This document shows positions 1 through 64,000 of a stretch of 64,000 nt of DNA, one piece after another. The position numbers and the translations under genes are program-made. Numbering within the stretch: position 1 is the first letter of the stretch; the number at the start of each line of letters is the position of its first letter. The stretch lies in contig CBDDQA010000006.1 in the NCBI GenBank assembly GCA_965232605.1, positions 510,548-574,547 on the forward strand. Direction: 5' to 3'. A model generated the notes under the pieces. The model was not told where the DNA came from, ran no database searches, and worked only from the letters and a program-made list of their open reading frames with translations. This DNA is from an uncultured Candidatus Binatia bacterium. Lineage in GTDB: Bacteria; Desulfobacterota; Binatia; Bin18.

Positions 1-1
1 A

Positions 2-712
2 CTGAAGGAAGTTAATCACTACGTCGCCCTGCTTGCCGATGAGGTCGGCCTGTTCAAGGTCGGCAAGCAACTGTTCGTGCACGCCGGTCCCGAGGTGGTC
101 CGCCGCATTCACGCCAAGGGCGGGGCGGTCTTTCTCGACCTCAAATTCCACGACATTCCCCAGACCGTGGCTTCCGCCTCAGTGGAAGCCGCCCGTCTGG
201 GGGTCAAGATGTGCACCCTGCACGCCTCCGGCGGCAGCGATATGTTACGGCAGGCCCAGCGGGCAGTCCGCAGCGTGTGTCGCGCCGAACAGCTCGCCCG
301 GCCCACCCTTCTGGCGGTCACCGTGCTGACGAGTCTGGGCCGAGACGACCTCAAGCAGGTCGGAGTCAGGGCTGGTCCGGCGGCGCAGGTCGTTCGGCTC
401 GCCCGGCTTGCCCAGCAAGCCGGCATGAACGGTCTGGTCGCCTCTCCCCAGGAAATTGCCGCAATCCGTCGTGCCTGTGGAGACAAACTGACCCTGGTCA
501 TTCCAGGCGTTCGTCCGCAGGGCAGCACGGCCGACGATCAGAAACGGGTTCTCACCCCGCGCCAGGCCATGCAGGCCGGAGCAAATTATCTGGTTGTGGG
601 CAGACCCATTCGGGATGCCACAGACCCGCGCCAGGTCGCCCGCGACATTGTCGCAGACATGACACGGGGGCTGAGCGAACGACCTCAAGCAGGGGCACAT
701 TCGCGGCAATAG
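2..712 (+). CDS. pyrF: orotidine 5'-phosphate decarboxylase (5' end lies outside the window)
   Basis: Frame 2 is open from the window edge. The FLDLKFHDIPQTV and LTVLTS motifs are typical of OMP decarboxylase. Confidence 0.8.
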   Translation: MKEVNHYVALLADEVGLFKVGKQLFVHAGPEVVRRIHAKGGAVFLDLKFHDIPQTVASASVEAARLGVKMCTLHASGGSDMLRQAQRAVRSVCRAEQLARPTLLAVTVLTSLGRDDLKQVGVRAGPAAQVVRLARLAQQAGMNGLVASPQEIAAIRRACGDKLTLVIPGVRPQGSTADDQKRVLTPRQAMQAGANYLVVGRPIRDATDPRQVARDIVADMTRGLSERPQAGAHSRQ

Positions 713-782
713 GACGGAGAGGAAGGAAAGGGCAATCCGCGCGTCGCTCAACGGACAAGACGACGGACATGAGGGTATTCGT

Positions 783-2471
<1,689 letters not shown>

Positions 2472-2594
2472 CATCTTGTTCTTGTGCATTTTTGTTGCAG
2501 CAAAGAGGCCAATCTGATAAAAGATAACGAAAAGCCTTTCCGCCTTACACATACGGACTAAGGGGTTCCCACACGCATAACGAAGGAGGTCACT

Positions 2595-2828
2595 ATGCCG
2601 GCGAAGAAGAAAGCAGCCAAGAAAACCGTAAAGAAGGCGGCCAAGAAGGCCCCAGTCAAGAAAGCGGCTAAGAAGACCGTAAAGAAGGCAGCCAAGAAAG
2701 CTCCAGCCAAGAAAGCCCCGGCCAAGAAAGCCCCGGCCAAGAAAGCCCCGGCCAAGAAAGCCCCGGCCAAGAAAGCCCCGGCCAAGAAAGCCCCGGCCAA
2801 GAAGAGAGCGGCCAGAAAGAGAGCCTAG
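2595..2828 (+). CDS. Lys/Ala-rich histone H1-like nucleoid-associated protein (8x AKKAP repeats)
   Basis: A GAAGGAGG ribosome-binding site lies 6 nt upstream. The 77-aa low-complexity protein [18 protein letters not shown]...(AKKAP)n is followed by a terminator. Confidence 0.6.
2706..2800. repeat. perfect 15-bp tandem repeat gccaagaaagccccg, ~6.3 copies (coding, encodes AKKAP)
   Basis: Read directly from the sequence. Confidence 0.85.
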
Positions 2829-2873
2829 CGTCGCTCAGCGCGGCGAGAGACGAGGCGGAGGATTTCCAGGAAA

Positions 2874-2900
2874 AGGCCCCAAGCGGGCCTTTTCTCTTTT
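2874..2900 (+). terminator. rho-independent terminator (aggccc-caagc-gggcct then TTTCTCTTTT)
   Basis: GC stem followed by a T-run just downstream of the stop of the 2595..2828 gene. Confidence 0.6.
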
Positions 2901-2906
2901 GTACAT

Positions 2907-3728
2907 ATGAAACAGCAACTCGCCGCGTACACGGCTGAAGTGCTCTTCCCGGAACGCGAGAAATTTACCGCCCCGCTGCTCCTGCTGCCGGGTTTATGGA
3001 CAGGAAGCTGGATATGGCGGGAAGTCGCCTGGGGCCTTTCTCAGCGGGGTTGGTCGTGCTGGGCGCTTGATCGGTACGGGCAGCCCGCAGCCCGCCGGCG
3101 TGATCCTGTCTCTCTTGACGATCATCTCACGACCATTACCACAGCCAGCGCTACGTTCGATTGCCCACCCATTGTCATCGGTTTTGATCTGGGCAGTCTC
3201 CTCGCACTCCTCGCCGCCACCCGTCTGCAACCGCGCGCCCTCGTCTGCATCTCTCCCCTGCTGCCCTGCAACTGGCAAGCCGACCTGCGCCCGGCCCTGC
3301 CTCTGGTACGACTCGCCGCCCTGCCCGCACTCCTGTGGAATCGCGCCCATCCTCCTCCGTCTCGTCGGCTCGCCCGCGATTTTCTTTTTCACACGCTTCC
3401 GGCCGGGCTGCACAACGAGTTATACGCTCAGCTTGAGCCGGACTCCGGCAGAGTCGTCCGCACCCTCACCCGAGGTCAGACCGATTTTCCGGCCACTCCC
3501 CTGCCCTGTCCCAGTCTGGTTGTCTGGGGACAGGCAGACCGTATGGTGCCTGCTCCAACCGTACGTTGGCTCGCAGACGCTCTCCAGGCCGCCAGCCTGA
3601 GCTACCCGGACCAAGGCCACTGGCTGCTGGCCGGTCCACAGGCGGCGACCCTGGTCGGGGATGTTCATCGCTGGTTGATTCGCTCGCTGGGAGAAGCGCT
3701 GCTATTACCTCCGGAAGAAGACGAATAG
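2907..3728 (+). CDS. alpha/beta hydrolase fold protein
   Basis: LLLPGLWTGSW, a GFDLGS nucleophile-elbow-like motif, and the overall length and architecture of alpha/beta hydrolases. Confidence 0.55.
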   Translation: MKQQLAAYTAEVLFPEREKFTAPLLLLPGLWTGSWIWREVAWGLSQRGWSCWALDRYGQPAARRRDPVSLDDHLTTITTASATFDCPPIVIGFDLGSLLALLAATRLQPRALVCISPLLPCNWQADLRPALPLVRLAALPALLWNRAHPPPSRRLARDFLFHTLPAGLHNELYAQLEPDSGRVVRTLTRGQTDFPATPLPCPSLVVWGQADRMVPAPTVRWLADALQAASLSYPDQGHWLLAGPQAATLVGDVHRWLIRSLGEALLLPPEEDE

Positions 3729-3850
3729 GCATAGCCGTCGAACGCCCAGCCTGTCCGGTCTCTATCGTTCTCTCCCCTCCCTGGTATATTAAATGGGCAG
3801 TGAAAGAGAGGGCTCCAAAAAATCGGACACTGACCTGTGACCCGGCTGAT

Positions 3851-4774
3851 ATGAAACGTCTGTCCAGTCAAATCCTTCCAGTAGAGAAACCCATAGGAGA
3901 GGACGGGCTTGAAAACAGGGTCATCTGCGGCAACACGCTCGATGTTGTGCCATATTTACCGAATAACTTTGTTGACCTGCTCATCCTGGACCCGCCCTAT
4001 AATCTTTCCAAGAACTACAATGGCGCTCCGTTTCAGGAGAGAGGGAAGCAAGAATATCAGAGATGGTTTCAGCGTGTCCTCGAAGTCTTAAAACCGACCC
4101 TGAAATCGAATGCAACCGTGTATGTATGCGCGGACTGGAAGACTTCTGTTCTGATAGCACCTCTCCTTGAATCCCAACTTCGGATTCGCAATCGCATTAC
4201 GTGGGAGAGGGAAAAAGGGCGTGGAGCGAGGACAAACTGGAAAAACAACACGGAAGATATATGGTTCGGCACCGTATCGGACTCGTATTATTTTAATGTT
4301 GACGCCGTTAAGCTCAAACGTAAGGTAATTGCCCCCTATACCGTGGACGGCAAGCCAAAAGACTGGCAGCCAGAAGAGCATGGCAACTATCGCCTGACTC
4401 ACCCATCAAACATCTGGACGGACCTCACTGTACCGTTTTGGTCCATGTCCGAGAACACAGACCATCCGACTCAGAAGCCCGAGAAACTGCTCGCTAAGCT
4501 TATTCTTGCCAGCTCAAGAGAGTACGATTTCATTCTTGATCCCTTTCTTGGCAGCGGAACGACAGCGGTTGTTGCGCGAAAATTGGGCCGCCGTTTTTGC
4601 GGTATAGAGCTTAGCCGAGAATACTGCTGTTGGGCGCTGAAGCGCCTCGAACGCGCGGCTGATGACCCGACTATTCAGGGATATGCGGGAGGGGTCTTCT
4701 GGGAAAGAAATTCACTGAGCGATCAGTCGAAAGCGGGCGCGTCTCGGATACTGCAGAAAGAGCTTTTCTTATGA
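3851..4774 (+). CDS. DNA methyltransferase (N6-adenine/N4-cytosine, beta-class: motif IV DPPY precedes motif I FLGSGTT)
   Basis: LILDPPYNL, TQKPEKLL and DPFLGSGTT motifs. ATG at 3851. Markedly lower GC than the flanks. Overlaps the downstream gene by ATGA. Confidence 0.8.
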   Translation: MKRLSSQILPVEKPIGEDGLENRVICGNTLDVVPYLPNNFVDLLILDPPYNLSKNYNGAPFQERGKQEYQRWFQRVLEVLKPTLKSNATVYVCADWKTSVLIAPLLESQLRIRNRITWEREKGRGARTNWKNNTEDIWFGTVSDSYYFNVDAVKLKRKVIAPYTVDGKPKDWQPEEHGNYRLTHPSNIWTDLTVPFWSMSENTDHPTQKPEKLLAKLILASSREYDFILDPFLGSGTTAVVARKLGRRFCGIELSREYCCWALKRLERAADDPTIQGYAGGVFWERNSLSDQSKAGASRILQKELFL

Positions 4775-5214
4775 AGTCAGCATTCTACTATGGTGATGAT
4801 TATCTGAGAGTTGCCGAGAAGATAAAGGACTATATCAACACGTCTTCAGACTTTCCTTCCCCGCAAACCGCTCGTAGTACCCGTGCCGTGGGCGATGCTC
4901 TTGAGACTTTAATATCAGAGCAATTCGATTCCTTTCTCGGCGATTGGTGTATCGAATATTCAAACGATTTTGCACGCCGCGCAATGGCGGACCTCGCATT
5001 CACCGACAGAGAGGGATTCTATTCGGTCATTGATGTTAAGACACACCGGGCCGATACAAGATTCAATATGCCCAATCTTACTTCTGTTGAACGACTGGCG
5101 AGGTTCTACGAATCGGATGCCAGTATATTTTCCCTGATACTGATCAAATATGACATTGAAGGCACGAAGGTTATTGCAAATGAAGTCATATTCACACCGA
5201 AACATGCGGCCTGA
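4771..5214 (+). CDS. putative small Type II restriction endonuclease (PD-(D/E)xK-like: FTD...VIDVK)
   Basis: 147-aa low-GC ORF translationally coupled to the methyltransferase. Carries a D-x(n)-IDVK motif. Confidence 0.5.
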   Translation: MKSAFYYGDDYLRVAEKIKDYINTSSDFPSPQTARSTRAVGDALETLISEQFDSFLGDWCIEYSNDFARRAMADLAFTDREGFYSVIDVKTHRADTRFNMPNLTSVERLARFYESDASIFSLILIKYDIEGTKVIANEVIFTPKHAA

Positions 5215-5229
5215 ACGCCGTCAGGATAT

Positions 5230-7236
<2,007 letters not shown>

Positions 7237-7271
7237 ACCCGGAACGAGACTCTGGAAAAGGGAGAGACAGT

Positions 7272-8255
7272 ATGCGCATAGGATTGGGCCTGCCGCCGAC
7301 CGGACATCATTTCGAGGTGTATCAGCAGGTCGCGCGCAAGGCCGAGGAACGCGGCTTCGAGAGCCTGTGGGTCGGCGAGGCCTGGGGCACGGAGACGAGT
7401 ACACTGGTGGCCGCCTTTCTGGCCGCCACGCAGCGCATTCATGTCGGTACGGGTATTATCTCGCTCTACCTCCGCCCGCCAACGCTCACCGCCATGCAGG
7501 CCGCCAGCATGGACCTGGTCGCACCGGGCCGGGCGCGCTTGGGCCTCGGCGTGAGCACGCGCAATATCAACACCTTTCACGGTATTGCCTGGGACCGGCC
7601 CGTGGCCCGCACGCGCGAGTATGTGGATATTGTCCGTCGCGTGCTGGCCGGCGAGCGGGTCACGCGCAGCGACGGGTTTTATCGACCCCAGGGCTTTCGC
7701 CTCAGCCTGCGCCTGTCGGGGGCTATGCCGATCTATCTGGCGGCCGTGAACCCGCGCATGCTCCAGTTAGCCGGAGAGGTCGCGGACGGCGTGCTGCTGG
7801 CCTGGCTGCCGGCACGACAGATTCCCCATTCGCTGGCCGAGATTGCAAAGGGGGCAGAGCGTGTCGGGCGCAGTCTGAGCGATATTGATATCGGCTGCTA
7901 TGTGCATACGCTGGTCAGACAGGACCGGGAGCAGGCCCTGCGGCAACTGCGCCACGTGTTGGTGGGCTACTGTCAGGCCAACACGTATATCCAGGGTTTC
8001 CGCCGCTTTGGCTATAGCGATATTCTGGATGAGGTGCATGACCGCTGGCAGGCCGGCGACCGCAAGGGAGCGGAAGAGTCCATTCCGGATTCCATGGTCG
8101 AAGAGTTGTTTATCTTCGGTCCGCCCGAAGACTGCCGTACTCAACTCGGTCATTTTACCGACGCCGGCGTGCAGCACCCCATCGTCGCCTCACCGCCGAC
8201 GAGCCAGATCACCAGGAAAGACCTGCATACCCTGGTTGAGACGTTCGGGCAGTGA
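7272..8255 (+). CDS. LLM-class (luciferase-like) F420/flavin-dependent oxidoreductase
   Basis: MRIGLGLP...FESLWVGEAWG...LGLGVS. GGAGAG ribosome-binding site. Confidence 0.75.
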   Translation: MRIGLGLPPTGHHFEVYQQVARKAEERGFESLWVGEAWGTETSTLVAAFLAATQRIHVGTGIISLYLRPPTLTAMQAASMDLVAPGRARLGLGVSTRNINTFHGIAWDRPVARTREYVDIVRRVLAGERVTRSDGFYRPQGFRLSLRLSGAMPIYLAAVNPRMLQLAGEVADGVLLAWLPARQIPHSLAEIAKGAERVGRSLSDIDIGCYVHTLVRQDREQALRQLRHVLVGYCQANTYIQGFRRFGYSDILDEVHDRWQAGDRKGAEESIPDSMVEELFIFGPPEDCRTQLGHFTDAGVQHPIVASPPTSQITRKDLHTLVETFGQ

Positions 8256-8266
8256 GGGGGGAACAA

Positions 8267-8476
8267 ATGAAATCTATCCGTTGGACTCTCCACGCGCTCC
8301 AGAATTTAACCGCTCGCGAGATTGACCAAGAGGAAGTCAACCAGGCATTGGATCAGCCTACCGCTATCGCACCGGGCCAGATACCTCGTTCGATTTATAT
8401 GCGTCGTTACTTCGACAAAGTATTACAACAGGATATGTTGCTTCGTGTCGTTGTTGAGGAAACAATAGGAGAGTAA
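8267..8476 (+). CDS. DUF4258-family protein (putative toxin); likely C-terminally frameshifted
   Basis: IRWTLHALQNLTAREIDQEEV...LLRVVVEE matches the DUF4258 pattern. The +1 frame continues as ESKVVVSVYKT, which matches the family C-terminus. Confidence 0.45.
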   Translation: MKSIRWTLHALQNLTAREIDQEEVNQALDQPTAIAPGQIPRSIYMRRYFDKVLQQDMLLRVVVEETIGE

Positions 8477-8536
8477 GGTTGTCGTGTCTGTGTATAAAAC
8501 GTCCCAGATCACGCGATACCTGAAAGGACCTGCCTC

Positions 8537-8734
8537 ATGAGAGTTAATTATGACAAAGAGACCGACTCCTTGGTCATGACGCTTCGAGATGATCGCATCA
8601 AGGAGAGTGACGAGGTTCGTCCCGGGGTCATCGCCGACTTTGGTTACGATGGAGGAATCGTCCGCTTTGAGATCATGCAGGCTTCCCGGGTCGTAGGCAA
8701 TACAGAAGAAATGCAATTCGAGGTCAGTGAGTAA
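8537..8734 (+). CDS. DUF2283-family protein (putative antitoxin partner of DUF4258)
   Basis: MRVNYDKETDSLVMTL...GGIVRFEI fits the DUF2283 consensus (MKxTYDxEaDaLyi...GxivGiEi). Confidence 0.6.
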   Translation: MRVNYDKETDSLVMTLRDDRIKESDEVRPGVIADFGYDGGIVRFEIMQASRVVGNTEEMQFEVSE

Positions 8735-9037
8735 GCTCTCTTTTTCCAAGTCGCTCGGATGTGCTCCCCGCCCCATCCGCCTAGCATCACCCCCTGTCCC
8801 CCAAATGCCTGACACGCTCCGGGCTACAAATGTATTCATCCAGTCAGCGAGGGGGTAACAACTTGAGGAGTCATCCATTACCAAGAGTTGGCTATCAGAA
8901 ACAGAGCGGAAAACTATTCTGGACTGGTTTGGCTTTCCCAAGGAGAGCGCTGCTATGGAAGAGGAGAGTCCTGGGGTATTCAAAAGAGACAGAGTAAGAG
9001 CAAAGGACGATTCTGTGTCGCCACCCGTCACTCCTGC

Positions 9038-9150
9038 CCAAGCAGGGATCCAGGCCCCCCGCCCTCTCCGGCCTCTGGAGGCCGGATCACGTCCGGCATG
9101 ACGGAAGTTCCCGTTATGGCCAGAGTCGTGCAAGAGGCGCTCCACCTCTA
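9038..9150. repeat. ~110-bp interspersed repeat element, copy 1 (MITE/REP-like or small RNA)
   Basis: About 75% identical to 45622..45735, with the shared core gatcacgtccggcatgacg. The CAAG-loop hairpin ctgc-ccaa-gcag is ccggc-gcaa-gccgg in copy 2, a compensatory change. Confidence 0.5.
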
Positions 9151-9558
9151 AAGAAAGGCTCCAGGACCAATCTTAAAAAAATCTCCCAGCTTTTTCGCCT
9201 GTGACCTGCTGATAGCTCGCTTCCCCTTGAGTACCGCTGAGGCTATGTCCTGAGAGCCGAAGAGTTGCCAGATGTCCTGATGGCCGAGACCGTTATCATC
9301 CATGAGAGAGCGTAGCATCTCATGCGGTGGCAGGTCTTTGACCGGATAGTGTTCCTCATCATACTGCTGAATCAGATCACTGAGGAGGTCTACAAGCCGC
9401 TCTTCTTCGGGCGAAAGGCCCTCTTCGTCCCGGTCAACAAGTTCACGGATAATGGCGTTCAGGCGGTCGTACTCGGCCTCTGTCCGAATCTTCACCGGAA
9501 GCGCCTTGGAAAGCAGGCGCGCATACTCTTGTTCGTTAAAAGTCGAGAGCGTGCTCAT
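9148..9558 (-). CDS. higA: HigA-type antitoxin (XRE-family HTH)
   Basis: Lies downstream of and overlaps a RelE/HigB-like toxin gene by 4 bp (toxin-first higBA order). C-terminal HTH region RAISRSQAKKLGDFF. Confidence 0.65.
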   Translation of the reverse strand: MSTLSTFNEQEYARLLSKALPVKIRTEAEYDRLNAIIRELVDRDEEGLSPEEERLVDLLSDLIQQYDEEHYPVKDLPPHEMLRSLMDDNGLGHQDIWQLFGSQDIASAVLKGKRAISRSQAKKLGDFFKIGPGAFL

Positions 9559-9839
9559 TTCCAGTCCCCCTTGTCATAGTCTTGGTGCGTCAGGATATGC
9601 AGAATATAGACTCGTTGCGTTCGGTAGTTGATTCGTGCAATCAGCCGATAGGTATTCCCTGCGATATTAAAGACTGTACGCCGGCCCACGAGATCTGCGT
9701 GTCGAAAGGTACGTCGCGTATCCGCTAAAGTTGCCCAAGTGGCGTGGCGTGTCTTCCGATACCAGTCTTCAAGGGCGGCTGTCGCGTCTGGATGCAATCG
9801 AACGAAGTCTCGAAGCGCCTTACGACTGATGACTTTCAC
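9555..9839 (-). CDS. higB: HigB-type toxin (RelE/ParE superfamily mRNA interferase)
   Basis: 94-aa protein MKVISRKALRDF...TYRLIARINYRTQRVYILHILTHQDYDK, typical of HigB. Confidence 0.65.
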   Translation of the reverse strand: MKVISRKALRDFVRLHPDATAALEDWYRKTRHATWATLADTRRTFRHADLVGRRTVFNIAGNTYRLIARINYRTQRVYILHILTHQDYDKGDWK

Positions 9840-9920
9840 TGCGTGTCATCTTCTCAATTGAGTGAGAAAAGGGCAATCCTTTTGATAGACAAGGACGATC
9901 ACCAAGGTCGCCCCGCCACA

Positions 9921-10916
9921 TCACCCGACCAGCTTCGCCAAAAGCCGTCCATACTCCCTATTATTCTCTGCCTGCACATTGACGTGATGCAGGTCCACCC
10001 CGCACTCTGCCTGGGCTTGCAGGCGGTCGAGGCCGGCTTCCACTGACCCCACGCAGCCGGTTGCATCGACCAACTGAGCCGGCACGGCCTCACCGGCGGC
10101 GCGTGAGCCACCGGCCCAGGCTTCCTTGACGGTCTCAACCGCTTCCCCATAGCCCAGCCGGGTAAGCTGGGCGGCGTAGAACGTCCCCATACGGCCAATG
10201 TAAAAGGCCAGCATAGCGGCTGAGGCGGCGCGGGCTTTATCAACCTGTGAAGTCACCGTGATGCTGCCGGGCGAACGAACGGCGACCGCATTGGCCGGCC
10301 GACCGGCGGCCACGCTGGCCTGGCGCAGATTGTCAATCTCGCTCTTGAGCTGCTCAAGGGGAATCATGATCGGCAGCCAGCCGTCTGCCAACTCCGCGGT
10401 CATTTTCACGCTCCTGGCATTCAGCGTTGCCAGATAAATCGGAATGTGATCGCGAACGGGCTGGAAGCGCAACGTAAAGCCGCGTTGCAGGTCGAACACC
10501 TTGCCCGAGTATGTGAGCGGCTCGCCTTTCATCAGGGTGTTGATGATCTCCACATACTCACGCATGCGCTGGAGGGGCGGCTGGAACGCGACCCCGTGAA
10601 AGTGCTCAATCACCTGCGGGCCGCTCGTCCCCAGGCCGAGCAGCATGCGCCCCCCAGAGACCTCGTCCAGGGTGGCAAAATGCTGGGCCAGCGCGGCCGG
10701 CGTGCGTGAGTAGGTATTCACAATCGCCGTACCGAGATTGATACGCTGCGTCTTGTCGGCCAGCAGGGTCAGAATGGTGAACGCATCCCGCCCCCAGGCT
10801 TCCGGCACCCAGGCCGAATGCACCCCGGCCGCCTCCGCGATTTGCACCTTTTCACACAGCGCCCGGTAGTCGAGCTGGCCCTGCCAATCGATACCAATGG
10901 AAATTTTATAGGCCAT
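9921..10916 (-). CDS. LLM-class F420/flavin-dependent oxidoreductase
   Basis: MAYKISIGIDWQ...AWVPEAWGRDAF. Start taken at the ATG at 10916. Confidence 0.75.
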   Translation of the reverse strand: MAYKISIGIDWQGQLDYRALCEKVQIAEAAGVHSAWVPEAWGRDAFTILTLLADKTQRINLGTAIVNTYSRTPAALAQHFATLDEVSGGRMLLGLGTSGPQVIEHFHGVAFQPPLQRMREYVEIINTLMKGEPLTYSGKVFDLQRGFTLRFQPVRDHIPIYLATLNARSVKMTAELADGWLPIMIPLEQLKSEIDNLRQASVAAGRPANAVAVRSPGSITVTSQVDKARAASAAMLAFYIGRMGTFYAAQLTRLGYGEAVETVKEAWAGGSRAAGEAVPAQLVDATGCVGSVEAGLDRLQAQAECGVDLHHVNVQAENNREYGRLLAKLVG

Positions 10917-11171
10917 TTTTCCGTGTCCTTTCCTGCTCTCTGTTCGGTCGTGCGACTGTAGCACGTCCCCTGTTGAGCGTCAGCGTGTGCCGTGTCTGTT
11001 CTGCTCGGACGGTGCTTGACAACCGCGCGCCTCTATCAGCCTGGTTGGCGCGCTCTGTTCGACGCCCTTTATCGTCGCAGCCCTGGTACTCGATAATACC
11101 ACGCTGGCGTTATTCAGCTTCTTCCCGGCGAATATCTTTGGCACGATGTGGATCGGCTGATTTTCGATGAG

Positions 11172-11774
11172 CTACATCTGCACGGAAACGGCGTAATAGC
11201 CCCGCTCGGTAGGGGCGGAAAAATATTTCGCCAGCCGGGATAAGACCCGAGGAAAAATCTCATTCTCCCGATCGGCGGCCTGCAGCTGTTCTTTGCTGGT
11301 CCAAAAGCTCAGCCCCCGTCCGCTGCCGTGCGAGCGGTTGGCCAGCCACATCACGCCCTGAAAGCCGGGCTGCTGCCTGAGCACAGGCAAATATTCTTGC
11401 TCATAAATGGCTCGCGCCGGGTCAAGCTGTTCTCCGGGAACGGGCAGGGTAATCATCCGGGCGAACAGCCCGCCAATATGTTGGCCGGCCCGGACCAGGA
11501 CTTCGTAGTGTTCCGGCTGGGGGTGGGTAGTCAGAAACGGCAACAACATGGCGGCAACCGCCTTCCGGCTCTTCAGTTCGGAGCGGGCCAACGCGGTTGC
11601 GGAGTTCCACAAGGTGACGATGAAGCCCGTATGAACCTCCGGGTCGGACAACACCAGGGTTCCATTGAAGCCGGACTCCTGGACTAGGGGAGGCATCACC
11701 GCACTCCGGTAGACGGACAGAAAGTCTGTCAGGAGTCCGGGTCTGCATTGGATGGGAATAACCCGCGCATACAT
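11172..11774 (-). CDS. hypothetical protein, possible tandem ABM/dimeric alpha-beta-barrel domains
   Basis: Weak. An internal duplication pattern is suggested only by composition; no catalytic motif was identified. Confidence 0.35.
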   Translation of the reverse strand: MYARVIPIQCRPGLLTDFLSVYRSAVMPPLVQESGFNGTLVLSDPEVHTGFIVTLWNSATALARSELKSRKAVAAMLLPFLTTHPQPEHYEVLVRAGQHIGGLFARMITLPVPGEQLDPARAIYEQEYLPVLRQQPGFQGVMWLANRSHGSGRGLSFWTSKEQLQAADRENEIFPRVLSRLAKYFSAPTERGYYAVSVQM

Positions 11775-11789
11775 GGGAAGCTGTCCCTT

Positions 11790-13580
11790 TTAGAGCGTGG
11801 CCCGGAGGTCGGTCAGAAATCCCTGAATGACCTGAAAGCCCTGGTCCCAGAATTCGGGCTGATTGATGTCTATACGCATCTGCGCCAGGGCGTGTTCCGG
11901 CCGCTGGGAGCCGCCGCTTTCCAATAGGCGTACATACCCAGGCACAAAGTCTTCCCCCTGGTCGAGATAACGCTGATACAGGGCCAGGGTGAGCAACTCG
12001 CCAAACGGATAGGAATAGCAGTAGAACCGGCTGTGAATAAAATGCGGAATATACGACCAGCCCCAGCGATAGACGGGCAGCAGCTCAACGCTCTCACCAA
12101 AGAGCTTGCCCTGTTCGGCCATCCACAGCTCGCACAGGTCGTCGGCGCTGAGCTGCCCGTCCCGGCGCTTGGTATGCGCCGCCATCTCAAAGCGGGTCAG
12201 GGCGGTTTGGCGAAAGACCGTGCCGTACATCTCCTCCAGAACCCCGCACAGCAGGGCGCGGCGCGTGTCCGGCGACTCGGCCTTATCCAGCAGGTGCCGG
12301 GTCAACACGATTTCCGCAAAGACCGAGGCCGTCTCGGCAAGCACCAGGGGCGCGTCGTAGTGCAGGAATTTCTGACGCCGCGCCAGCAGGTAATGAATGC
12401 CGTGGCCCAGCTCGTGGGCTATGGTCGAGACCGCGCGTCCGGTGCCGGTATAGCTGCACAGCACATACGGATGGTGGGCGGGCGACAGGGCCGCACAAAA
12501 GGCGCCGCCGCGCTTCCCGGCGCGGACTTCGGCATCAATCCACCGGTTCTGGAAAAACTCCTCGGCCAGGGCCGTAAACCGGTCGTTAAAATTCCCGAAA
12601 GCGGTCAGGATCAAATCCCGAGCGTCGGCAAAGGAGATTTCCTCGGCCTCGGTTTCAATCGGGGCGTACAGGTCCGTGTTCTTGAGGCGTTCGACCCCGA
12701 GCAATTCCGCCTTCAGCCGAAAATATTCCTGGACCAGAGGATAGTGGCGTTCGACAGCCTGCATCATCGCCTCGACCGTTGGGGGGGCGATCTCGTTCGA
12801 CAGATGGGTGGGTAGGGTCACATCGTCGTACTGACGCTGCTCGCACTCGATTTTATGATCGAGCAGCAGATTGTTAAAAACGGCGGTCAGGACAAGCGCG
12901 TGCTGGGCGTAGGTTTCTAAGAATATGGTCAGAGCCCGCTCACGTAGCCCGCCGTCCGGATGGCGCAGCAGTGCCATGATCTCACCGTCGGTGAGCAGGT
13001 GTTCTTCGCCGTCCCTGGTGAGTGAAAACCGGAGCGAGCCGCTGAGTTCGTCGAAGAGCTGCCGAAAGGCGTGTTTGCCCGACAGGCTTTTCTGATTGAG
13101 GAGTTGCTCCTCTTTTTCACTCAACGTATGCGGCTTAAAGCGCCGGACGACTTCCAGATAGTGTTGATAGTCTTGCAGCTCCGGTGTGGTGAGGAGCTGG
13201 GTAAGCTGCTCGTCCGGTAACGCAATGAGTTCCAGAGAGAAGAAGACCAGCAGGTTCTCAATACTGGTAGCGGCTTCGCGCGTGTGCTGAACAAGCTGCT
13301 GGGCCGATTGGTTCTGGGTGTCAGCCGCAAACAGGAGCGAGGCATAAAAGGCGGGGCGGCGCCGGAGTTCGGTAATAGCTTCATACTCGGCCAAGGCCTG
13401 GGCGAGTGTCGTCCCATCGACCTGCCCGTTCTCAATCTTGCCACGGTAGGTCTCCGCAAAGACTTCCGCTCGACGGCGCGCCTCCGCCAGGTCAGCCTCA
13501 CGCTGCGGGTCGTCCGGGTCGGCGTACAGTCCTCCCAGGTCCCAGCGTACGCCTGCTGCTTTGAGTCCGGATTGCTGCAT
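11790..13580 (-). CDS. pepF: oligoendopeptidase F (M3 family zinc metallopeptidase)
   Basis: HELGHGIH zinc-binding motif. 596-aa M3B-like architecture. Confidence 0.8.
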   Translation of the reverse strand: MQQSGLKAAGVRWDLGGLYADPDDPQREADLAEARRRAEVFAETYRGKIENGQVDGTTLAQALAEYEAITELRRRPAFYASLLFAADTQNQSAQQLVQHTREAATSIENLLVFFSLELIALPDEQLTQLLTTPELQDYQHYLEVVRRFKPHTLSEKEEQLLNQKSLSGKHAFRQLFDELSGSLRFSLTRDGEEHLLTDGEIMALLRHPDGGLRERALTIFLETYAQHALVLTAVFNNLLLDHKIECEQRQYDDVTLPTHLSNEIAPPTVEAMMQAVERHYPLVQEYFRLKAELLGVERLKNTDLYAPIETEAEEISFADARDLILTAFGNFNDRFTALAEEFFQNRWIDAEVRAGKRGGAFCAALSPAHHPYVLCSYTGTGRAVSTIAHELGHGIHYLLARRQKFLHYDAPLVLAETASVFAEIVLTRHLLDKAESPDTRRALLCGVLEEMYGTVFRQTALTRFEMAAHTKRRDGQLSADDLCELWMAEQGKLFGESVELLPVYRWGWSYIPHFIHSRFYCYSYPFGELLTLALYQRYLDQGEDFVPGYVRLLESGGSQRPEHALAQMRIDINQPEFWDQGFQVIQGFLTDLRATL

Positions 13581-13684
13581 ATCCCATCCTTTCTTCGGCT
13601 CACGCCTGTGGAGTGCGTCTCTGTCTTCTTGTATGTCTCCTCCAGACCTGTCAAGAATAGGGCAGACATAAGGAGGGATGATTC

Positions 13685-14143
13685 ATGGTGACAAACGGTG
13701 TGTCCCATATTGCAGTTGGCGTGCGTGACATGGACGCCTCGCTCCGGTTTTATCGTGATCTGCTCGGCTTTGAGGTGGTCCGGGACGAAGTGCAATCCAC
13801 CCAGGGGACGGTCCTGCCGGCCTTGTATAAAGAGCCGCACGACCAGCGGCGGGTGGCGACATTGTATTGGAAGAAAGGCCCTCACGAAGCATTTTTGGTC
13901 TTATCCGAACATTCGGACAAGCCGGTCAGTGGCGAGCCGATCAAACTCGATCAGATCGGTATCCATCACTACGCCTTTTGGGTGGAGAATCTTCCCCAGG
14001 TCTATGCAGAATTGAAGGCCAAGGGCGCCGACTTTGTCGTGGCGCCGACCGTCACAAAAACAAAAGACGGTAACTTTAACAGTGCCTTCCTGCGTGACCC
14101 GGATGGCATTCTGGTTCAGCTTGACGAGTTGGTGGAAGACTAA
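13685..14143 (+). CDS. VOC family protein (glyoxalase/bleomycin-resistance/dioxygenase fold)
   Basis: HIAVGVRDMDASLRFYRDLLGFEV. AGGAGGG ribosome-binding site. Confidence 0.7.
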   Translation: MVTNGVSHIAVGVRDMDASLRFYRDLLGFEVVRDEVQSTQGTVLPALYKEPHDQRRVATLYWKKGPHEAFLVLSEHSDKPVSGEPIKLDQIGIHHYAFWVENLPQVYAELKAKGADFVVAPTVTKTKDGNFNSAFLRDPDGILVQLDELVED

Positions 14144-14204
14144 TACGCGGGTTATAGATCAGGCTGTGTATACATCAATTGTGTGCAGTAAGGCGTCAGG
14201 TATA

Positions 14205-15542
14205 TCAGCTTGTGAGTCTCTGCTTCTCCAGATATTTCGCCTCTGACTCCAGCAGCCTCAGTTGTTCATGTCGCGGTTCATACGAATGCTCGTGTGGATT
14301 CTCTGACGCCGTCTGATGGTATTCCCTTTTTGCCCGGCCATACGTCGCGGAAGTACAATACTCAAACAACTCCTTTTTACTATTTCTTTTTCGGATGACT
14401 CTTGAGGAAACATTCTTGAATCCATGTGCAAGAAGAGACTCCTCATATAAGTCGGGCGTGGCTACAGGGACACCATAGAAAGTACTATTGCCTATAATGT
14501 AATGTACTTCAGCGCTAGGTTTCAGCGCGGATTGAATCGATCGGATGTGTTCGTCCATATCATAAAAATATTTCTTCACGTACAGCGAAAGTAGTTCGCT
14601 ATTCTTTTCTCCGGTCCTTTTAATTTTTTCCACAACCGTATCCAAGGAATGCATCGCGCACTCATGGGTAGGCGACCAAGTGGTTAAGCGGCTGGTTGCA
14701 ATTCCCCAGGTGCCTCCAATTGCCTGCCAATCCAGTTCACCCGCCTCTCGCGCCTCGCCCAGAAAACCAAGCCAAAACATATAGGGACGAAGCTCCCGGA
14801 TATAGCTTATACGATTTGGGTAGGGGGGAGAGGTAACAATGGCATCGAATTGTGACTCCTCATGAAAGGGAGAAGCGCTATTGTGCAAGTGAACGACCCC
14901 TTTTCCCGATAAAGGCGCTATCGCACTGGCAATGAAGGCTTCTGCATAGCTCTCGAAGGCCAGAAGAATTTCCTGCTTCGAGTGAGATACGGTGTCATCC
15001 TGAAAGGAAACCGAAACGTGATTAAACGCTGCGGCGGAATACTCAATAGCCACTCTAGCGAACGCTATCCAGAGTAGAGAAAGAAAGCCAGCATTCTTCG
15101 GTTCGTCGATTATTTTGACGAGCGAAGCGCGAAGTTGGGCAAGTATTATGAGCGTATCCCTACTCCACCATCTTTCGATGTTCTTGAGGGGCGGAAGCCA
15201 CAAAGATTCATCCTGAGTGTCTGTGGCGCTGAGAACAACCTTCCGTAAGGCGTCTCGAAGGGCCGCTATATCGTCTCCAGACACATTCGCGAGCTTGATG
15301 TTGCCGAACCAGACCAGAAAAGGGTTAATATCAAACAACGTGCTTTTGTAGCCGCGTTCTGCGGCCACAACTCCGGTAGTGGCTGTCCCTGAGAATGGGT
15401 CGAGGATGTTACGGGTGTCTGGCAAATCGTCAATGATCCTGCCAACAAGTTTGACCGAGTAGGCAGGAGTCAGCCGCAGCCATCCGTGCCGCCCCAACGA
15501 GCGATTATATTTGAAGGTGTAGTCCGAGCGCTGAGATATCAT
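14205..15542 (-). CDS. DNA methyltransferase (motif I LDPFSGTATTG, motif IV TSPPYPN; N4C/N6A amino-methyltransferase)
   Basis: Methyltransferase motifs present. GC about 48%. Overlaps the upstream gene by ATGA. Confidence 0.75.
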   Translation of the reverse strand: MISQRSDYTFKYNRSLGRHGWLRLTPAYSVKLVGRIIDDLPDTRNILDPFSGTATTGVVAAERGYKSTLFDINPFLVWFGNIKLANVSGDDIAALRDALRKVVLSATDTQDESLWLPPLKNIERWWSRDTLIILAQLRASLVKIIDEPKNAGFLSLLWIAFARVAIEYSAAAFNHVSVSFQDDTVSHSKQEILLAFESYAEAFIASAIAPLSGKGVVHLHNSASPFHEESQFDAIVTSPPYPNRISYIRELRPYMFWLGFLGEAREAGELDWQAIGGTWGIATSRLTTWSPTHECAMHSLDTVVEKIKRTGEKNSELLSLYVKKYFYDMDEHIRSIQSALKPSAEVHYIIGNSTFYGVPVATPDLYEESLLAHGFKNVSSRVIRKRNSKKELFEYCTSATYGRAKREYHQTASENPHEHSYEPRHEQLRLLESEAKYLEKQRLTS

Positions 15543-16333
15543 TCCGGTCGTAGTAAAGTTTCTAAAATACCTTCAATTTCTGTCCGAATTACCTGCCCGT
15601 TCGCTTCGAAAAAACCCGCAAGATCATAACCAACGACCTCATCCATAAAATCGTACAGTGATGTAAAAGGTCCGGAATCTCGGACACCTGTCAAAATACC
15701 GCATCGGTTATTGCGATAGCGTAACACAATGTCGGAATCAATTTGACTCGAGAAGACCGCAAATACTGGAAGATAGCCGTGCGACCACGCTACGGTGGCG
15801 TTATCAATATCAGCGTTCTGTCTCTTCGAATCTTTGCTCTTGTAGCCCTGACGTATCTCAAATACCGCCCCACGACGAGGAACCTCTGGTATGTCAAGCT
15901 GCCTGCAGTAGTCTACCAGCCACTTTCGAGTTCTCTCTCGAACATCTCTTCTGGCAATGTCCTCTAGTCCCAAACGACCGTCAAGGGACAATTTCTTTGA
16001 CTCGCCCGACCGAGTTTTTGTGGAGTAAGACCACGTCAATGATGCTCGGTCCACATATCCCGCAGCGTCGAACAGGACTTCACGGAAAAGCCGCTCACAG
16101 TCAATTCCAATTTGTCGATAGACGGATGTCATTCCTCCAGCGGCTTTGTGGGCTGCGTACATCAAGTCAGAATCCAGCCCTATCCATGAATAAAAGGGAT
16201 CGCTTCCATATAAATTTTTGAAGTCGATAAGTACCAAGCCCTGTTTTCGTGCCGAGGAGCCGAATTTCGGGGTGTAATATGCACACTTACGGATCGGCTC
16301 AAGGAAAATTCCAAGATAATCGATTTCAGACAT
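15539..16333 (-). CDS. putative Type II restriction endonuclease (cognate of the 14205..15542 methyltransferase)
   Basis: Low-GC ORF translationally coupled upstream of the methyltransferase. No homology is assignable from sequence alone; AVFEIRQGYK is a possible ExK motif. Confidence 0.45.
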   Translation of the reverse strand: MSEIDYLGIFLEPIRKCAYYTPKFGSSARKQGLVLIDFKNLYGSDPFYSWIGLDSDLMYAAHKAAGGMTSVYRQIGIDCERLFREVLFDAAGYVDRASLTWSYSTKTRSGESKKLSLDGRLGLEDIARRDVRERTRKWLVDYCRQLDIPEVPRRGAVFEIRQGYKSKDSKRQNADIDNATVAWSHGYLPVFAVFSSQIDSDIVLRYRNNRCGILTGVRDSGPFTSLYDFMDEVVGYDLAGFFEANGQVIRTEIEGILETLLRPE

Positions 16334-16466
16334 GGAGAAGTATTGTTCATTCTGGCTAACACCGGGCTAGGCGAACCGCAAGCCTCTTGGATGGAGCGGG
16401 CAGATTGACCACGCTTCATTTCTTTTGCTACGAGTGACATTCTCACCTGTACGAAAGGTTTCTAGC

Positions 16467-17819
16467 ATGACACAACCATACGCGCTCACTATCGCCACTG
16501 CCGCCGAACGGATTCGTACCCAGCAGCTCTCTCCCGTGACCCTGGTCCAATCCTGTTTGGACCGCCTGGACCAACTTGAACCGCAACTCCGCGCCTGGGT
16601 GACGGTTGACGGTGAGGGGGCCTTAGCCACCGCCCAGCAGTATGAAACGGAAATCAATAGCGGACACTACCGGGGTCCGCTGCACGGCATCCCGCTCGGC
16701 CTCAAAGATATTTTCTTTACTGCGGGGATGAAGACAACGATGGGCTCGCCTATTTATGCCAACTATGTCCCGGACTATGACGCCACCGCGGTGCGCCGCC
16801 TCAAGGAAGCCGGAGCCATCATTCTGGGCAAAGTCCAGACCACGGAATTCGCCGCCCTGGCTCCGTCGCCCACCCGCAATCCCTGGAATATTGAACATAC
16901 GCCGGGCGGCTCCAGCAGCGGGTCTGCGGCTGCGGTGGCCGCGCAGGTGTGCTTTGGCGCCTTGGGCTCTCAGACCTATGGCTCGACCATACGCCCGGCC
17001 GCCTACTGTGGCTGCGTTGGCCTCAAGCCGACCTTTGGCCGGATTAGCGCCTACGGCGTCTATCCCCTGGCGGGCAGTCTGGACCATGTGGGGATTTTTT
17101 CCCGGACCGTGGCAGATACGGCCCTGCTGCTTCAGGTTCTGGCCGGCGAGGATGCCAACGACCCGATGAGTGCGGCGCAACCGGTTCCGGACTACACCGC
17201 CGCCCTGGCCGACCCGCCGCCGCCCCGTATCGGTCTGGTCCGGGAGTTCTTTCTTGAAAAAGCCGATGCGGAAACCCAGCAGCATATTGAGGCAGTGGTG
17301 GAGCAACTGACCCAGGCCGGGGCGCAGATCACCGAGGTTGCCCTCCCGGAGAGCTTCAAGGGCGAGCCCGAAGCCCACTTCAGGATGATGTTCGTTGAAT
17401 CGGCCTATTCACACACTGAGGTCTACAACCGGTATAAACAGCAGTACAGCCCGCAGATGCAGGACTTGATCGAGAAGGGCCTCCAGGTCTCCGGTGTGGA
17501 GTATATGGAGGCCCAACGCCACCAGCACACGTTTCGGACTGAGATGGACACACTCTGCCGGACGGTTGACGCCCTGCTGACTCCGGCAACTCCAGCCCCC
17601 GCGCCCAAAGGCTTCGCCACCACCGGTGATCCGACCTTTAACGGTCCGGCAACCTTTTCCGGCCTGCCAAGCCTGGCCTTGCCCTCAGGGCTGAGTCAAA
17701 CCGGCCTGCCCCTGGGTCTGCAACTCATGGGCGCGGCCTTTCGCGAAGACCAACTGCTGGCGGTGGGTGAGTGGTGTGCGGACGTGCTGGCCTTCTCGGA
17801 GACACCATCGGGCGCATAA
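16467..17819 (+). CDS. amidase (amidase-signature family, GatA-like)
   Basis: GGSSSGSAAAVAA signature and LKDIFFTAGMKTT. Confidence 0.8.
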   Translation: MTQPYALTIATAAERIRTQQLSPVTLVQSCLDRLDQLEPQLRAWVTVDGEGALATAQQYETEINSGHYRGPLHGIPLGLKDIFFTAGMKTTMGSPIYANYVPDYDATAVRRLKEAGAIILGKVQTTEFAALAPSPTRNPWNIEHTPGGSSSGSAAAVAAQVCFGALGSQTYGSTIRPAAYCGCVGLKPTFGRISAYGVYPLAGSLDHVGIFSRTVADTALLLQVLAGEDANDPMSAAQPVPDYTAALADPPPPRIGLVREFFLEKADAETQQHIEAVVEQLTQAGAQITEVALPESFKGEPEAHFRMMFVESAYSHTEVYNRYKQQYSPQMQDLIEKGLQVSGVEYMEAQRHQHTFRTEMDTLCRTVDALLTPATPAPAPKGFATTGDPTFNGPATFSGLPSLALPSGLSQTGLPLGLQLMGAAFREDQLLAVGEWCADVLAFSETPSGA

Positions 17820-17843
17820 TCGTCGAGGCGACTGGTCGGTCTC

Positions 17844-18275
17844 TCAACTGACCAACAGCGCTATCCCCCCGACAATGAAAATCGTCCCGGCCACGTCGGC
17901 CTTGGTGATGCGCTCACTATCGTGCAGGACCAGATGGCTCAGGATAAGCGTGACGAGCGGTACGGCTGAGGTGAAGGGAGCCACAACCACGGCGGGCAGG
18001 TATTCCAGCGCAAAGAACAGCGAAAAAATAGCCAGCGTTGAGGTCAGGCCGGCCAGACCAAAATATACACCCGCCCGACGCGGTAAGGAGAATAGCTGGC
18101 CGGCCTGGCCGCTCGCAAAAAAATAGGCCGCATACACCACCACGCCGGCAAGAATGCCGATACACGCCCCAAGCACAGGCTCATTGCTCGCCTGCAAACC
18201 GAGCTTGGCCAGAATGGGATTCATGCCGTAACAAAAGGCGGCCAGAAACGGATAGAGGAGATGGCTCGTCCTCAT
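17844..18275 (-). CDS. EamA/DMT-superfamily transporter, C-terminal half-size unit
   Basis: 143-aa 4-5 TM protein. Its start overlaps the stop of the upstream half by ATGA. Confidence 0.6.
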   Translation of the reverse strand: MRTSHLLYPFLAAFCYGMNPILAKLGLQASNEPVLGACIGILAGVVVYAAYFFASGQAGQLFSLPRRAGVYFGLAGLTSTLAIFSLFFALEYLPAVVVAPFTSAVPLVTLILSHLVLHDSERITKADVAGTIFIVGGIALLVS

Positions 18276-18733
18276 CCTCGACCTTCCCAGCGGTTTTGTC
18301 CGGTCAGAATCACCACCCCGGCCACGACGCTCAGGATGCCGCTCAGAATCTTGAGAGTGATATCCTCATGCAAAAAAAGCAGCGCAAAAACCGTCGTAAA
18401 AAGCGGGGCGGTATTCACCAGGGGCGTGCTCTTGGCCGCCCCCAGATGAGCAACCCCCAAGTAGTTACACATCCGGCCTAAACACGGACCAACAACGCCC
18501 GCGGCGATAAACCACAGCGCAGCCTGGGGTGTAATCACCTGCGTTACCGAACGCGGGTGAAGCGCAAAGACCAGAGCCATCAACGGCAGGCTGGCACCCA
18601 AGCCGCACAGCAGCCCGACCGAGACACTCGCGTACGGCAGCCCCTTGCGGATCAAGATGGGTGACATCCCCCACAGGCCGGCCGCGGCGAGGGCAAAAAT
18701 TTCACCGTAGAACACGCCACCTCCAAGCCTCAA
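18272..18733 (-). CDS. EamA/DMT-superfamily transporter, N-terminal half-size unit
   Basis: 153-aa hydrophobic protein with EamA-like helices. Confidence 0.6.
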   Translation of the reverse strand: MRLGGGVFYGEIFALAAAGLWGMSPILIRKGLPYASVSVGLLCGLGASLPLMALVFALHPRSVTQVITPQAALWFIAAGVVGPCLGRMCNYLGVAHLGAAKSTPLVNTAPLFTTVFALLFLHEDITLKILSGILSVVAGVVILTGQNRWEGRG

Positions 18734-19010
18734 TCGCCCTCATAAACGGAACAATGATTGCAGAAAATTTCGCCTGAGGGTCTCCCCGCAGGGATAAGAA
18801 CAGGAAATGGAGATGAGGACAACTCGGCCTGGTTCCTCTCTCCATCGTTCAGGCTGAGGAGGGGTATTGAGCGGTGGTTCAGTTGACACAACGGACCGGA
18901 CAGGCATACACGCAAAGGACAAACTGCCCCGGCTGGGGTATGCACAGCGAGGGCACCTGAGAAGAACAGGTGCCACAGCCCGGACAGATGGAAGGACAAA
19001 GGAGAGACTG

Positions 19011-19541
19011 ATGTCAACAATCAGGCGTGTTGTTACAGGTCACCGAGCGGACGGCAAATCCATTATTGCGAGCGATGGAGCAGTGACAGGCATTCAGGTC
19101 CCCGGCTTACCCGGTGCGACGTTGGCCACCCTGTGGGGCGCGGACGAAACCCTTACCTATCCTGACGACGGGAGTGAACCGCGTCATCACGACTGGTTCC
19201 CGCCAGTCGGGGGGTTCCGCTTTGTCTCCTTTGTTTTAGCTCCGGACAGCACCCCGCCCGTGGAGGCCGACCCGGAAGCGACCACTGCCGAAGTCGAGCG
19301 CCTGTTTCCGGGGCTGCTGGCAACCATGGAACCGGACGATCCTGGGATGCATCGCTCGGCGACCGTCGATACGCTGTATATCGTGTCTGGGCGCTGCGTC
19401 CTCGAACTCGACGACGGCTCAAAAACCGAGCTTGGCGCAGGAGATGTGATCGTTCAGAGCGGGACCATGCACCGTTGGCACAACCCTTGGGATGAGCCCT
19501 GCCACGTCATCGCCTTTCTGGCCGGCGCGCATATGAAGTAG
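19011..19541 (+). CDS. cupin domain protein
   Basis: LYIVSGRCVLELDDGSKTELGAGDVIVQSGTMHRWHNP cupin motif. AAGGAGAG ribosome-binding site. Confidence 0.55.
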   Translation: MSTIRRVVTGHRADGKSIIASDGAVTGIQVPGLPGATLATLWGADETLTYPDDGSEPRHHDWFPPVGGFRFVSFVLAPDSTPPVEADPEATTAEVERLFPGLLATMEPDDPGMHRSATVDTLYIVSGRCVLELDDGSKTELGAGDVIVQSGTMHRWHNPWDEPCHVIAFLAGAHMK

Positions 19542-19557
19542 GACATGATAGGCCGGC

Positions 19558-20742
19558 ATGAATAAAAAAGCGCTCGCCTTATTGGGCTTAGGGCATCTGA
19601 TGGTTGACCTGAATACCGGCGCCCTGCCTGCCCTGCTGCCCTTTCTCAAAACAAGCTTTGGGTTGTCCTATACGATGATAGGAGCCCTCGTCCTGGTCGC
19701 CAATATGACGTCGTCCATTATTCAACCGCTCTTCGGCTATCTGTCTGACCGCAGCGCCCAAGCCTGGCTGCTGCCGTTCGGAGTCGTGGCCGCGACCTGC
19801 GGGATGGCCAGCGTGGGGCTGGTGACAAGCTACCCGGCCCTGCTCGCAGTCGTCTTCATCAGTGGGATCGGTATTGCCAGCTATCACCCCGAAGCCTATA
19901 AAACCGCCTACCTGTCTACCGGTGAGAAAAAGGCGACCGGTATCTCACTCTTTTCCGTGGGCGGCAACCTCGGCTTGGGGTTGGGCCCGCTGGCCGTCGC
20001 ATTTTGTCTGGCCGCTTTCGGCCAAAGTGGTCTCTTACTGTTCTGGATACCGGGGATTCTGGTTGGCGCGCTCTTTATGCGCTCCCTTCCCTGGCTGTCG
20101 CAAACCCGGCCGGCGCTCACCAACCCGGCTATGGCCGCAGTGGCCATTCCGCGTTCCGCTCTGGCCCTGGTGTTGAGTATTGTAACCCTCGGGGCCTGCG
20201 TCCACGCGGGTATGTCAACCTATGTTCCGCTCTATCTGGCCGACCAGGGCGGAGACACGCTCAAGGTCAGCTCGGTGCTGTCCTTATTCCTGATCGCCGG
20301 AGCGGCCGGCACGCTGCTGGGTGGGCCGCTGGCCGACCATATCGGCCACAAACGCTTCCTGGTCTATTGCACCGGACTGCTCTGCCCGTTGATCTTCCTC
20401 TTTCTGCAAACACACGGAACGACCAGTATCGTAATCTTGGGGCTGTCCGGGATGTGTCTGGCTCCGATGTTCTCTGTCACCCTGGTCATTGCTCAGGGTC
20501 TCATGCGGGGTCGGCTGGGTATCACCGCCGGCCTCATGACCGGCCTCGGTATTGGGGTGGGCGGTCTGGGGGTCGCCATTCTCGGAGCTGCGGCCGATAT
20601 GTGGGGGCTTGTAACCACCATGCAGTTCATCGCGCTCTTGCCTCTCCTGCCCTGGATATTGGTCTGGTTCCTCCCCAGTGATGCCCCCCAAGCAGTGGAG
20701 CCCAGCCCGACGCTCCAGCCGGCGACGGGGAAGAGTGCCTGA
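19558..20742 (+). CDS. MFS transporter
   Basis: 12 predicted TM segments and 394 aa. Confidence 0.75.
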   Translation: MNKKALALLGLGHLMVDLNTGALPALLPFLKTSFGLSYTMIGALVLVANMTSSIIQPLFGYLSDRSAQAWLLPFGVVAATCGMASVGLVTSYPALLAVVFISGIGIASYHPEAYKTAYLSTGEKKATGISLFSVGGNLGLGLGPLAVAFCLAAFGQSGLLLFWIPGILVGALFMRSLPWLSQTRPALTNPAMAAVAIPRSALALVLSIVTLGACVHAGMSTYVPLYLADQGGDTLKVSSVLSLFLIAGAAGTLLGGPLADHIGHKRFLVYCTGLLCPLIFLFLQTHGTTSIVILGLSGMCLAPMFSVTLVIAQGLMRGRLGITAGLMTGLGIGVGGLGVAILGAAADMWGLVTTMQFIALLPLLPWILVWFLPSDAPQAVEPSPTLQPATGKSA

Positions 20743-20916
20743 CCCACCGATATTCAGGTTGTCTTCACCGGAGTGATCTGCTAGTTTTTCGCTACTATTA
20801 CTGGGATTTTTTCGTCTGAACCGATTGTAAAGAACGCAACCCCGGAGGCCGTGCACGCGTCACCCGGGGTTTCTTTTTCGTGTGTACCTTTTTCGTGTGT
20901 AGTAAGAGGGGGTCTT

Positions 20917-21204
20917 ATGGCTGGACCACGTCGAAGAGGCGGCGGTGGTGGCAGGCGGAAGCGGAAGGAGCGGAATACCGAACCCGCAGTGGAAAAAGAT
21001 GTGATTGAAATGAATGGGACCGTCACCGAGGTGTTGCCCAACGCTTTCTTCCGCGTTGAGCTTGAGAACGGCCACTCCATCCTCGCCCATGTTGCGGGCA
21101 AGATGCGCAAGTTTTTTATTAAGATCATTCAGGGCGACAGCGTCACGGTTCAGCTCTCCCCGTACGACCTCGAACGTGGCCGGATCACCTTCCGCCATCG
21201 TTAG
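20917..21204 (+). CDS. infA: translation initiation factor IF-1 with Arg/Gly-rich N-terminal extension (alternative GTG start at 20989 gives the canonical 72 aa)
   Basis: [70 protein letters not shown] matches IF-1 residue by residue. A strong AGAGGGGG ribosome-binding site sits at the upstream ATG. Confidence 0.85.
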
Positions 21205-21213
21205 CGCGCCGCT

Positions 21214-22563
21214 CTAGCCGAAGTGTCGCAGCAGATGGCACAGGACGCGAAAGCCGTCCTGCATATGGGACAGTTCGGCAAATTCGTTCGGCGCGTGGTA
21301 GGCTTCATTTCTGCCGAAACCGGTAATGTGCACGTCAAAGTCGTGTTCCTGCAAAAAGCGGACATAGGGCAGACTGCCCGTCAGGGCGAAGGGCCGAGCG
21401 TCGGGCCGCACTGCCGCAACCGCTTGGGCGAGGGCCGCATAGCCGGCTGAGGTCCGGTCGCACGCCATTCCGCCGGACGGCGTTCCCAACATCTCAAACC
21501 GTGCCGTCCCGACCTGCCCGTTACAGGCGTAGCGGCCCGGGCCAAAGACCGGCAGTTGGCTGACGTCCAGCGTTTCCAGAAAGGCCGCCAGCCCTTTTTT
21601 CACTTCGTCAGGGTCATACCACGGCGTCAGGCGAATATCGCCTTCAATACGGGCCGTGGACGGAATTTTCGTCAGCGTATCGTTCTCAACCTGGACCCGG
21701 GTCGGTTTGAGTGACGAAGGCGCTCGAAAACCGTACTCATGTTCTTTTGGGTGGGCGGGATAGTTTGTGTAGAACCACTGCTGGAGGGCCCGGGTCACTT
21801 CCGTGGCCAGTTCCGCGGCGTTGATCCCGTTTTGCGGAAATCCCGAATGGCTGGCCTTGCCTTCAATAGCCAGTCGCCACAGGGCCAGGCCGGCGGTTGC
21901 CGTGGTTGGTCCGAAGTCAGCACTATCGATCCAGTACAGCGGTCCGTTCTTGAGGTGGTCGAGCCGGCCGTCTTTGACCAGCCGACCAATCCCGACGCCG
22001 TGCGTGTTGGAGAGTTCCTCGTCGGCGATAATGACTCCGACAACACTATGGTCGAGCTCCACCTCGGATTCGGCGAGCTGAGCAAAGAGGTCGGTCAGAA
22101 CGGCGACATGACCCAGGCAGTCGGTGACACCCCGTCCGTACAAGCGGTCTCCCTCGACCTGCAAGGCAAAGGGCGGACGCTGCCAGTCTTTGGGGTCGGC
22201 CGGCACCACATCAAGATGAGCACCCACAAAAGCAATGGTTTGAGGGCAGTGTCCAACAGAGCGGCCCGGATAGCTCAGGATAAGATTCCCGCGGCCGGCG
22301 GCATAACTCACCCGTTCCACCTGCAAGCGGCCGCGGGCGGTATGGGCCGCCAATTCGTCGAGCACGATGTCTCCGGCGAGGTCTTCCTGGGGGGGCGGCT
22401 GGTCCCGAGACGGGGAGTTCTGCAAGCGCTCACCAACAGCCACCAGAGCCCGCAGAACCCGTAGAAAACGGTCCGTATTCAGCCGCCACTGACTGAGGTC
22501 TCCGGGCTGACCACCTGTCTGAACGGAGCGCTGCCGGCGCACGCGCTTCCAGGACCACGCCAT
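21214..22563 (-). CDS. M20 family metallopeptidase (ArgE/DapE/CPG2-like)
   Basis: AFVGAHLDVVPA...LYGRGVTDCLGHVA...ADEE motifs. Start taken at MAWSWKR. Confidence 0.7.
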   Translation of the reverse strand: MAWSWKRVRRQRSVQTGGQPGDLSQWRLNTDRFLRVLRALVAVGERLQNSPSRDQPPPQEDLAGDIVLDELAAHTARGRLQVERVSYAAGRGNLILSYPGRSVGHCPQTIAFVGAHLDVVPADPKDWQRPPFALQVEGDRLYGRGVTDCLGHVAVLTDLFAQLAESEVELDHSVVGVIIADEELSNTHGVGIGRLVKDGRLDHLKNGPLYWIDSADFGPTTATAGLALWRLAIEGKASHSGFPQNGINAAELATEVTRALQQWFYTNYPAHPKEHEYGFRAPSSLKPTRVQVENDTLTKIPSTARIEGDIRLTPWYDPDEVKKGLAAFLETLDVSQLPVFGPGRYACNGQVGTARFEMLGTPSGGMACDRTSAGYAALAQAVAAVRPDARPFALTGSLPYVRFLQEHDFDVHITGFGRNEAYHAPNEFAELSHMQDGFRVLCHLLRHFG

Positions 22564-22579
22564 ACCGGGATGTTGCTCC

Positions 22580-22957
22580 TTACACGCCCTCTGCTTCAAA
22601 GACTTCTTTGGCGACCTGGAACGCATTCACCGCGGTGGGCGCACCGGCATAAAAGGCCATCTGGATGAGAATCTCGATGATTTCCTCCTTGGTCAGACCG
22701 GCGTTCAGCCCGTTCGCGATATGACTCTTGAGTTGGGGCAGCCGCTGCATGGCGGTCAGAGCCGCAATTACGGCTACGCTGCGCATTTTGAGCTCAAGTC
22801 CCGGTCTGGTCCAGACTCGTCCGAAGACAACTTCGTTCAACATCTCATCCAGGTCCGGGGCGAGTTCGGCCAGCGCGCTGGCCGAGGTCCCGAAGCGGTC
22901 TCCGCTCAACTTTTTTCGGATTTCGATTCCCTTTTCCAGGTCGCTCTGATTCGCCAT
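22580..22957 (-). CDS. carboxymuconolactone decarboxylase family protein (AhpD-like)
   Basis: MANQSDLEKGIEIRKKL...VVFGRVWTRPGL typical of the CMD family. AGGAGGG ribosome-binding site. Confidence 0.7.
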   Translation of the reverse strand: MANQSDLEKGIEIRKKLSGDRFGTSASALAELAPDLDEMLNEVVFGRVWTRPGLELKMRSVAVIAALTAMQRLPQLKSHIANGLNAGLTKEEIIEILIQMAFYAGAPTAVNAFQVAKEVFEAEGV

Positions 22958-23147
22958 ACTATCCCTCCTGCGCGGTAAATATGCGGCCTGGGGACTATAC
23001 CCCAGGGCGAGCCGCGGCAACAAGGGCGGCTCCGAACGGCGCGTCTTCTCAGTTCCTCCTCCCTGCGCCGACCGTGGCCTTGTTCTTGACAGACCCACTC
23101 CGGGCATGCTCAACACAAACAACACGTGGAGCACGAGGAGGGAATAC

Positions 23148-24233
23148 GTGAGATTTGGTCTTTTCTACCAGCTGCCGTGCGCAGATACCCAGACCCAGAC
23201 AACGCGTTATCAAGAAACCATTGAACAGATCATTCATGCCGAGCAACTCGGCTTCGATTGTGCCTGGCTGGCGGAACTGCACTTCTATAAGCACTTCTCA
23301 ATTATGTCGTCGCCGCTGATTGTGGCCACGGCTATTGCCCAGCGGACGCAGCGCATCCGCCTGGGCATTGCCGTCAACCTCCTGCCGCTCTGGCACCCGG
23401 TCCGCAACGCTGAAGAGGGCGCAACGGTCGATCTGTTGAGTAACGGCCGTCTGGAGTTTGGCGTTGGACGCGGGACGATTCCGCTCCATTTTGCGGGCTT
23501 TGATCGCTCGCGGGAGGAGAGCCGCGAACGCTTTGAAGAAAGCCTGGAGATCATCAAACAAGCCTGGACGAATGAGTCGTTTTCCTACGACGGCAGTTAT
23601 TACACAATCCCGGAAACCAGCGTCGTGCCCAAACCTTTGCAACAGCCTCATCCGCCCATCAGGATTGCCGCCAACAGCCCGGAGACGGCGGTGTTTGCGG
23701 GAAAGGTCGGCCATCCGATATTTGTGGCATCGGTGACCAATCCCCTGCCCAAGATGTTTGAGCAAGTCGCAACCTATCGCCAATCCTGGGACGAGCACGC
23801 CCCCCATAACGGACAGGCCACTCACCCCAGGTACGCTCCGCAGGACGTCTCCACCATGTTTTTTATGCACCCAGGCGAAAGCCTGGAGCAGGTCCGTCAG
23901 ACGGTAGAGCCGAGTATTCGACATTATTTCGGGAGCGTCCTGGGCATGATGACGAGCGGGGCCGCCAAACAGGAGGACATGGAGTCGTATCGTTATACCG
24001 CGGAGATCCGTAAAAATCTGGAGAGCATTACTTTCGAGAAAGTCGTTGACAGCATGGCTATTTTCGGTCCCGCCCAGGCATGTGTGGACCGGATTCGCCA
24101 GCTCCATAAAGAGCTCAATATGAACGAGTTGATCTGTTGGTTTAATCCGGGCGGCATGGTGCCGCATGAGCAGGTCAAGGCCGCCATGACCCGTTTTGCC
24201 GAGACCGTCATGCCCGAGGTCAAAGATCTCTAG
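23148..24233 (+). CDS. LLM-class flavin/F420-dependent oxidoreductase
   Basis: GTG start after GAGGAGGG. FDCAWLAELHF, LEFGVGRG. Confidence 0.7.
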   Translation: MRFGLFYQLPCADTQTQTTRYQETIEQIIHAEQLGFDCAWLAELHFYKHFSIMSSPLIVATAIAQRTQRIRLGIAVNLLPLWHPVRNAEEGATVDLLSNGRLEFGVGRGTIPLHFAGFDRSREESRERFEESLEIIKQAWTNESFSYDGSYYTIPETSVVPKPLQQPHPPIRIAANSPETAVFAGKVGHPIFVASVTNPLPKMFEQVATYRQSWDEHAPHNGQATHPRYAPQDVSTMFFMHPGESLEQVRQTVEPSIRHYFGSVLGMMTSGAAKQEDMESYRYTAEIRKNLESITFEKVVDSMAIFGPAQACVDRIRQLHKELNMNELICWFNPGGMVPHEQVKAAMTRFAETVMPEVKDL

Positions 24234-24330
24234 GGAAAAATCTGTTTGGTCTCAGGCCAGAAATACGCTAGATAAGAACCATACTTCTTAACACCGGACT
24301 TGAGAACATTGTAGACACAGGAGGGTCGCT

Positions 24331-25605
24331 ATGGGACGTATATTTTTTCGTGGTGTGAATCTGATTGACGGTGAGCATAAGCCGCAACCCAACTCCACCG
24401 TGGTGGTACAGGGACAGCGCATCAAGGCGGTCGGGAAAAATGGCGATATGCCCAAACCCAACGCCAGGGATGTCGTCTATGATCTGAGTGGGAAATCCCT
24501 TATGCCGGGCATGGTCCAGTGCCACTACCATGTCGCCTACGCCAATGTCGGCGACATGAACGATATCGACATGAAGTATCCGCCGACCTATCTGACGCTC
24601 ATCGCGGCCAAGAATGCCGAGCTGCTGCTGAGTTGCGGCTACACGGGTGCGGCCGGCGCGGGCACGATGCATAACATCGATGTTACGCTGAAAAAGGCCA
24701 TCAACACGGGCATGATTCCGGGTCCGCGATTTCTGGCCTGCGGCCGGGACGTGGTGACTACCGGCGATTCGGTGGACTGTCATCCCAACTTCTGGAAGAT
24801 GGGCATGGAAGGCCTGGCCCGCATTTGCGACGGACCGGACGATTTCCGCAAAGCCGTGCGTGAAGAAATCAAGCTGGGCGTGGACATCATTAAACTCTAC
24901 CCGACCGGCGGACATGGCCTGATGTGGGACGAGGACACGATGACCATGAGCCAGGACGAAATCGATGCGGCGACCATAGCCGCCCATGAACGGGGCCGAA
25001 AAATTCGGGGCCACATCATTTCCAAGAAGGGTATCCTGGCCGCCCTCCAAGCCGGCATGGACGTGATCGACCACGGCGACCGGATGGACGACGAATGCAT
25101 AGAGGGCATGCTCGAACAGGGCACCTTTGTGGTGCCGAGCCTGTACTTCCCGTGGAAGGTCGTCGAAGAAAAACGCCGCACGGGTTCGAGCGAGTGGGGT
25201 GGCGTCGACAGCATGGAACGCAATCTGGAGCACTCGTACGAAGTTCTGCCTAAGGCCAATAAGGCTGGGGTGAAACTGGTTATTGGTGACGATTTCGGGA
25301 TCGCCGCCATGCCGCACGGCGAGTACGCGTGCGAACTGGAAGCCTATGTGAAGGGCGCCGGCATCCCGGCCAACGAAGTCCTGCGCTGGGCCACCAAGAA
25401 CGGCGCGGATCTGCTCGGCAGGGGCGATGAACTGGGGACCATCGAGCCAGGCAAGATCGCCGATCTCCTCATCGTCAAGGGCAATCCGGCCAAAGACATC
25501 ACCATCTTGCAGGATAAAAAGAACCTGCACGCCATCATGAAAGATGGAGAGTTTTACCGGAACGAACTGACCCCGAGCAGGGCCAGACTCCAGAGAGCTG
25601 CGTAG
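24331..25605 (+). CDS. amidohydrolase family protein
   Basis: Metal-dependent hydrolase pattern (HYH...H...D). 424 aa. Confidence 0.65.
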   Translation: MGRIFFRGVNLIDGEHKPQPNSTVVVQGQRIKAVGKNGDMPKPNARDVVYDLSGKSLMPGMVQCHYHVAYANVGDMNDIDMKYPPTYLTLIAAKNAELLLSCGYTGAAGAGTMHNIDVTLKKAINTGMIPGPRFLACGRDVVTTGDSVDCHPNFWKMGMEGLARICDGPDDFRKAVREEIKLGVDIIKLYPTGGHGLMWDEDTMTMSQDEIDAATIAAHERGRKIRGHIISKKGILAALQAGMDVIDHGDRMDDECIEGMLEQGTFVVPSLYFPWKVVEEKRRTGSSEWGGVDSMERNLEHSYEVLPKANKAGVKLVIGDDFGIAAMPHGEYACELEAYVKGAGIPANEVLRWATKNGADLLGRGDELGTIEPGKIADLLIVKGNPAKDITILQDKKNLHAIMKDGEFYRNELTPSRARLQRAA

Positions 25606-25630
25606 TCACACGCAACCCGTACAATGACGA

Positions 25631-25662
25631 AGGGGCACGGTCGGCCGTGCCCCTTTTTGTTT
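25631..25662 (+). terminator. rho-independent terminator (ggggcacgg-tcgg-ccgtgcccc then TTTTTGTTT)
   Basis: Read directly from the sequence, after the stop at 25605. Confidence 0.65.
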
Positions 25663-25721
25663 GCGCCCAGGCTTTTCAAGTCGTCCGTCTTTCGCTACGA
25701 GAGGAGGAGGGAAGGAAATGG

Positions 25722-26864
25722 ATGAGCCGGATTATTGACGCGGACAGCCACTTCATGGAACCGCTCGATTTATGGGAGCGCTATATCGAACCGGAGTTTC
25801 GAGAGCGTTGCCTGCGCTTCACTCAGGACCCGCAGACCGGCACGCAGGCCATGCTCATCAACGAATCGAAACGGATTCGGGGGGTGGGTGAGTTCAGTAT
25901 GGAAGACCTGCTCGGCGTGGGCGTGGGATACGGTCAGAAGGAGGATGGCTCGGGGCTGGGGTCTTTCGACTTTTCCAGCGCGTTTAATAATACCCTCGAA
26001 GACATGGACCAGCGCATCGCCTATTTAGATAACGAGGGCTTTGAGTGCCAGTTCATCTATCCGACCCTGGGTCTGATGTGGGAGGGTCAGGTGACCGACC
26101 CGGATTTGGCGGCCGCCCATTGTCGCGCCTATAACACCTGGACGCTGGAGGTGTGCGCCAATCACCGCACCCGGCTGTATCCGGTCGGACATATTTCTCT
26201 GCGCCATCCCACACAGGCTGTACGTGAGATCGAGCGTCTGGCCGATGCGGGCATGCGAACAATCTTTGTCGGAGCCCTGCCGGTTGACGGCAAGAGTTTC
26301 GGCTGTCCTGATTTTGATCCGGTCTGGGACGCCGCCCAGTACCACGACATGGCGGTCGGTCTCCATCTGGTCGTGCATCGCAACTACCTGGGTCACGATT
26401 GGTATGCGGACCGCCGGCCCGGCTTCATGTTTCTGAGCATGAACGGCATTCAAGATCCCCGCATGGCCCTCACCACCATGGTCTACGACGGGGTGTTTGA
26501 GCGCTTTCCCAAGCTGCGCGTCGCCACCATTGAATCCGCCAGCGGTTGGGTCGTGGAATGGCTCGACCGCCTCGATTATCGCTACAGCTATATGGGCCAC
26601 TCGTGTCAGATGGAGCGCCCGGCCAGCGAGTATTTTGAGCGGAATATCTGGATTGCGGCTGACCCGGATGAGCGCCTGCTGCCCTATATGGTCGAGCTGC
26701 TGGGCGACCACAAGTTTTTTATCGGTTCGGACTATCCGCATGCCGAAGGCTTTACCGACCCAGTTGCCAAAGCGCGGAACGCCTTACATCCCCTGCCGGA
26801 GGTATCGGTCAACAAAATATTGGGAGAAAACGCGGTTCAATTTTTTGGGCTCTCAACCAAGTAA
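25722..26864 (+). CDS. amidohydrolase-2 family protein (ACMSD-like metal-dependent hydrolase)
   Basis: MSRIIDADSHFMEP...IGSDYPHAEG. GAGGAGGAGGG ribosome-binding site. Confidence 0.7.
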   Translation: MSRIIDADSHFMEPLDLWERYIEPEFRERCLRFTQDPQTGTQAMLINESKRIRGVGEFSMEDLLGVGVGYGQKEDGSGLGSFDFSSAFNNTLEDMDQRIAYLDNEGFECQFIYPTLGLMWEGQVTDPDLAAAHCRAYNTWTLEVCANHRTRLYPVGHISLRHPTQAVREIERLADAGMRTIFVGALPVDGKSFGCPDFDPVWDAAQYHDMAVGLHLVVHRNYLGHDWYADRRPGFMFLSMNGIQDPRMALTTMVYDGVFERFPKLRVATIESASGWVVEWLDRLDYRYSYMGHSCQMERPASEYFERNIWIAADPDERLLPYMVELLGDHKFFIGSDYPHAEGFTDPVAKARNALHPLPEVSVNKILGENAVQFFGLSTK

Positions 26865-26874
26865 GGAGGAAGTC

Positions 26875-27345
26875 ATGAATCTTGAAGATATCGCTCAACG
26901 CGTCCAAACGCTCGAAGACGTCGAGGCCATCAAAAAGCTCAAGGCCCGCTACTGTGCCGGGGCGGACGAGCGTGATGAAGACAAGTTTGTCGGCTGCTTT
27001 ACGGAAGATGCCGTCTGGGACGGCGGCAATTTCGGCCACTTCGAGGGCAAGGCGGCCATTCGGGAATTTTTTGGCACGATTCCGCAGGTCCTGTCATTTG
27101 CCATCCACTACGTGATGAATCCGCGTATTGAGGTCAACGGAGACACGGCCACCGGCTATTGGTATCTGCTGGAGCCCTGCACGATGGTCGAAGGCGGCGA
27201 GCAGGCGGTCTGGGGGGTGGCCAAATACGAAGAAGAATACGTCCGAGAGGATGGGGAGTGGAAAATACGCAACCTGATCCTCGCTCCGGAGTGCTGGACC
27301 CCGTTTGAGCAAGGCTGGGTCAATCAGCAGTTTATCGGCCAATAG
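26875..27345 (+). CDS. SnoaL-like / NTF2-fold protein
   Basis: 156 aa. FTEDAVWDGGNFGHFEG pattern. AAGGAGGA ribosome-binding site. Confidence 0.5.
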   Translation: MNLEDIAQRVQTLEDVEAIKKLKARYCAGADERDEDKFVGCFTEDAVWDGGNFGHFEGKAAIREFFGTIPQVLSFAIHYVMNPRIEVNGDTATGYWYLLEPCTMVEGGEQAVWGVAKYEEEYVREDGEWKIRNLILAPECWTPFEQGWVNQQFIGQ

Positions 27346-27414
27346 AGCTCATTGGCGGGCCCCCCAGTGGCCCGCCAGCCGAGTTTCTACCCGAGTGCCA
27401 CCGCTACGTCATAT

Positions 27415-29490
27415 ATGACTACCTATAGCTTAGGCGTTGACGTCGGAGGGACTTTCACCGACCTCGTATGCGCGGACGAGGCCGGACAGACGCAGACCGA
27501 GAAAGTCCTGACGACCGCAGAAAACCAGGCCCTGGGCGTGCTGGGCGGCGTCGGCAAACTGGCCCGCACATACGGGCTGGCCGAACGGGATTTTCTCAGC
27601 CGGATAGGGGTGGTGGTCCACGGCACAACGGTCGCAACCAACACCATGTTGGAATACACCGGCGCCACCACCGGCCTGATCACCACCGCCGGCTTTCGCG
27701 ACACCATAGAGATACGCCGCAACTATAAAGAAGCCGCTTTTGATATTCGCCTCTCGGCTCCACATCAGATCGTCCCACGTCGCCGCCGTCTCGGCGTGAC
27801 CGAGCGGATTGATTATGCCGGTCAGGTCGTCAAACCCCTGGCGGAGGCCGAGGTCCGCGCGGCCGTGCAGCGCCTGGCGGAGATACAGGTCGAAGCCATC
27901 GCCGTGTGTTATCTGTTTGCGTTTTTGAATCCTGTCCACGAGCTCCGGACGCGTGAGATTATTCGCGAACTCCTGCCCGATGTCCATATCTCGCTGTCGT
28001 CAGAGGTCCTGCCCCAAGTCCGTGAATTCGAGCGCCTGAGCACAACCCTGGTCGATGCCTATGTGACTCCTCGCTTACAGAGGTATCTGGAGCGGCTGGA
28101 CACCGAGTTTCGTCAGCGTGGATTTCAGGGCGACATCTTCATCATGCAGGGCAATGGCGGCGTCGTCGGTCTGGAGCAGGCCCAGGCCCACGGCGTCCAG
28201 GCCCTCCTGTCCGGACCGGCCAGCGGCGTGGTGGCCGGCGCGTATCTGGGCGAGGCATCCGGCTTCAAGGACGTCATCACCATTGATATGGGGGGCACGA
28301 GCTTTGACGTCTGCCTGGTGCAGGACGGGCGGCCCAAAACCGGAACCGATCAGTGGATGAGTCGGTATCGGATTGCGGTTCCATTTATCGATATTCACAC
28401 CATTGGCGCCGGTGGCGGCAGTATCGCCTGGGTCGACGAGGGGGGCGCGCTGCGCGTCGGCCCCCAGAGCGCGGGGGCTCATCCGGGCCCGGCGTGCTAC
28501 GGCTTTGGCGGCCAGGAGGCCACGGTCACGGATGCGGACGTGGTGCTGGGCTATATCAGCCCCGAGTCTTTTCTGGGCGGCGAAATGCGGCTGGACACGG
28601 AGGCGGCCCGACAGGCACTCGAGACCAAGGTGGCCCGGCCGCTGGAGATGAGCCTCCTAGAGGCGGCCAGTGGGATTTTTCGTATTGTCAATAATGGTAT
28701 GAGCAATAGCGTCCGGCGGGTTTCTCTGGCAAAAGGCTACGACCCGCGGGACTTCGCGCTGACCGCGTTCGGCGGTGCCGGTGCAATTCATGCCGGCGCA
28801 CTGGTCGAAGACCTTGGCATTCAGACCATCCTGATTCCCAAAGGCACGGCCCCCGTCCTGTGCGCCCTGGGCGATCTCTTGTCCGACCTGCGGGTGAGTC
28901 GGGTGCGCAGTTTCTATGCGCGTGGGAGTGAACTTGATCTGGAGGCCATGAACGACCAGTTCCGGCGCATGCGCGAAGAAGCCCTGGAGTTGTTCGGGAG
29001 TCAGCAGCATCACCTGGGCCACACCTTCGCCCAGTTCTCGCTGGAGATGCGCTATATTGGCCAGACGCACGAAGTGACGGTTCCGGTTATCATGCAGACG
29101 GAGCAGCTCGATGCCACGGATATGGCGACGACGGTCCAGGGCTTTCACGATCTGCACGAACAGTTATACACCTTTCAGAAGCCCGAGGACGAAGTCGAAA
29201 TTCTCAATATCCACCTCGACCTCGTCGGACAAAGAGCGAAACCGCGCTTGCAAACAGCCAGCCGAGGCAGTCAGGCGGCGCGGACCGCGCTACGGGGCAG
29301 CCGGCCCGTTTATTCAGCCTCGGCCCAGGATTATGTGGAAACGGATATCTATAATGGCGAGCAGCTTGTGCCGGGGCATTGCGTTGTCGGCCCGGCCATC
29401 ATCGAAGAGGCCCGCACCTCCATCGTCCTTTTTACCGGCCAGCGGGCGACCCTCGACGAGCATCTCACCTATGTGATTGAGGTCGAGTGA
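27415..29490 (+). CDS. hydantoinase/oxoprolinase family, A (alpha) subunit (HyuA-like)
   Basis: MTTYSLGVDVGGTFTDLV N-terminus and ~690-aa HyuA architecture. Confidence 0.85.
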   Translation: MTTYSLGVDVGGTFTDLVCADEAGQTQTEKVLTTAENQALGVLGGVGKLARTYGLAERDFLSRIGVVVHGTTVATNTMLEYTGATTGLITTAGFRDTIEIRRNYKEAAFDIRLSAPHQIVPRRRRLGVTERIDYAGQVVKPLAEAEVRAAVQRLAEIQVEAIAVCYLFAFLNPVHELRTREIIRELLPDVHISLSSEVLPQVREFERLSTTLVDAYVTPRLQRYLERLDTEFRQRGFQGDIFIMQGNGGVVGLEQAQAHGVQALLSGPASGVVAGAYLGEASGFKDVITIDMGGTSFDVCLVQDGRPKTGTDQWMSRYRIAVPFIDIHTIGAGGGSIAWVDEGGALRVGPQSAGAHPGPACYGFGGQEATVTDADVVLGYISPESFLGGEMRLDTEAARQALETKVARPLEMSLLEAASGIFRIVNNGMSNSVRRVSLAKGYDPRDFALTAFGGAGAIHAGALVEDLGIQTILIPKGTAPVLCALGDLLSDLRVSRVRSFYARGSELDLEAMNDQFRRMREEALELFGSQQHHLGHTFAQFSLEMRYIGQTHEVTVPVIMQTEQLDATDMATTVQGFHDLHEQLYTFQKPEDEVEILNIHLDLVGQRAKPRLQTASRGSQAARTALRGSRPVYSASAQDYVETDIYNGEQLVPGHCVVGPAIIEEARTSIVLFTGQRATLDEHLTYVIEVE

Positions 29491-29491
29491 T

Positions 29492-30721
29492 ATGGCACCC
29501 ACCCTCGACCCAGGCAAAGAAGCGCGCGCGGCCATAGGGGCGACCCTCGGGCGGGCGCGACCGACCCTCCTGCGCCGCCTGGCCTCTTTAGCCTTGATCG
29601 ACCGGCGGCACGTCACCGTCGCCCTCGCCACCGCAGACGGCCGCGTGGTTGGGATAGACCCGGCGGCACGCCTGGGCATTGTCCGGGCGGTGGCCCGGAC
29701 GGTCTGTGATGCCTTTTGTGACAACGTCGCCGAGGGTGACATTATCCTTACCAACGATCCGTTTTCAGGTGGGACGCATATTCAGGACCTGGCGCTGCTG
29801 CGTCCGCTCTTTGTCGCCGAGCAACTCGCCGGCTGGGCCATTGTCCAGACCCCCCTGCCCGACCTGGGCGGCATGGCCCTGGGCGGGTATTATCCTTTTG
29901 CTCTCGAAATCTGGGCGGAGGGTATTCGGGTCACACCGGCCAAGCTCTACCGCAAGGGCGTCCTGCAACGTGACGCGCTCACCATGCTGACCCTCAACAG
30001 CCGGCTGCCGCATCTGGTTGAAAAAGACGTGCAGAGTATGGTTGAGATTCTGAACTTGGCCAATACGGCCGTTGCCGACCTGGTCGCCCGCCAGACTCCA
30101 GCGGTCTACGCGCAAGCCCTCGACCAGATCATCACCGACACCGCTATCCAGGCTCAGGCGGCCCTGTCCGAGCTGCCGCACGGGGAGTGGCGGGGGGAGA
30201 GCCAACCCATACACTGCTGTCTGGAAGAAGCGGATTTGCAGGTCACAGTCCGTCTGACCGTTTCAGACGAGGCCGTCGGACTTGATTTCTCCGGCAGTTC
30301 TCCTGCGGCCAAAGGCTTTGTAAACACCACCGTAGCCACCGCTCAGGCTGCGGCGGCCATTCCTTTTTTCTCCCTCTGGCCCGCTCTGCCCGTTAACGAC
30401 GGTATATTTCAGCACCTACACATGTCGATTCCCGACGACACTTTTTTAAACGCCAAGCTGCCGATGTCGGTCGGCTGGTCACCCTACCAGCCGAGCCAGG
30501 CCGTCGTGCAGGCCGTTACGGCCGCCCTCAGTCAGACGCACCGGCCCCTGCCACCGGCAAAGCAGTTGACCGCACCGGTCACCTCACCGCCACTGCCTTT
30601 TACCGTCACCGGGTGTGGCCGTCCCGGCTGTCCCTTCCCGGTTCGGCCAGACTCAGGAGTGAAATCAGGGAAGACCCCTCACCCCGGCCCTCTCCCTCAA
30701 GGGGAGAGGGAGATGACGTAA
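29492..30721 (+). CDS. hydantoinase B/oxoprolinase family protein, C-terminally truncated paralog (possible pseudogene)
   Basis: Aligns with the downstream HyuB (LTNDPFSGGTHIQD vs LNDPYYGGTHHAD; DFSGSSP vs DLSGSSP) but ends ~170 aa early. It runs into a hairpin ccctctccc-tcaag-gggagaggg. Confidence 0.55.
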   Translation: MAPTLDPGKEARAAIGATLGRARPTLLRRLASLALIDRRHVTVALATADGRVVGIDPAARLGIVRAVARTVCDAFCDNVAEGDIILTNDPFSGGTHIQDLALLRPLFVAEQLAGWAIVQTPLPDLGGMALGGYYPFALEIWAEGIRVTPAKLYRKGVLQRDALTMLTLNSRLPHLVEKDVQSMVEILNLANTAVADLVARQTPAVYAQALDQIITDTAIQAQAALSELPHGEWRGESQPIHCCLEEADLQVTVRLTVSDEAVGLDFSGSSPAAKGFVNTTVATAQAAAAIPFFSLWPALPVNDGIFQHLHMSIPDDTFLNAKLPMSVGWSPYQPSQAVVQAVTAALSQTHRPLPPAKQLTAPVTSPPLPFTVTGCGRPGCPFPVRPDSGVKSGKTPHPGPLPQGEREMT

Positions 30722-30736
30722 GGAAGGAGACTCCGC

Positions 30737-32476
30737 ATGATCGACCGCATTACCGCCCTGGTGATCAAAGATTCCTTAGAGGCCATCTCTGAAGAAATGA
30801 GTAAAACGGTTGAGCGGACGGCCGTGCATCCGCTGTTCAACGAAGTGCACGACTACTCGACCGGAGTGTTCTTTTATGATGGCAGCGATGTGCGCCTGGT
30901 CGCCCGGGCCACGGCCATTCCCGTCCATATCTTTGCCTCCATCCTGTCGGTTGAAGCCCTGATGGAGTCGTTTCAGGACGACCTGCACGAAGGCGACGTC
31001 GTCATGCTGAACGACCCGTATTACGGCGGGACGCATCACGCCGACTGGACCGTGATGAAACCCGTCTTCTTTGACGGCAAGCCGGTGCTGTTTCCCTCGG
31101 TCCGCGCCCACATGGCCGATTTTGGCGGACCGGTGGCGGGCGGCTATAACCCCGAAGCCAAGGATATCTGGCAGGAAGCCCTGCGTATCCCGCCGATCAA
31201 ACTCTTCGAGCAGGGCGTCCTGCGTCAGGACGTACTCGACTGGATTCTGGCCAACTCCCGCATTCCCCATGTGTTGCGGGGCGATCTGGCCGCCATGTTC
31301 GGAGCGTGCAATCTGGCCGAGCAGCGCATCCACGCCCTGTTCGCCAAGTATGGTGGAGAGGTGGTCAACGAAAGCATTGAGTACACGCTTGACTATGCGG
31401 AAAAACGCTTTCGGGCCGAGGTCGCCAAGTGGCCGGACGGAGAATACCGGGGCAGCGCGACTTTGGATCACGACAGTCTGGGCAACTACGATGTCGAAGT
31501 GAAAACAACCGTCACCATCAAGGGTTCTGATCTGAGCGTTGATCTGAGCGGCTCAAGCCCGGAAACACCGGGCTTTGTGAACAGTCCGTTTGGCAATACG
31601 GCCTCGTGGGTCTATACCGCCCTGTGTTCGGTCCTGCCCGAAGACATCCCGATCAACTCCGGCGTATTTCGAGCCGTGACCATTACCGCCCCGGAGGGCA
31701 CGGTCGTGAACCCCCTCCCACCAGCCCCGTGCATGTTCAGCACGGTCGTGATCGGCGGCGATGTCGGCACGGCCACCATGCAAGCTTTGGAGCAGGCCAT
31801 TCCCGACAAAGTCGGCTCGGTGTCGCTCAACTACTGTCTGTGCACCACCTACGGGCATGACTCTCGCTATGGCGAAATGTTTGTGACCATTGAGTACGGG
31901 AATACGCTCGTGGCGGCTGGCGGAGCCCAGGGCCAGGATGGCTGGGGCGGCTGGCCGGCCCCCATGTGCGGGCTGATTTACTCCACGGTTGAAATGAGCG
32001 AGATTCAATTCCCCTTTTTCTACCATCAGTATGAATACGTTGGCGATACGGCTGCACCGGGGCAGTGGCGCGGGGTGCCGGGCTTTGCCATGAAGCGTGA
32101 AAGCGTCCGGGACACCTCCATCATCAACGTGGCGCTGACAGGCGTGCGCCATTCTTCACCCGGCTTTGCCGGCGGAAAGAACGGGGCGAGCAGCCGCTAT
32201 GTCCTGAACTGGGGCACGGAGCATGAGGAAGAAGTCCTGGAGTCAGCCGCGAATCGCCCCTCCCCGCCGGGCTCGATCATTTCCACCTTCAAGGGTGGCG
32301 GGGGCGGTTGGGGCAACCCTTTTGCCCGCGACCCGCAAAAAGTCCTCAATGACGTGCTGGATGAGTTTATCACCCTGGACAGTGCCGAGCGGGACTACGG
32401 CGTCGTGATCCAGCCCGACAGCATGACCATCGATACCGACGAAACCCTGCGACGCCGCGCGCTTGTCGTAAAATAA
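30737..32476 (+). CDS. hydantoinase B/oxoprolinase family, B (beta) subunit (HyuB-like)
   Basis: 579 aa, with the LNDPYYGGTHHAD motif. Confidence 0.85.
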   Translation: MIDRITALVIKDSLEAISEEMSKTVERTAVHPLFNEVHDYSTGVFFYDGSDVRLVARATAIPVHIFASILSVEALMESFQDDLHEGDVVMLNDPYYGGTHHADWTVMKPVFFDGKPVLFPSVRAHMADFGGPVAGGYNPEAKDIWQEALRIPPIKLFEQGVLRQDVLDWILANSRIPHVLRGDLAAMFGACNLAEQRIHALFAKYGGEVVNESIEYTLDYAEKRFRAEVAKWPDGEYRGSATLDHDSLGNYDVEVKTTVTIKGSDLSVDLSGSSPETPGFVNSPFGNTASWVYTALCSVLPEDIPINSGVFRAVTITAPEGTVVNPLPPAPCMFSTVVIGGDVGTATMQALEQAIPDKVGSVSLNYCLCTTYGHDSRYGEMFVTIEYGNTLVAAGGAQGQDGWGGWPAPMCGLIYSTVEMSEIQFPFFYHQYEYVGDTAAPGQWRGVPGFAMKRESVRDTSIINVALTGVRHSSPGFAGGKNGASSRYVLNWGTEHEEEVLESAANRPSPPGSIISTFKGGGGGWGNPFARDPQKVLNDVLDEFITLDSAERDYGVVIQPDSMTIDTDETLRRRALVVK

Positions 32477-32496
32477 GCCGAGCAAGGACCGACCTT

Positions 32497-34038
32497 ATGC
32501 GACGCCTCCGTTCAACCGGGAAGATCAGACGGCCGACCGCGGAAGAACTGTCCGATTTAGCCGATCTGTCCTTTCTCCGCCTCACCCCCCAGGAAGCCCT
32601 CGACCTTGAGGAACTCAGCGAGGGCCTGCTCAGTACCCTGGATCGTCTGGACGACCTCCCGCAGCCACGCTGGCCGATTCGATATACCGACCGCGACCCC
32701 GGCTATCGGCCGACGCCGGAAGAGGACCCGTATAATATTTTTATTCGCAAGTGTCGGGTCACTGGCGCGCCCGACGGTATACTCGCCGGCAAGAAAATCG
32801 GCCTGAAAGACAACATCGCCGTGGCCGGCATTCCGCTGACGAACGGCTCCCGGCTTGCGGAAGGCTATGTGCCGGATTGCGACGCAACCGTGGTGGAGCG
32901 GTTGTTGGACGCGGGCGCTGAGATCGTCGGCAAGCTCAATATGGACAGTTTCGCGCTCTCCCCTTCGGCGGAAACCAGCGAGTTCGGCTATGCCCGCAAC
33001 CCCCGCAACCCCGACCATTCGCCCGGCGGCTCGTCCGGCGGCAGCGGCGCCGCGGTGGCCAACGGTGATGTCGATATCGCCTTGGGTGTGGATGAGGGCG
33101 GCAGCGGCCGCATTCCGGCGGCCTGGTGTGGGATCACCAGCATCAAGGCGACGCATGGCCTGGTACCCTCTTTTGGCCTGACCTATATGGATCACACCCT
33201 GGATTTTATTTGCCCCATGGCGCGGACCGTCCAGGAGGTGGCCCAAACGCTGGAGGTGATTGCCGGCGACGACCCGCGCGACCCCCAGTGGGTCCGCGGC
33301 CCCATTCAGACGGAAGCGTATACCGAAGCACTGACAACCGACATCCACGGCCTCCGTATCGGCCTTATCAAAGAGGGGCTGGCAGGTCGGGCGGTCGAAC
33401 CGGAAGTGGTTGACGCCTTTCAAAAAGGAATAGCCCAGCTCAGCATCCTGGGTGCCGCGTGCAGTGAGATTTCTCTCCCGCTGTTCAAGAGTGCCTGGGC
33501 CATTTGGACGGGTATTGCCAGTCATTCGATCCCCGCGCTGATCGAGTCTGACGGAGAAGGCTACGGGCATGGCGGGGCGAGTAACGTCGGCTGGGTCGAA
33601 ACCTTTGGCCGCGCCCGCCGCGCCCGGGCCAACGATCTGCCACCGTTTTTGAAACTCATTTTACCGGTCGGGAATTACCTCCGCCGCGAGTACAATAATC
33701 GCTATTACGCCCTGGCCCAGAATCTCCGCCTCAGCTTCACCCAGCAGATCGAACACGCCCTGCAGGAAGTCGATATTCTGGCCCTGCCGACCACACCCAT
33801 GCGAGCCCCAAGGCTCGAAGCGGGGCTGACCCTCAAAGATTTGGTCCGACGCAGTGCCGCGGCTGGTCAGAACACCAGCGCGTTTAATTTATCGGGCCAC
33901 CCGGCGCTGAATCTGCCCTGCGGCCTGCGCGACGGTCTACCGGTCGGCCTGCAACTCGTTGGCCGGCGTTGGCAGGAGAGTACGCTTTTGCGTGTTGCGT
34001 ACGCATTTGAGCAAAGTGTGGATTGGGAACAGTTGTAA
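32497..34038 (+). CDS. amidase (amidase-signature family)
   Basis: GGSSGGSGAAVANGDVD and KIGLKDNIAVAGIPLTNGS. Confidence 0.8.
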   Translation: MRRLRSTGKIRRPTAEELSDLADLSFLRLTPQEALDLEELSEGLLSTLDRLDDLPQPRWPIRYTDRDPGYRPTPEEDPYNIFIRKCRVTGAPDGILAGKKIGLKDNIAVAGIPLTNGSRLAEGYVPDCDATVVERLLDAGAEIVGKLNMDSFALSPSAETSEFGYARNPRNPDHSPGGSSGGSGAAVANGDVDIALGVDEGGSGRIPAAWCGITSIKATHGLVPSFGLTYMDHTLDFICPMARTVQEVAQTLEVIAGDDPRDPQWVRGPIQTEAYTEALTTDIHGLRIGLIKEGLAGRAVEPEVVDAFQKGIAQLSILGAACSEISLPLFKSAWAIWTGIASHSIPALIESDGEGYGHGGASNVGWVETFGRARRARANDLPPFLKLILPVGNYLRREYNNRYYALAQNLRLSFTQQIEHALQEVDILALPTTPMRAPRLEAGLTLKDLVRRSAAAGQNTSAFNLSGHPALNLPCGLRDGLPVGLQLVGRRWQESTLLRVAYAFEQSVDWEQL

Positions 34039-34065
34039 AGAATTGTGCACAGGACGGGGGAAAGC

Positions 34066-34545
34066 ATGACCGACCTCAACACCTACCAAACGCGCCGAGA
34101 AACGCTCAGACAAAAATATCTCGCCGCTGACCGGCCAGCCGCGCCGCCCCAGTATACCGGCGGAGTTGACCATCTGGCGCTGATCAGCCTGGACCTCGAA
34201 AGGACGATTCAGTTCTATACCGAGGTCATCGGCATGCGGCTGACCAAGATCGTAACGAATCGTGACGAGCCAACGTCCACCCACATCTTTCTGGATATGG
34301 GCGGCGGGAATCAACTCGCCTTCTTTGATTTTCCGAAGAAAGACACCGAGCCGACCGTGCGGGGCGTGGGCAGCATGCATCATGTGGCGCTCAAGGCCAC
34401 GTCCGAGCAGTTTCAAGCCTTATTGGCTAATCTGGATGAGAAGCACCTACCCTACTCTCTGCACGGCTCGCGTGAGAAAGGCTCGGTGTATGTGCGTGAC
34501 CCGGATAATATCCAGGTGGAAGTCACGACGGGCTATGGAGCGTAA
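34066..34545 (+). CDS. VOC family protein (glyoxalase/dioxygenase fold)
   Basis: VDHLALISLDLERTIQFYTEVIGMRL. Confidence 0.65.
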   Translation: MTDLNTYQTRRETLRQKYLAADRPAAPPQYTGGVDHLALISLDLERTIQFYTEVIGMRLTKIVTNRDEPTSTHIFLDMGGGNQLAFFDFPKKDTEPTVRGVGSMHHVALKATSEQFQALLANLDEKHLPYSLHGSREKGSVYVRDPDNIQVEVTTGYGA

Positions 34546-34674
34546 GCCCTGAGACAGAATAATCATCGCTCGCCTCTCCCATTGTGCAAGCGAACTGTGT
34601 TAGGAACAAAGCGATCCATCTCGGCGCTGTGCGCCACCCCCTTTACCGGGGAATATGCTAAGGAGGGAGCCATT

Positions 34675-35136
34675 ATGCTCGGAGCTGTTGCACATGTTGG
34701 TATTACGGTTCGGGATATGGACCGGGCTGTCGAGTTTTATCGAGACATGCTGGGGCTCAAGGTCATTGGTGATGTGACCATTGAGGGAGAAGAGGCAAGC
34801 ACGGTCACCCAGGTGCCGGAGACAAAACTGCGCGCCGTCTATCTGCGTTACGAGGATGACCCCAAAGGCCCGCCGATCGAACTCCTGCACTTCATTGAGC
34901 CCGGTGACACGGGCAAGCCGTATCCAGGACTGGCCAACCCCGGCATCACCGAGGTCGCGTTTTGGGTCAAAGACATTGAAAAGACCTACCAGGACCTGAG
35001 CGCCAAGGGCGTTGAGTTCTATTCGCGGCCACAGATGTTCGATCTGGAGGGGGAAGGCTACGGGAAGGTCAAGGCCGTATACTTCCGCGACCCGGACGGC
35101 ACGACCCTGGAGTTAATGCAGGACTGCTCGGCTTGA
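34675..35136 (+). CDS. VOC family protein (glyoxalase/dioxygenase fold)
   Basis: VAHVGITVRDMDRAVEFYRDMLGLKV. AGGAGGG ribosome-binding site. Confidence 0.65.
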   Translation: MLGAVAHVGITVRDMDRAVEFYRDMLGLKVIGDVTIEGEEASTVTQVPETKLRAVYLRYEDDPKGPPIELLHFIEPGDTGKPYPGLANPGITEVAFWVKDIEKTYQDLSAKGVEFYSRPQMFDLEGEGYGKVKAVYFRDPDGTTLELMQDCSA

Positions 35137-35165
35137 CGGCCTCGGTGGAGCATGAGTGTCGCCCC

Positions 35166-36356
35166 CTAGGCGTCGCTCTTCTCCGTCCCAAACCAAGCTG
35201 TTCCATCCAGATATTTTTGAGGCACCAGGATCGCCCCCTCCATAATCCGGCGCGCCGTCCGCCTGGTTGTCACCCGCTCGGCGTACCACTCCCCACCCCG
35301 GCGTGAGACCCTGGCCCCAACCTGCATGATTCCGGCCGGATGCCCGATTCGGATGTCGCGTGTAGCCGCCCGCCGGGTGACTTCATGCACAACGGTCCCT
35401 TCGACCTGAGCGGCAAGGGCGGTACACATCGCGACCGTCCCCGGCACGCTGCGGTGGGTGTTCCGCATGGAAATCGCGCGGACCAGCAGGTCAATACTTC
35501 CCGCCTCTACCCTCTTGCCACTGCTTGCCAGATAGGCTGCCGGCGGGGCAACCAGCACGACTTTGGGCGTGTGTTGAAACTGCTCGTGAGCCTTCTCAGG
35601 ACTGGGGGTGAGACCCAGCAGGACAGCCGCTCTGCAGCGTATCTCTTCCAGCGTCCGCTGTAAGGTCCGCTCCGCATCGAGCGCGGGCGCGAGTTGAGTG
35701 GCATCAGCATCCAGTTCGTCGGCACGAACGAAAACCGTCGGAATCGCGGCGTCTACAACCGAGACCGTCACTGCACGTGAGTCCGCCAGTTCACACGACT
35801 GGTGCGGCCGGCCAGTAGGCAACAACTGCCCTCCGAGCGAGCCACCCGGGTCCGGGTACTCCAGGGTAATACACGCCCCCGGAGCGGGGACGCCATCAAT
35901 TACATACTCGCCCTCAACCGCAGCCTGGCCGGCGCGGACCGGGACCTGGGCGATATAGCGTTTGCCCGTATTCGTCGAGAACACCCGGACCGTCGTCACC
36001 GGCTCTACCGCGGGAATCATATTCTCGTCTATGGCAAACGGGCCGACCGCGGCCGCCATATTGCCGCAGGTACCGCTCCAGTCGATGTGGGGTGTCCGCA
36101 CGTCAACCTGGCCAAAGGTAAAGGTGACATCACTGTCCGCCGCCGTACTGCGGCCCACAATCACGACTTTGCTGAGAGAGGAAATTCCGCCGCCGAGACC
36201 GTCTATCTGCCGACCGTGGACATCGGGACTGCCCAGGGCGGCCAGGATGATGCGTTCACGCACGGGCGGTGAATAGGCAGCCAACACGTCTTCCCGGAAG
36301 CAGACCGCCCGGCTGGTCCCGCCCCGCATAAAAACAGCGGGGATTTTTGTCTGCAT
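35166..36356 (-). CDS. PrpF/AcnD-accessory family isomerase (2-methylaconitate isomerase-like)
   Basis: MQTKIPAVFMRGGTSRAVCF N-terminus is typical of PrpF. Confidence 0.7.
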   Translation of the reverse strand: MQTKIPAVFMRGGTSRAVCFREDVLAAYSPPVRERIILAALGSPDVHGRQIDGLGGGISSLSKVVIVGRSTAADSDVTFTFGQVDVRTPHIDWSGTCGNMAAAVGPFAIDENMIPAVEPVTTVRVFSTNTGKRYIAQVPVRAGQAAVEGEYVIDGVPAPGACITLEYPDPGGSLGGQLLPTGRPHQSCELADSRAVTVSVVDAAIPTVFVRADELDADATQLAPALDAERTLQRTLEEIRCRAAVLLGLTPSPEKAHEQFQHTPKVVLVAPPAAYLASSGKRVEAGSIDLLVRAISMRNTHRSVPGTVAMCTALAAQVEGTVVHEVTRRAATRDIRIGHPAGIMQVGARVSRRGGEWYAERVTTRRTARRIMEGAILVPQKYLDGTAWFGTEKSDA

Positions 36357-36362
36357 ACGCTC

Positions 36363-37340
36363 CTACGCCTGACGGAATGCCGGCATGACTTCTTTGGCAA
36401 AGCGCCGGAAGGACGCCATATCGTAGTCGGGATACATCGATACAATGAAATACTGCACTCCAGCATCCGCATACGCCTGGACCGCTGCTCTGACCCTGTC
36501 AGGCGACTGTTTGAGTTGCTCAAGGCTGAGCGATGTAGACTTCTGTATCTCGGCCGGGTCGCGGCCGACCTCTTTGCAGATAGCGTCAAATTTGACCGCG
36601 ATCTTTTTGGCCGCTTCGGCTCCTCCTTTACGCACAAAGAAATGCCAGATGTCGGCATGGCGCGCGACCAGCGGCTGGACGACCTTGGGTCCCATGCCAC
36701 CAATCAAAATCGGTGGATAGGGTTTCTGGAGCGGCTTGGGCTCAAATGGGGCGTCTTTGAGCTGATAGTATTTGCCCTCATACGTGGTCTTTTCCTGGGT
36801 GAAGAGCATTTTGACGAGTTCGACCGCTTCGACCAACCGGCGTGCCCGCCCGCCCGGCGTGTAGAACGGGATGCCAAACGCGTCGTGTTCCAGCTTGAAC
36901 CAGCCCGCGCCCATCCCCAGAATCAGGCGCCCGCCACTCACATGATCGACCGTTGCCGCCATTTTGGCGAGCAAGGCCGGATTGCGATACGTGTTGCCAG
37001 TGACGAGCAGGCCGGTTTTCAAGCGCTTCGTCTGAGCGGCAAGCGCTGCGAGCAAGGTCCAGCCTTCCAGACACGGGCCGGCTGGATCGGAAAAGATCGG
37101 CAGAAAATGATCAAAACCAAAAGCGCTGTCATAGCCAAGTTCATCAGCTTCCAGCCATACGTCTTGCACTTGGCTGTAGGGCACATGCTGGGGTGGGGTT
37201 TGCACCCCGAACCGGAGCCGACCAGTCGATTCCGCCGAAGCCTGTTGGGGCTGAGAAAGATTGCCGGCTAATGCGGCTGCGGTCACCACTGCGCCGGTAT
37301 TCTTGAGAAAGGTCCGACGGGATATCTGCTCTTTCGCCAT
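36363..37340 (-). CDS. LLM-class F420/flavin oxidoreductase with N-terminal twin-arginine (Tat) signal
   Basis: MAKEQISRRTFLKNTGAVVTAAALAG precedes the LLM domain. Confidence 0.7.
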   Translation of the reverse strand: MAKEQISRRTFLKNTGAVVTAAALAGNLSQPQQASAESTGRLRFGVQTPPQHVPYSQVQDVWLEADELGYDSAFGFDHFLPIFSDPAGPCLEGWTLLAALAAQTKRLKTGLLVTGNTYRNPALLAKMAATVDHVSGGRLILGMGAGWFKLEHDAFGIPFYTPGGRARRLVEAVELVKMLFTQEKTTYEGKYYQLKDAPFEPKPLQKPYPPILIGGMGPKVVQPLVARHADIWHFFVRKGGAEAAKKIAVKFDAICKEVGRDPAEIQKSTSLSLEQLKQSPDRVRAAVQAYADAGVQYFIVSMYPDYDMASFRRFAKEVMPAFRQA

Positions 37341-37383
37341 ACGCTATCCTCCACTTGATATCACGGCCGCGTTGAGCCGTCGG

Positions 37384-38271
37384 TCACGCCCTGGCCATCA
37401 CCTCGTTGGCAAAGGCTTCCATCTGCGGATACAGGTCGGTCTGAAATTTTCGACGCGGCACCCAGCCTGGGGCAAACACGAACAGGCGGTGCACCCCGGC
37501 GTCTTGAAACTGTTTCACCGTATCCAGCGTGGGTTGAACGCCAGGCTCAAGCCCAACGGTAATCTCAAATTGGGAGAAATCCCGGCCGGCCTGTTGGGTC
37601 AATGCTTCGAGTTGGCTCACATACGGTTTGACGCTCTCGGGGGTATAGCGGATACCGCACCAGCCGTCCGCCAACTCAGCCGCGCGCTTGAGAGCGGCCC
37701 GACTCTCTCCGCCAAAAACGAGCGGCGGATAAGGGTTCTGGACCGGCTTGGGGTTAAACCCCACCGGCTTGAAATCGTGAAATTTCCCGGAAAACTGCGG
37801 GGTCTCTTCGGTCCACAAGGTCCGCATAACACGCACCGCTTCTCGCGTCCGCGCGGCCCGGTCACGAAACGGCATCCCGACCGCGGCAAACTCTTCTTCA
37901 CACCAGCCCACGCCAATGCCAAAGATCACCCGACCCTGCGACAGGACATCCAGACTGGCCACCGCTTTGGCCACCGCCAGGGTATTCCGCAGGGGAAGCA
38001 CAAAGACGCCGGTTCCGAGCTTAATCGTGGTGGTCTGGGCCGCCACAAAGGACAGCGCCACAAACGGGTCATGCAGATTGACACCCGGCCCGCCGGGGAA
38101 GGTGCCGTCCGCCGAACCCGGATAGCGCGTCTGCATTTCAACCGGTACGGCCAAATGTTCAGGAATCCAGACCGATTCATAACCGAGGGTTTCCGCCTGT
38201 TGAGCCACTTGGGTCAAGGGCTCGGGTCGCACGGTTGACCCGCTCCCAACGCCGACTAACGCAAATTTCAT
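37384..38271 (-). CDS. LLM-class F420/flavin-dependent oxidoreductase
   Basis: MKFALVGVG...LGYESVWIPEHL. Confidence 0.75.
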   Translation of the reverse strand: MKFALVGVGSGSTVRPEPLTQVAQQAETLGYESVWIPEHLAVPVEMQTRYPGSADGTFPGGPGVNLHDPFVALSFVAAQTTTIKLGTGVFVLPLRNTLAVAKAVASLDVLSQGRVIFGIGVGWCEEEFAAVGMPFRDRAARTREAVRVMRTLWTEETPQFSGKFHDFKPVGFNPKPVQNPYPPLVFGGESRAALKRAAELADGWCGIRYTPESVKPYVSQLEALTQQAGRDFSQFEITVGLEPGVQPTLDTVKQFQDAGVHRLFVFAPGWVPRRKFQTDLYPQMEAFANEVMARA

Positions 38272-38310
38272 GTATGCTTCCTTTCTCTTGTTGTCACACA
38301 AGGTCGCACT

Positions 38311-38946
38311 TTAACCGCCATGCGGCGTCCCGAAAATCCGATCACCCGCATCGCCAAGACCGGGAACGATATAGCCAATGTCGTTGAGGTGGTCATCAAC
38401 CGCGGCCGTATACACATCAACGTCCGGGTGGCTTGCCGCCAGGCGGCTCAGTCCTTCCGGGACCGCCACCAGGCAAATCGCCCGTATGGACCGGCAGCCA
38501 GCTTTTTTCAGTATGTCAACCGTCGCGCTACAGGTGCCGCCGGTCCCCAACATTGGGTCAATAATCAGCGCGGTCCGCTCGGGCAGGCGGTCAACCAGTT
38601 TTTCAAAATAGGGCACGGGCTCCAGGGTTTCTTCGTTCCGATACAGCCCGACCAGACTGACCTCGATATGCGGTAGAATCTGAAGCACACCGGGTAAAAG
38701 GCCCAGGCCGGCCCGGACGACCGGGACAACCGTCAACAGGTCCACTCTCAGATGATCGGCTTCAATCGCTCCGGCCCAGCCCTGGATCGTTTTCCTTTCA
38801 GTCGCCAGGTCATGCAGCGCCTCATAGGTGAGCAGTGTCGCCAGCTCTGCGCTCAATTCACGAAAGAGCTTAGGCCCGGTTTCGGCCGCTCGGAGCAAGT
38901 CGATTTTATGCCGCACCAAGGGATGGCGTATCTCATGGACTGACAT
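38311..38946 (-). CDS. upp: uracil phosphoribosyltransferase
   Basis: [13 protein letters not shown]-terminus and the PRPP-binding [12 protein letters not shown] motif. Confidence 0.8.
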
Positions 38947-38955
38947 GGTTCGCTC

Positions 38956-40149
38956 CTAGGACTGCTCCGCCATACATAATTTTTCAATCACGGACAGAAT
39001 CCGGCCCGTCCCGTTCTCAAAGGTCTCTCGCCGGATGCTCTCATTGGGCTGGTGGGCCTGGTCAAGATCACCGGGCCCACAGATCAGAGACGCGATCCCG
39101 CCCGAGGCAAACTGACAGCCGTCGGTCGCAAACGGCGCCCCGCCGCTGGTCTGTTGGCCGGCCACCTCGAATAATGCGCCTTCGAGGGGAGTTTCCCGAG
39201 GCGAAAACAGCGGCGGCACCACGAGCGGCTTCGAGAACTCGACACTGGCCCGATGGGAAGAGCCGCTGAAATCAGCCAGGTCAAGGGCCTGGACCCGGCG
39301 GGTCATCTCGTGCAGGCAGTCGAGCGGGTCGGCCTTGGGCAGGGGCCGGTAGCTGACCTGAATCGTGCACTGCTCGGCAATCATATTGCCCGCGGTCCCG
39401 CCGCGCACCAGTCCGAAGTTCAGCGTCGGATAGGGTGATTCCGGGAACAGCTCAGCAAATTCGGCAGACGGGGCGGCGCGCAGTTCGGCCTGATACTGAC
39501 CAATGATGTTGATGACCTTTGCGGCAACCGCAATCGCGTTCACGCCGGTCTCGGGTGTACTGCTGTGGCCGCCCATGCCACGGACGCTAATCGAGAAAAC
39601 CGCCACCCCCTTATGGGTATGAAAGACTTTGTACGAGGTCGGCTCACCGATCCAGGCCAGACGGGGCTGCGGGATATCACTCAACAGGTCGGACAATTCG
39701 GGCACGAGGCGTTCCGCGCCCAGACAGCCGACTTCCTCGTCCGCGGTAAACAGAAAAACGACCGGGCGGGTGAGTCGCTTGAGGTCGAGGGCGGCCGCGG
39801 CGGCCACGCACTGCGCCAGAAAAATTTTCATATCCGAGGTGCCGCGTCCGTAGACACGCTCGTCTTCCACACCAAGGGTCAGCGGGTCCCGTGTCCAGCC
39901 GGGCTGGTCGAGAAACGGGACCGTATCCACATGGCCGGAAAGAATCAGGCCGTCCGGCTCGGGCGGGCCGGCAAACGCAATCAGATTGGCTTTGGGCACC
40001 CCGGCGACCTCCGCCCGCTGCAAGGCCACCTGGAAGCCATGCCCCTCCAAATGATTACCAAGGTAGGCCATGGCTTCGACATTGCTCTTTTGACTCACGG
40101 TGTCATAGCCAATCAGCCGGCTGGCGATTTCTTGCAGATAGTCACCCAT
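38956..40149 (-). CDS. M20 family metallopeptidase (ArgE/DapE-like)
   Basis: LSGHVDTVP...YGRGTSDMK...ADEE motifs. Confidence 0.75.
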   Translation of the reverse strand: MGDYLQEIASRLIGYDTVSQKSNVEAMAYLGNHLEGHGFQVALQRAEVAGVPKANLIAFAGPPEPDGLILSGHVDTVPFLDQPGWTRDPLTLGVEDERVYGRGTSDMKIFLAQCVAAAAALDLKRLTRPVVFLFTADEEVGCLGAERLVPELSDLLSDIPQPRLAWIGEPTSYKVFHTHKGVAVFSISVRGMGGHSSTPETGVNAIAVAAKVINIIGQYQAELRAAPSAEFAELFPESPYPTLNFGLVRGGTAGNMIAEQCTIQVSYRPLPKADPLDCLHEMTRRVQALDLADFSGSSHRASVEFSKPLVVPPLFSPRETPLEGALFEVAGQQTSGGAPFATDGCQFASGGIASLICGPGDLDQAHQPNESIRRETFENGTGRILSVIEKLCMAEQS

Positions 40150-40197
40150 AGCGTTCTGGCCCTTCGGTCGTGGTTCAGTTTGCATTTTTCCTCCACC

Positions 40198-40326
40198 CCC
40201 GCCCCTTCGACTTCGCTCCGCTACGCTCAGGGTGAGCGGAAACGCTGCCGTTCGTCCTGAGCGTAGCCCCGCAGGGGCGAAGTCGAAGGGCGCTCAGGAC
40301 GGGCCGCGCCCACTCAGGGCGAGCGA
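40198..40326. repeat. complex imperfect palindrome with CTCAGG-containing direct repeats (two-segment ~30-bp arms around a 24-nt centre)
   Basis: ccccttcgacttcgc...gctacgctcagg // cctgagcgtagc...gcgaagtcgaagggc. CTCAGG or its complement occurs 4 times. Confidence 0.5.
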
Positions 40327-40473
40327 GGGACACTGGCTTTGAAACTGAACCACTACCGCCCTTTCCAGTTTGATGCAGGAAACATAATACTGGAATAGGA
40401 TGACCCGTACAGCCCTCTTTCTTGCGAGACCATCCGTCTTTGGAGAGAAATTTCGAGTAGACAAGAGGTTACA

Positions 40474-42192
40474 ATGCAAATCTTTCCGACAGGATCAGAA
40501 ATTGAGCGCGCGGCCAACTTACTGGTGAAAAAGTACGATGTTACCGCACAACTCCTGGGAAAGCTCTTCGGTGCTAAGCAACGTGACAATGCGAATAGCA
40601 TTTTGAAATCGCTCGGAAGCGAGCGATTAACGACTTTAGCTGTTGCCCGTCTTCTCGTTCGGCGGGAGGGGCCAGAATTGTTTACAGGAAGCCGAGAAGA
40701 TACTCGCGAACTCCGGCTCCATCTGCTCAGACAACTCGCTGATGAGAAAGTGAAAAAGCTATTCCAGCGGCATATGAGCGATAGTAATGTTTCTTCTCCG
40801 TCACATATGCGTCGGCCATTAGCAAGGAGAAAGTGGTCCGCGGGCAAGCATTGGGCTAGGGATTTCGTAAAGGAGCTTGGGTTCCCACCCATTTTCGCGG
40901 GTATCGCATCGCCCCCCAAGGTTCCAACCATCCAGGATGTGCCCCCGTTAGAAGTCCCTCCTGAACTGGCCGAATTCCAAAAGGGTTTGAAGACAAAGAT
41001 GCTGGATGTCCTGGGACAAAACGGCGACAAAACTCGTTGTGTGGTTACTCTGCCCACTGGTGGGGGAAAGACACGCGTTGCTGTCGAGGCATTCATCGAC
41101 TGGATGCAGCCTCGCTTTGCGGAAGGAAAATACCTCATATGGATAGCGCAAAGTGAGGAACTTTGTGAGCAAGCTATCGCTTGTATTGAGTCGATGTGGG
41201 GTTCGCGACAGTTTGTTGGGCCTCTGCGCATATATCGATTTTTCGGCGGCCGCGACGTTCCAGAGGAAGATCTACGCGGTGGAGCCGTTGTGGCGAGCAT
41301 TCAACAACTTCACAGCCGGATCAAGTCGGGCGACAAATCGTTCGAGACAATTCTTTCCAATACCGGAGCAATGATTATCGATGAGGCCCACCGTGCTGTT
41401 TCACAGATGTACAACGGATTGTTGGACGCTGCTGAAAAGACATGCGGAAGCGATCTGTTTCCAATCTGCGGCCTCACCGCTACGCCAGGACGCCCTGACC
41501 AAGAGACAGACAAGCTCGTAGGCCGATTTGAAGCATACCTGATTAAGCCAGACCTCGGCGCGGAATATGAGAAGTCCCCGCTACGATATTTTCGTGAGCA
41601 TCAGTTTCTTGCTCGGGCATACCATAAATTGTACGGCTCCGGTCCCGAATACACGCTTACGGATGATGAAGCCGAGAAGGTCAAGAGAGAGAAAGATTTA
41701 CCGGCTGAATTTTTGAAACGTCTCGCCGCTGACAGACGGAGAAACCTTCTGGTCATACGTCGTCTTCTGGATTTACCCAAGGGAACTTCCACCCTTGTGT
41801 ATGCCTGCACCGTAGAACACGCCTATTTCCTATCAGCCCTCCTGTCAGCCCAAGGACGAAGCTCAGGAGCCGTCTCCTCGGATACCCCTATCACCCTGCG
41901 ACGTGCGCTAATCCATGATTTCAAAGAGCAAAAAATCGAGTTTCTCTGCAATTATGGAGTCTTGACCACTGGATTCGATGCGCCAAAGGTCAGATGTATC
42001 GCGCTCTGTCGGCCGACGACGAGTGAAGTTCTTTATGAGCAGATTATAGGCCGTGGACTTCGGGGACCTAAATTTGGTGGGACCCCAGAATGCACCATCA
42101 TCGACTTCGCTGATAACATCCTCCGACTCGGTCCTCCCCTTGCTTACAGACGGTTCGAGGACTTTTGGAGTGACCAAACTACTGAGCAATAA
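40474..42192 (+). CDS. SF2 DEAH-box helicase (COG1061/Type III Res-like core) with uncharacterised ~170-aa N-terminal domain
   Basis: Motif I TLPTGGGKT, motif II IIDEAH, motif III LTATP and motif VI QIIGRGLRG. GC is about 50% in a ~64% background. Confidence 0.75.
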   Translation: MQIFPTGSEIERAANLLVKKYDVTAQLLGKLFGAKQRDNANSILKSLGSERLTTLAVARLLVRREGPELFTGSREDTRELRLHLLRQLADEKVKKLFQRHMSDSNVSSPSHMRRPLARRKWSAGKHWARDFVKELGFPPIFAGIASPPKVPTIQDVPPLEVPPELAEFQKGLKTKMLDVLGQNGDKTRCVVTLPTGGGKTRVAVEAFIDWMQPRFAEGKYLIWIAQSEELCEQAIACIESMWGSRQFVGPLRIYRFFGGRDVPEEDLRGGAVVASIQQLHSRIKSGDKSFETILSNTGAMIIDEAHRAVSQMYNGLLDAAEKTCGSDLFPICGLTATPGRPDQETDKLVGRFEAYLIKPDLGAEYEKSPLRYFREHQFLARAYHKLYGSGPEYTLTDDEAEKVKREKDLPAEFLKRLAADRRRNLLVIRRLLDLPKGTSTLVYACTVEHAYFLSALLSAQGRSSGAVSSDTPITLRRALIHDFKEQKIEFLCNYGVLTTGFDAPKVRCIALCRPTTSEVLYEQIIGRGLRGPKFGGTPECTIIDFADNILRLGPPLAYRRFEDFWSDQTTEQ

Positions 42193-42206
42193 CGATCGGA
42201 ATCGCC

Positions 42207-42947
42207 ATGATCAAACTCAGCGTCAACGTCAATAAAATCGCCACCCTGCGCAACGCTCGGGGCGGCGACCAGCCGAATGTCGTCCGGGCCGCCCAGACCT
42301 GCATCGATGCCGGCTGTCACGGCATCACCGTGCATCCCCGCCCGGACGGTCGCCATATTCGCTATCAGGACGTGAGAGACCTGGCCGCCCTGCTCGCAGA
42401 CCACAGCAGTATTGAATTCAATATCGAGGGCTATCCTTCGACCGAGTTTCTGGATTTGGTCTGCCAGGTGCGACCGACCCAGTGCACCCTGGTGCCCGAC
42501 CCGCCAGACGTACTGACCTCAAACACGGGCTGGGACCTCAGCGGCGATGTCACCCGGCTCGGCCAAGTCTTACAGCGTTTACACGACAAGGGCATACGGA
42601 CCAGTCTTTTTCTCGATCCGGATAACGAACAAGTGGGACGAGCAAAAGAGGTCGGCGCGGACCGGATTGAACTCTACACGGAACGCTATGCCCGTCTCTT
42701 CGGCAGTGCCGAGCAAGACCAGGTTTATGCCGCGTATCACGCCGCAGCCCAAACAGCACAGGAAGCCGGCCTGGGGCTGAATGCGGGCCACGATCTTAAC
42801 CTGGAGAACCTGCCCTACTTTGCCGAGCGTGTACCCGGTCTGCTCGAAGTGTCCATCGGCCACGCCCTGATTTGCGACGCGCTCTACATGGGGCTGGTCG
42901 CAAGCGTGAAAGCCTATCTGCGCGCGCTCAAGCCCCAACAAGATTGA
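42207..42947 (+). CDS. pdxJ: pyridoxine 5'-phosphate synthase
   Basis: MIKLSVNVNKIATLRNARGG...HPRPD...GHDLN, a PdxJ hallmark. Confidence 0.85.
   Translation: MIKLSVNVNKIATLRNARGGDQPNVVRAAQTCIDAGCHGITVHPRPDGRHIRYQDVRDLAALLADHSSIEFNIEGYPSTEFLDLVCQVRPTQCTLVPDPPDVLTSNTGWDLSGDVTRLGQVLQRLHDKGIRTSLFLDPDNEQVGRAKEVGADRIELYTERYARLFGSAEQDQVYAAYHAAAQTAQEAGLGLNAGHDLNLENLPYFAERVPGLLEVSIGHALICDALYMGLVASVKAYLRALKPQQD
42869..42930 (+). repeat. direct repeat copy 1 (3' end of pdxJ); ~90% identical to 44420..44482
   Basis: ctgatttgcgacgcgctctacatgg...gaaagcctatctgc is present at both sites. Copy 2 still encodes LICDALYMELAASAKAYLHAL. Confidence 0.65.
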
Positions 42948-42978
42948 CGTGCCTTGAGGACGGCAATACATTGCCTGC

Positions 42979-43263
42979 ATGGCTACACAAACCATCAAAT
43001 CGACGTATTCGCTGGATATCGAATCCGTAAACATATTGGAGGCATTGGCACAACGCTGGAACGTGTCGAAGTCCGAAGTGCTCCGGCGTGCTATTCGGAG
43101 AGTAGCGATGGAGTGGGAGCCAGAGAGTAGTACGGCGCTCAGCGCTCTTGACCAATTGCAGGCTTCTCTCCGTAAGCGCAAGGTCAATACCACACAGTGG
43201 GCACGGACTCTCAATGCTGAGCGCCAAGCGGCTGCTCCACGGCTATCTTCCAAGTCTCAATGA
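42979..43263 (+). CDS. vapB: ribbon-helix-helix antitoxin (VapB/CopG-like)
   Basis: 94 aa immediately upstream of a PIN gene, overlapping it by ATGA. Contains VSKSEVLRRAIRR. Confidence 0.6.
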   Translation: MATQTIKSTYSLDIESVNILEALAQRWNVSKSEVLRRAIRRVAMEWEPESSTALSALDQLQASLRKRKVNTTQWARTLNAERQAAAPRLSSKSQ

Positions 43264-43631
43264 TACACTTGGATACGAGCTTTCTGATCCAAGCCCTGAA
43301 ACCGGGAGCCCCTGAAGATCGCAAACTGCGAATCTGGATTGAAGAAGGCGAAACACTGGTAATGAGTACAGTCGCCTGGGCAGAGTTCCTGTGCGGCCCA
43401 CTTGACCGCTCCGAGATGGAATTGGCCACTGAAATCATCGGCCAGCGTCGAGATTTCACGCCGAAGCACGCTACGATTGCCGCCGGTTTATTTAATGAGT
43501 CGGGCAGGCGGCGTGGCTCGTTGATTGACTGCATGATTGCAGCAACGGCGCTCGCCGATGGCGCGCCCGTCGCGACTGCGAATGTGGCGGACTTTCGTCG
43601 ATTTGAGGATTCCGGCCTGACTATAGCATGA
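43260..43631 (+). CDS. vapC: PIN-domain toxin VapC
   Basis: MIHLDTSFLI...ATANVADFRRF carries the PIN acidic residues. Confidence 0.75.
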   Translation: MIHLDTSFLIQALKPGAPEDRKLRIWIEEGETLVMSTVAWAEFLCGPLDRSEMELATEIIGQRRDFTPKHATIAAGLFNESGRRRGSLIDCMIAATALADGAPVATANVADFRRFEDSGLTIA

Positions 43632-43803
43632 GGGAATTTACTCAACGCTAGTGAGAGCCTACCTGAACGCTCTCAGGTATGAGGCGTAAATCAGCGCGAG
43701 GACAGACCACCCGGCACCGATACGAAGAAACCGCCGTCAGTCGCTTGACACGCCATACCTGATATGAATGCACATAAAAATACACATTAAGAGGTGTAAA
43801 GAA

Positions 43804-44007
43804 ATGCGAACCAATATCGAGCTTGATGCCGAACTTGTTCGGGAGGCGCAGGAATTGAGCCGGATAAAGACCAAGAGGGAACTGATCCACCAGGCGCTGA
43901 AAGAATTCGTCAACCATCGGAAGTGCCTTGATCTGCGGAAACTTGAGGGTTCGAACCTCCTCGACCCGGAGTATGACCACAAGAAACTGCGTGCCGCTGG
44001 GGCCTGA
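43804..44007 (+). CDS. vapB: VapB-type antitoxin (MRTNIELDxELV family)
   Basis: MRTNIELDAELVREAQELS is typical of VapB antitoxins. Lies upstream of a PIN gene. Confidence 0.6.
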   Translation: MRTNIELDAELVREAQELSRIKTKRELIHQALKEFVNHRKCLDLRKLEGSNLLDPEYDHKKLRAAGA

Positions 44008-44013
44008 AACTGC

Positions 44014-44424
44014 ATGTACTTGGTCGATACCTCCGTGTGGGTCGATTACATCCGGGGCCGAGATTGCCAGCACGTCGACTTCCTGCGAGACCTGCTGTCG
44101 AATCCTACCGCCGTCTGGATTACGCACCTGATCTATATGGAGATTCTCCAGGGCGCACGCGACACGGCATCTTTTGATCGACTGCGAAGCTACTTCAGCG
44201 GACAACAATTTTATTCATTCAGCGACATGACCGCAGGTCACACCTCTGCCGCTCGCATCTACCTGGATTGCCGCCAACGCGGTGTCACCGTGCGCTCGAC
44301 TGCGGACTGTTTGATTGCGGCGTGCGCCATACAGTCCAAGACGACCCGGCTGCACCACGACAGAGACTTCGAGCGAATCGCCCTCGTCTTCCCGGCGCTG
44401 AAAGAAAAGAGCTTCCTCGGCTGA
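44014..44424 (+). CDS. vapC: PIN-domain toxin VapC
   Basis: MYLVDTSVWVDYIRG...DCLIAACAI...HDRDFERI. Confidence 0.75.
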   Translation: MYLVDTSVWVDYIRGRDCQHVDFLRDLLSNPTAVWITHLIYMEILQGARDTASFDRLRSYFSGQQFYSFSDMTAGHTSAARIYLDCRQRGVTVRSTADCLIAACAIQSKTTRLHHDRDFERIALVFPALKEKSFLG

Positions 44425-44482
44425 TTTGCGACGCGCTCTACATGGAGCTGGCAGCAAGCGCGAAAGCCTATCTGCACGCTCT
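44420..44482 (+). repeat. direct repeat copy 2 (displaced relic of the pdxJ 3' end)
   Basis: See copy 1 at 42869..42930. Confidence 0.65.
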
Positions 44483-44533
44483 TGGGTATACAGCGTCATA
44501 ATGTGATACAAGGCGATGTAAGGAGGACCCGCC

Positions 44534-45541
44534 ATGCCAGAGCATAAGATTTTTTCGTTAGGGGATTTTCCGCTCGAATGTGGGCTCATTCTGCGCAAGG
44601 CCCAGCTCGCCTATCAGGTCTATGGCGAACTCAACAGCCGCAAGGACAACGCTATCCTGCTGTGCTCGTGGTATTCCGGCGATCACACCGGCTATGAGTT
44701 CTTGATCCGGGAAGGCAAGTGTTTCGACCCAACCAAATACTGTGTGATTGGCGTCAATATGTTCACCAACGGGCTGTCTTCTTCTCCCAACACGACGTCC
44801 ATTCCCATGAATGGCCCGCACTTTCCGGCAACGACCATCCGCGACAATATCCGGGCGCAGCACGCCCTTGTTCAGAGCCTGGGCATTGAGTCGCTCGCCC
44901 TGGTCTCCGGCTACTCAATGGGCGCGCAGCAGTGCTTTCAGTGGGCGGTCAGTTATCCGGATATGGTCGAGCGGATTGCGCCGTGGTGCGGGGCGGCGCG
45001 GACCACCCCGCATACCCATGTCTTTATTGAAGGCTTTACTTCCGCGCTCCGTGCGGACGCGGCCTGGAACCACGGCCATTACGCCCAACCGCCGGCCACG
45101 GGCGTGCGCGCCATGGCCCGGGTGTATGCCGGCTGGGGCCTGTCGCAGGCCTGGTATCGTGAAGAGCTGTACAAGCAGCTCGGCCATCCGAGCGTCGAGG
45201 ATTTCCTGGTCTATTTTTGGGAGAACTTTTTTCTCCAGTGTGACGCCAATAATCTGCTGGCCCAGGCAAAGACGTGGCAGGATCATAATGTCGGAGACTC
45301 GCCGGGATTTGACGGAGACTGGCGCAAAGCGCTGGCCACGGTGTCTGCCAAGGCCATGATTATGCCGGGCCAGACCGATCTCTACTTTCCGCCGGAAGAC
45401 AGCCAGGCAGAGACAGACTGCCTGCCGAACGCCGTGTATCGACCAATCCCGTCGATTTGGGGACATTTGGCGGGAATTGGCATGAATCCAGAGGATAACG
45501 ATTTTATTGACGCAGCGATTCAGGAGTGTTTGGCGTCGTAG
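44534..45541 (+). CDS. homoserine O-acetyltransferase family protein (MetX-like alpha/beta hydrolase)
   Basis: GYSMGAQQ nucleophile elbow. MetX-like N-terminal region. AAGGAGGA ribosome-binding site. Confidence 0.6.
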   Translation: MPEHKIFSLGDFPLECGLILRKAQLAYQVYGELNSRKDNAILLCSWYSGDHTGYEFLIREGKCFDPTKYCVIGVNMFTNGLSSSPNTTSIPMNGPHFPATTIRDNIRAQHALVQSLGIESLALVSGYSMGAQQCFQWAVSYPDMVERIAPWCGAARTTPHTHVFIEGFTSALRADAAWNHGHYAQPPATGVRAMARVYAGWGLSQAWYREELYKQLGHPSVEDFLVYFWENFFLQCDANNLLAQAKTWQDHNVGDSPGFDGDWRKALATVSAKAMIMPGQTDLYFPPEDSQAETDCLPNAVYRPIPSIWGHLAGIGMNPEDNDFIDAAIQECLAS

Positions 45542-45621
45542 GACGGAGCGCGCTAGAGCACTTTGCGATGTTATGTAGGAAGGAGCCTCGGAACCTCCAC
45601 TAGCAACGTCATTCCGGCGCA

Positions 45622-45735
45622 AGCCGGAATCCAGGTTCCCGGCCCTTTCGCCTTCTGGATGCCTGATCACGTCCGGCATGACGAGAGTCCTCTGTACGGC
45701 TAGAGACTACCGTGAGATGCGCCAGGAAGAATCTG
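45622..45735. repeat. ~110-bp interspersed repeat element, copy 2
   Basis: Aligns with 9038..9150. Ends 2 bp before a DUF2283 gene. Confidence 0.5.
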
Positions 45736-45736
45736 T

Positions 45737-45973
45737 ATGCAACTTACTTACGACCCACGTCACAATATTGCCTACCTCCGATTGCAAGAGAAAATCGATC
45801 AAGTCGAAACCATCCGGGTCAGCGAGGAACTCCACATAGACCTCGCTCCGGACGGCACCGTTTACGGTATCGAGTTACTCAACGCTAACCAGCAGTTACA
45901 CGCCGAGGACCAGGGGAAACTGATCGTTATCAACGAGGCCGCTGGAGACCGCCGGGAAATCGACCTCGTCTGA
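45737..45973 (+). CDS. DUF2283-family protein (orphan, no DUF4258 partner)
   Basis: MQLTYDPRHNIAYLRL...GTVYGIELL fits the DUF2283 consensus. Confidence 0.55.
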   Translation: MQLTYDPRHNIAYLRLQEKIDQVETIRVSEELHIDLAPDGTVYGIELLNANQQLHAEDQGKLIVINEAAGDRREIDLV

Positions 45974-46036
45974 TAGCATCCTCACACCTGTCAACCAATC
46001 AAAGTGAGCAAACAGCGTCGGCTGGCTTTTCGGCAA

Positions 46037-46486
46037 CTATCCCCCCGCCTCGGCCTGCCGGGCTAAAGACGCATAACTCACGCCGTCGCCATTGTCGGCA
46101 TTCACCGGCAGGCCGGCTTCCTGCCAGCCGGCGATGGCCTGGCCCTGCTGGTCTTGCCCGCCACCAAAGCCGCCCATCATATTCGAGACCTGCGTATACC
46201 CGGCCTGTTGCATGATCTCGGCGGCGCGTTGCGAACGACCACCGGCCTGACAGCCGACCACGACAGTGGACTCTTTGGGTATGGTCGCTTCAACCACGGC
46301 TAAGAAGTGCGGGTTCGGGACCGGGCGACCGGCGGCTTGATCAAAAAAGACCACGGGAATATTGATGGCGCGCTCGGGGTGGCCGGCCTGGAATTCCGCC
46401 TCGGTGCGCACGTCCAGGTAGACGACTGCGGCGTCCTGGCTCAGCGTCTGCTGAGCTTCCGGTGGGGTTATTTGCGTAATGGCCAT
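46037..46486 (-). CDS. rhodanese-like sulfurtransferase domain protein
   Basis: VVYLDVRTEAEFQAGH...VVGCQAGGRS with an active-site Cys loop. Confidence 0.75.
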   Translation of the reverse strand: MAITQITPPEAQQTLSQDAAVVYLDVRTEAEFQAGHPERAINIPVVFFDQAAGRPVPNPHFLAVVEATIPKESTVVVGCQAGGRSQRAAEIMQQAGYTQVSNMMGGFGGGQDQQGQAIAGWQEAGLPVNADNGDGVSYASLARQAEAGG

Positions 46487-46631
46487 AGGTACAACCTCCC
46501 TTTTGTTGGTATAGGCGGGTCTGATATGGAAATACCCGCTTACGCAGTCAGCATATTCCTGACCCCCGGCAATCCGTCAAGCGAGGCACGAACGAGAGTG
46601 CAAAAGACCAAGCAGGAAAGAGGAGAACGCA

Positions 46632-47423
46632 ATGGAAGAAGCCGTCTATTGGAGTCGTGAAGGCAGTATTGCAACCATTACCCTCAACCGTCCGGCCCAG
46701 TTTAACGTGATGAATAATGAACTCTCGGCCGGCCTGCGCAAAGCCCTGATGGAGTGCTGGGATGATGACGAGGTGCGGGCGGTAATCCTCACCGGGAACG
46801 GCAGGGCGTTCAGCGGTGGCGGCGATATCAAGTTCTTTGTCGAAGCCCTGGCACGGCAGAATATCATTCCGAGCCTGGAGAAAATGATGCCTGTCCTGCA
46901 CGCGGCTATTGCCATGATTCGCGAAATTCCCAAACCTGTCATTGCCGCGCTCAACGGCGTGGCCGCCGGCGGCGGGTTCGGTTTGGCGCTTGCCTGCGAT
47001 TTCCGCATTGCTTCGCCCCAGGTCAATCTCGTCACCGCTTTTCTGGGTATTGGCGCGAGCCCGGACTCCAGCTCCACCTTTTTTCTGCCGCGTTACGTCG
47101 GACTGGCCAAGGCGACCGAAATGTTTTTGCGTAACAAACCTGTTCCGGCCGAAGAGGCGTTGAACCTGGGGCTACTGACCGCAGTGGTCGAGCCCGACCA
47201 GGTGATGGCTGAGGCGAAAAAGTTAGCTGAAGAATTGTCCCAGGGTCCGACCGCCGCCTTTGGACGGACCAAACTGCTGCTCAATCAAAGCCTCGGCAAC
47301 TCCTTACACGAACAACTGCACAGCGAAGCCCGCTCGATCACCCTGTCGATGGGAACGCCTGATTTCGCGGAGGGAATTACCGCCTTTGTAGAGAAACGCA
47401 AAGCCCAGTTCACGGGCAAGTAA
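46632..47423 (+). CDS. enoyl-CoA hydratase/isomerase (crotonase family)
   Basis: ITLNRPAQFN...AALNGVAAGGG motifs. Confidence 0.8.
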   Translation: MEEAVYWSREGSIATITLNRPAQFNVMNNELSAGLRKALMECWDDDEVRAVILTGNGRAFSGGGDIKFFVEALARQNIIPSLEKMMPVLHAAIAMIREIPKPVIAALNGVAAGGGFGLALACDFRIASPQVNLVTAFLGIGASPDSSSTFFLPRYVGLAKATEMFLRNKPVPAEEALNLGLLTAVVEPDQVMAEAKKLAEELSQGPTAAFGRTKLLLNQSLGNSLHEQLHSEARSITLSMGTPDFAEGITAFVEKRKAQFTGK

Positions 47424-47443
47424 CTCCACGCTCGGGGAGAAAG

Positions 47444-48424
47444 ATGCAAGCCATTACCATTGCAGCGCCGGGCGGCCCGGACGTGCTCAAGCTGAGTACC
47501 GCCCCTGATCCGCTCCCCAGCCCCGAACAGATTCTCGTGCGGGTGCGGGCAACCGCCCTCAACCGGGCGGATACGCTCCAGCGTCAGGGCCAATATCCAC
47601 CGCCGCCGGGCGAGTCCGCTATCCTCGGACTCGAACTCGCCGGAGAAGTGGAAGCCCTGGGCTCGGCAGTCACCACGATTGCCGTGGGCGAGCGTGTCTT
47701 CGGCCTGGTCGGCGGGGGCGGCTATGCGGAAAAAGCGGTCATTGATGCCCGCATGGCCATGCCGATTCCCGAGGGTTGGAGCTTCGCCCAAGCCGCAGCC
47801 GTCCCAGAGGTGTATTTCACCGCTCAGGAAACGATTTTCACCCTGGCCGACCTGAAGCGGGGCGAAACCATTCTGATCCACGCCGGAGCGAGCGGAGTGG
47901 GAACGGCCGGTATTCAGATGGCCCGTGAGACCGGTGCAACCGTGCTGGTCACAGCCGGTTCAGCCGAGAAAATCCAACGCTGTGTGGATCTCGGGGCGAC
48001 CGCCGGCTGTAACTACAAAGAGCAGGACTTCGCCGAGTGGGTACAGCACACCACCAATGGAAAAGGCGTCGATGTCATCGAGGATTTTATTGGCGCGGCG
48101 TATTGGGACAAGAACCTCAAAAGCCTCACACTGGGCGGCCGGCTGGTCCTCGTCGGCGTGATGGGCGGCGTCAAAGTAGAGACGAATCTGGGGCTGATTC
48201 TGAGAAAACGCCTCCAGGTGTTTGGCTCCGTGCTACGCACTCGCACCCTGGCCGATAAAATCGATATCACCCGCCGTTTTCAGGCCAACTGGCTGCCGCT
48301 TTTAACTGCAAGAAGAATCAAGCCCATTATTGATTGCCGCTTTCCCTTGGAGCGGGCAGCCGAGGCGCATCAATACATGGAGGACAATAAGAATTTCGGC
48401 AAAATTATTCTGGAAGTCCCCTGA
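47444..48424 (+). CDS. NADPH:quinone oxidoreductase (MDR/zinc-type ADH family)
   Basis: GASGVGTAGIQ Rossmann motif and Qor-like length. Confidence 0.8.
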   Translation: MQAITIAAPGGPDVLKLSTAPDPLPSPEQILVRVRATALNRADTLQRQGQYPPPPGESAILGLELAGEVEALGSAVTTIAVGERVFGLVGGGGYAEKAVIDARMAMPIPEGWSFAQAAAVPEVYFTAQETIFTLADLKRGETILIHAGASGVGTAGIQMARETGATVLVTAGSAEKIQRCVDLGATAGCNYKEQDFAEWVQHTTNGKGVDVIEDFIGAAYWDKNLKSLTLGGRLVLVGVMGGVKVETNLGLILRKRLQVFGSVLRTRTLADKIDITRRFQANWLPLLTARRIKPIIDCRFPLERAAEAHQYMEDNKNFGKIILEVP

Positions 48425-48469
48425 GCACGGTCTCAGGCAGGGACGGCCTCAGCCGTCCCTCACCCAGGT

Positions 48470-50062
48470 CTAGGCCCGCTTGAGCGTCAGTACGCTTCCC
48501 TCGCCGTCAGCAGCAATATAGACCGTCCCGTCTCCACCCACGGCCAGGCCGGAGAATGGAGTGAGCGGCCCCTGGATCAGACCGGCAATCCCCATGAGGA
48601 TTTGCGGTGTCACCCCAGGCTGGGCGCCGACCGGCAGGCCGGAAGCAATCGTCTGTTGCTGTTTTGTGCCGAGCGACACCGCAACGAGCTCTTTGCTGCC
48701 TGTGTCAACAATCAGGAGTTGATCGCCAAGCAGGCCGAGTCCCTGGGGCGACGACAGGCCCTCGACCACGGCTGAGCTGCCACCGTTCACCTGCGACACC
48801 TGGCCTTTGTCGGGCTCGCTGACATAGCACGAGCCGTCATCGGCCACGACCACTCCATTCGGTCGGCCAAGACCTCGGGCCAGGACGGTGACGTTGCCAT
48901 CTGCGGTCACCTTGAGCAGGCGTCCCTCGCCACCCTCTGCGACCACCACCGCCCCGTCCTGGGTCGGCGCGAGACTATAGAGTTCGTTGAGTTCGCTGAC
49001 CAGGGTCTGCGACTCGCGGGTGCCGAAATTATACAAGACGACTTCGCCGGCTGAGGTCGTCACATACACATTGTTATCCGGGCCGGCGGCAATGCCACGG
49101 ATAAAGCCGGGGTAGCCCTCCTGGGTAAACATCGTCGGGCGGCTGACCTGCCCGTCCCGGCTGACGGATATCATGCTCATGCCATCGGCCGCATAGACAG
49201 TGCCGTCACCGGTCACGGTGATGCCGAACGGACCGAGCAAACCCGCGGGCACCAGGACGCGCTCGCTTCCGTCCGCCAGAATCTCAGCGACCCCACCGTC
49301 CACAAAGTGGGAAATAAAGAGGCGGTTGTCATCGGCAAAGGCCAGATTATCGATCCCTGGGCGGACGTTTGCGACAACAGTCTTTTCTCCGCTCTGGATA
49401 TCGATCCTGGTCACTTCCCCGCTGGCGGCCTGGGTTGTGGTCAGCAGGCCGTTCTGGTCAAACTTGACCGCAGTCGGAACGGCAAAGCCGGACATGAAGC
49501 GTTCAGGCGCGCCGCCTTCGAGCGGGCAGCGCCAGATTTCGCCCGCCGCGATCTGCGGGAAGTACAGCTTGCCATCAGGCCCAACCGAGAGGGCGTTGGG
49601 CAGCGGCAGGTTCTCGGCGATGACCCGTGGCTCTCGACCGTCCGGATACAGCTCAAACAGGCGTCCGCCGGGTCGGCACTCATCCATGAACAAGCGGTCC
49701 TGATGGGCGGTGATGCCGTTTGCCGCGGGGACATTATCCGCAATGACCCGGACCTCGCCGCTGGGTGTGCGGGCGCTGACCCGCGCGCTCATCACCTCGG
49801 TCACATACATGACATCGTGCGAATCAAAGGCGATGTCATCCGGCGCCACAATCGGCCCGCCGACCGGCGAAATGGTTTCACACGCGCCGCTGCCAGTATC
49901 GACCGCGCTCACCTGGCTGCCAAACGCCTGGACCACGTAGAGTTTCCCGTCCGAGCCCATGCGCATCCCGTTCGCCCCGAACAATCCGCTGGGCGACGAC
50001 AGCCGCGCCAACTGCCAGCCGGCCGCGGCCTGGGGCTGTGTGTTTTCTCCGTACCGATTCAT
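48470..50062 (-). CDS. NHL-repeat / SMP-30-gluconolactonase-like beta-propeller protein
   Basis: Repeated blade-like motifs (GxxxxGxxYVxD) through 530 aa. Confidence 0.55.
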   Translation of the reverse strand: MNRYGENTQPQAAAGWQLARLSSPSGLFGANGMRMGSDGKLYVVQAFGSQVSAVDTGSGACETISPVGGPIVAPDDIAFDSHDVMYVTEVMSARVSARTPSGEVRVIADNVPAANGITAHQDRLFMDECRPGGRLFELYPDGREPRVIAENLPLPNALSVGPDGKLYFPQIAAGEIWRCPLEGGAPERFMSGFAVPTAVKFDQNGLLTTTQAASGEVTRIDIQSGEKTVVANVRPGIDNLAFADDNRLFISHFVDGGVAEILADGSERVLVPAGLLGPFGITVTGDGTVYAADGMSMISVSRDGQVSRPTMFTQEGYPGFIRGIAAGPDNNVYVTTSAGEVVLYNFGTRESQTLVSELNELYSLAPTQDGAVVVAEGGEGRLLKVTADGNVTVLARGLGRPNGVVVADDGSCYVSEPDKGQVSQVNGGSSAVVEGLSSPQGLGLLGDQLLIVDTGSKELVAVSLGTKQQQTIASGLPVGAQPGVTPQILMGIAGLIQGPLTPFSGLAVGGDGTVYIAADGEGSVLTLKRA

Positions 50063-50169
50063 ATTCCCCTCCTTCAGTCGTGTACTCTCTATCTATTGTC
50101 CTTTGAATACAGGTTTTCTCCGCTCCCGCAACGCTTGATAGTAAACGACGGGTTTTGGATAGTACCCTT

Positions 50170-50586
50170 CTATGGATTCTCCGCAACTCTCTCCGGCTCT
50201 TCTCCTGGCGGGTAGACGTAAATAGCGACAGCTTTTCCTTCCCTATCTGGTAAAACTCCAAGAGACTTTGCTGCAATTTTAGCTTCAACGCTCGGTTCAA
50301 CGAGCGCCTCAAGAATCACCCCATTCGCTCCTATCTCAGCAGCCTTCCTCCGCATGGACTCATACATTTGCGACTCGTCTGTGTTTTCCGAGTCCCCTTT
50401 TGAGTGTAGAAGCGCTATTTCTTCGTATCTACCAGGCACTTGCTCCGCTGTCCGATAGAACTTAACTATAGACTCATTCGTACTGGTACGGCGAACCGTT
50501 GCCGTACCCAACATAGTGGCGTTGGTCGTGACACAACCAACGGCAAATACTAACATTACACACAGAAATACTCGTAGTGCTCCCAT
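50170..50586 (-). CDS. hypothetical lipoprotein (signal peptide plus LVFAVGC lipobox), low GC
   Basis: MGALRVFLCVMLVFAVGC. GC about 45%. Confidence 0.4.
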   Translation of the reverse strand: MGALRVFLCVMLVFAVGCVTTNATMLGTATVRRTSTNESIVKFYRTAEQVPGRYEEIALLHSKGDSENTDESQMYESMRRKAAEIGANGVILEALVEPSVEAKIAAKSLGVLPDREGKAVAIYVYPPGEEPERVAENP

Positions 50587-50693
50587 ACCTTCTTCCTTCT
50601 TTACTCTCTTACACCTCCATAGCGTGGTAAGAACGGGGCGGCTCACCAGCCACCCCTCCTATTGTCTCGACCCGGTATCGGGCAGAGACGGTC

Positions 50694-52145
50694 TTATTCC
50701 TTGCCAATTCGCGCCATCCTGCTGGCGTAGTCGCGCACCCGCTGCCAGTCGTACTCGCGATAGAGCTGCATCTTTTCGGCTTCCATGGAGCCCTCGGCGT
50801 GCAAAGCCAGCACTGCGTTATACCCGCCAAAGTCCGAGGTGGTGATGTCCTGAATCAGGTTAATCACCTGGAGCCGTTCCTTGCCCGAGGTGCCCTTCTT
50901 GCCTTTCAGGTATTTCTCGACCAGCGGTCCGGTCTCCTCGCTGCGCAGATCTTCCACCGCCGGAGCGGTCACCAGAATACCACCGGCCAAGTCCTGGACG
51001 TGCGACAGGGCTTGGTGAAAATCGGCCGCAAAATGATGCTTGGCGATATTCACGGTCGGAGGGTCGGGGATAACCATGTCGAAGTCGGTCTCGCGTGCCT
51101 TCAGACACGCCATATGGGTCAGCGAGCGGGTGGTTTCGGCATAGCTGGCCAGCCAGAACAGTTTTTCCTTGACATGGGCGGCTCTTTCAATGCCGTTGTA
51201 TTCGGCCATCAGACGCCCGGCACCGGCCAAGAGATCAAGGAAAGGTAATTTATAGGAGATCGCGGTCAGACGATGATACTCAACAAATGACAAAGCCAAA
51301 GGGCCGGCAAACTGCCATTCGCCCTGCAAGAAAATCCGCTCGTTGGGCACGAACACGTCATCAAAGATGGTCAGCGTTTCGGTCATTTTCACGCCCGAGC
51401 TGACCGGATGATCGAAGCTGTTGCGCTGGGTATACGAGCCGTAGCCGCTCATCAACAGCTTGAGCCCCGGCGTATCCAGCGGAATGGCAAAGGAGACCGC
51501 ATAGTCCTTGTCCTCTGCCCCCATGGCCCGGGTGGGCAGGACGATCATCTCGTTGGCGTGGGTGGTGTTTGAAGTGTGGACCTTGGCCCCCCGCACCACA
51601 ATGCCGTCGTCCCGCTCTTCCACAATGCGCAGATACAAATCCGGGTCTTCCTGTTCCGAGGGACGCAAGGCGCGGTCGCCCTTGGTGTCGGTCTGGGCCA
51701 GGGCAAAGCTGACGTCTTCTGTGCAGCAGTAATCATAAAAGGCTTTGACCCGTTGATAGTAGGCGGTTCCGCAGGCTTCATCTATTTTCCGGGAGGTCCG
51801 CAACAGGCCAAACAGCGCATCACTGCCGACCACTTTCGCCAGTACGACCAGCGTTCCGCCTTCCCGGCAGGCGGTCTCGATCAACTCACTTCGTTTGAGC
51901 AGTTGTTCCGTGTTCTGCGGCGGCAGAAAATAGCGGCTCATCTCTTCGCCGGTCTCGGGGTTACGGACCACGGCCAGCTCCCGATACTGCGGGTCGTGCA
52001 TGAGCCGATAGTCGGTTGCCTCATGATCGATGGCGGTTTGAACGAGCGGATGCCCGGTCACATCAGGGATGCGCTGGCCTCGAAAATAGACCTGCCGGTC
52101 GTCCTTCAGGCTGTCTTTGTATTGCTCAACCGTGCGTAGCGGCAT
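50694..52145 (-). CDS. HpaB/AbfD family flavoprotein (4-hydroxyphenylacetate 3-hydroxylase / 4-hydroxybutyryl-CoA dehydratase-like)
   Basis: 483 aa with family-like N-terminus MPLRTVEQYKDSLKDDRQVYFRGQRI. Confidence 0.55.
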   Translation of the reverse strand: MPLRTVEQYKDSLKDDRQVYFRGQRIPDVTGHPLVQTAIDHEATDYRLMHDPQYRELAVVRNPETGEEMSRYFLPPQNTEQLLKRSELIETACREGGTLVVLAKVVGSDALFGLLRTSRKIDEACGTAYYQRVKAFYDYCCTEDVSFALAQTDTKGDRALRPSEQEDPDLYLRIVEERDDGIVVRGAKVHTSNTTHANEMIVLPTRAMGAEDKDYAVSFAIPLDTPGLKLLMSGYGSYTQRNSFDHPVSSGVKMTETLTIFDDVFVPNERIFLQGEWQFAGPLALSFVEYHRLTAISYKLPFLDLLAGAGRLMAEYNGIERAAHVKEKLFWLASYAETTRSLTHMACLKARETDFDMVIPDPPTVNIAKHHFAADFHQALSHVQDLAGGILVTAPAVEDLRSEETGPLVEKYLKGKKGTSGKERLQVINLIQDITTSDFGGYNAVLALHAEGSMEAEKMQLYREYDWQRVRDYASRMARIGKE

Positions 52146-52186
52146 AGGATAATCCTCGCTTTCAAAATTGCTCTCTTGTCATAATC

Positions 52187-52555
52187 GTGATGCACCCAAA
52201 GCTCAAGCAGGCCGTTCGGCTTTTTAACCGTCGGGAGTATTTTGACAGCCACCAGGTGCTCGAAGAGGTCTGGCAGGAAGCTGACACCGAGGACAAAACA
52301 TTCTACGAAGCCTTGATTCGCCTGGCCACGGGTCTCCACATGCGGTTCAATCGGGGCGGCTCACAGGGCGCGGTGAATCTGCTGACCCAGGCCCTCATGC
52401 GGCTTGAAGATTTTCGTCCGACTGCATACGGAATTGATGTTGCCCGACTGTACCGGGACATCGATACCCATGTCGCCGACCTCAAGACGGAAGACAAACC
52501 CAAGGTGGGGTTCTTCGAGCGCTGGAAAGTGCCCCGGATTTACCCTGCGGACTGA
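52187..52555 (+). CDS. DUF309 domain protein
   Basis: AVRLFNRREYFDSHQVLEEVWQE...GLH pattern. Confidence 0.5.
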   Translation: MMHPKLKQAVRLFNRREYFDSHQVLEEVWQEADTEDKTFYEALIRLATGLHMRFNRGGSQGAVNLLTQALMRLEDFRPTAYGIDVARLYRDIDTHVADLKTEDKPKVGFFERWKVPRIYPAD

Positions 52556-52557
52556 AC

Positions 52558-53100
52558 TCAGCGTCGGAGCTGATCGATCGAATACGTCCCGGCCGTAGGC
52601 TCTAACTCGACCTCGAACGATTCCATCACCCGCGCCACCATGCCGTAGAAACCAATGGCCAGGGCCAGCTCAACCATCTGCCGTGGCCCCAAATCCTTCT
52701 CCAGGGCGGCGAAAGTCTCGGCCGACGCTTTGACATCCTGCGTGACCTCATCGGTAAAACGGAGCACATTCTTTTCCACTGCATTAAAAGCGTCCGCGTC
52801 GGCCCCTTGGGGGATAGCCTCAACCTGAGCGTCCGTGACCCCCGTCTCTTTGGCGAGGGGCACATGCTGGGTCCACTCATAGTTGGCCCCGGTCAGATGG
52901 GCGACGCGCAGGATGGCCAGCTCACGCAGATGGTCGTCCAGCTCTTGTTTCGTCAGAATGGACTGGCCAAAAACGAGCAGCGGTATGGCGTTCGTCGGCG
53001 CGTTCAGAAACATCTTCATGATATTGAGCGGCGGGAGCTTTTCCGCCGCGCCGCGCACCTTTTCCGGTAAGTCTTCCAGCCTGGGATAGGGAATACGAGC
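52558..53100 (-). CDS. carboxymuconolactone decarboxylase family protein (AhpD-like)
   Basis: CMD-domain pattern (LRELAILRVAHLTGANYEWTQH). Confidence 0.65.
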   Translation of the reverse strand, partial: ARIPYPRLEDLPEKVRGAAEKLPPLNIMKMFLNAPTNAIPLLVFGQSILTKQELDDHLRELAILRVAHLTGANYEWTQHVPLAKETGVTDAQVEAIPQGADADAFNAVEKNVLRFTDEVTQDVKASAETFAALEKDLGPRQMVELALAIGFYGMVARVMESFEVELEPTAGTYSIDQLRR

Positions 53101-53246
53101 CATGCTTCCTCCTTTTGGTGTCAGTATCAAACCGGCCCCGACCCTAACGCGCGCGGCTGACCGAAGTCAATGCACGCCCTGCTCCCTTTCGACCCAGCGA
53201 CAATCTCTGTTACACTCCGTCCTCCTGTTAAGGAGTACCCACAGGC

Positions 53247-54314
53247 ATGGACATCCCCCTCACGCGTATTCAGCAGCCCAAACCCAAACCGCCCGATGAC
53301 ACACTCGGGTTTGGCCAGATTTTTACCGATCATATGTTTCTTCTGGACGGGGTTGCCGATACGGGCTGGTCCAACCCACGTATCGTGCCGTATGGGCCCC
53401 TGTCGCTGGAGCCGGCTACCGTCGGCCTCCACTACGCTCAAGCTATCTTTGAGGGACTCAAGGCCTATCGTTCACCGGACGATAAAATTCTGCTCTTTCG
53501 GCCAGACCGCAATATCGCCCGCTTCAATCGCTCTGCCGCCCGGCTGTGCGTCCCGCCGATTGACCCGAAACTCTTTCTCTCGGCGCTCAAGCAGTTGGTG
53601 AAACTGGACCAGGACTGGGTGCCGCATGCGCCCGGCACCTCCCTGTATATCCGGCCGGTTGCTTTTGCCTGCGACCCCGACCTGCGGGTGCGACCATCTC
53701 ACACCTACCAGTTCTTTATTATTCTCTCGCCGGTCGCCGCCTATTATGCCGAAGGCTTCAAACCGCTCCGTATCCGGGTGGAAGACCGCTATGTGCGGGC
53801 CGTGCGAGGCGGAACCGGGGCCGCCAAAACCGCGGGAAATTATGGGGGCAGCTTATTCGCCGGCGAAGAGGCTCACAAAGACGGTTTTGCCCAGGTGTTG
53901 TGGCTCGACGGCGTTGAACAGCAATACATCGAAGAAGTCGGCTCCATGAATATCGCCTTCGTGCTCGGCGATGAGCTCGTCACTCCACCAGTCACGGGGA
54001 CGATTCTCGAAGGCGTGACCCGCGCCTCCGTGCTCCAACTCGCCCAGGACTTTGGGCTGCGGGTGGCAGAGCGACCTATTACCATCACCGAAGTCCTGAC
54101 CGCGGCGCGGAACGGACTGTTGCGCGAGGTGTTCGGTGCCGGCACCGCAGCCGTCATCTCGCCGGTCAGCGAGCTGTCATATAAAGACGAGACGGTTGTC
54201 GTCAATAACGGCCAGGTCGGCCCGCTGTCTCAACGCCTGTTTGACGAGTTGTCCGCCATCCAGCGCGGTCTGACACCCGACCGCCACGGCTGGATGGTGG
54301 CGGTCGAGGGCTAG
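53247..54314 (+). CDS. ilvE: branched-chain amino acid aminotransferase
   Basis: Class IV aminotransferase with lysine motif in GGTGAAKTAGNY, and EVGSMNIAFV. Confidence 0.85.
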   Translation: MDIPLTRIQQPKPKPPDDTLGFGQIFTDHMFLLDGVADTGWSNPRIVPYGPLSLEPATVGLHYAQAIFEGLKAYRSPDDKILLFRPDRNIARFNRSAARLCVPPIDPKLFLSALKQLVKLDQDWVPHAPGTSLYIRPVAFACDPDLRVRPSHTYQFFIILSPVAAYYAEGFKPLRIRVEDRYVRAVRGGTGAAKTAGNYGGSLFAGEEAHKDGFAQVLWLDGVEQQYIEEVGSMNIAFVLGDELVTPPVTGTILEGVTRASVLQLAQDFGLRVAERPITITEVLTAARNGLLREVFGAGTAAVISPVSELSYKDETVVVNNGQVGPLSQRLFDELSAIQRGLTPDRHGWMVAVEG

Positions 54315-54354
54315 TCCCCGAGCCCGGATTTGCCGTCAAAGGAGGAACCGCCAG

Positions 54355-55095
54355 ATGAATCAAGCCACACAGCGAAACAGCCGGCGCGCAGCGTTCTCAT
54401 TGAGCATGGGGGTGCTTGCGATCGTGCTCGGCGGGCTCGGCGGGCTCGGCGCTCGCGTGGATACGTGGTTATATGGCCTCGGACTCCTGTTTATGCCGCT
54501 TGGGCTGCTGGTGGGAGTGAGCGGCTTGCTACTCGGACTCATTGCCTTGCTGCGGCGGCGGAAGGCGGGAGAGCCACTGGGATTCGCAGCCGCCGGGACA
54601 GGCGTTTCGGCGCTGGGCTCTCTCTATGTCGGCAGCCTGGTCCTGACGACCGTTCCCGCGGTCCCGATTCACAACGTGAGCACAGATATCGAGGATCCGC
54701 CCGAGTTCACCGCGGTCGCCTCGCTGCGCGGCGCAGGCGACAACCCGCTTTTGTATGACAGCGCAACGCTCGGACCCTTGCAGCGCGCCATTCATCCCGA
54801 CCTCGGACCGCTGGTGACGGATATGCCGCGGGACCGGATGTACGAACTTGTGCGAGGCGTCCTCATCGCTATGGACCTGGAACTCGTACGCGAAGATCCC
54901 GACCAGGGTGAAATCGAAGCCGTTGCCACCACGTTCTGGCTCGGTTTCAAGGACGATCTCGTGGTCAGGCTGCGTGAAACCGAGGCCGGCACGCGCATGG
55001 ACATCCGTTCGGTCTCGCGGTTCGGAGGGTCCGATATCGGCACCAATACGGAGCGCATTTTCGAGATTTTCAGGCGGGTCGAAGACGCGGGCTAG
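54355..55095 (+). CDS. DUF1499 domain membrane protein
   Basis: N-terminal TM segments and a DUF1499-like C-terminal region. Confidence 0.45.
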   Translation: MNQATQRNSRRAAFSLSMGVLAIVLGGLGGLGARVDTWLYGLGLLFMPLGLLVGVSGLLLGLIALLRRRKAGEPLGFAAAGTGVSALGSLYVGSLVLTTVPAVPIHNVSTDIEDPPEFTAVASLRGAGDNPLLYDSATLGPLQRAIHPDLGPLVTDMPRDRMYELVRGVLIAMDLELVREDPDQGEIEAVATTFWLGFKDDLVVRLRETEAGTRMDIRSVSRFGGSDIGTNTERIFEIFRRVEDAG

Positions 55096-55128
55096 AACCG
55101 TTTCTCCTGCTCATCCGCATCACACCGC

Positions 55129-56637
55129 TCATAGAGGCCCGTCCTCATCCAGGCCGTGCGCAGCCCGCTGGGTCACGGCGAAGTCCTCTTCGGGCGAGTA
55201 GACGAGAGTTTTGCGGCCGTACACGGCAAAATAGAGTACCGCCGCAGCATACCACACCGCACAGCCCCAGACGCCGACCCGGTAGTCCGGATTGAGGAAT
55301 AAAAAAAGCAGCGTAATCAGCGCAATGACGAAAGCCGTCCATGCGCCAGGCACACCGACCGGACTGCGATACGGACGCTCGATATCGGGCAGATGTTTCC
55401 GCAACAGGACGAATGACAACATCTGGAGCATATACGAGATCACGGCTCCAAAGACGGCCATATTGAGCAGGACCGCCCCGACTGGAACATCGCCGAATAT
55501 GGCCTCGGAGTAATGAATCGCCAGGGCCACACCGTAGCCGATAAGCGCTCCAATCATGAGCGCGATATGGGGGGTTTGACGGGTGCCGTGGGTGACGGAC
55601 ATCCAGTGGGGGAAATAGCCCGCTCGGGACAGGGAGTAGATATTGCGCCCATAGGCAAAAATGATGGTGTGAAAGCTGGCGATCAAACCGGCCACCGCAA
55701 TCAGGGCTAACAGCTTTGTGCCGATTCCCTGGCCAAAAATTGTCCGAAAGCCCAGGAACAGCGGCTCGTCAGACAGCCCCACCTCCTTGGCTCCAGGGGC
55801 GATCCCCGCGTTCAGGAAGAGGATGGCGAAAGCCGTGCAGATGAGGGTCAGCAGGCCCAGCAGAATGCTTTTCGGCATGTCCCGTTTTGGGTCGTGCGAC
55901 TCTTCTGCCGCCAAGGGCAATTCCTCAATCGCCAGATAAAACCAGATCGCAAACGGCAAGGCCCACGCAATGCCCAGCCAGCCTTTGGGCAAGAACCGGC
56001 TCGCTCCCCCGTCCGGTTCGATGGTGAGCACCCACTCCCAGGAGAAATGCGCTATGGCCCCAATACAGAAAATCAGCAGGATGGCCAGCGCAACAAACGT
56101 GATGAACACGGCAAACCGAAACGTGAGTTCCACTCCCCAGATGTTCAGGCCAACAAAGACGACATAGGCCAGCAGCCACCACACCGGAGCAAACGCCTCA
56201 GGCGTCTCAAAGATCGCACCCAGATACCCGCCAATGCCGACCACGATGACTGCCGGGGTCAGCACATATTCGATATTTTCTCCGAGTCCGGTGATAAAGC
56301 CGCCCCAGGGTCCGAGCGCCGAGCGACCGAACGAGTAGGCGCCGCCGGTATGCGGCAGGGCGGGAGACATCTCGGCAATGGAATAACAGAGACCGATGTA
56401 CATGACGGTGATGATGACCGTTGCGATAAAGAGACCCCAAAAACCACCGGCCGCCAAGCCGAAGTTCCAGCCAAAAAAGTCGCCGGAGATCACCGCGCCG
56501 ACACCCAGCGCCCAGAGCGACCAGACGCGGGCATGACGCCGCAATTGGCGCTGCTCAAAATACGCGGCATCGCGCTGCTGGTATTCTACCCCGGTACGGG
56601 TGTGAGTCTCTGCTCTTTTCTGCATCACGATTCCCAT
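55129..56637 (-). CDS. APC-family amino acid/ethanolamine permease
   Basis: 12 TM segments, with a GAVISGDFFGWNFG motif typical of Eat/EutP-like permeases. Confidence 0.75.
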   Translation of the reverse strand: MGIVMQKRAETHTRTGVEYQQRDAAYFEQRQLRRHARVWSLWALGVGAVISGDFFGWNFGLAAGGFWGLFIATVIITVMYIGLCYSIAEMSPALPHTGGAYSFGRSALGPWGGFITGLGENIEYVLTPAVIVVGIGGYLGAIFETPEAFAPVWWLLAYVVFVGLNIWGVELTFRFAVFITFVALAILLIFCIGAIAHFSWEWVLTIEPDGGASRFLPKGWLGIAWALPFAIWFYLAIEELPLAAEESHDPKRDMPKSILLGLLTLICTAFAILFLNAGIAPGAKEVGLSDEPLFLGFRTIFGQGIGTKLLALIAVAGLIASFHTIIFAYGRNIYSLSRAGYFPHWMSVTHGTRQTPHIALMIGALIGYGVALAIHYSEAIFGDVPVGAVLLNMAVFGAVISYMLQMLSFVLLRKHLPDIERPYRSPVGVPGAWTAFVIALITLLFLFLNPDYRVGVWGCAVWYAAAVLYFAVYGRKTLVYSPEEDFAVTQRAAHGLDEDGPL

Positions 56638-56778
56638 CTGCCTGAGTAGAGCCGGATTCCTCTACAAGCACGTTCTACATACCTGAGGGGGGTTAAGGCG
56701 AAAACGGGCCGGACTTGAACGCACGCGCGAGGGCAGATACAACGCAGGGACAATTTTTCAGAAAAGGGAGAAAGACCG

Positions 56779-57279
56779 ATGGATGCAGATGCCAAGAAAA
56801 CCGCTCTCCGCATGATCCCCTACGGCCTGTACGTGCTGACCGCGGAAAAAGACGGCGAGATCGCCGCGGCAACCGTGAACTGGGTAACCCAGACCGCCTT
56901 TGAGCCGCCGCTGGTCGTCGTTGGCGTCAAGGCCGACGCCAGCGCGCACGATGTCATCAAAAAAGCCGGCGCGTTTGCCCTCAACATCCTGGGTAAGGGA
57001 CAGCAGGGTCCGGCCTTCGCCTTTTTCAAGCCCGTTGAAAAAGACGGTAACACCATCAATGGTGAGGCATACGGCGCGGGCAGTACCGGCGCGCCAGTGC
57101 TCGAAAGCGTCCCGGCCTATGTCGAGTGCTCGTTGGAGCAAACCGTCGAGAACGGCGACCATTCTATTTTTGTCGGAAAAGTGGTGAATGCGGTTGTCCA
57201 GAAGCAGCCCGAAGGACGCGCGGACCTGGCCACGCTGCACATGGCCGACCTGGGAGACAAGGTCTTCTACGGCGGCTAA
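56779..57279 (+). CDS. flavin reductase-like domain protein (NAD(P)H:flavin oxidoreductase)
   Basis: IPYGLYVLTAEKDGEIAAATVNWVTQTAFEPPLVVVGV. Confidence 0.75.
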   Translation: MDADAKKTALRMIPYGLYVLTAEKDGEIAAATVNWVTQTAFEPPLVVVGVKADASAHDVIKKAGAFALNILGKGQQGPAFAFFKPVEKDGNTINGEAYGAGSTGAPVLESVPAYVECSLEQTVENGDHSIFVGKVVNAVVQKQPEGRADLATLHMADLGDKVFYGG

Positions 57280-57300
57280 AAGAATCCTGTTGCTGGCTGA

Positions 57301-57346
57301 CAGCCCCGGTGTTGCCCTTCCGGTCTGACACCGGGGCTTTTTTGTG
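57301..57346 (+). terminator. rho-independent terminator (agccccggtgt...acaccggggct then TTTTTTG)
   Basis: Read directly from the sequence, after the stop at 57279. Confidence 0.6.
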
Positions 57347-57426
57347 TCCGAGCCACTCCGTACTAACCTTGCGGCCCGTAGCGTAATTTGTTTAATTCGC
57401 CGATATTTCCAACACAGGAGGACAGC

Positions 57427-57732
57427 ATGGCCGATTTTGTCAAAGTGGCCTCAACGAGTGATATCCCCGCAGGCGAAGGCCGGTGTTTTGAGGTCAACGA
57501 TCAACAGGTAGCCATCTTCAATGTCGACGGCACCTTCTACGCCCTGGATAATGTGTGCCCGCACCAGGGCGGTCCATTAGGCGAAGGCGAATTAGACGGC
57601 AATATGGTCACCTGCCCGTGGCACGCCTGGGATTTCGATGTCACGACCGGAGAAAACAGCGATGACCCGGACGAAAAACAAGATACCTATGAGGTCAAAG
57701 TAGACGGCGACGATGTCCTAGTCGCTGTCTGA
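57427..57732 (+). CDS. Rieske [2Fe-2S] domain protein (NirD-like small subunit)
   Basis: CPHQGGPL...CPWHAWDF Rieske ligand motifs. ACAGGAGGA ribosome-binding site. Confidence 0.75.
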   Translation: MADFVKVASTSDIPAGEGRCFEVNDQQVAIFNVDGTFYALDNVCPHQGGPLGEGELDGNMVTCPWHAWDFDVTTGENSDDPDEKQDTYEVKVDGDDVLVAV

Positions 57733-57733
57733 A

Positions 57734-57787
57734 AAAGAGTAAACGTGTCCTCCAATACACAGGAGATGCCGGACACGTTTACTCTTT
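57734..57787 (+). promoter_or_regulatory. conserved 16-bp-stem hairpin element, copy A (aagagtaaacgtgtcc / 20-nt loop / ggacacgtttactctt)
   Basis: Perfect inverted repeat starting 2 nt after the Rieske gene stop and ending 8 nt before the Leu-DH start. A near-identical copy lies at 61801..61853. Confidence 0.55.
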
Positions 57788-57795
57788 CAACCCGT

Positions 57796-58872
57796 ATGGC
57801 GCTTTTTGAACGTATGCAGGCAGAGGACCACGAACAGGTGGTCTTCTGCACGGACCGCAACGCTGGCCTCACCGCTCTGATTGCCATCCACGATACCACC
57901 TTAGGACCCACCCTGGGTGGCATCCGTCTGCGGGCGTATGCCAGTGAAGAGGACGCAGTGACAGATGTTCTGCGCCTCTCCCAGGCCATGACCTATAAAG
58001 CCTCCCTGGCCGGTCTGGAGTATGGCGGCGGCAAGGCGGTTGTCGTTGCCAATAAGCCAGTAACGAATAGAGAAATTGTATTTCGCGCGCTGGGCCGCGC
58101 CATAGAGTCTTTAGCGGGTCGCTATATTCCAACCGAAGACATGGGCACGACGACCGCAGACATTGAACACGTCCGGGCGGAGAGTCGGTTCGGGGTCGGA
58201 CGGGCGGAGGCGTTTGGCGGTGGCGGAGACCCGTCTCCCATGACGGCCTGGGGAATCTTCTGTGGCTTGCGGGCGTCTCTCGAAGAAACGGACGGCAAGG
58301 CCGAATTTCAGGGCTTGACCGTGGCCCTGCCCGGTCTGGGAAAAGTCGGCTACTCCCTGGCCCAATACCTCCACCAAGCCGGGGCACGGCTGATAGTCGC
58401 GGATGTGGATGCAACTCGGGCCGACAAAGCGAAGGCCGAGCTCAGCGCCGAGGTTGTCGCCCCGACCGATATTCTGACCCAGCAGTGCGACATCCTCGCC
58501 CCCTGTGCCGCGGGTGGGATTTTCAATCCAGAGACGATTCCCCAACTCCGGTGCCGGATTATCGGCGGTGGGGCCAATAATCAGCTCCTGACCGAGGAAG
58601 ACGGAGACGCACTTCACGCGCGGGGCATTCTGTACGCGCCGGACTTTGCGATTAACGCCGGTGGGCTGATTAACGTCGCGGACGAGTTGGGTCCCGGCGG
58701 CTATCGTCGCGAGCGGGCCAAGGCCAAGACCGAACAGATTTACTCCACCCTGAAAACGCTTTTTGCCCAAGCCAAGCAGCGAGACATCCCGCCCCACCGT
58801 CTGGCCGTTACCCTGGCTCAGGAACGCATCCGGGCCGTGCGGAATTTGCGCCGGCTGAATACGGCGTCATGA
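57796..58872 (+). CDS. Glu/Leu/Phe/Val dehydrogenase family protein (leucine dehydrogenase-like)
   Basis: MALFERMQAEDHEQVVFCTD aligns with LeuDH N-termini. GLEYGGGKAVV motif. Confidence 0.8.
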   Translation: MALFERMQAEDHEQVVFCTDRNAGLTALIAIHDTTLGPTLGGIRLRAYASEEDAVTDVLRLSQAMTYKASLAGLEYGGGKAVVVANKPVTNREIVFRALGRAIESLAGRYIPTEDMGTTTADIEHVRAESRFGVGRAEAFGGGGDPSPMTAWGIFCGLRASLEETDGKAEFQGLTVALPGLGKVGYSLAQYLHQAGARLIVADVDATRADKAKAELSAEVVAPTDILTQQCDILAPCAAGGIFNPETIPQLRCRIIGGGANNQLLTEEDGDALHARGILYAPDFAINAGGLINVADELGPGGYRRERAKAKTEQIYSTLKTLFAQAKQRDIPPHRLAVTLAQERIRAVRNLRRLNTAS

Positions 58873-58926
58873 AGGGCCATTTTCGATCTTTCCTCACAAA
58901 TCCCTCTTTGCTATAGCCTCCTTACT

Positions 58927-60000
58927 ATGAAAAGTGCACTATCTGCCTGGCTTGAAAGCCAGGGCGTATCGCTCGCCAATGATCGCGGCGTTGAACTCCC
59001 GGACGCCTTTACTAATCCGCAAGACGAATACGCTGCCGTCTGCAAAAAAGCGGGGCTGATCGACCTGTCCTTTCGCACCCAGGTGAAATGCACGGGAGAG
59101 GATCGGACCGATTTTCTGCAGGGCATGTTGTCCAACGATGTCAAAGCTCTGCGACCCGGCGAGGGTTGTCCGGCAACGCTGCTGACGGAGCAGGGACGGA
59201 TTGTGGCGGACTTGCGCGTCTATGCGGAGGAGTCGGCCATCCTCCTCGACCTTGATGCCCGTATCAAGCAGAAGACGGTTGAAGCCCTCGACCGTTTTAT
59301 CATTGCCGACGATGTGGAGCTCGAAGACCTGAGCGCCCACCAGGTCACTCTTGCGGTCCAGGGTCCGACCGCGGCAGAGATCGTGGCAGCAGCCGGTCTC
59401 TCTGCCTTGCCGGAGCAGGAATTACAGCACCGGGACGCAACGATTGCAGATGTCCCGGTCCGAGTGATTCGCTCCGACCAGACCGGCAAGAGTGGCTATG
59501 AGTTCCACATTCCCAGCGACCGGGCAGCCGTCGTCTGGCAGGCACTCGCTCAACTCGACGGGTTGCTTCCCGTTGGCCACACTGCGCTGAATATGCTGCG
59601 CGTTGAGGCCGGCATTCCGTGGTATGGACTCGATATGGACGAGGACAGAATCGTGCTGGAGGTCGGCCTCGACCGAGCCATTAGTTTTCATAAGGGCTGT
59701 TATCTGGGCCAGGAAGTCGTCGAGCGAGCGGCGGCGCGCGGGCATATGAATCGTCTGCTCAGCGGGTTTCTGTTGCAAAATGAAGGGCAGGCTGCATTGC
59801 CGACACGCGGCGACCGACTTTTGAAGGACGACAAGGACGTCGGCTGGCTGACCAGTGTCACCACCTCCCCAACCCTGGGCCGACCGATTGCCCTGGGTTA
59901 TGTCCGGCGCGAACATGGCGAGCCAGGCACCCGGCTGCGGATTGACAGGCCGGACACGGACATGATAGTCGAGGTGACCAAGTTACCGTTTCTACAGTAG
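58927..60000 (+). CDS. GcvT/YgfZ-family folate-binding aminomethyltransferase-like protein
   Basis: Glycine-cleavage T-protein fold signature regions. 357 aa. Confidence 0.65.
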   Translation: MKSALSAWLESQGVSLANDRGVELPDAFTNPQDEYAAVCKKAGLIDLSFRTQVKCTGEDRTDFLQGMLSNDVKALRPGEGCPATLLTEQGRIVADLRVYAEESAILLDLDARIKQKTVEALDRFIIADDVELEDLSAHQVTLAVQGPTAAEIVAAAGLSALPEQELQHRDATIADVPVRVIRSDQTGKSGYEFHIPSDRAAVVWQALAQLDGLLPVGHTALNMLRVEAGIPWYGLDMDEDRIVLEVGLDRAISFHKGCYLGQEVVERAAARGHMNRLLSGFLLQNEGQAALPTRGDRLLKDDKDVGWLTSVTTSPTLGRPIALGYVRREHGEPGTRLRIDRPDTDMIVEVTKLPFLQ

Positions 60001-60038
60001 ATATTACTTGTAGAGGCATATCACGACAGGAGGGATCA

Positions 60039-60179
60039 ATGCCACAACTGGGTAAACGCTATATGTGTGAAGAGTGCGGGGTTGAGGTGCTCTGCAATAA
60101 GCCGGGCGACGGCGCGCTCCACTGCTGCGATAAAGAAATGCCGCTCAAGGAGGCCAAGCCGCTTCCATCGTCTGACTGA
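60039..60179 (+). CDS. desulforedoxin-like small Fe(Cys)4 protein (46 aa; not in ORF track)
   Basis: MPQLGKRYMCEECGVEVLCNKPGDGALHCCDKEMPLKE has CxxCG...CC spacing identical to desulforedoxin. CAGGAGGG ribosome-binding site 7 nt upstream. Followed by a GNRA-loop terminator. Confidence 0.6.
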   Translation: MPQLGKRYMCEECGVEVLCNKPGDGALHCCDKEMPLKEAKPLPSSD

Positions 60180-60210
60180 TACCGGTCTGTTGCCATACAC
60201 ATAACAGTGA

Positions 60211-60240
60211 GGAGCGAGGGAAACCTCGCTCTTTCTTTTT
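60211..60240 (+). terminator. rho-independent terminator (gagcgagg-gaaa-cctcgctc then TTTCTTTTT)
   Basis: Read directly from the sequence. Confidence 0.55.
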
Positions 60241-60253
60241 GGGGCTGGGGTTT

Positions 60254-61801
60254 ATGTCTTTCGCACCCCACACCGCGGACCTGTTGCTCTACGGTGGACA
60301 TGTTCTCAGCTGTGACCCAGACCGGCCTGAAGCCCAGGCCGTTGCTATTGCGGCAGGAAAAATCCTCGCGGTCGGCACCGAGCAGGAACTACGCGCCTGT
60401 GTCTCTCCGAAAACACAGACCCTATCGTGTGCCGGGAAAACGATACTGCCGGGCTTTATCGACCCTCACTTGCATCTCTTTGCCTGGGCGAGTCGCTCCT
60501 GCGGCGCAGACCTGGGTACAGCCCGGTCAATTGCTGAAATCCAGTCTCAACTCCAGGCACGCCTGGACGCTCTCGGCTCGCAAGACTGGCTGCGCGGCTA
60601 TGGCTATGATGAGTTTTTTCTCGACGAGAAACGCCATCCGAATCGACACGACCTCGATGCCATCTCGACCGACCAGCCCATCATCCTGCGTCATCGGACC
60701 GGCCATGCTGCCGTTCTGAATAGCGCCGCGCTCCGGCAAACCGGTATCCATGCCCGGTTTATCCCGCCAAAGGGTGGCAACATCGAACACGACGCAAGCG
60801 GAGAGCCAACGGGCGTGGTCTACGAGCTAGAGTCGTTTCTGCGGACTGCCCTGCCTCCGCTTCCGGCGCGGGAGTTTCAGGCCGGATTGCGACAGGTCAA
60901 CGGCGAACTGCTCAGACACGGAGTCTGTTCGTTTCACGACGCCAGTGCCGGCAATACGCCTGAGGCGCTCGGACGCTTCGCCGCCTTCCGAGCCAACGGC
61001 GTCATACGTCCCCATGCAACCGTGATGGTCGGGGTTGGAGCGTTCTCGCAGGTACAAGAGGCCGGCCTCACCGCCTTTGACCGGTCCGGCCAGGTTCGGC
61101 TGGGCAGTATTAAAATCATGCTGCACGAAAGCGGAGGCGAACTGTATCCGCCGCTGGACGACCTGGCGGAAATGGTCTGGCAGGTGCATCGCCACGGGTT
61201 TCAGGTCGCCATCCACGCCGTTGAAGAAGCTCCTGTCTGCGCGGCCCTCGAAGCGATTCAACGGGCACTGGAGCGACTGCCTCGCCACGATCATCGGCAT
61301 CGAATCGAACACTGCACGCTGTGTCCCCCGCCGTTTCTTGACACCCTGGCCGAGACAGGCTGTGCAGTGGTGGTGCAGCCGGGCTTTCTGCATTTTTATG
61401 GCGACAAATATGCCGCACAAGTTGATACGGATGTACACGCTTGGCTGTACCGGGCCAAAAGCTTTCGGGAGCGCAACATTCCCGTTGTCGGCAGCTCAGA
61501 TTGTCCGATTGCCCCACAGGCCCCATTGGTCGCGATTCAGGCTGCCGTTACCCGCCAGTCCCACACCGGAATGACCCTCAATCCCGCCGAACGCTTGTCG
61601 TGTCTTGAGGCGGTTGGTCTGTTCACCCAAGCCGCAGCCTGGGTCGGGTTTGAGGAAGACCGGACCGGCAGCATCGCCCCCGGCATGCGTGCGGATGTGG
61701 TTATCCTCGACAGCGACCTGACGAGGCTCCCGGCTGAAGCCCTCAGCCGGGTCAACGTCCAGACAACAATCATTGACGGTGAGATTGTCTATTCGGCATA
61801 A
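60254..61801 (+). CDS. amidohydrolase family protein (amidohydrolase-3-like)
   Basis: FIDPHLHL metal-binding motif. Large metal-dependent hydrolase architecture. Confidence 0.7.
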   Translation: MSFAPHTADLLLYGGHVLSCDPDRPEAQAVAIAAGKILAVGTEQELRACVSPKTQTLSCAGKTILPGFIDPHLHLFAWASRSCGADLGTARSIAEIQSQLQARLDALGSQDWLRGYGYDEFFLDEKRHPNRHDLDAISTDQPIILRHRTGHAAVLNSAALRQTGIHARFIPPKGGNIEHDASGEPTGVVYELESFLRTALPPLPAREFQAGLRQVNGELLRHGVCSFHDASAGNTPEALGRFAAFRANGVIRPHATVMVGVGAFSQVQEAGLTAFDRSGQVRLGSIKIMLHESGGELYPPLDDLAEMVWQVHRHGFQVAIHAVEEAPVCAALEAIQRALERLPRHDHRHRIEHCTLCPPPFLDTLAETGCAVVVQPGFLHFYGDKYAAQVDTDVHAWLYRAKSFRERNIPVVGSSDCPIAPQAPLVAIQAAVTRQSHTGMTLNPAERLSCLEAVGLFTQAAAWVGFEEDRTGSIAPGMRADVVILDSDLTRLPAEALSRVNVQTTIIDGEIVYSA

Positions 61802-61853
61802 GGAGTAAACGTGTCCTCCAATACCGCATGAGATGCTGGACACGTTTACTCTT
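61801..61853 (+). promoter_or_regulatory. conserved 16-bp-stem hairpin element, copy B
   Basis: aggagtaaacgtgtcc / 21-nt loop / ggacacgtttactctt. Begins at the stop codon of the amidohydrolase and ends 12 nt before the enoyl-CoA hydratase start. Confidence 0.55.
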
Positions 61854-61865
61854 GAAAGAGCGTGT

Positions 61866-62585
61866 ATGCCTTCCCCCGCTGTCCTGTACGAAAAAGACGG
61901 CAGTGTCGCCGTTGTCAGCCTCAACCGGCCTGACATGCTCAACGCCTATAACGTGGCAATGCGGGACGATTTGCACGAAATTCTTCGGGCCGTCCGGGAC
62001 GACCCTGAGGTCCGGGTCATGATCTTGCGCGGAGAAGGCCCGGCCTTTTCTACCGGCGGAGATGTTTCAGAGTTCGGTTCAGCGCCCTCTCCGCTGCGGG
62101 CGCGTGAGGTGCGCTGGCAACGGGATAACTGGGGGCTGCTGTTGCGCCTGCCTCAGCCGACCATTGCGGCGGTCCACGGCTATACCGTCGGCGGCGGGAT
62201 GGAAATGGCGCTGCTGTGTGATTTGTGCATTGCCGCGGACGATACGGTCTTTTTTCTACCGGAAACCGGCCTGGGTATGATCCCTGGGGTAGGCGGGACG
62301 CAGACTGCACCCCGAGCCATCGGGCTGGGCCGCGCCCTTGATATGGTCCTCACCGGAAAGCGTCTGAGTGCCGACCAGGCCCTCCAGATTGGCCTGGTAA
62401 ATCGGGTGGTTTCCCTGGCTACCCTCTTGACTGAGGCCAAATCTCTGGCATACACACTGTCCCGTTATAATCCAACAGTCGTTGCCCTGGCAAAACGGGC
62501 CGTCCGACAGGGCGCTGACCTGAATTTATCCGATGGCTTACGACTGGAACAAAATCTATTTGCACTGGTAAAGGAGCAGGCATGA
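61866..62585 (+). CDS. enoyl-CoA hydratase/isomerase family protein
   Basis: VVSLNRPDMLNAY...AAVHGYTVGGGMEMAL. Confidence 0.75.
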   Translation: MPSPAVLYEKDGSVAVVSLNRPDMLNAYNVAMRDDLHEILRAVRDDPEVRVMILRGEGPAFSTGGDVSEFGSAPSPLRAREVRWQRDNWGLLLRLPQPTIAAVHGYTVGGGMEMALLCDLCIAADDTVFFLPETGLGMIPGVGGTQTAPRAIGLGRALDMVLTGKRLSADQALQIGLVNRVVSLATLLTEAKSLAYTLSRYNPTVVALAKRAVRQGADLNLSDGLRLEQNLFALVKEQA

Positions 62586-64000
62586 ATACGTCACAGTTTA
62601 TCGGTATTCCGGGCATGATGTTTCCGGACCAGGAAATCCTGGCTTTCGAAGGGAATCGGTTGACCTATGGAACGCTGCTGGAGCGGGTCAAACGGCTGGC
62701 CAGCAGTTTGCGCGCCCAGGGGATTCAGGCCGGTGACCGCGTGGCGATCTTACAGACAAACTGCAATGAGTACATCGAGACCTATTATGCCACGGCAACC
62801 CTGGGCGCGACTTTTGTACCGCTGAACTATCGGGCCAAGCCCCCTGAACTGGAATATATGATTACCGCGGCGGAGAGCAAAATTCTGTTTGTGGGTGATC
62901 GTTATATCGACTTGATCAATGACCTCAAACCCAATCTCGGCTGCGTGGAGAAGTATGTCACGATCGAAGCGCGGCGTGACGATATGCTGCACTACGACGA
63001 CTTTATTGAGCAGGGTTCGCCCGACATCGAAGAGGCCGAGGTGGATGAGGGCGACCTGTCCATCCTGATGTATACCAGTGGCACGACGTCTTTGCCCAAG
63101 GGTGTGATGCTGACCTACGGCGGGTTCACCAACTATGTCATCGGTACCGTCGAGATGGCGGACGGGACCCCACGTGGCACTTCGTTGCTGTGCGCGCCGC
63201 TCTACCATATTGCCGGCACGATGAACATCATGACCGCGCTGTGGAACGGCCGGAAGATCGCCATCCTGCGTCAGTTCGATACCCAGGAGTGGTTGGAGGC
63301 CGTTCAGAACGAGCAGGTGACGCACGCCTTTGTCGTGCCCACGATGCTGAAACAACTCATCGATCATCCCGAATTCTCGAACTACGACATGTCGAGTTTG
63401 CAGAACGTCTCCTATGGCGGCGCGCCCATGGCCTTCCCCGTCATTCGTAAAGCGATTGATATGTTCCCGGATTCGACCGGTTTTGTGAACGCCTTTGGCC
63501 AGACCGAAACCAACTCGACCCTGACCGTCCTCGGACCGGACGACCATAAGCTGAACGGCACGCCGGAAGAGGTTGAGCGCAATCTGAAGCGTCTGACCTC
63601 GGTCGGCAAACCCCTGCCGGATGTGGAAGTCCAGGTCCTTGATGACGATAATAAAGAGATGCCGGCCAATGAGATCGGCGAGGTGGTCATTCGCACCCCG
63701 CGGGTGATGAAGGGCTACGCCAATCAGGAAAGCGCGACCGCCGCCCTGCTGGATGAAAACGGCTGGCTGCATACCCGCGACATGGGCTATATCGACGAAG
63801 ATGGCTATGTCTATCTGGTTGGCCGCAAGGACGACATCATCATTCGTGGCGGTGAAAACATTGCACCGGCTGAAATCGAAGCGGTCCTGCACGCCCATCC
63901 GGCAGTCGATGAAGCGGCCATTATCGGTGTGCCTGACGTCGATTGGGGACAAAAGATCGTAGCCTTTGTCGCCCTCAAGCCGGGCCAGACCGCCACCGCG
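62582..64000 (+). CDS. AMP-dependent acyl-CoA synthetase/ligase (3' end beyond window)
   Basis: Read from the DNA: MNTSQFIGIPGMMFPDQ...MYTSGTTSLPKGV AMP-binding motif. The frame is open to the window end. Confidence 0.8.
   Translation, partial: MNTSQFIGIPGMMFPDQEILAFEGNRLTYGTLLERVKRLASSLRAQGIQAGDRVAILQTNCNEYIETYYATATLGATFVPLNYRAKPPELEYMITAAESKILFVGDRYIDLINDLKPNLGCVEKYVTIEARRDDMLHYDDFIEQGSPDIEEAEVDEGDLSILMYTSGTTSLPKGVMLTYGGFTNYVIGTVEMADGTPRGTSLLCAPLYHIAGTMNIMTALWNGRKIAILRQFDTQEWLEAVQNEQVTHAFVVPTMLKQLIDHPEFSNYDMSSLQNVSYGGAPMAFPVIRKAIDMFPDSTGFVNAFGQTETNSTLTVLGPDDHKLNGTPEEVERNLKRLTSVGKPLPDVEVQVLDDDNKEMPANEIGEVVIRTPRVMKGYANQESATAALLDENGWLHTRDMGYIDEDGYVYLVGRKDDIIIRGGENIAPAEIEAVLHAHPAVDEAAIIGVPDVDWGQKIVAFVALKPGQTATA

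Follow-up and report, generated by a model that had tools for sequence, protein, structure and literature searches.

What does a solitary helicase gene do between an M20 peptidase gene and pdxJ in an uncultured Binatia bacterium, and could it serve in defence against foreign DNA? We considered this question for a window of 64 kb (the whole stretch of DNA that was analysed); a sequence-only reading of it had described the gene as a horizontally inserted, standalone SF2 helicase and a candidate single-gene defence module. The entire module is one ORF on the + strand (40474-42192 in the ORF list, stop codon included) coding for 572 aa. The start had been placed at 40190, and a span beginning there takes in upstream intergenic DNA. 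The gene does stand alone, with no partner gene alongside the M20 peptidase gene and pdxJ; its immediate neighbours in the window are housekeeping genes, none of them defensive.

The SF2 motor (RecA1 + RecA2; 40969-42168, + strand) extends from the Q-motif through a conserved C-terminal LAYxRFxDFW, and Pfam recognizes in the protein ResIII at residues 184-339 (E 4e-13; PF04851, 3.7e-13) and Helicase_C at residues 428-530 (E 4e-11). The full SF2 motif set reported earlier was located: motif I (Walker A) TLPTGGGKT at 41047-41073, + strand (residues 192-200); motif II, the DEAH box IIDEAH, at 41374-41391, + strand (residues 301-306); motif III LTATPGR at residues 334-340; and motif VI QIIGRGLRG at 42040-42066, + strand (residues 523-531). 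A Q-motif, motif Ia and motif V are present in addition. Residues P194, T195, G196, G198 and K199 of motif I and D303, E304 and H306 of motif II are invariant in two sets, of 91 and 77 sequences; in motif VI, Q523, G526, R527 and G531 are invariant among the 91 sequences, joined by G528 and R530 in the 77-sequence set, across which all the helicase motifs are invariant. The family also shares five invariant cysteines (C189, C231, C332, C445 and C540). The C-terminus consists of 41 residues past motif VI, and a Pfam search of the whole protein found no nuclease, toxin, signalling or other effector domain. With dN/dS of 0.20-0.23 against Binatia orthologues, the helicase is under purifying selection and is a functional gene. 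We collected 1394 homologues, among them full-length relatives that are 57-95% identical.

How the gene came to its present place can be read directly from related genomes. The site is filled in the window and in three related Binatia genomes (L006, L007, L094), with a ~1.8-kb insertion of the gene only; the site is empty in two related metagenome contigs, L087 and L086, where the gap between the M20 gene and pdxJ is 85 bp and 168 bp and the helicase is absent. The flanking proteins of these contigs are 87-98% (L087) and about 81% (L086) identical to those of the window. The segment missing at the empty sites (40417-42198, ~1.78 kb) is made up of the ORF, preceded by a leader of ~57 nt and followed by a few trailer bases; it lies between a conserved upstream block and the pdxJ start, and its borders, from comparison of the window, L006 and L007 with L087 and L086, are approximate to a few bases. 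The horizontal insertion proposed from sequence is thus demonstrated directly by the empty sites: one gene alone has come to lie between pdxJ and its upstream region. The compositional contrast is real as well; GC content of the helicase is 51.5%, in contrast to 62.1% for the M20 gene and 60.3% for pdxJ (about 60-62% in the flanks rather than the ~64% given before), and GC3 is 51% vs 74% and 70%, respectively. Only 3.6% of equally long segments of the 64 kb are as GC-poor as the helicase. In close relatives compared at the M20-pdxJ interval the gene is syntenic, yet it has equally foreign GC and is missing from similarly close relatives, which leaves the horizontal insertion standing. The dS of the helicase among Binatia orthologues (0.25-0.35) equals the dS of the flanks; with one housekeeping site kept, this resembles a domesticated gene more than a fast-cycling defence cassette.

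The block upstream of the insertion (40359-40416, + strand; it contains …CCAGTTTGATGCAGGAAACATAATACT…GTACAGCCCT) is the older M20/pdxJ intergenic DNA, conserved in filled and empty sites and now situated 5′ of the helicase; presumably it carries the pdxJ promoter. A strict scan of the helicase leader and this block found no consensus sigma-70 promoter, and no Rfam match at E ≤ 0.1 was found around the helicase. The housekeeping gene pdxJ (42207-42947, + strand; Pfam PdxJ, 295 bits) begins 14 bp past the helicase stop codon on the same strand, where the helicase now comes first and pdxJ second; no terminator-like site was found between the two on the + strand, and they are probably co-transcribed. 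Two vapBC pairs, RHH+PIN and VapB+PIN, follow 3′ of pdxJ, where vapBC had been noticed before.

A palindromic repeat of ~130 bp upstream had also been linked with the module. The repeat exists; it is a GC-rich MITE of 194 bp (40165-40358) with 17-bp terminal inverted repeats, bordered by 5-bp CCCTT target duplications (40160-40164 and 40359-40363) and present in one copy in the 64-kb window. The MITE is missing at the corresponding position in L006, L007 and L087, and all told three other genomes with the helicase in this place lack it; it is therefore a later and independent insertion, and we ruled it out as a part of the module. Another effect of the MITE is a spurious N-terminal extension of the M20 ORF, whose conserved start is at 40149, not 40185.

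The N-terminal domain (40474-40923, + strand; residues 1-150) is specific to the family; it is modelled with good confidence as all-helical, with nine helices and a basic second half, which is probably nucleic-acid binding. The region had been described as having no recognizable motif, and in fact full-protein searches of Pfam, NCBIfam and PADLOC returned no match for residues 1-180, the domain had no match in the PDB, and a Foldseek search of BFVD viral structures gave nothing at E<1. A housekeeping identity for this domain, such as that of a ribosome-biogenesis RNA helicase, had been named as a possible refutation of the defence reading and did not materialize, there being no known match. 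In a profile search of 1.8 billion representatives the domain was confined to the N-terminus of this helicase family; the short proteins that could have been stand-alone versions were truncated helicases where they occurred among the 12 matches read, and a 732-aa match was a repeat protein with chance similarity. The domain is a new unknown at the fold level, heading a well-defined, testable family. No prior description of the family was found in a limited literature on RadD and defence islands, on COG1061 and defence, and on single-gene helicase defence; what we have is an uncharacterized SF2 helicase family with a previously undescribed front domain.

The motor, on the other hand, has recognizable relatives. 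RadD (YejH) of E. coli is its best match in both sequence (~26% identity) and structure, the references being NF053632, PDB 6jde and PDB 7r7j. The match spans RecA1, the inter-domain insert and RecA2 to just beyond motif VI, and RadD-type motifs as well as the insert are present in the helicase. Among PDB profile matches RadD (6jde, E 4.5e-36) is followed by SauUSI (7clg, E 2e-18); for the motor Foldseek placed RadD in all top matches, then SauUSI, a DEAD-box protein, Hef and XPB. The helicase is nevertheless not RadD: the NCBIfam RadD core model (NF053632) gave 129.2 bits at residues 186-551, against an equivalog cut-off of 720 bits; RadD has no N-terminal extension, whereas this protein has one; and RadD runs ~220 residues past the match, which ends at residue 364 of its 586, whereas the helicase stops there. 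The C-terminal region of RadD has zinc-binding and SSB-interaction functions. In enterobacteria RadD belongs to the core genes of the chromosome, in contrast to the sparse and horizontally transferred family described here.

One could still suppose that the gene is a mobile helper of DNA repair or recombination, its RadD-like motor working on stalled forks or intermediates and spread for the benefit of the host rather than against phages specifically. That RadD is the closest solved and curated relative, that no effector domain is present, and that at least four Binatia genomes have stably kept the gene at a housekeeping locus, under purifying selection, would all agree with such a role; the failed membership in RadD, with the C-terminal 220 residues missing, and the existence of closely related genomes without the gene speak against it. 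We regard this explanation as possible though doubtful, also in view of the distribution and neighbourhoods of the family given below.

Restriction enzymes offer further comparisons. Type IV enzymes of the SauUSI type have a homologous helicase core (PADLOC mREase_IV, E 8e-14), matched only at positions ~240-566 of profiles 945-953 long; the N-terminal PLD nuclease and C-terminal target recognition of SauUSI have no counterpart here (no PLDc match). Matches to type I and type III restriction-enzyme models were weak: the ResIII domain is common to the helicase and to type III Res, while the endonuclease domain and an adjacent Mod are absent; likewise, the HSDR_N domain and adjacent HsdM/S of type I systems are absent from the window helicase and its locus. 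No PADLOC model covers the helicase; only type IV enzymes, with their helicase portion, and PbeA were matched. As to Hachiman, there was no HamB match in PADLOC and no adjacent HamA-type partner gene. Some weak DEAD-box matches, via generic SF2 similarity, might suggest a housekeeping RNA helicase of ribosome biogenesis or the degradosome. This we consider extremely improbable and rejected: motif II is DEAH, not DEAD; none of the models for RhlE, CshA, SrmB and DbpA exceeds 17 bits, their cut-offs being 507-750; the best relatives (RadD, SauUSI, Hef, XPB) are DNA motors; and presence or absence of the gene varies between close relatives. The substrate of the helicase would be DNA.

A pattern-based scan that covered 185,579 species by one genome each found the family at 420 places, a rarity that counts against a general repair function. 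Its neighbour-joining tree is incongruent with taxonomy, and the GC of the helicase departs from that of the host in both directions across 75 loci, the extremes being +0.12 in Evansella (L030) and -0.16 in Fimbriiglobus; the family is sparse, phylogenetically scattered and has been transferred between phyla. Full-length relatives were absent from phages in INPHARED and from 2.9 M IMG/VR contigs, and one of 72,556 plasmids, a 396-kb Bacillus badius plasmid, had one; these searches ruled out a phage or plasmid origin. The context of the helicase on the B. badius plasmid is uninformative. That the gene was left behind or carried as cargo by an integrated mobile element, e.g. as a helicase for replication or transfer, is very improbable. 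Transposases of the IS21, Mutator or DDE kind do occur near the helicase at some loci, and the plasmid copy could be read in the same way; against this stand the near absence from plasmids, the absence from phages and IMG/VR, and the form of the insertion itself, a lone gene for which comparison of filled and empty sites revealed no integrase, rep gene, att-like repeat or target duplication.

The case for a defence role is built on gene neighbourhoods elsewhere in the family. When 1427 ORFs of 80 loci were clustered all against all, no conserved partner gene emerged and no neighbour cluster occurred in more than 10 of the 80; nor did a phmmer comparison of 32 small ORFs reveal a conserved small downstream ORF. 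At least 21 of the 80 genome loci are near an identified defence gene, a raw count with no matched genomic background. The neighbours include (i) ThsB TIR of Thoeris with RhuM, and type III RM with a KAP NTPase; (ii) type I HsdR/M/S, GmrSD, and a methyltransferase + Res pair; (iii) an SF1 helicase-REase like PDC-S37, a PADLOC candidate defence family; (iv) class 2 DISARM DrmA/B/C/MII, BREX BrxC/BrxF and Tiamat TmtA; (v) SauUSI-like enzymes (in L039, L048 and L049 encoded near the helicase), OLD/GajA-like ATPases and a type II restriction enzyme. Restriction enzymes of types I, III and IV stand beside the family in other phyla, as do DISARM, BREX, Tiamat and ThsB; adjacency to systems of types I and III is frequent. 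Among Pfam families of 244 large neighbours ResIII ranked first in batch 1 and second in batch 2 (15 proteins in all), further recurrent families being nSTAND3, MZB, PLDc_2, Methylase_S and GmrSD_N; batch 3, largely Bacteroidota loci with 41-47% identity, was mostly housekeeping. Plainly housekeeping contexts, with RecG, FtsK or glycoside hydrolases, exist at some loci. The commonest single neighbour cluster, UvrD-type helicases at 10 loci, and the adjacency of RecG in L019 are what a repair helper might be expected to show; the recurrent RM, DISARM and BREX neighbours, with one clade co-inherited with DISARM, are not. The family appears to belong to the mobile accessory genes found in defence islands.

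A link with DISARM was seen in Bacillaceae, where seven helicases form one clade and six of the seven, from six genera, adjoin DrmA-DrmB-DrmC/HNH-DrmMII; in three of these six (three genera) the helicase gene lies directly upstream of drmA and overlaps the drmA start by 4 bp. In this clade the gene is inherited together with class 2 DISARM, to which it is coupled in translation in three genera. Islands of class 2 DISARM with the helicase upstream of drmA occur in Aquibacillus sediminis, Evansella clarkii and Bacillus massilionigeriensis. No match to DrmE was found among the neighbours tested in these loci, although DrmE is required by the PADLOC definition of type II DISARM. The gene drmE is described in the literature as an extra gene of class 2 DISARM whose deletion abolishes protection (10.1101/2021.12.28.474362). 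DrmE and DrmD HMMs matched neither the window helicase nor a Bacillaceae relative, and other Drm models gave nothing beyond weak DpdF-type Helicase_C matches. We therefore ruled out, by HMM comparison, that the helicase is DrmE. The likeness to the accessory genes of class 2 DISARM is one of position, in a single clade of the family, directly upstream of drmA; DrmE has a function described as unknown, whereas the window protein is a clear SF2 helicase, and class 1 DISARM has for comparison the SNF2 helicase DrmD. The linkage is confined to the Bacillaceae clade, the clade of the window being unlinked to DISARM.

These loci raise the question of whether the helicase serves restriction-like systems of several genes as an obligate accessory subunit, for example as a stand-in for DrmE or an extra type I/IV motor, with the Binatia copy an orphan that would work with unlinked partners or would have been repurposed. 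The Drm-adjoining clade with its three 4-bp overlaps, the lack of DrmE matches, and the presence of HsdR, SauUSI-like or GmrSD-type genes 3-99 bp off the helicase at six loci (L068, L071, L048, L049, L084, L085) all point this way. Most loci, including those of all members ≥60% identical to the window protein, have no common partner; within the 64-kb window there is no DISARM, BREX, HsdR or GmrSD homologue and no RM motor, the closest RM-like genes being ~24 kb away; and purifying selection acts on the solo Binatia gene. An obligate subunit is, in our opinion, rather unlikely.

The explanation we prefer, with a probability of about 0.45, is that the gene is a horizontally acquired stand-alone helicase of an uncharacterized SF2 family, most likely acting on invading phage or plasmid DNA. 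The protein would be an ATP-driven DNA motor of the RadD/SauUSI type with a family-specific helical domain in front, and may function as a translocase or a branch-remodelling motor on phage or plasmid DNA, either by itself or in a helper role, feeding or licensing systems of the restriction type; the helper role is suggested because the Bacillaceae clade is co-inherited with, and translationally coupled to, class 2 DISARM. Gene neighbourhood makes the helicase a candidate for a defence role and for such a mechanism. The idea of a defence module, put forward from the sequence, gains from the defence genes beside family members elsewhere and from the DISARM clade; it loses from the housekeeping neighbours in the window, from the want of a covering PADLOC model and from the absence of an effector domain, which is unusual for a single-gene defence system and counts against the defence reading. 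One could speculate about a self-contained, nuclease-free immune helicase, in which the N-terminal bundle would be a death-fold-like or SAP-like sensor or signalling module, a layout analogous to RIG-I-like receptors (helical interaction domain, then SF2 motor), and foreign nucleic acid would be detected and then either blocked mechanically or answered by recruiting unlinked effectors; this version we hold to be improbable.

On the basis of gene neighbourhood and of the movement of its relatives between phyla, the family appears a reasonable candidate for a new defence-related helicase. Should it confer protection from phages or plasmids, this would be an uncommon instance of a defence gene that consists of a helicase only; another possibility is a portable motor that plugs into DISARM-type or RM-type systems, which would bear on the roles of less-conserved DISARM parts such as DrmE and DrmD. 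If it is instead a mobile repair helicase, then RadD-type motors would circulate horizontally with a new DNA-binding front end. The locus itself is an unusually clean natural experiment: one gene has separated pdxJ from the DNA upstream of it, and among sister genomes both the filled and the empty allele occur.

The helicase is horizontally inserted between the M20 peptidase gene and pdxJ, as the sequence-only reading had proposed, since two metagenome contigs carry the same site empty. The ORF list places it at 40474–42192 (+ strand, 572 aa). The nearest genomes to the window are MAGs of uncultured Candidatus Binatia; loci L006, L007 (identical to L001) and L094 have the helicase at 81–87% identity, with M20 before it and pdxJ after it as in the window. 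In the empty sites M20 and pdxJ are adjacent, 85 bp apart in L087 (flanking proteins 87–98% identical to those of the window) and 168 bp apart in L086 (∼81% identical). Aligned with the empty sites, the filled ones keep the former intergenic block, which extends to …GTACAGCCCT at 40416, upstream of the helicase; what they have in addition is ∼1.78 kb (roughly 40417–42198), made up of a leader of ∼57 nt, the helicase ORF and a few bases preceding pdxJ. This comparison revealed neither an integrase nor a target duplication, and the insertion holds a single gene, in agreement with the claimed absence of partner genes. As 14 bp, free of terminator-like sites, separate the helicase from pdxJ, both genes are likely to be co-transcribed from the old pdxJ upstream region.

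GC content of the helicase is 51.5% (GC3 51%) versus 62.1% (GC3 74%) for the M20 gene and 60.3% (GC3 70%) for pdxJ; the contrast of ∼50% to ∼64% noted earlier is thus real, if slightly overstated. Equally GC-poor windows make up 3.6% of those of the same size in the 64 kb. This foreign composition is unameliorated. The dS values between Binatia genomes are equal for the helicase (0.25–0.35) and the flanks (0.23–0.54), which indicates one old insertion, co-diverging with the flanks since. Judged by dN/dS (0.20–0.23 for the helicase, 0.05–0.13 for most flanking genes, 0.18–0.25 for PrpF), the helicase is under purifying selection, weaker than that on most of its neighbors.

The ∼130-bp palindromic repeat described upstream does exist; however, it is a separate 194-bp GC-rich MITE (40165–40358; 40160–40363 with its CCCTT target duplications) with 17-bp terminal inverted repeats and internal hairpins, whose core occurs once within the window. 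It lies immediately before the M20 start. Three related genomes lack it while having the helicase at this position, so it arrived later than the helicase and is no part of its module. The MITE also supplies an ATG from which the M20 ORF seems to begin at 40185, 12 codons ahead of the conserved start (MGDYLQ…) at 40149; this N-terminal extension is spurious.

Pfam agreed with the assignment of the flanks (M20, PdxJ and, downstream, two VapB/PIN pairs). A second place of variation is the pdxJ–abhydrolase interval, occupied by two vapBC pairs in the window (42979–44424), by one VapB-like gene and other DNA in L006 (12575–14977) and by ∼50 bp in L007 (12467–12518); L087 has ∼1.26 kb of other sequence there (4928–6193). 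GC reaches its minimum in the window (0.48) at 14205–16333 (− strand), where the gene of a 445-aa protein, weakly matching N6_N4/D12 DNA methyltransferases, shares 4 bp with a 264-aa ORF for which Pfam gave no match; the two may form a type II restriction-modification pair of foreign origin. Low GC also marks 3566–4774 (+ strand), which codes for an N6_N4 DNA methyltransferase (137 bits) lacking an obvious partner; the annotated ORF probably begins upstream of the true start.

All SF2 motifs quoted from the sequence are present in the helicase with the expected spacing, along with a Q-motif (residues 166–173), motif Ia WIAQSEELCEQ and motif V VLTTGFDAP. Pfam assigned ResIII to residues 184–339 and Helicase_C to 428–530, and was empty, as anticipated, over the first ∼180 residues. 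The full-length AF2 model had pLDDT 80.5. The top curated match of the motor was RadD (129 bits, cut-off 720), also its nearest solved relative (E 4.5e-36, ∼26% identity), followed by SauUSI, which is a restriction enzyme, then a DEAD-box protein, Hef and XPB. One could therefore consider a mobile RadD-like repair function, a serious though unlikely rival. The alignment, however, ends at residue 364 of the 586 of RadD, and the helicase terminates 41 residues past motif VI, so that it has no equivalent of the RadD C-terminal region. Five cysteines (C189, C231, C332, C445, C540; window 41038–42093) are invariant or present in 76 of 77 sequences down to 41% identity; only C540 is shared with RadD. 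The defence-model search suggested earlier gave only partial PADLOC matches, to the helicase regions of PbeA and of type IV enzymes.

Modeled in isolation, residues 1–150 formed nine helices (pLDDT 83.7, pTM 0.77). Structure search found no convincing relative: the matches, to Cas13d helical regions, SAP-type DNA-binding domains and death-fold bundles, were partial, and viral structures gave none. The profile of this domain matched just 91 representatives among 1.8 billion proteins; in 12 matches inspected in full the domain preceded the same type of helicase or a truncated copy, with the exception of one repeat protein, a chance match. A role of a housekeeping RNA helicase is poorly supported. 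Since the second half of the domain (residues 71–145) is basic in all members (median pI 10.1) and has conserved R78, R81, R114, K120, W121 and W127, we infer that it may bind nucleic acids.

Protein search found 1394 relatives; full-length ones (∼578 aa, 57–95% identical) came from Planctomycetota, Thermoanaerobaculia, Brocadia, Chloroflexota, Desulfotomaculia and others. A relative was encoded at 420 places in a pattern-based scan that covered 185,579 species with one genome each; some species had more than one, and among the carriers were many halo- and alkaliphilic Bacillaceae, Clostridia and Bacteroidota (41–54% identity). Helicase GC lies above host GC by up to 0.12 (Evansella, L030) and below it by up to 0.16 (Fimbriiglobus), and phyla are intermixed in the neighbor-joining tree. 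No full-length relative was seen in 50,697 phage records or 2.9 million IMG/VR contigs, where matches covered only the motor domain (≤30% identity, beginning after residue ∼140); among 72,556 plasmids one had a full-length relative. These observations point to a sparse, horizontally transferred cellular accessory gene; a replication helicase of mobile elements has poor support. In locus L096 (5085–11294) fragments of a glycoside hydrolase family 94 gene flank the helicase together with a 120-aa ORF, which suggests that these inserted into that gene and disrupted it. In a distant Bacteroidales subfamily (∼41% identity) ORFs with no credible Pfam match are tightly linked upstream (268 aa, 10–12 bp away in L076–L078; 197 aa, 3 bp away in L080 and L082); this subfamily may work as a two-gene unit.

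Across 80 loci we found no conserved partner gene and no common small downstream ORF; the largest neighbor cluster, UvrD helicase, was present in 10. An obligate accessory role, with partners encoded elsewhere, is another serious rival, rather doubtful. At least 21 of the 80 loci, by an annotation that is incomplete, had defence genes near the helicase: ThsB TIR with RhuM (L002); type III RM with KAP NTPase (L003/L004); type I HsdM/S/R (L022, L068, L071, L046); GmrSD-type enzymes (L008, L084, L085); a methyltransferase and Res pair (L009); SF1 helicase-REase resembling PDC-S37, a PADLOC candidate defence family (L020, L026); SauUSI-like enzymes (L039, L048, L049); BREX BrxC/BrxF (L048, L073, L024); Tiamat (L073); OLD/GajA-like ATPases (L036, L054); a type II restriction enzyme (L057); and complete class 2 DISARM cores, DrmA/B/C/MII (L031, L039, L048, L054, L057, L073). 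Among 244 neighbor proteins of ≥300 aa within 5 kb, surveyed in three batches, ResIII (15 proteins in all) ranked first among Pfam families in batch one and second in batch two; nSTAND3, MZB, PLDc_2, Methylase_S and GmrSD_N recurred, and the third batch, largely Bacteroidota loci, was mostly housekeeping. Counted without a matched background control, this richness in defence genes is suggestive, not statistical. Bacillaceae islands around the helicase (L073 687–5180; L048 16935–21116) are very dense, with Tiamat TmtA (979 bits), BREX BrxF/BrxC, SauUSI-like enzymes and DISARM within ∼20 kb.

One tree clade comprises seven helicases, six of which, from six Bacillaceae genera, abut class 2 DISARM (L039 10001–16774, its equivalents in L048 and L073, and L031, L054, L057); in three genera the helicase stop and the drmA start overlap by 4 bp. 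The PADLOC type II DISARM definition requires DrmE, and drmE deletion is reported to abolish class 2 DISARM protection (10.1101/2021.12.28.474362); neither the helicase nor the neighbors tested matched DrmE. The helicase may replace DrmE in these islands. The window's own clade has no DISARM linkage, and the 64-kb window has no DISARM, BREX, HsdR or GmrSD homologues.

We favor, at a probability of about 0.45, a distinct horizontally acquired SF2 family that circulates with the defence-island gene pool and would probably act as an ATP-driven motor on foreign DNA, by itself or in support of restriction-like systems. This estimate stays below even odds because the helicase has no effector domain, its local context is housekeeping and it is long established and stable in Binatia. 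No curated model of the family exists in NCBIfam, PADLOC 2.0 or, apart from generic helicase domains, Pfam, nor did the literature searched describe it. Its type would be a known one, the SF2 motors of defence islands; what is new is the N-terminal domain.

What the first reader, a model, noticed from the sequence alone, without database searches (positions are those of the whole stretch)
42869..44485. 1.5-kb double vapBC cassette integrated into the 3' end of pdxJ, with duplicated target
The last ~62 bp of pdxJ (42869..42930) recur at 44420..44482 with ~6 mismatches, and the second copy still encodes LICDALYMELAASAKAYLHAL. Between the two copies lie only two vapBC pairs (RHH-type VapB plus PIN, and MRTNIELD-type VapB plus PIN). 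This is the classic signature of site-specific integration that regenerates the target gene's 3' end. No integrase remains, so this is a minimal toxin-antitoxin-only islet, possibly a decayed or mobilisable element.
Basis: seen in the sequence. Interest (0 to 1): 0.6.

Follow-up and report, generated by a model that had tools for sequence, protein, structure and literature searches.

The report
Stacked toxin-antitoxin insertions behind pdxJ
Two separate toxin-antitoxin gene pairs were inserted one after the other behind the vitamin-B6 gene pdxJ of an uncultured Binatia bacterium, each leaving a decaying copy of the gene's tail, and the junctions look like scars of sloppy one-sided recombination at a gene-swapping hotspot, not the work of a dedicated integrase.

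Summary
The repeat is real. 42867-42928 and 44421-44482 match at 56 of 62 nt, far beyond chance. The distal copy runs on to a stop codon (81 nt, to 44501) and into the native pdxJ/MetX-like spacer. Deleting 42867-44420 in silico restores a gap-free match to the empty site of relative L012.

These are therefore two independent modules, not one double cassette. Relatives carry either module alone, or both in the opposite order, and each keeps its own tail remnant on its right.

In about 20 Binatia genomes this interval is a variable hotspot. It holds other PIN pairs, MntA/HepT, a SIR2/short-pAgo pair, type III restriction-modification genes and nucleases. None holds a recombinase.

The junctions argue against an att site:
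- vapC2's natural stop joins pdxJ at a 4-nt microhomology (CTGA).
- The 39-nt copy joins the middle of a truncated antitoxin gene at GAAA.CC.
- There is no attC-like folding.
- The modules are as diverged as the flanking core genes.

Best reading: homology-anchored illegitimate insertion, later reshuffled by recombination between tail copies and eroded by deletions. This makes it a new example of a known kind, of moderate interest.

The parts
42207..42947 (+). pdxJ (pyridoxine 5'-phosphate synthase), 246 aa. This is the conserved left anchor of the hotspot. Its last codons (KPQQD*) were created by a 37-bp deletion near 42929-42935.
   Evidence: Pfam PdxJ E=3.8e-88; NCBIfam equivalog NF003626, 353.9 bits against a cut-off of 222; alignment with 10 relatives shows the deletion, which is shared with L002.
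42867..42928 (+). Proximal copy of the repeat: the functional pdxJ tail, still inside the gene.
   Evidence: the repeat finder D1/D2; nhmmer tail profile 42850-42929, E=1.2e-24.
42944..42972 (+). Promoter-like site of the vapBC1 module (TTGACG-17-TACATT). The pdxJ stop TGA at 42945-42947 lies inside the -35 hexamer.
   Evidence: Consensus scan. One site was found against 0.7 expected, so the scan alone is weak. The sequence is conserved at this position in all 11 vapBC1-bearing loci.
42979..43263 (+). vapB1, a ribbon-helix-helix antitoxin of 94 aa. Its stop overlaps the vapC1 start (ATGA).
   Evidence: Pfam RHH_1 E=2.8e-4, 21.2 bits against a cut-off of 20.5; 86-95% identical orthologues in 10 relatives.
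43260..43631 (+). vapC1, a PIN-domain toxin of 123 aa.
   Evidence: Pfam PIN E=1.7e-13. NCBIfam VapC gives E=1.9e-8 but only 34.5 bits, below the cut-off of 80. No solved homologue was found by sequence.
43637..43650 (+). Last trace (tttactcaacgcta) of a fourth, truncated VapB-like antitoxin gene (vapB4). Relatives L011 and L014 keep about 75 nt more of it (TTLSIDDDLPIAVKEIAQRESK).
   Evidence: Alignment of post-vapC1 regions; intact vapB4 at L002:6837-7088.
43651..43689 (+). Middle remnant M: the last 39 nt of pdxJ including the stop (VRAYLNALRYEA*). It is joined to the vapB4 fragment at a GAAA.CC microhomology.
   Evidence: nhmmer E=3.6e-5; the same junction occurs in L001, L003, L010, L011 and L014; junction anatomy.
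43690..43727 (+). A segment of about 38 nt that follows a pdxJ stop in many relatives (consensus ATCAGCGGTGrGACAGACCGACCGACACCGCTrCCAG, with inverted repeat CAGCGGTG/CACCGCTG). It is degenerate in the window. It precedes both vapBC2 and vapBC3 modules. It may be an old pdxJ 3' flank or terminator.
   Evidence: Alignment of 8 copies; its function was not tested.
43804..44007 (+). vapB2, a VapB-type antitoxin of 67 aa (MRTNIELD...).
   Evidence: Pfam VapB_antitoxin E=4.5e-16.
44014..44424 (+). vapC2, a PIN-domain toxin of 136 aa and full natural length. Its stop TGA (44422-44424) lies inside the first bases of the distal pdxJ remnant.
   Evidence: Pfam PIN E=1.6e-14; NCBIfam VapC equivalog 137.7 bits against 80; matches M. 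tuberculosis VapC11 (6a7v) at E=8e-16, with D5, E43, D98 and D116 aligned to identical residues; 624 homologues, nearly all 136 aa and ending ...EKSFLG.
44421..44501 (+). Distal remnant B: the displaced native last 81 nt of pdxJ including the stop (LICDALYMELAASAKAYLHALGYTAS*). It is out of frame with vapC2 and is not expected to be translated.
   Evidence: E=1.2e-22. The same vapC2|CTGATTTGC junction occurs in L007, L008 and L011. The L007 copy carries an indel, as expected for a pseudogene fragment.
44502..44533 (+). Native pdxJ/MetX-like intergenic spacer with a ribosome-binding site (AAGGAGG).
   Evidence: Collinear with the empty site of L012 and with L007.
44534..45541 (+). MetX-like alpha/beta hydrolase (NF005757 family), 335 aa. 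This is the conserved right border of the hotspot.
   Evidence: Pfam Abhydrolase_1; NCBIfam NF005757, 462.7 bits against 332; MetX equivalog 160.9 bits against 500, so not met; 93-98% identical in 15 relatives.

Best explanation
The pdxJ/MetX-like interval of this Binatia lineage is an integrase-less hotspot for toxin-antitoxin and defence genes. The window carries two independently acquired VapBC modules stacked behind pdxJ. Each module is a promoter, an antitoxin gene and a PIN RNase toxin gene. By family knowledge, the antitoxin neutralises the toxin and represses the operon. The module can act as an addiction or abortive-infection device.

Shown by anatomy: vapBC2 arrived first, giving an L007-like state. 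Its right end is joined, exactly at the natural vapC2 stop codon, to position -80 of the resident pdxJ through the 4-nt microhomology CTGA. The resident last 81 nt of pdxJ and the native spacer were therefore pushed downstream as a dead remnant. A second block (vapBC1 plus a vapB4 gene now truncated) was then placed between pdxJ and vapBC2. Its right end joins pdxJ position -39 at a GAAA.CC microhomology inside vapB4, leaving the 39-nt remnant.

Inferred: each founding event was a double crossover of incoming DNA. The left crossover was homologous, within pdxJ, which served as the anchor. The right crossover was illegitimate, at a microhomology. This is the pattern of homology-facilitated illegitimate recombination (HFIR). 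Once made, a module plus its right-hand tail copy is flanked by pdxJ homology on both sides. Ordinary homologous recombination can then move it into any related genome, whatever lies downstream. This explains why the identical junctions occur in front of different neighbours and in both orders. Small deletions then eroded the array: 37 bp at the pdxJ stop, about 75 bp after vapC1, and truncated vapC genes in relatives.
For: - **Empty sites and intermediates.** L012, L018, L019 and L091 have 32-78 bp between pdxJ and the MetX-like gene. L007 has vapBC2 only. L004, L009, L013, L014 and L015 have vapBC1 without vapBC2. L008 and L011 have the order vapBC2 then vapBC1.
- **Virtual excision.** Removing 42867-44420 gives gap-free 88.7% identity over 521 nt to L012.
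- **Each module keeps its own remnant.** vapBC2 is followed by 77-81 nt of tail, and vapBC1 by 38-39 nt, in every genome.
- **vapC2 junction.** vapC2 is full length; the family is 136 aa and ends ...EKSFLG. At another chromosomal site (L161) it ends ...CTCGGCTGA followed by its own terminator hairpin and no target duplication. In the hotspot that terminator is replaced by pdxJ sequence starting at the shared CTGA.
- **M junction.** It truncates vapB4 in mid-gene at GAAA.CC.
- **Same junction, different right-hand neighbours.** The vapC2|tail junction is followed by the native spacer in the window and L007, but by vapBC1 in L008 and L011. The vapB4|tail junction is followed by vapBC2 in the window, but by vapBC3 in L001, L003, L010, L011 and L014. 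This requires later crossovers inside the short tail copies.
- **No recombinase.** None was found in the hotspot of any relative or among 30 scanned window ORFs.
- **Other cargo leaves no tail copy.** MntA/HepT, a PD-(D/E)XK nuclease, the SIR2-APAZ/short pAgo pair and type III RM genes sit in the hotspot without a tail duplication.
- **No attC-like folding.** Inter-module DNA gives z-scores of -0.9 to +0.7.
- **Old residents.** Modules are as diverged between genomes (90-97% nt) as pdxJ (86-94%) and the MetX-like gene (89-95%).
- **Second islet with a microhomology junction.** The helicase islet upstream of pdxJ also ends at a microhomology (GAGCAA) with no duplication.
- **Published precedent.** HFIR-type sequential displacement next to a conserved anchor has been proposed for T6SS effector-immunity arrays and Rhs/CDI orphan arrays (PMC5361080). 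Integrase-less core defence hotspots have been described (PMC10250203).
Against: - No recombination was observed. The mechanism is inferred from scars that are old (about 10% diverged).
- Microhomologies of 4-7 nt are short, and only two junctions are available.
- The 39-nt remnant could be a secondary deletion of a once longer remnant. If so, the argument that the two crossover positions differ is weaker than it looks.
- A recombinase acting in trans from elsewhere in the genome cannot be excluded with one 64-kb window and 12-17-kb loci.
- DNA uptake or competence in Binatia is unknown.
- HFIR is experimentally rare (PMC5361080).
- Three different downstream sequences all diverge right at the pdxJ stop codon. 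That is also what a fixed site would give, although selection on the coding sequence explains it equally well.
Confidence: 0.6

Rival explanations
1. Site-specific integration. Small integrative or cis-mobilisable elements, whose integrase is lost or acts in trans, recombined with an att site in the pdxJ 3' end and accreted in tandem. Each carried a replacement pdxJ tail.
For: Direct repeats of the target gene's 3' end flank the insert, and empty sites exist. The tandem array, with the newest module next to pdxJ and modules found in either order, is what repeated integration at one attB would give. All remnants share the segment from -39 to the stop, which could hold a core. vapBC2 and vapBC3 modules begin with the same segment of about 38 nt, which contains an inverted repeat.
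Against: No integrase, transposase or other recombinase was found in about 20 hotspots or among 30 scanned window ORFs. The remnants start at different pdxJ positions. One junction is a gene's own stop codon, with no room for an attP arm. The other truncates an antitoxin gene. Most cargo has no att-like duplication. The vapBC2 homologue at another site has no flanking repeats. There are no relatives in IMG/VR viral contigs. Module divergence equals that of the core genes.
Confidence: 0.17
2. Campbell-type single crossover. A circular molecule (a plasmid, or a circle excised from another genome) carrying a pdxJ tail segment plus a vapBC module integrated by RecA-dependent recombination with the chromosomal pdxJ tail. 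This duplicates the homologous segment on both sides of the module.
For: It predicts exactly a module flanked by direct copies of the homologous segment, a module-specific repeat length, and arrays in any order. It needs no dedicated recombinase.
Against: It still requires an earlier illegitimate event to have fused the module to a pdxJ fragment at the CTGA and GAAA.CC junctions. It is therefore a way of spreading, not of origin. Segments of 39-81 nt at about 90% identity are poor substrates. No plasmid or viral copy was found.
Confidence: 0.15
3. Integron-like cassette array, in which the pdxJ tail copies act as attC/attI-type sites for an IntI-like enzyme.
For: TA cassettes are typical of chromosomal integrons. 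The cassettes are co-oriented, and the newest lies next to the anchor.
Against: There is no intI next to the array; the upstream neighbours are a helicase and an M20 peptidase. The inter-cassette DNA has no attC-like hairpin (z-scores -0.9 to +0.7). Each cassette carries its own promoter-like region. Most cassette boundaries lack any repeat.
Confidence: 0.03
4. Local tandem duplication of the pdxJ tail (by slippage or microhomology-mediated duplication), followed by unrelated insertions between the copies. Alternatively, an assembly artefact.
For: Microhomology-bounded duplications are common in bacteria (general knowledge).
Against: The left edge of each remnant abuts foreign DNA (the vapC2 stop, or the interior of vapB4), not pdxJ sequence. 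The same junctions recur in several independently assembled, mostly complete MAG chromosomes. This rules out an artefact.
Confidence: 0.03

Closest known systems
Homology-facilitated illegitimate recombination (HFIR) and the displacement arrays attributed to it: T6SS effector-immunity arrays in Vibrio cholerae and Rhs/CDI orphan toxin-immunity strings (PMC5361080, and its references to de Vries & Wackernagel 2002, Prudhomme et al. 2002, Meier & Wackernagel 2003)
   Same: A conserved gene segment serves as a one-sided homology anchor. New modules enter next to the anchor and push older ones downstream. Orphaned 3' fragments of the anchor gene are left between modules. No integrase is involved. 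The illegitimate joints lie at short microhomologies.
   Different: The anchor here is the 3' end of a housekeeping gene (pdxJ), not the constant part of a polymorphic toxin gene. The cargo is type II toxin-antitoxin and defence genes. The process is inferred from old scars in uncultured bacteria. The leftover tail copies appear to have been reused later as homology arms.
Integrase-less core defence hotspots (P. aeruginosa cDHS, PMC10250203; E. coli defence-island hotspots, from my own knowledge of Hochhauser et al. 2023)
   Same: A variable interval between two conserved core genes holds different TA, restriction and Argonaute-type systems in different genomes. It has lower G+C and no mobile-element genes.
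   Different: This hotspot is much smaller (0-4.6 kb). It lies in an uncultured phylum. It preserves junction scars that hint at how cargo entered, which the cited work left open.
Integrative elements that target the 3' end of a protein gene and supply a replacement end (phage 21 and e14 in icd; ICESt1 and CIMEs in fda; from my own knowledge)
   Same: A partial copy of the target gene's 3' end is displaced downstream. Tandem accretion of elements without their own integrase (CIMEs) is known.
   Different: Those elements have a tyrosine integrase, at least in a partner element, and a constant att core. Here no recombinase was found, the repeat edges differ, and the junctions fall on a stop codon and inside a truncated gene.
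VapBC type II toxin-antitoxin systems (e.g. M. tuberculosis VapBC11 and VapBC15, PDB 6a7v and 4chg)
   Same: An antitoxin gene is followed immediately by a PIN-domain toxin gene. VapC2 matches VapC11 at E=8e-16 with the four acidic residues conserved.
   Different: Activity, RNA target and regulation are untested. VapC1 is a more distant PIN protein with no solved relative detectable by sequence.
Chromosomal integron cassette arrays
   Same: Small co-oriented cassettes, often TA pairs, with the newest next to a fixed insertion point.
   Different: There is no IntI, no attC structure and no common promoter. The repeats are fragments of a housekeeping gene.

Membership tests
VapBC type II toxin-antitoxin module (both pairs) | The toxin has a PIN domain with conserved acidic catalytic residues. 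| tested here: met
   Pfam PIN E=1.7e-13 (VapC1) and 1.6e-14 (VapC2). VapC2 passes the NCBIfam VapC equivalog cut-off (137.7 bits against 80) and aligns to VapC11 with D5, E43, D98 and D116 identical. VapC1 is below that NCBIfam cut-off (34.5 bits). Its acidic residues (D5, E42, D91, D110) were located by eye only.
VapBC type II toxin-antitoxin module (both pairs) | A small DNA-binding antitoxin gene lies immediately upstream, in one operon. | tested here: met
   RHH_1 (E=2.8e-4, just above the cut-off) overlaps vapC1 by 4 nt. VapB_antitoxin PF09957 (E=4.5e-16) ends 6 nt before vapC2.
VapBC type II toxin-antitoxin module (both pairs) | The toxin inhibits growth and is neutralised by the cognate antitoxin. 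| not testable with these tools
   This needs expression assays.
Site-specific integrative element (integrase-mediated island or CIME) | A recombinase gene in the element or in a neighbouring partner element. | tested here: not met
   No Phage_integrase, Recombinase, rve or DDE family was found in the interval in the window or in about 20 related loci, nor among 30 window ORFs. A trans-acting enzyme elsewhere in the genome could not be searched for.
Site-specific integrative element (integrase-mediated island or CIME) | Direct repeats (attL/attR) flank the insert, and relatives have an empty site. | tested here: met
Site-specific integrative element (integrase-mediated island or CIME) | The same att core or crossover position at every junction. 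| tested here: not met
   The remnants begin at -80 (vapBC2) and -39 (vapBC1/vapB4). The junctions fall at a stop codon and inside a truncated gene. Other cargo has no repeat. Caveat: the -39 edge could be a secondary deletion.
Site-specific integrative element (integrase-mediated island or CIME) | Excision to a circular form. | not testable with these tools
   This needs raw reads or an experiment.
Integron | An intI gene next to attI, and attC hairpins between cassettes. | tested here: not met
   The upstream genes are a helicase and an M20 peptidase. Fold z-scores of inter-cassette DNA on both strands are -0.9 to +0.7.
HFIR-type insertion (works-like claim, not a gene family) | Extended homology on one side only, and a joint at a 3-10-nt microhomology on the other. 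| tested here: met
   The left side is pdxJ itself. The right joints are CTGA (vapC2 end / pdxJ -80) and GAAA.CC (vapB4 interior / pdxJ -39), defined by comparison with L161 and L002.
HFIR-type insertion (works-like claim, not a gene family) | DNA uptake followed by RecA-dependent anchoring in the recipient. | not testable with these tools
   The organism is uncultured, and no competence data were examined.
Core (integrase-less) defence/TA hotspot | The same two core genes flank diverse defence cargo in different genomes. | tested here: met
   15 close relatives carry 0.8-4.6 kb of differing cargo. This includes vapBC1/2/3, MntA/HepT, PD-(D/E)XK, SIR2-APAZ plus short pAgo (PADLOC E=1.7e-179 and 1.8e-198), type III RM, and HIRAN and RE_endonuc proteins.

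The most novel reading that the evidence does not exclude
The pdxJ tail, with or without the conserved hairpin-bearing segment of about 38 nt that follows it, may be a genuine attachment site. A chromosomally encoded recombinase acting in trans would use it, making this an integron-like platform that stacks promoter-bearing TA and defence cassettes at the 3' end of a housekeeping gene, with no recombinase gene at the site. A milder novel reading is that the leftover gene-tail copies work as portable homology arms, so that TA modules become self-propagating by ordinary recombination.
Probability: 0.1. Interest if true: 0.75.

Novelty: new member of a known kind. Interest (0 to 1): 0.35.

Why it matters
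How integrase-less defence and TA hotspots between core genes are built is an acknowledged open question (PMC10250203). Most such hotspots leave no scars. Here the displaced pdxJ tails, the microhomology joints, and the re-use of identical junctions in front of different neighbours give a readable step-by-step history. The steps are an anchored illegitimate insertion, then homologous reshuffling, then deletional decay, in a little-studied uncultured phylum (Binatia). The case also warns against reading every duplicated gene 3' end as an integrase footprint. The biology itself, VapBC pairs in a variable islet, is ordinary.

Tried and rejected
- **Integrase search.** Pfam scans of every sizeable ORF in the hotspots of about 20 relatives and of 30 window ORFs, including all low-GC3 ones, found none. 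The rest of the window's ORFs were not scanned.
- **Integron/attC idea.** DNA folds of the three inter-module regions on both strands were no better than shuffles.
- **Phage origin.** vapC1 and vapC2 have no relatives in IMG/VR viral contigs. Plasmid collections were not searched.
- **Xer/dif-like site.** The native junction contains CATAATGT, as in E. coli dif, but the putative XerD arm does not match. This was judged by eye to be chance.
- **Tail phylogeny.** I tested whether the tail on the left of a module co-varies with that module, which would indicate an element-supplied tail. No pattern emerged from the C-terminal variants or from the 62-nt identity matrix. The remnants decay independently and do not cluster.
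- **Metagenome scan with PdxJ.** This added only two close loci, L081 and L082, plus one empty site, L091.
- **Similar scars elsewhere in the window.** I found only a marginal 26-nt repeat (81% identity, E=0.025) around the methylase islet at 3429/5377. It was left unresolved.
- **An 18-nt inverted match.** The end of remnant M (43673-43690) pairs imperfectly with the vapBC2 promoter region (43745-43762) at 78%. This is no better than other chance pairs in the region.


Full report
**Observation.** The window carries one long non-tandem direct repeat. It lies at 42867-42928 (inside the 3' end of pdxJ) and 44421-44482, is 62 nt long with 56 identical positions, and the copies are 1554 bp apart. 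With the window's base composition, the expected number of matches this good among all pairs within 8 kb is about 6e-18. The distal copy continues in the pdxJ frame to a stop at 44499-44501 and reads LICDALYMELAASAKAYLHALGYTAS*.

The genes between the copies are:
- an RHH antitoxin (42979-43263);
- a PIN toxin (43260-43631);
- a PF09957 VapB antitoxin (43804-44007);
- a second PIN toxin (44014-44424).

VapC2 passes the NCBIfam VapC equivalog cut-off and aligns with M. tuberculosis VapC11 with all four acidic residues conserved. The upstream gene is a bona fide pdxJ. The downstream 'metX' is a MetX-like hydrolase of family NF005757 that fails the MetX equivalog threshold.

A profile of the pdxJ tail built from relatives finds a third copy at 43651-43689. 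It is the last 39 nt of pdxJ with its stop codon (VRAYLNALRYEA*), and it sits exactly between the two vapBC pairs (nhmmer E=3.6e-5). The array is therefore: pdxJ | vapBC1 | 39-nt tail | vapBC2 | 81-nt tail | native spacer | MetX-like gene.

**Relatives.** PdxJ retrieves Candidatus Binatia MAGs, many of them complete chromosomes. In 15 close relatives (pdxJ 82-94% identical in protein) the pdxJ/MetX-like interval varies from 32 bp to 4.6 kb.
- L012, and the more distant L018, L019 and L091, are empty.
- L007 has vapBC2 alone.
- L004, L009, L013, L014 and L015 have vapBC1 without vapBC2.
- L008 and L011 have both modules in the opposite order.

Deleting 42867-44420 from the window in silico gives a gap-free alignment to the empty site of L012, at 88.7% identity over 521 nt. 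The 81-nt distal copy runs straight into the same spacer as in L012 and L007. The insert is thus real, and the distal copy is the displaced native end of pdxJ.

Other cargo in the same interval includes:
- a third RHH/PIN pair;
- MntA/HepT;
- a PD-(D/E)XK protein;
- a sulfatase-family membrane protein;
- HIRAN-domain and restriction-endonuclease-domain proteins;
- a type III methylase/helicase pair;
- a SIR2-APAZ plus short-pAgo pair (PADLOC E=1.7e-179 and 1.8e-198).

This is a small TA/defence hotspot between two core genes. G+C is lower there (0.51-0.56 against about 0.60-0.65 in the flanks).

**Junction anatomy.** In every genome vapBC2 is followed by a 77-81-nt tail copy. vapBC1 is followed by a 38-39-nt copy in six of the eleven genomes that carry it.

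*The vapBC2 right junction.* It reads ...TTCCTCGG|CTGATTTGCGAC. The VapC2 family (624 homologues) is almost uniformly 136 aa and ends ...EKSFLG, so the toxin gene is complete. A 79%-identical vapBC2 at a different chromosomal site in another Binatia genome (L161) ends ...CTCGGCTGA. It is followed by its own terminator hairpin and has no flanking duplication. In the hotspot, therefore, everything after the stop codon was replaced by pdxJ sequence, and the joint lies in the 4 nt (CTGA) shared by the vapC2 end and pdxJ codons CTG-ATT.

*The 39-nt copy.* It is joined to a fragment of a fourth antitoxin gene. L011 and L014 retain TTLSIDDDLPIAVKEIAQRESK, and the intact gene is present in L002. Comparing vapB4 (...gagtcGAAAtCCgca), pdxJ (...gcgtGAAAgCCtac) and the product (...gagtcGAAGCCtac) places the joint in an imperfect GAAA.CC microhomology in mid-gene.

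*Deletions in the window.* A further deletion of about 75 bp lies after vapC1. A 37-bp deletion, shared with L002, removed the native pdxJ stop. PdxJ now ends ...KPQQD*, with its TGA inside the TTGACG -35 hexamer of the vapBC1 promoter-like site. The Pfam PdxJ domain (residues 3-240) is untouched.

**Against a dedicated recombinase.**
- No integrase, transposase or resolvase family appears in any hotspot or among 30 scanned window ORFs, including all low-GC3 ones.
- The inter-module DNA does not fold better than shuffled sequence on either strand (z-scores -0.9 to +0.7).
- vapC1 and vapC2 have no relatives in IMG/VR viral contigs.
- Most cargo has no tail duplication at all.
- The two remnants begin at different pdxJ positions.
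- One junction leaves no room for an attP arm, and the other cuts a gene.
- The modules differ between genomes about as much as the flanking core genes do (vapBC 90-97% nt, pdxJ 86-94%, MetX-like gene 89-95%). They are old residents, not a recently mobile element.
- The remnants decay independently. The L007 copy has an indel, and the copies do not cluster.

**Mechanism proposed.** The founding events fit a double crossover of incoming DNA with a homologous left joint inside pdxJ and an illegitimate right joint at a microhomology. This is the pattern known as homology-facilitated illegitimate recombination. It has been invoked for the sequential displacement arrays of T6SS effector-immunity modules and of Rhs/CDI orphans (PMC5361080). 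If the illegitimate joint falls upstream of the end of the anchor, the recipient's own gene tail is retained behind the insert, which is what is seen here.

The identical vapC2|tail junction precedes the native spacer in the window and L007, but precedes vapBC1 in L008 and L011. The identical vapB4|tail junction precedes vapBC2 in the window, but precedes vapBC3 in five relatives. A single event cannot give both arrangements, so later crossovers must have occurred inside the short tail copies. Those copies thus served as right-hand homology arms. The existence of these crossovers follows from the anatomy. Their enzymology (RecA-type recombination of transformed, transduced or conjugated DNA) is inferred.

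A segment of about 38 nt with an inverted repeat follows pdxJ stops and precedes both vapBC2 and vapBC3. It may be an old pdxJ 3' flank or terminator. It is also the one feature that could still hide a recombination site.

**Function.** By family knowledge, each pair is an autoregulated type II TA operon. Its PIN RNase arrests growth when the labile antitoxin is lost. Plausible roles here are stabilising the hotspot and abortive phage defence. Nothing in the data tests this.

**Rivals.** These are weighed in the rival-explanations section. Site-specific integration by a lost or trans-acting integrase (about 0.17) remains possible because only a small part of each genome was seen, and because the -39 edge might be a secondary deletion. 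Campbell-type integration of a circle carrying a pdxJ fragment (about 0.15) would explain spread but not the origin of the junctions. Integron, tandem-duplication and artefact readings are contradicted by the anatomy and by the recurrence of the junctions in independent assemblies.

**Comparison and novelty.** The structure works like the HFIR displacement arrays of polymorphic-toxin loci, and the locus is an instance of the integrase-less core hotspots described in Pseudomonas and E. coli (PMC10250203). It fails two of the three testable defining features of an integrase-borne element, and both of an integron. The VapBC pairs are ordinary family members. I rate it a new member of a known kind. 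Its value is that the scars document how such a hotspot can be filled without a recombinase, in an uncultured phylum. Interest is 0.35. The most novel reading still open is a trans-acting recombinase using the pdxJ tail as a cassette platform (probability about 0.1).

Noticed in passing
window 40474-42192 (+): A low-GC (0.50-0.54) 572-aa ResIII/DEAD helicase lies between the M20 peptidase gene and pdxJ. It has weak PADLOC matches to type IV restriction and PbeA proteins. It is present only in the window, L003 and L012; the other relatives have an 85-bp divergent intergenic region there. Its right junction overlaps the native sequence at a GAGCAA microhomology, with no target duplication. So both sides of pdxJ are variable.
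   Followed up: partly
window ~40186-40355: An extra segment of about 170 nt, rich in nested inverted repeats (e.g. ccttcgacttcgc...gcgaagtcgaagg and cgctacgctcagg...cctgagcgtagc), lies between the M20 peptidase start and the helicase upstream region. It is absent from L003 and L004 and looks like a MITE/REP-type palindromic element.
   Followed up: no
L013:7576-10727 and L015:7575-10726: A SIR2-APAZ protein (578 aa) plus a short class I prokaryotic Argonaute (472 aa) sit in the same pdxJ/MetX-like hotspot of two relatives, directly after vapBC1 (PADLOC E=1.7e-179 and 1.8e-198).
   Followed up: partly
L002:6741-12738: The relative that shares the window's 37-bp pdxJ-tail deletion has only 13 codons of vapB1 left. 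These are followed by an intact VapB-like gene (vapB4), a type III methylase, an MntA/HepT pair and a Res helicase. No MetX-like gene lies within 6 kb.
   Followed up: partly
L161:2791-3411 and L018:12408-12719: A 79-82% identical vapBC2 sits at a different site in other Binatia genomes, next to a Vgb-lyase-like gene. The corresponding place in the window (about 50100-50700) holds a low-GC3 158-aa ORF with no Pfam match, which suggests a second small hotspot.
   Followed up: partly
window 3566-5214, 8252-8476, 9148-9839, 14205-16333, 45737-45973: Several other low-GC3 islets are present. They are an N6/N4 methylase plus a 147-aa ORF, a DUF4258 ORF, a HigB toxin with an upstream 136-aa partner, a second methylase plus a 264-aa ORF, and a DUF2283 ORF after the MetX-like gene that is present in only some relatives.
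   Followed up: partly
window 3429-3454 and 5377-5402: A 26-nt direct repeat (81% identical, E=0.025 in a pairwise search) brackets the methylase islet. The second copy lies in codons 47-60 of the ABC-F ATPase gene (LTGQLEPDAGRVQR against LYAQLEPDSGRVVR). It may be a decayed gene-end remnant of the same kind as at pdxJ, or it may be chance.
   Followed up: partly
window 57734-57786 and 61800-61853: A repeated unit of about 53 nt containing the palindrome AAGAGTAAACGTGTCC...GGACACGTTTACTCTT sits at the start of two genes 4 kb apart: a Glu/Leu/Phe/Val-dehydrogenase-like gene and a 250-aa ORF. It looks like a shared operator.
   Followed up: no
window 2676-2825: Seven or more tandem 15-nt units (GCCAAGAAAGCCCCG) would encode AKKAP repeats on the + strand, like a lysine/alanine-rich histone-H1-like tail.
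   Followed up: no
window 45563-45700: The intergenic sequence gtcattccggcgcaagccggaatccagg... resembles a short interspersed repeat type that is often mis-called as an ORF (...IPAQAGIQ...). Its copy number was not checked.
   Followed up: no

Follow-up and report, generated by a model that had tools for sequence, protein, structure and literature searches.

Two palindromic repeats at gene junctions

Within the window (the whole 64-kb stretch of DNA analysed here), two near-identical palindromic repeats stand at gene junctions (Table 1), with copy A lying between the genes for a Rieske [2Fe-2S] protein and a Glu/Leu/Phe/Val (ELFV) dehydrogenase, and copy B between the genes for an amidohydrolase and an enoyl-CoA hydratase. 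The start assigned to the dehydrogenase at 57796 is followed by Pfam domains from residue 12, and the same start is kept in the orthologous locus L033. The TAA stop codon of the amidohydrolase gene (61799-61801) is completed by the first two bases of copy B.

Table 1. Genes, hairpins and parts of the two repeat copies, in window coordinates.
Feature	Position	Strand	Remarks
Terminator-like hairpin with T-tract	57300..57345	+	3' of flavin reductase gene; terminator scan
Rieske [2Fe-2S] protein gene	57388..57732	+	stop at 57730-57732, 1 nt 5' of copy A
Copy A of the 54-bp palindromic repeat	57734-57787	.	arms, profile search and folds
Copy A left arm	57734-57750		AAAGAGTAAACGTGTCC
Copy A loop	57751-57770		TCCAATACACAGGAGATGCC, 20 nt; 'TCCA...GCC' orientation on + strand
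Copy A right arm	57771-57787		GGACACGTTTACTCTTT
ELFV dehydrogenase gene	57796..58872	+	ATG 8 nt 3' of copy A
Terminator-like hairpin with T-tract	60209..60244	+	between GCV_T and amidohydrolase genes; terminator scan
Amidohydrolase (Amidohydro_3) gene	60239..61801	+	stop overlaps copy B
Copy B of the repeat	61800-61854	.	55 bp
Copy B left arm	61800-61816
Copy B loop	61817-61837		21 nt
Copy B right arm	61838-61854
Enoyl-CoA hydratase gene	61866..62585	+	ATG 11 nt 3' of copy B

A sequence-only reading of this DNA had located copy A correctly, together with its 20-nt loop, and had recognised a near-identical second copy; its stem of 16 bp is counted here as 17 bp, all of them paired, and its limits for the second copy, 61801..61853, are recounted as those of Table 1. 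Copy B is the less regular of the two, with 14 perfect pairs followed by a G-T and an A-T pair and with an A/G mismatch as its outermost pair. The halves of the two copies are 96% and 93% identical (repeat families D18 and D13), the arm-gap-arm pattern matches twice in the window versus 0.00 expected (100 shuffles, none matching), and a profile search of the window returned copies A and B as its sole matches. The hairpins foreseen in that reading do fold stably as RNA, with energies of -27.6 and -30.1 kcal/mol for copies A and B (z = -4.3), and as single-stranded DNA they reach -17.6 and -14.4 kcal/mol (z = -7.9 and -5.7).

The terminator scan revealed two sites in this region with GC-rich stems, short loops and T-tracts (Table 1), which bracket the Rieske, dehydrogenase and GCV_T genes and thus look unlike the 54-bp repeat. 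The first of them likely marks the start of a Rieske / dehydrogenase / GCV_T unit, and the pair suggests that copies A and B each lie between the first and second genes of an operon. Neither copy was called by this terminator and promoter scan, which does report 57318-57336 and 60209-60234 in the region. Intrinsic terminators are defined by a GC-rich stem, a 3-8-nt loop and a run of at least 5 T immediately 3' of the stem, and the scan result is in keeping with the earlier view that these hairpins lack a T-tract and are not classical terminators.

Without the repeats, the stop-to-start spacers read TGA-a/caacccgt-ATG at copy A and T/AA-AGAGCGTGT-ATG at copy B (slash at the site of the copy). 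As part of our best joint explanation, we consider it likely that copies A and B entered two operons long ago, each in a stop-to-start spacer of ~9 nt, and have since been inherited vertically. The flank 3' of copy B (61855-61865) is AAAGAGCGTGT, which resembles the start of the element minus TAAA; it could be chance, an ancestral weak Shine-Dalgarno sequence or the remnant of an older copy. A separate difference lies further along the first operon, where L033 carries an 806-bp low-GC (44%) insertion (L033:1609-2414) relative to window 58868-58927. The insertion separates the dehydrogenase gene from the GCV_T gene, codes for a protein of 261 aa in the Exo_endo_phos family and represents a strain-specific gene gain within the operon.

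Two further repeats were seen elsewhere in the window. One is a ~120-bp sequence at 9025-9145 and 45605-45725, ~75-80% identical between its two intergenic occurrences, which contains ...TCAyTCCkGCsCAAGCmGGrATCCAGG... and a conserved GATCACGTCCGGCATGACG core and for which Rfam gave no match. The other, at 2676-2825, consists of at least 7 tandem 15-bp units (GCCAAGAAAGCCCCG = AKKAP) in a place where the gene caller reported no gene.

A dispersed repeat family of Candidatus Binatia

Scanning species-representative genomes with 11 bases of each arm yielded at least 118 stretches with exact matches. Among the matches listed, all but one fell in Candidatus Binatia MAGs, including one MAG labelled Thermodesulfobacteriota, the sole outsider being Danxiaibacter with a different, longer palindrome; several Binatia chromosomes had ten or more blocks each among the matches listed. 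A relaxed search, which allowed 3 mismatches per arm and covered 8-kb loci (designated by L-numbers) together with the 64-kb window, ~1.0 Mb in all, recovered 184 Binatia copies that resolve into 106 independent sites after clustering of orthologues. The same ~1 Mb contained only 9 solo arms, each decayed or shortened. The sequence-only reading had held the hairpins to be conserved and repeated and had proposed looking for more copies and for conservation in relatives; many further copies and conserved orthologous copies were both found, and the window itself is 90-94% identical to four element-bearing loci.

The family consensus is AAAGAGTAAACGTGTCC-TCCAATAnnnnnnAGATGCT-GGACACGTTTACTCTTT (left arm, loop, right arm), and 64 sites have an element of 54 bp and 25 sites one of 55 bp, lengths elsewhere ranging over 52-60 bp. 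Judged from the additional copies in the loci and the two in the window, density in the sampled DNA is about one copy per 15-30 kb, which would correspond to ~150-350 copies per 5-Mb genome as an extrapolation, rather than a count, from 8-kb blocks and one 64-kb window.

Searches for a known identity gave little. Rfam at gathering score had no match anywhere in the 64-kb window, and at the locus, with E values up to 10 admitted, the best overlapping match was a chance miRNA model (19 bits, E = 5.6). The viral contigs searched held no copies, and a literature search on Binatia and palindromic repeats found no description of the family. An adapter or assembly artefact is rejected because copies occupy orthologous sites in independent short-read and long-read assemblies.

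Clean insertion of a discrete unit

When the 200-bp flanks of every copy were run by blast against all loci, they gave 253 filled and 71 empty orthologous comparisons. At ~20 independent sites the empty allele differs from the filled one by exactly the 54-bp AAAGAG...CTCTTT unit, and the flanks of the empty allele abut with a gap of 0 in most cases and occasionally of +/- 1-2 nt. Because filled and empty alleles differ by exactly the whole unit, the element moves as one discrete piece. Its flanks carry direct repeats of 2-8 nt no more often than chance would give (106 sites), which means that no target-site duplication is made.

Direction of change can be read in locus L078, which has three insertions within 2.5 kb where L039 has none (the loci are 91.6% identical over the region, gap columns counted). 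The insertion at 3133 is missing from L039 and also from L058, a more distant locus, and so was more probably gained in L078 than lost elsewhere. The three copies (L078:3133-3186, 3612-3665 and 5606-5659) belong to one arm subfamily (GAGGRRACG...) and lie in frame in adjacent CoA-transferase, VWA and MoxR genes, and may represent a local burst of that subfamily.

Target preference is weak and symmetric, with almost no A at -6, G at ~53% at -5 and C at ~50% at -4, amounting to at most 0.3 bits, and it has no link with loop orientation. The four bases beside each foot are complementary to each other less often than chance.

No candidate enzyme emerged from the loci and the window. Using phmmer with approximate IS200 TnpA and E. 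coli RayT queries, we obtained no match below E = 1 among six-frame ORFs of ~1 Mb, and Pfam found no transposase among the low-GC or atypical ORFs of the loci and window. What Pfam did recognise among these ORFs were methylases, a helicase, PIN toxins, a NERD/SEC-C protein and an Exo_endo_phos gene. Nor does any pair of arms enclose a transposase gene in 1 Mb of loci, as a parent IS would, the 9 solo arms being decayed copies. In the window, the low-scoring or low-GC genes at 3731-4771, 14208-15542, 40474-42189, 43260-43628 and 44014-44421 are likely accessory and encode two DNA methyltransferases (N6_N4_Mtase / D12), a ResIII/DEAD helicase and two PIN-domain toxins, the toxins adjoining a paralogous 62-bp repeat (42867-42928 / 44421-44482).

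One orthologous junction, 16 nt 5' of a start codon, exists in three states among genomes: with a family copy (L008:365-416, L013:7273-7324), empty (L096:5643), or with an unrelated 48-55-bp hairpin, AAAAAATATCACCGCC-loop-GGCGGTGATATTTTTT (L004:1896-1949, L074:6687-6734, L101:7152-7206), whose loop is likewise flipped between genomes. As a candidate for a second dispersed family this hairpin was rejected, the metagenome scan having given unrelated matches only, and it looks like a local hairpin.

Recurrent inversion of the loop

Across copies the two loop orientations are almost equally frequent (88:90). Of 129 orthologous pairs 29 differ by an inverted loop, and of 39 site clusters 12 contain such an inversion. 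When reverse-complemented, an inverted loop matches its partner with 75-100% similarity (most at least 90%) and has the same site-specific variants; these are therefore inversions in place and not re-insertions. Both window copies are affected: the copy A orthologue in L033 (470-523) has its loop inverted, and of the copy B orthologues, which are in L033, L059, L073 and L104, those in L033 and L073 have the loop inverted.

Such flipping is well known from chloroplast spacers, where loops between short inverted repeats invert recurrently (Whitlock et al. 2010, PMC2903610); in hairpins such as that of trnH-psbA the loop flips recurrently and homoplasiously among close relatives with the arms fixed, as here, although these are single-copy organelle hairpins and not a mobile repeat family. 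By analogy, we infer that the Binatia loops invert through template switching or arm-arm recombination.

Inversion also bears on the coding potential that had been seen in the loop, namely an AGGAG followed by an in-frame ATG. The ATG is indeed present and in frame in both copies, where it derives from the repeat consensus ATGCTGGACACGTTTACTCTT = MLDTFTL, so that the peptide of the earlier reading is one consensus reading frame of the family. The AGGAG is confined to copy A, the consensus at that place being CATGAG, and in L033 the loop ATG, once flipped, no longer shares the reading frame of the dehydrogenase. Since the flip shifts the ATG out of frame and AGGAG is not part of the consensus, the idea of a Shine-Dalgarno sequence and start codon in the loop fails.

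Placement at gene junctions and inside genes

Gene contexts from a self-trained ORF caller revealed that intergenic copies are distributed over tandem (72%), divergent (16%) and convergent (12%) intervals much as all intergenic intervals are (70%, 15% and 15%). At 21 gene ends the stop codon is the element's own TAA (AAA GAG TAA; a peak at -9, phase 0), and at 10 further gene ends, that of copy B among them, the stop is completed by the element's first AA. Many copies end 5-20 nt 5' of the next start codon. With the element removed in silico, 29% of the tandem-site copies lie in stop-to-start spacers of 15 nt or less, versus 1% under random insertion along the intergenic bases and 32% were every junction an equally likely target. 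That very short operon spacers contain far more copies than the per-base model predicts may be a sign of function, and not simply of tolerance.

A further 33 copies were called intragenic, some of which reflect N-terminal over-extension of the ORF call. At least 8 are in-frame insertions deep inside seven long genes supported by Pfam, with domains that span or flank the insert. These genes encode two CoA-transferases (in which the domain runs across the insert), a MoxR AAA+ ATPase, a VWA protein, a UvrD_C/PD-(D/E)XK (helicase-nuclease) protein with two inserts, a TonB-dependent receptor and an outer-membrane efflux protein (OEP). In relatives, several such sites are found empty, the filled gene being longer by a net 54 nt (18 codons). 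Read-through is confined to phases 1 and 2, giving inserts of 18 residues of the form '..RVNVSS..LDTFTL' or 'KSKRV..AGHVYS'.

Relation to known small repeats

Among known systems, the closest in architecture are REPINs, which are REP doublets that form hairpins and are mobilised by RAYT transposases (Bertels & Rainey 2011, PMC3116915). Like these, the Binatia element is a short non-autonomous sequence with many copies in each genome and no target duplication; its replicative unit is a single hairpin formed by the inverted conserved arms and the spacer (184 full units versus 9 solo arms); and its copies are vertically inherited and well conserved. The differences lie in the arm AAAGAGTAAACGTGTCC, which lacks a GT(A/G)G head and is not itself a REP palindrome, having only an ACGT core; in length, 54 bp as against the 71- and 110-bp spacings of paired REPs; in composition, the element being AT-richer than its genome; and in location, REPINs being extragenic whereas the Binatia element has at least 8 in-frame insertions in seven genes. 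REPIN systems have a cognate single-copy RAYT gene (Y1_Tnp, PF01797) flanked by the repeats; with approximate queries, none was found in ~1 Mb of Binatia loci.

In behaviour the element recalls Rickettsia palindromic elements (RPEs), which insert in frame into unrelated protein genes, adding a conserved peptide and leaving the ORF intact (PMC10969869). It too enters unrelated ORFs in frame, with an 18-residue peptide in Pfam-intact hosts, but RPEs are ~100-150 bp long and belong to Rickettsia, whereas the Binatia element has 54 bp, favours gene junctions for most of its copies and belongs to a phylum unrelated to Rickettsia.

Other classes fit less well. Integron attC sites, which have R''/R' core sites (RYYYAAC...GTTRRRY) and extrahelical bases and form arrays beside intI, were set aside on inspection, since AGTAAAC and GTTTACT misfit the cores, the stems are perfect and the copies are dispersed among housekeeping genes. 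Classical bacterial MITEs (Correia, ERIC, RUP) are DDE-derived, make target-site duplications and have ends in common with a parent IS. The Binatia element shares their small size, terminal inverted repeats, hairpin formation and dispersal between genes, but it makes no target-site duplication (106 sites; gap 0 at empty sites). In 1 Mb of loci no parent IS with the same ends was seen. IS200/IS605-derived PATEs have hairpins that are subterminal, not terminal, and a conserved target of four or five nucleotides preceding their left end; the Binatia element differs in a weak, symmetric flank bias of at most 0.3 bits at -6 to -4 and in ending exactly at the stem foot. E. coli REP/BIME sequences protect mRNA 3' ends and stall ribosomes when a REP lies within ~15 nt of the stop codon, and share with the Binatia copies the stable hairpins directly after stop codons within operons, but the sequence-level test for RNA selection was negative for the Binatia element (see below). 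We place the Binatia repeat as a new family among the small non-autonomous palindromic repeats, REPIN- and RPE-like, of a kind that is itself familiar.

Constraint on arms and loop

The arms are constrained in both pairing and sequence. Over the 106 loop-oriented copies that formed the covariation set, 96.2% of arm cells are paired, with slid controls falling to 32-58%, and 10 of the 17 pairs are changed on both sides, for 28 double-change cells versus 4.5 in shuffles. The arm pairing is thus kept by compensatory changes, though some double changes are inherited by subfamilies (e.g. GAGGGAACG / CGTTCCCTC) so that not all are independent events. Across 97 orthologous pairs, one member of each found via perfect 11-mers, identity rises from 83.0% at third codon positions through 90.1% in non-element intergenic DNA, 93.3% in loops (flip-corrected) and 95.8% at first codon positions to 97.2% in the arms and 97.5% at second codon positions. 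With the 11-mer ascertainment allowed for, we estimate that neutral decay would leave the arms at ~88%, and the observed 97.2% therefore argues that the arms, and probably the loops, are constrained or homogenised. Purely selfish copies should decay, so this high conservation points to a host-level function or to a homogenising process.

Interpretation and alternatives

Taken together, these observations make it likely that copies A and B are members of a Binatia-specific family of mobile palindromes, non-autonomous and ~54 bp long, in which arms of 17 bp enclose a conserved loop of ~20 nt. The insertion unit is the whole hairpin, entering cleanly at the stem foot and without target-site duplication, and the copies gather at gene junctions and, in two stop-free phases, in frame within genes. 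We infer that movement proceeds via a folded single-stranded DNA hairpin, both feet of which would be cut by a structure- and sequence-specific enzyme acting in trans; the nearest models, by analogy, would be HUH/tyrosine transposases of the RAYT or IS200/IS605 type. Judging from the gene layout, copies A and B are presumably transcribed in polycistronic mRNA, in which each would form a hairpin of -28 to -30 kcal/mol with the upstream stop and downstream start held at its base. A looped-out hairpin that keeps stop and start together could explain why coupled junctions of 9 nt tolerate the copies. Were the hairpins to alter mRNA stability or translational coupling, they would do so as a side product in the manner of REPs and not as dedicated regulators of these genes. 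With so many dispersed copies at junctions and in genes, the repeat is not a control element specific to these amino-acid-degradation genes, and an intercistronic role in RNA stability or processing is possible only as a general side effect of the REP kind.

The conservation and placement of the copies could also be read as those of a domesticated RNA-level module, which would serve 3'-end protection, processing or translational coupling in REP style and be kept by host selection, a mobile origin being compatible with it. Orthologous copies conserved well over third codon positions, their excess in very short operon-internal spacers, and stable RNA hairpins with stop and start codons at the stem base all suit such a module. 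Against it, mismatches read in mRNA sense are no more often G-U (18) than A-C (27), from which pairing seems to be kept at the DNA level or on both strands and not in the transcript; loop orientation relative to transcription has no significant bias (55:38); and divergent and convergent regions hold copies at background rates. Copies also lie within ORFs, presence and absence are polymorphic among related genomes, and it is the arm sequence that is conserved and not pairing alone, which a plain RNA hairpin would not need. We regard this reading as possible but doubtful.

More radical, and in our judgement unlikely, is a new type of hairpin transposon, in which a perfect stem-loop would be cut and inserted exactly at its feet, and without duplication, by a structure-specific enzyme of a sort so far not linked to such elements, would invert its own loop, and would have been co-opted by the host as a tolerated or useful module at junctions and in proteins. 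Such co-option would explain why old copies retain 97% arm identity versus 83% at neutral sites.

That same arm identity among orthologues, with a symmetry held at the DNA level and a loop whose orientation is irrelevant, would equally be expected of a DNA-level host site, bound by a nucleoid protein, gyrase or similar (cf. REP/BIME), dispersed in an early burst of transposition and since maintained by selection acting on the arm sequence. No candidate protein is known, however, the apparently lineage-specific insertions indicate ongoing spread and not a fixed set of sites, and copies in coding regions would be odd for a chromosomal structural site, all of which leaves this explanation distinctly improbable.

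A bidirectional intrinsic transcription terminator copied round the genome would draw on the A-rich 5' foot and T-rich 3' foot (AAAGAG / CTCTTT), and at one junction (L008, L013) the element does stand exactly where other genomes have an A6-stem-T6 terminator-like hairpin. We hold it to be very unlikely, given that the scan passes over an element with a 20-nt loop, an AT-rich stem foot and only 3 T after it while calling GC-rich, short-loop, T-tract sites in the same window (57300-57345 and 60209-60244), that copies are not enriched between convergent genes, and that many copies lie 5-20 nt before the next start in operons or within ORFs.

Finally, two copies 4 kb apart in similar positions, one with AGGAG then ATG in its loop, had invited the reading of an operator common to two branched-chain catabolic units, or of a locus-specific translational sequestration hairpin with its own Shine-Dalgarno sequence and ATG for two catabolic gene pairs, to which we give almost no credence: the same 54 bp stand beside unrelated genes at 106 independent sites, lie inside coding sequences and are present or absent between relatives, the consensus lacks AGGAG, an orthologue has the loop inverted and its ATG out of frame, and two copies per window fit the general density of the family.

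Significance of the family

The reading of Binatia intergenic hairpins as operon-specific regulators needs revision, and annotation should mask the family, whose copies make genes seem extended at the N terminus, provide them with stop codons and lengthen proteins by inserts of 18 residues. The element joins three traits that are usually separate, namely a REPIN-like unit without duplication, RPE-like in-frame insertion and a chloroplast-like loop flip, and its filled or empty and flipped or unflipped states are ready-made strain markers. As the host group is an uncultured phylum with many closed genomes, it offers a tractable comparative system for the movement of such elements and their retention by the host. 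A new family with such a set of traits, and with a conservation that is unexplained, merits whole-genome follow-up.
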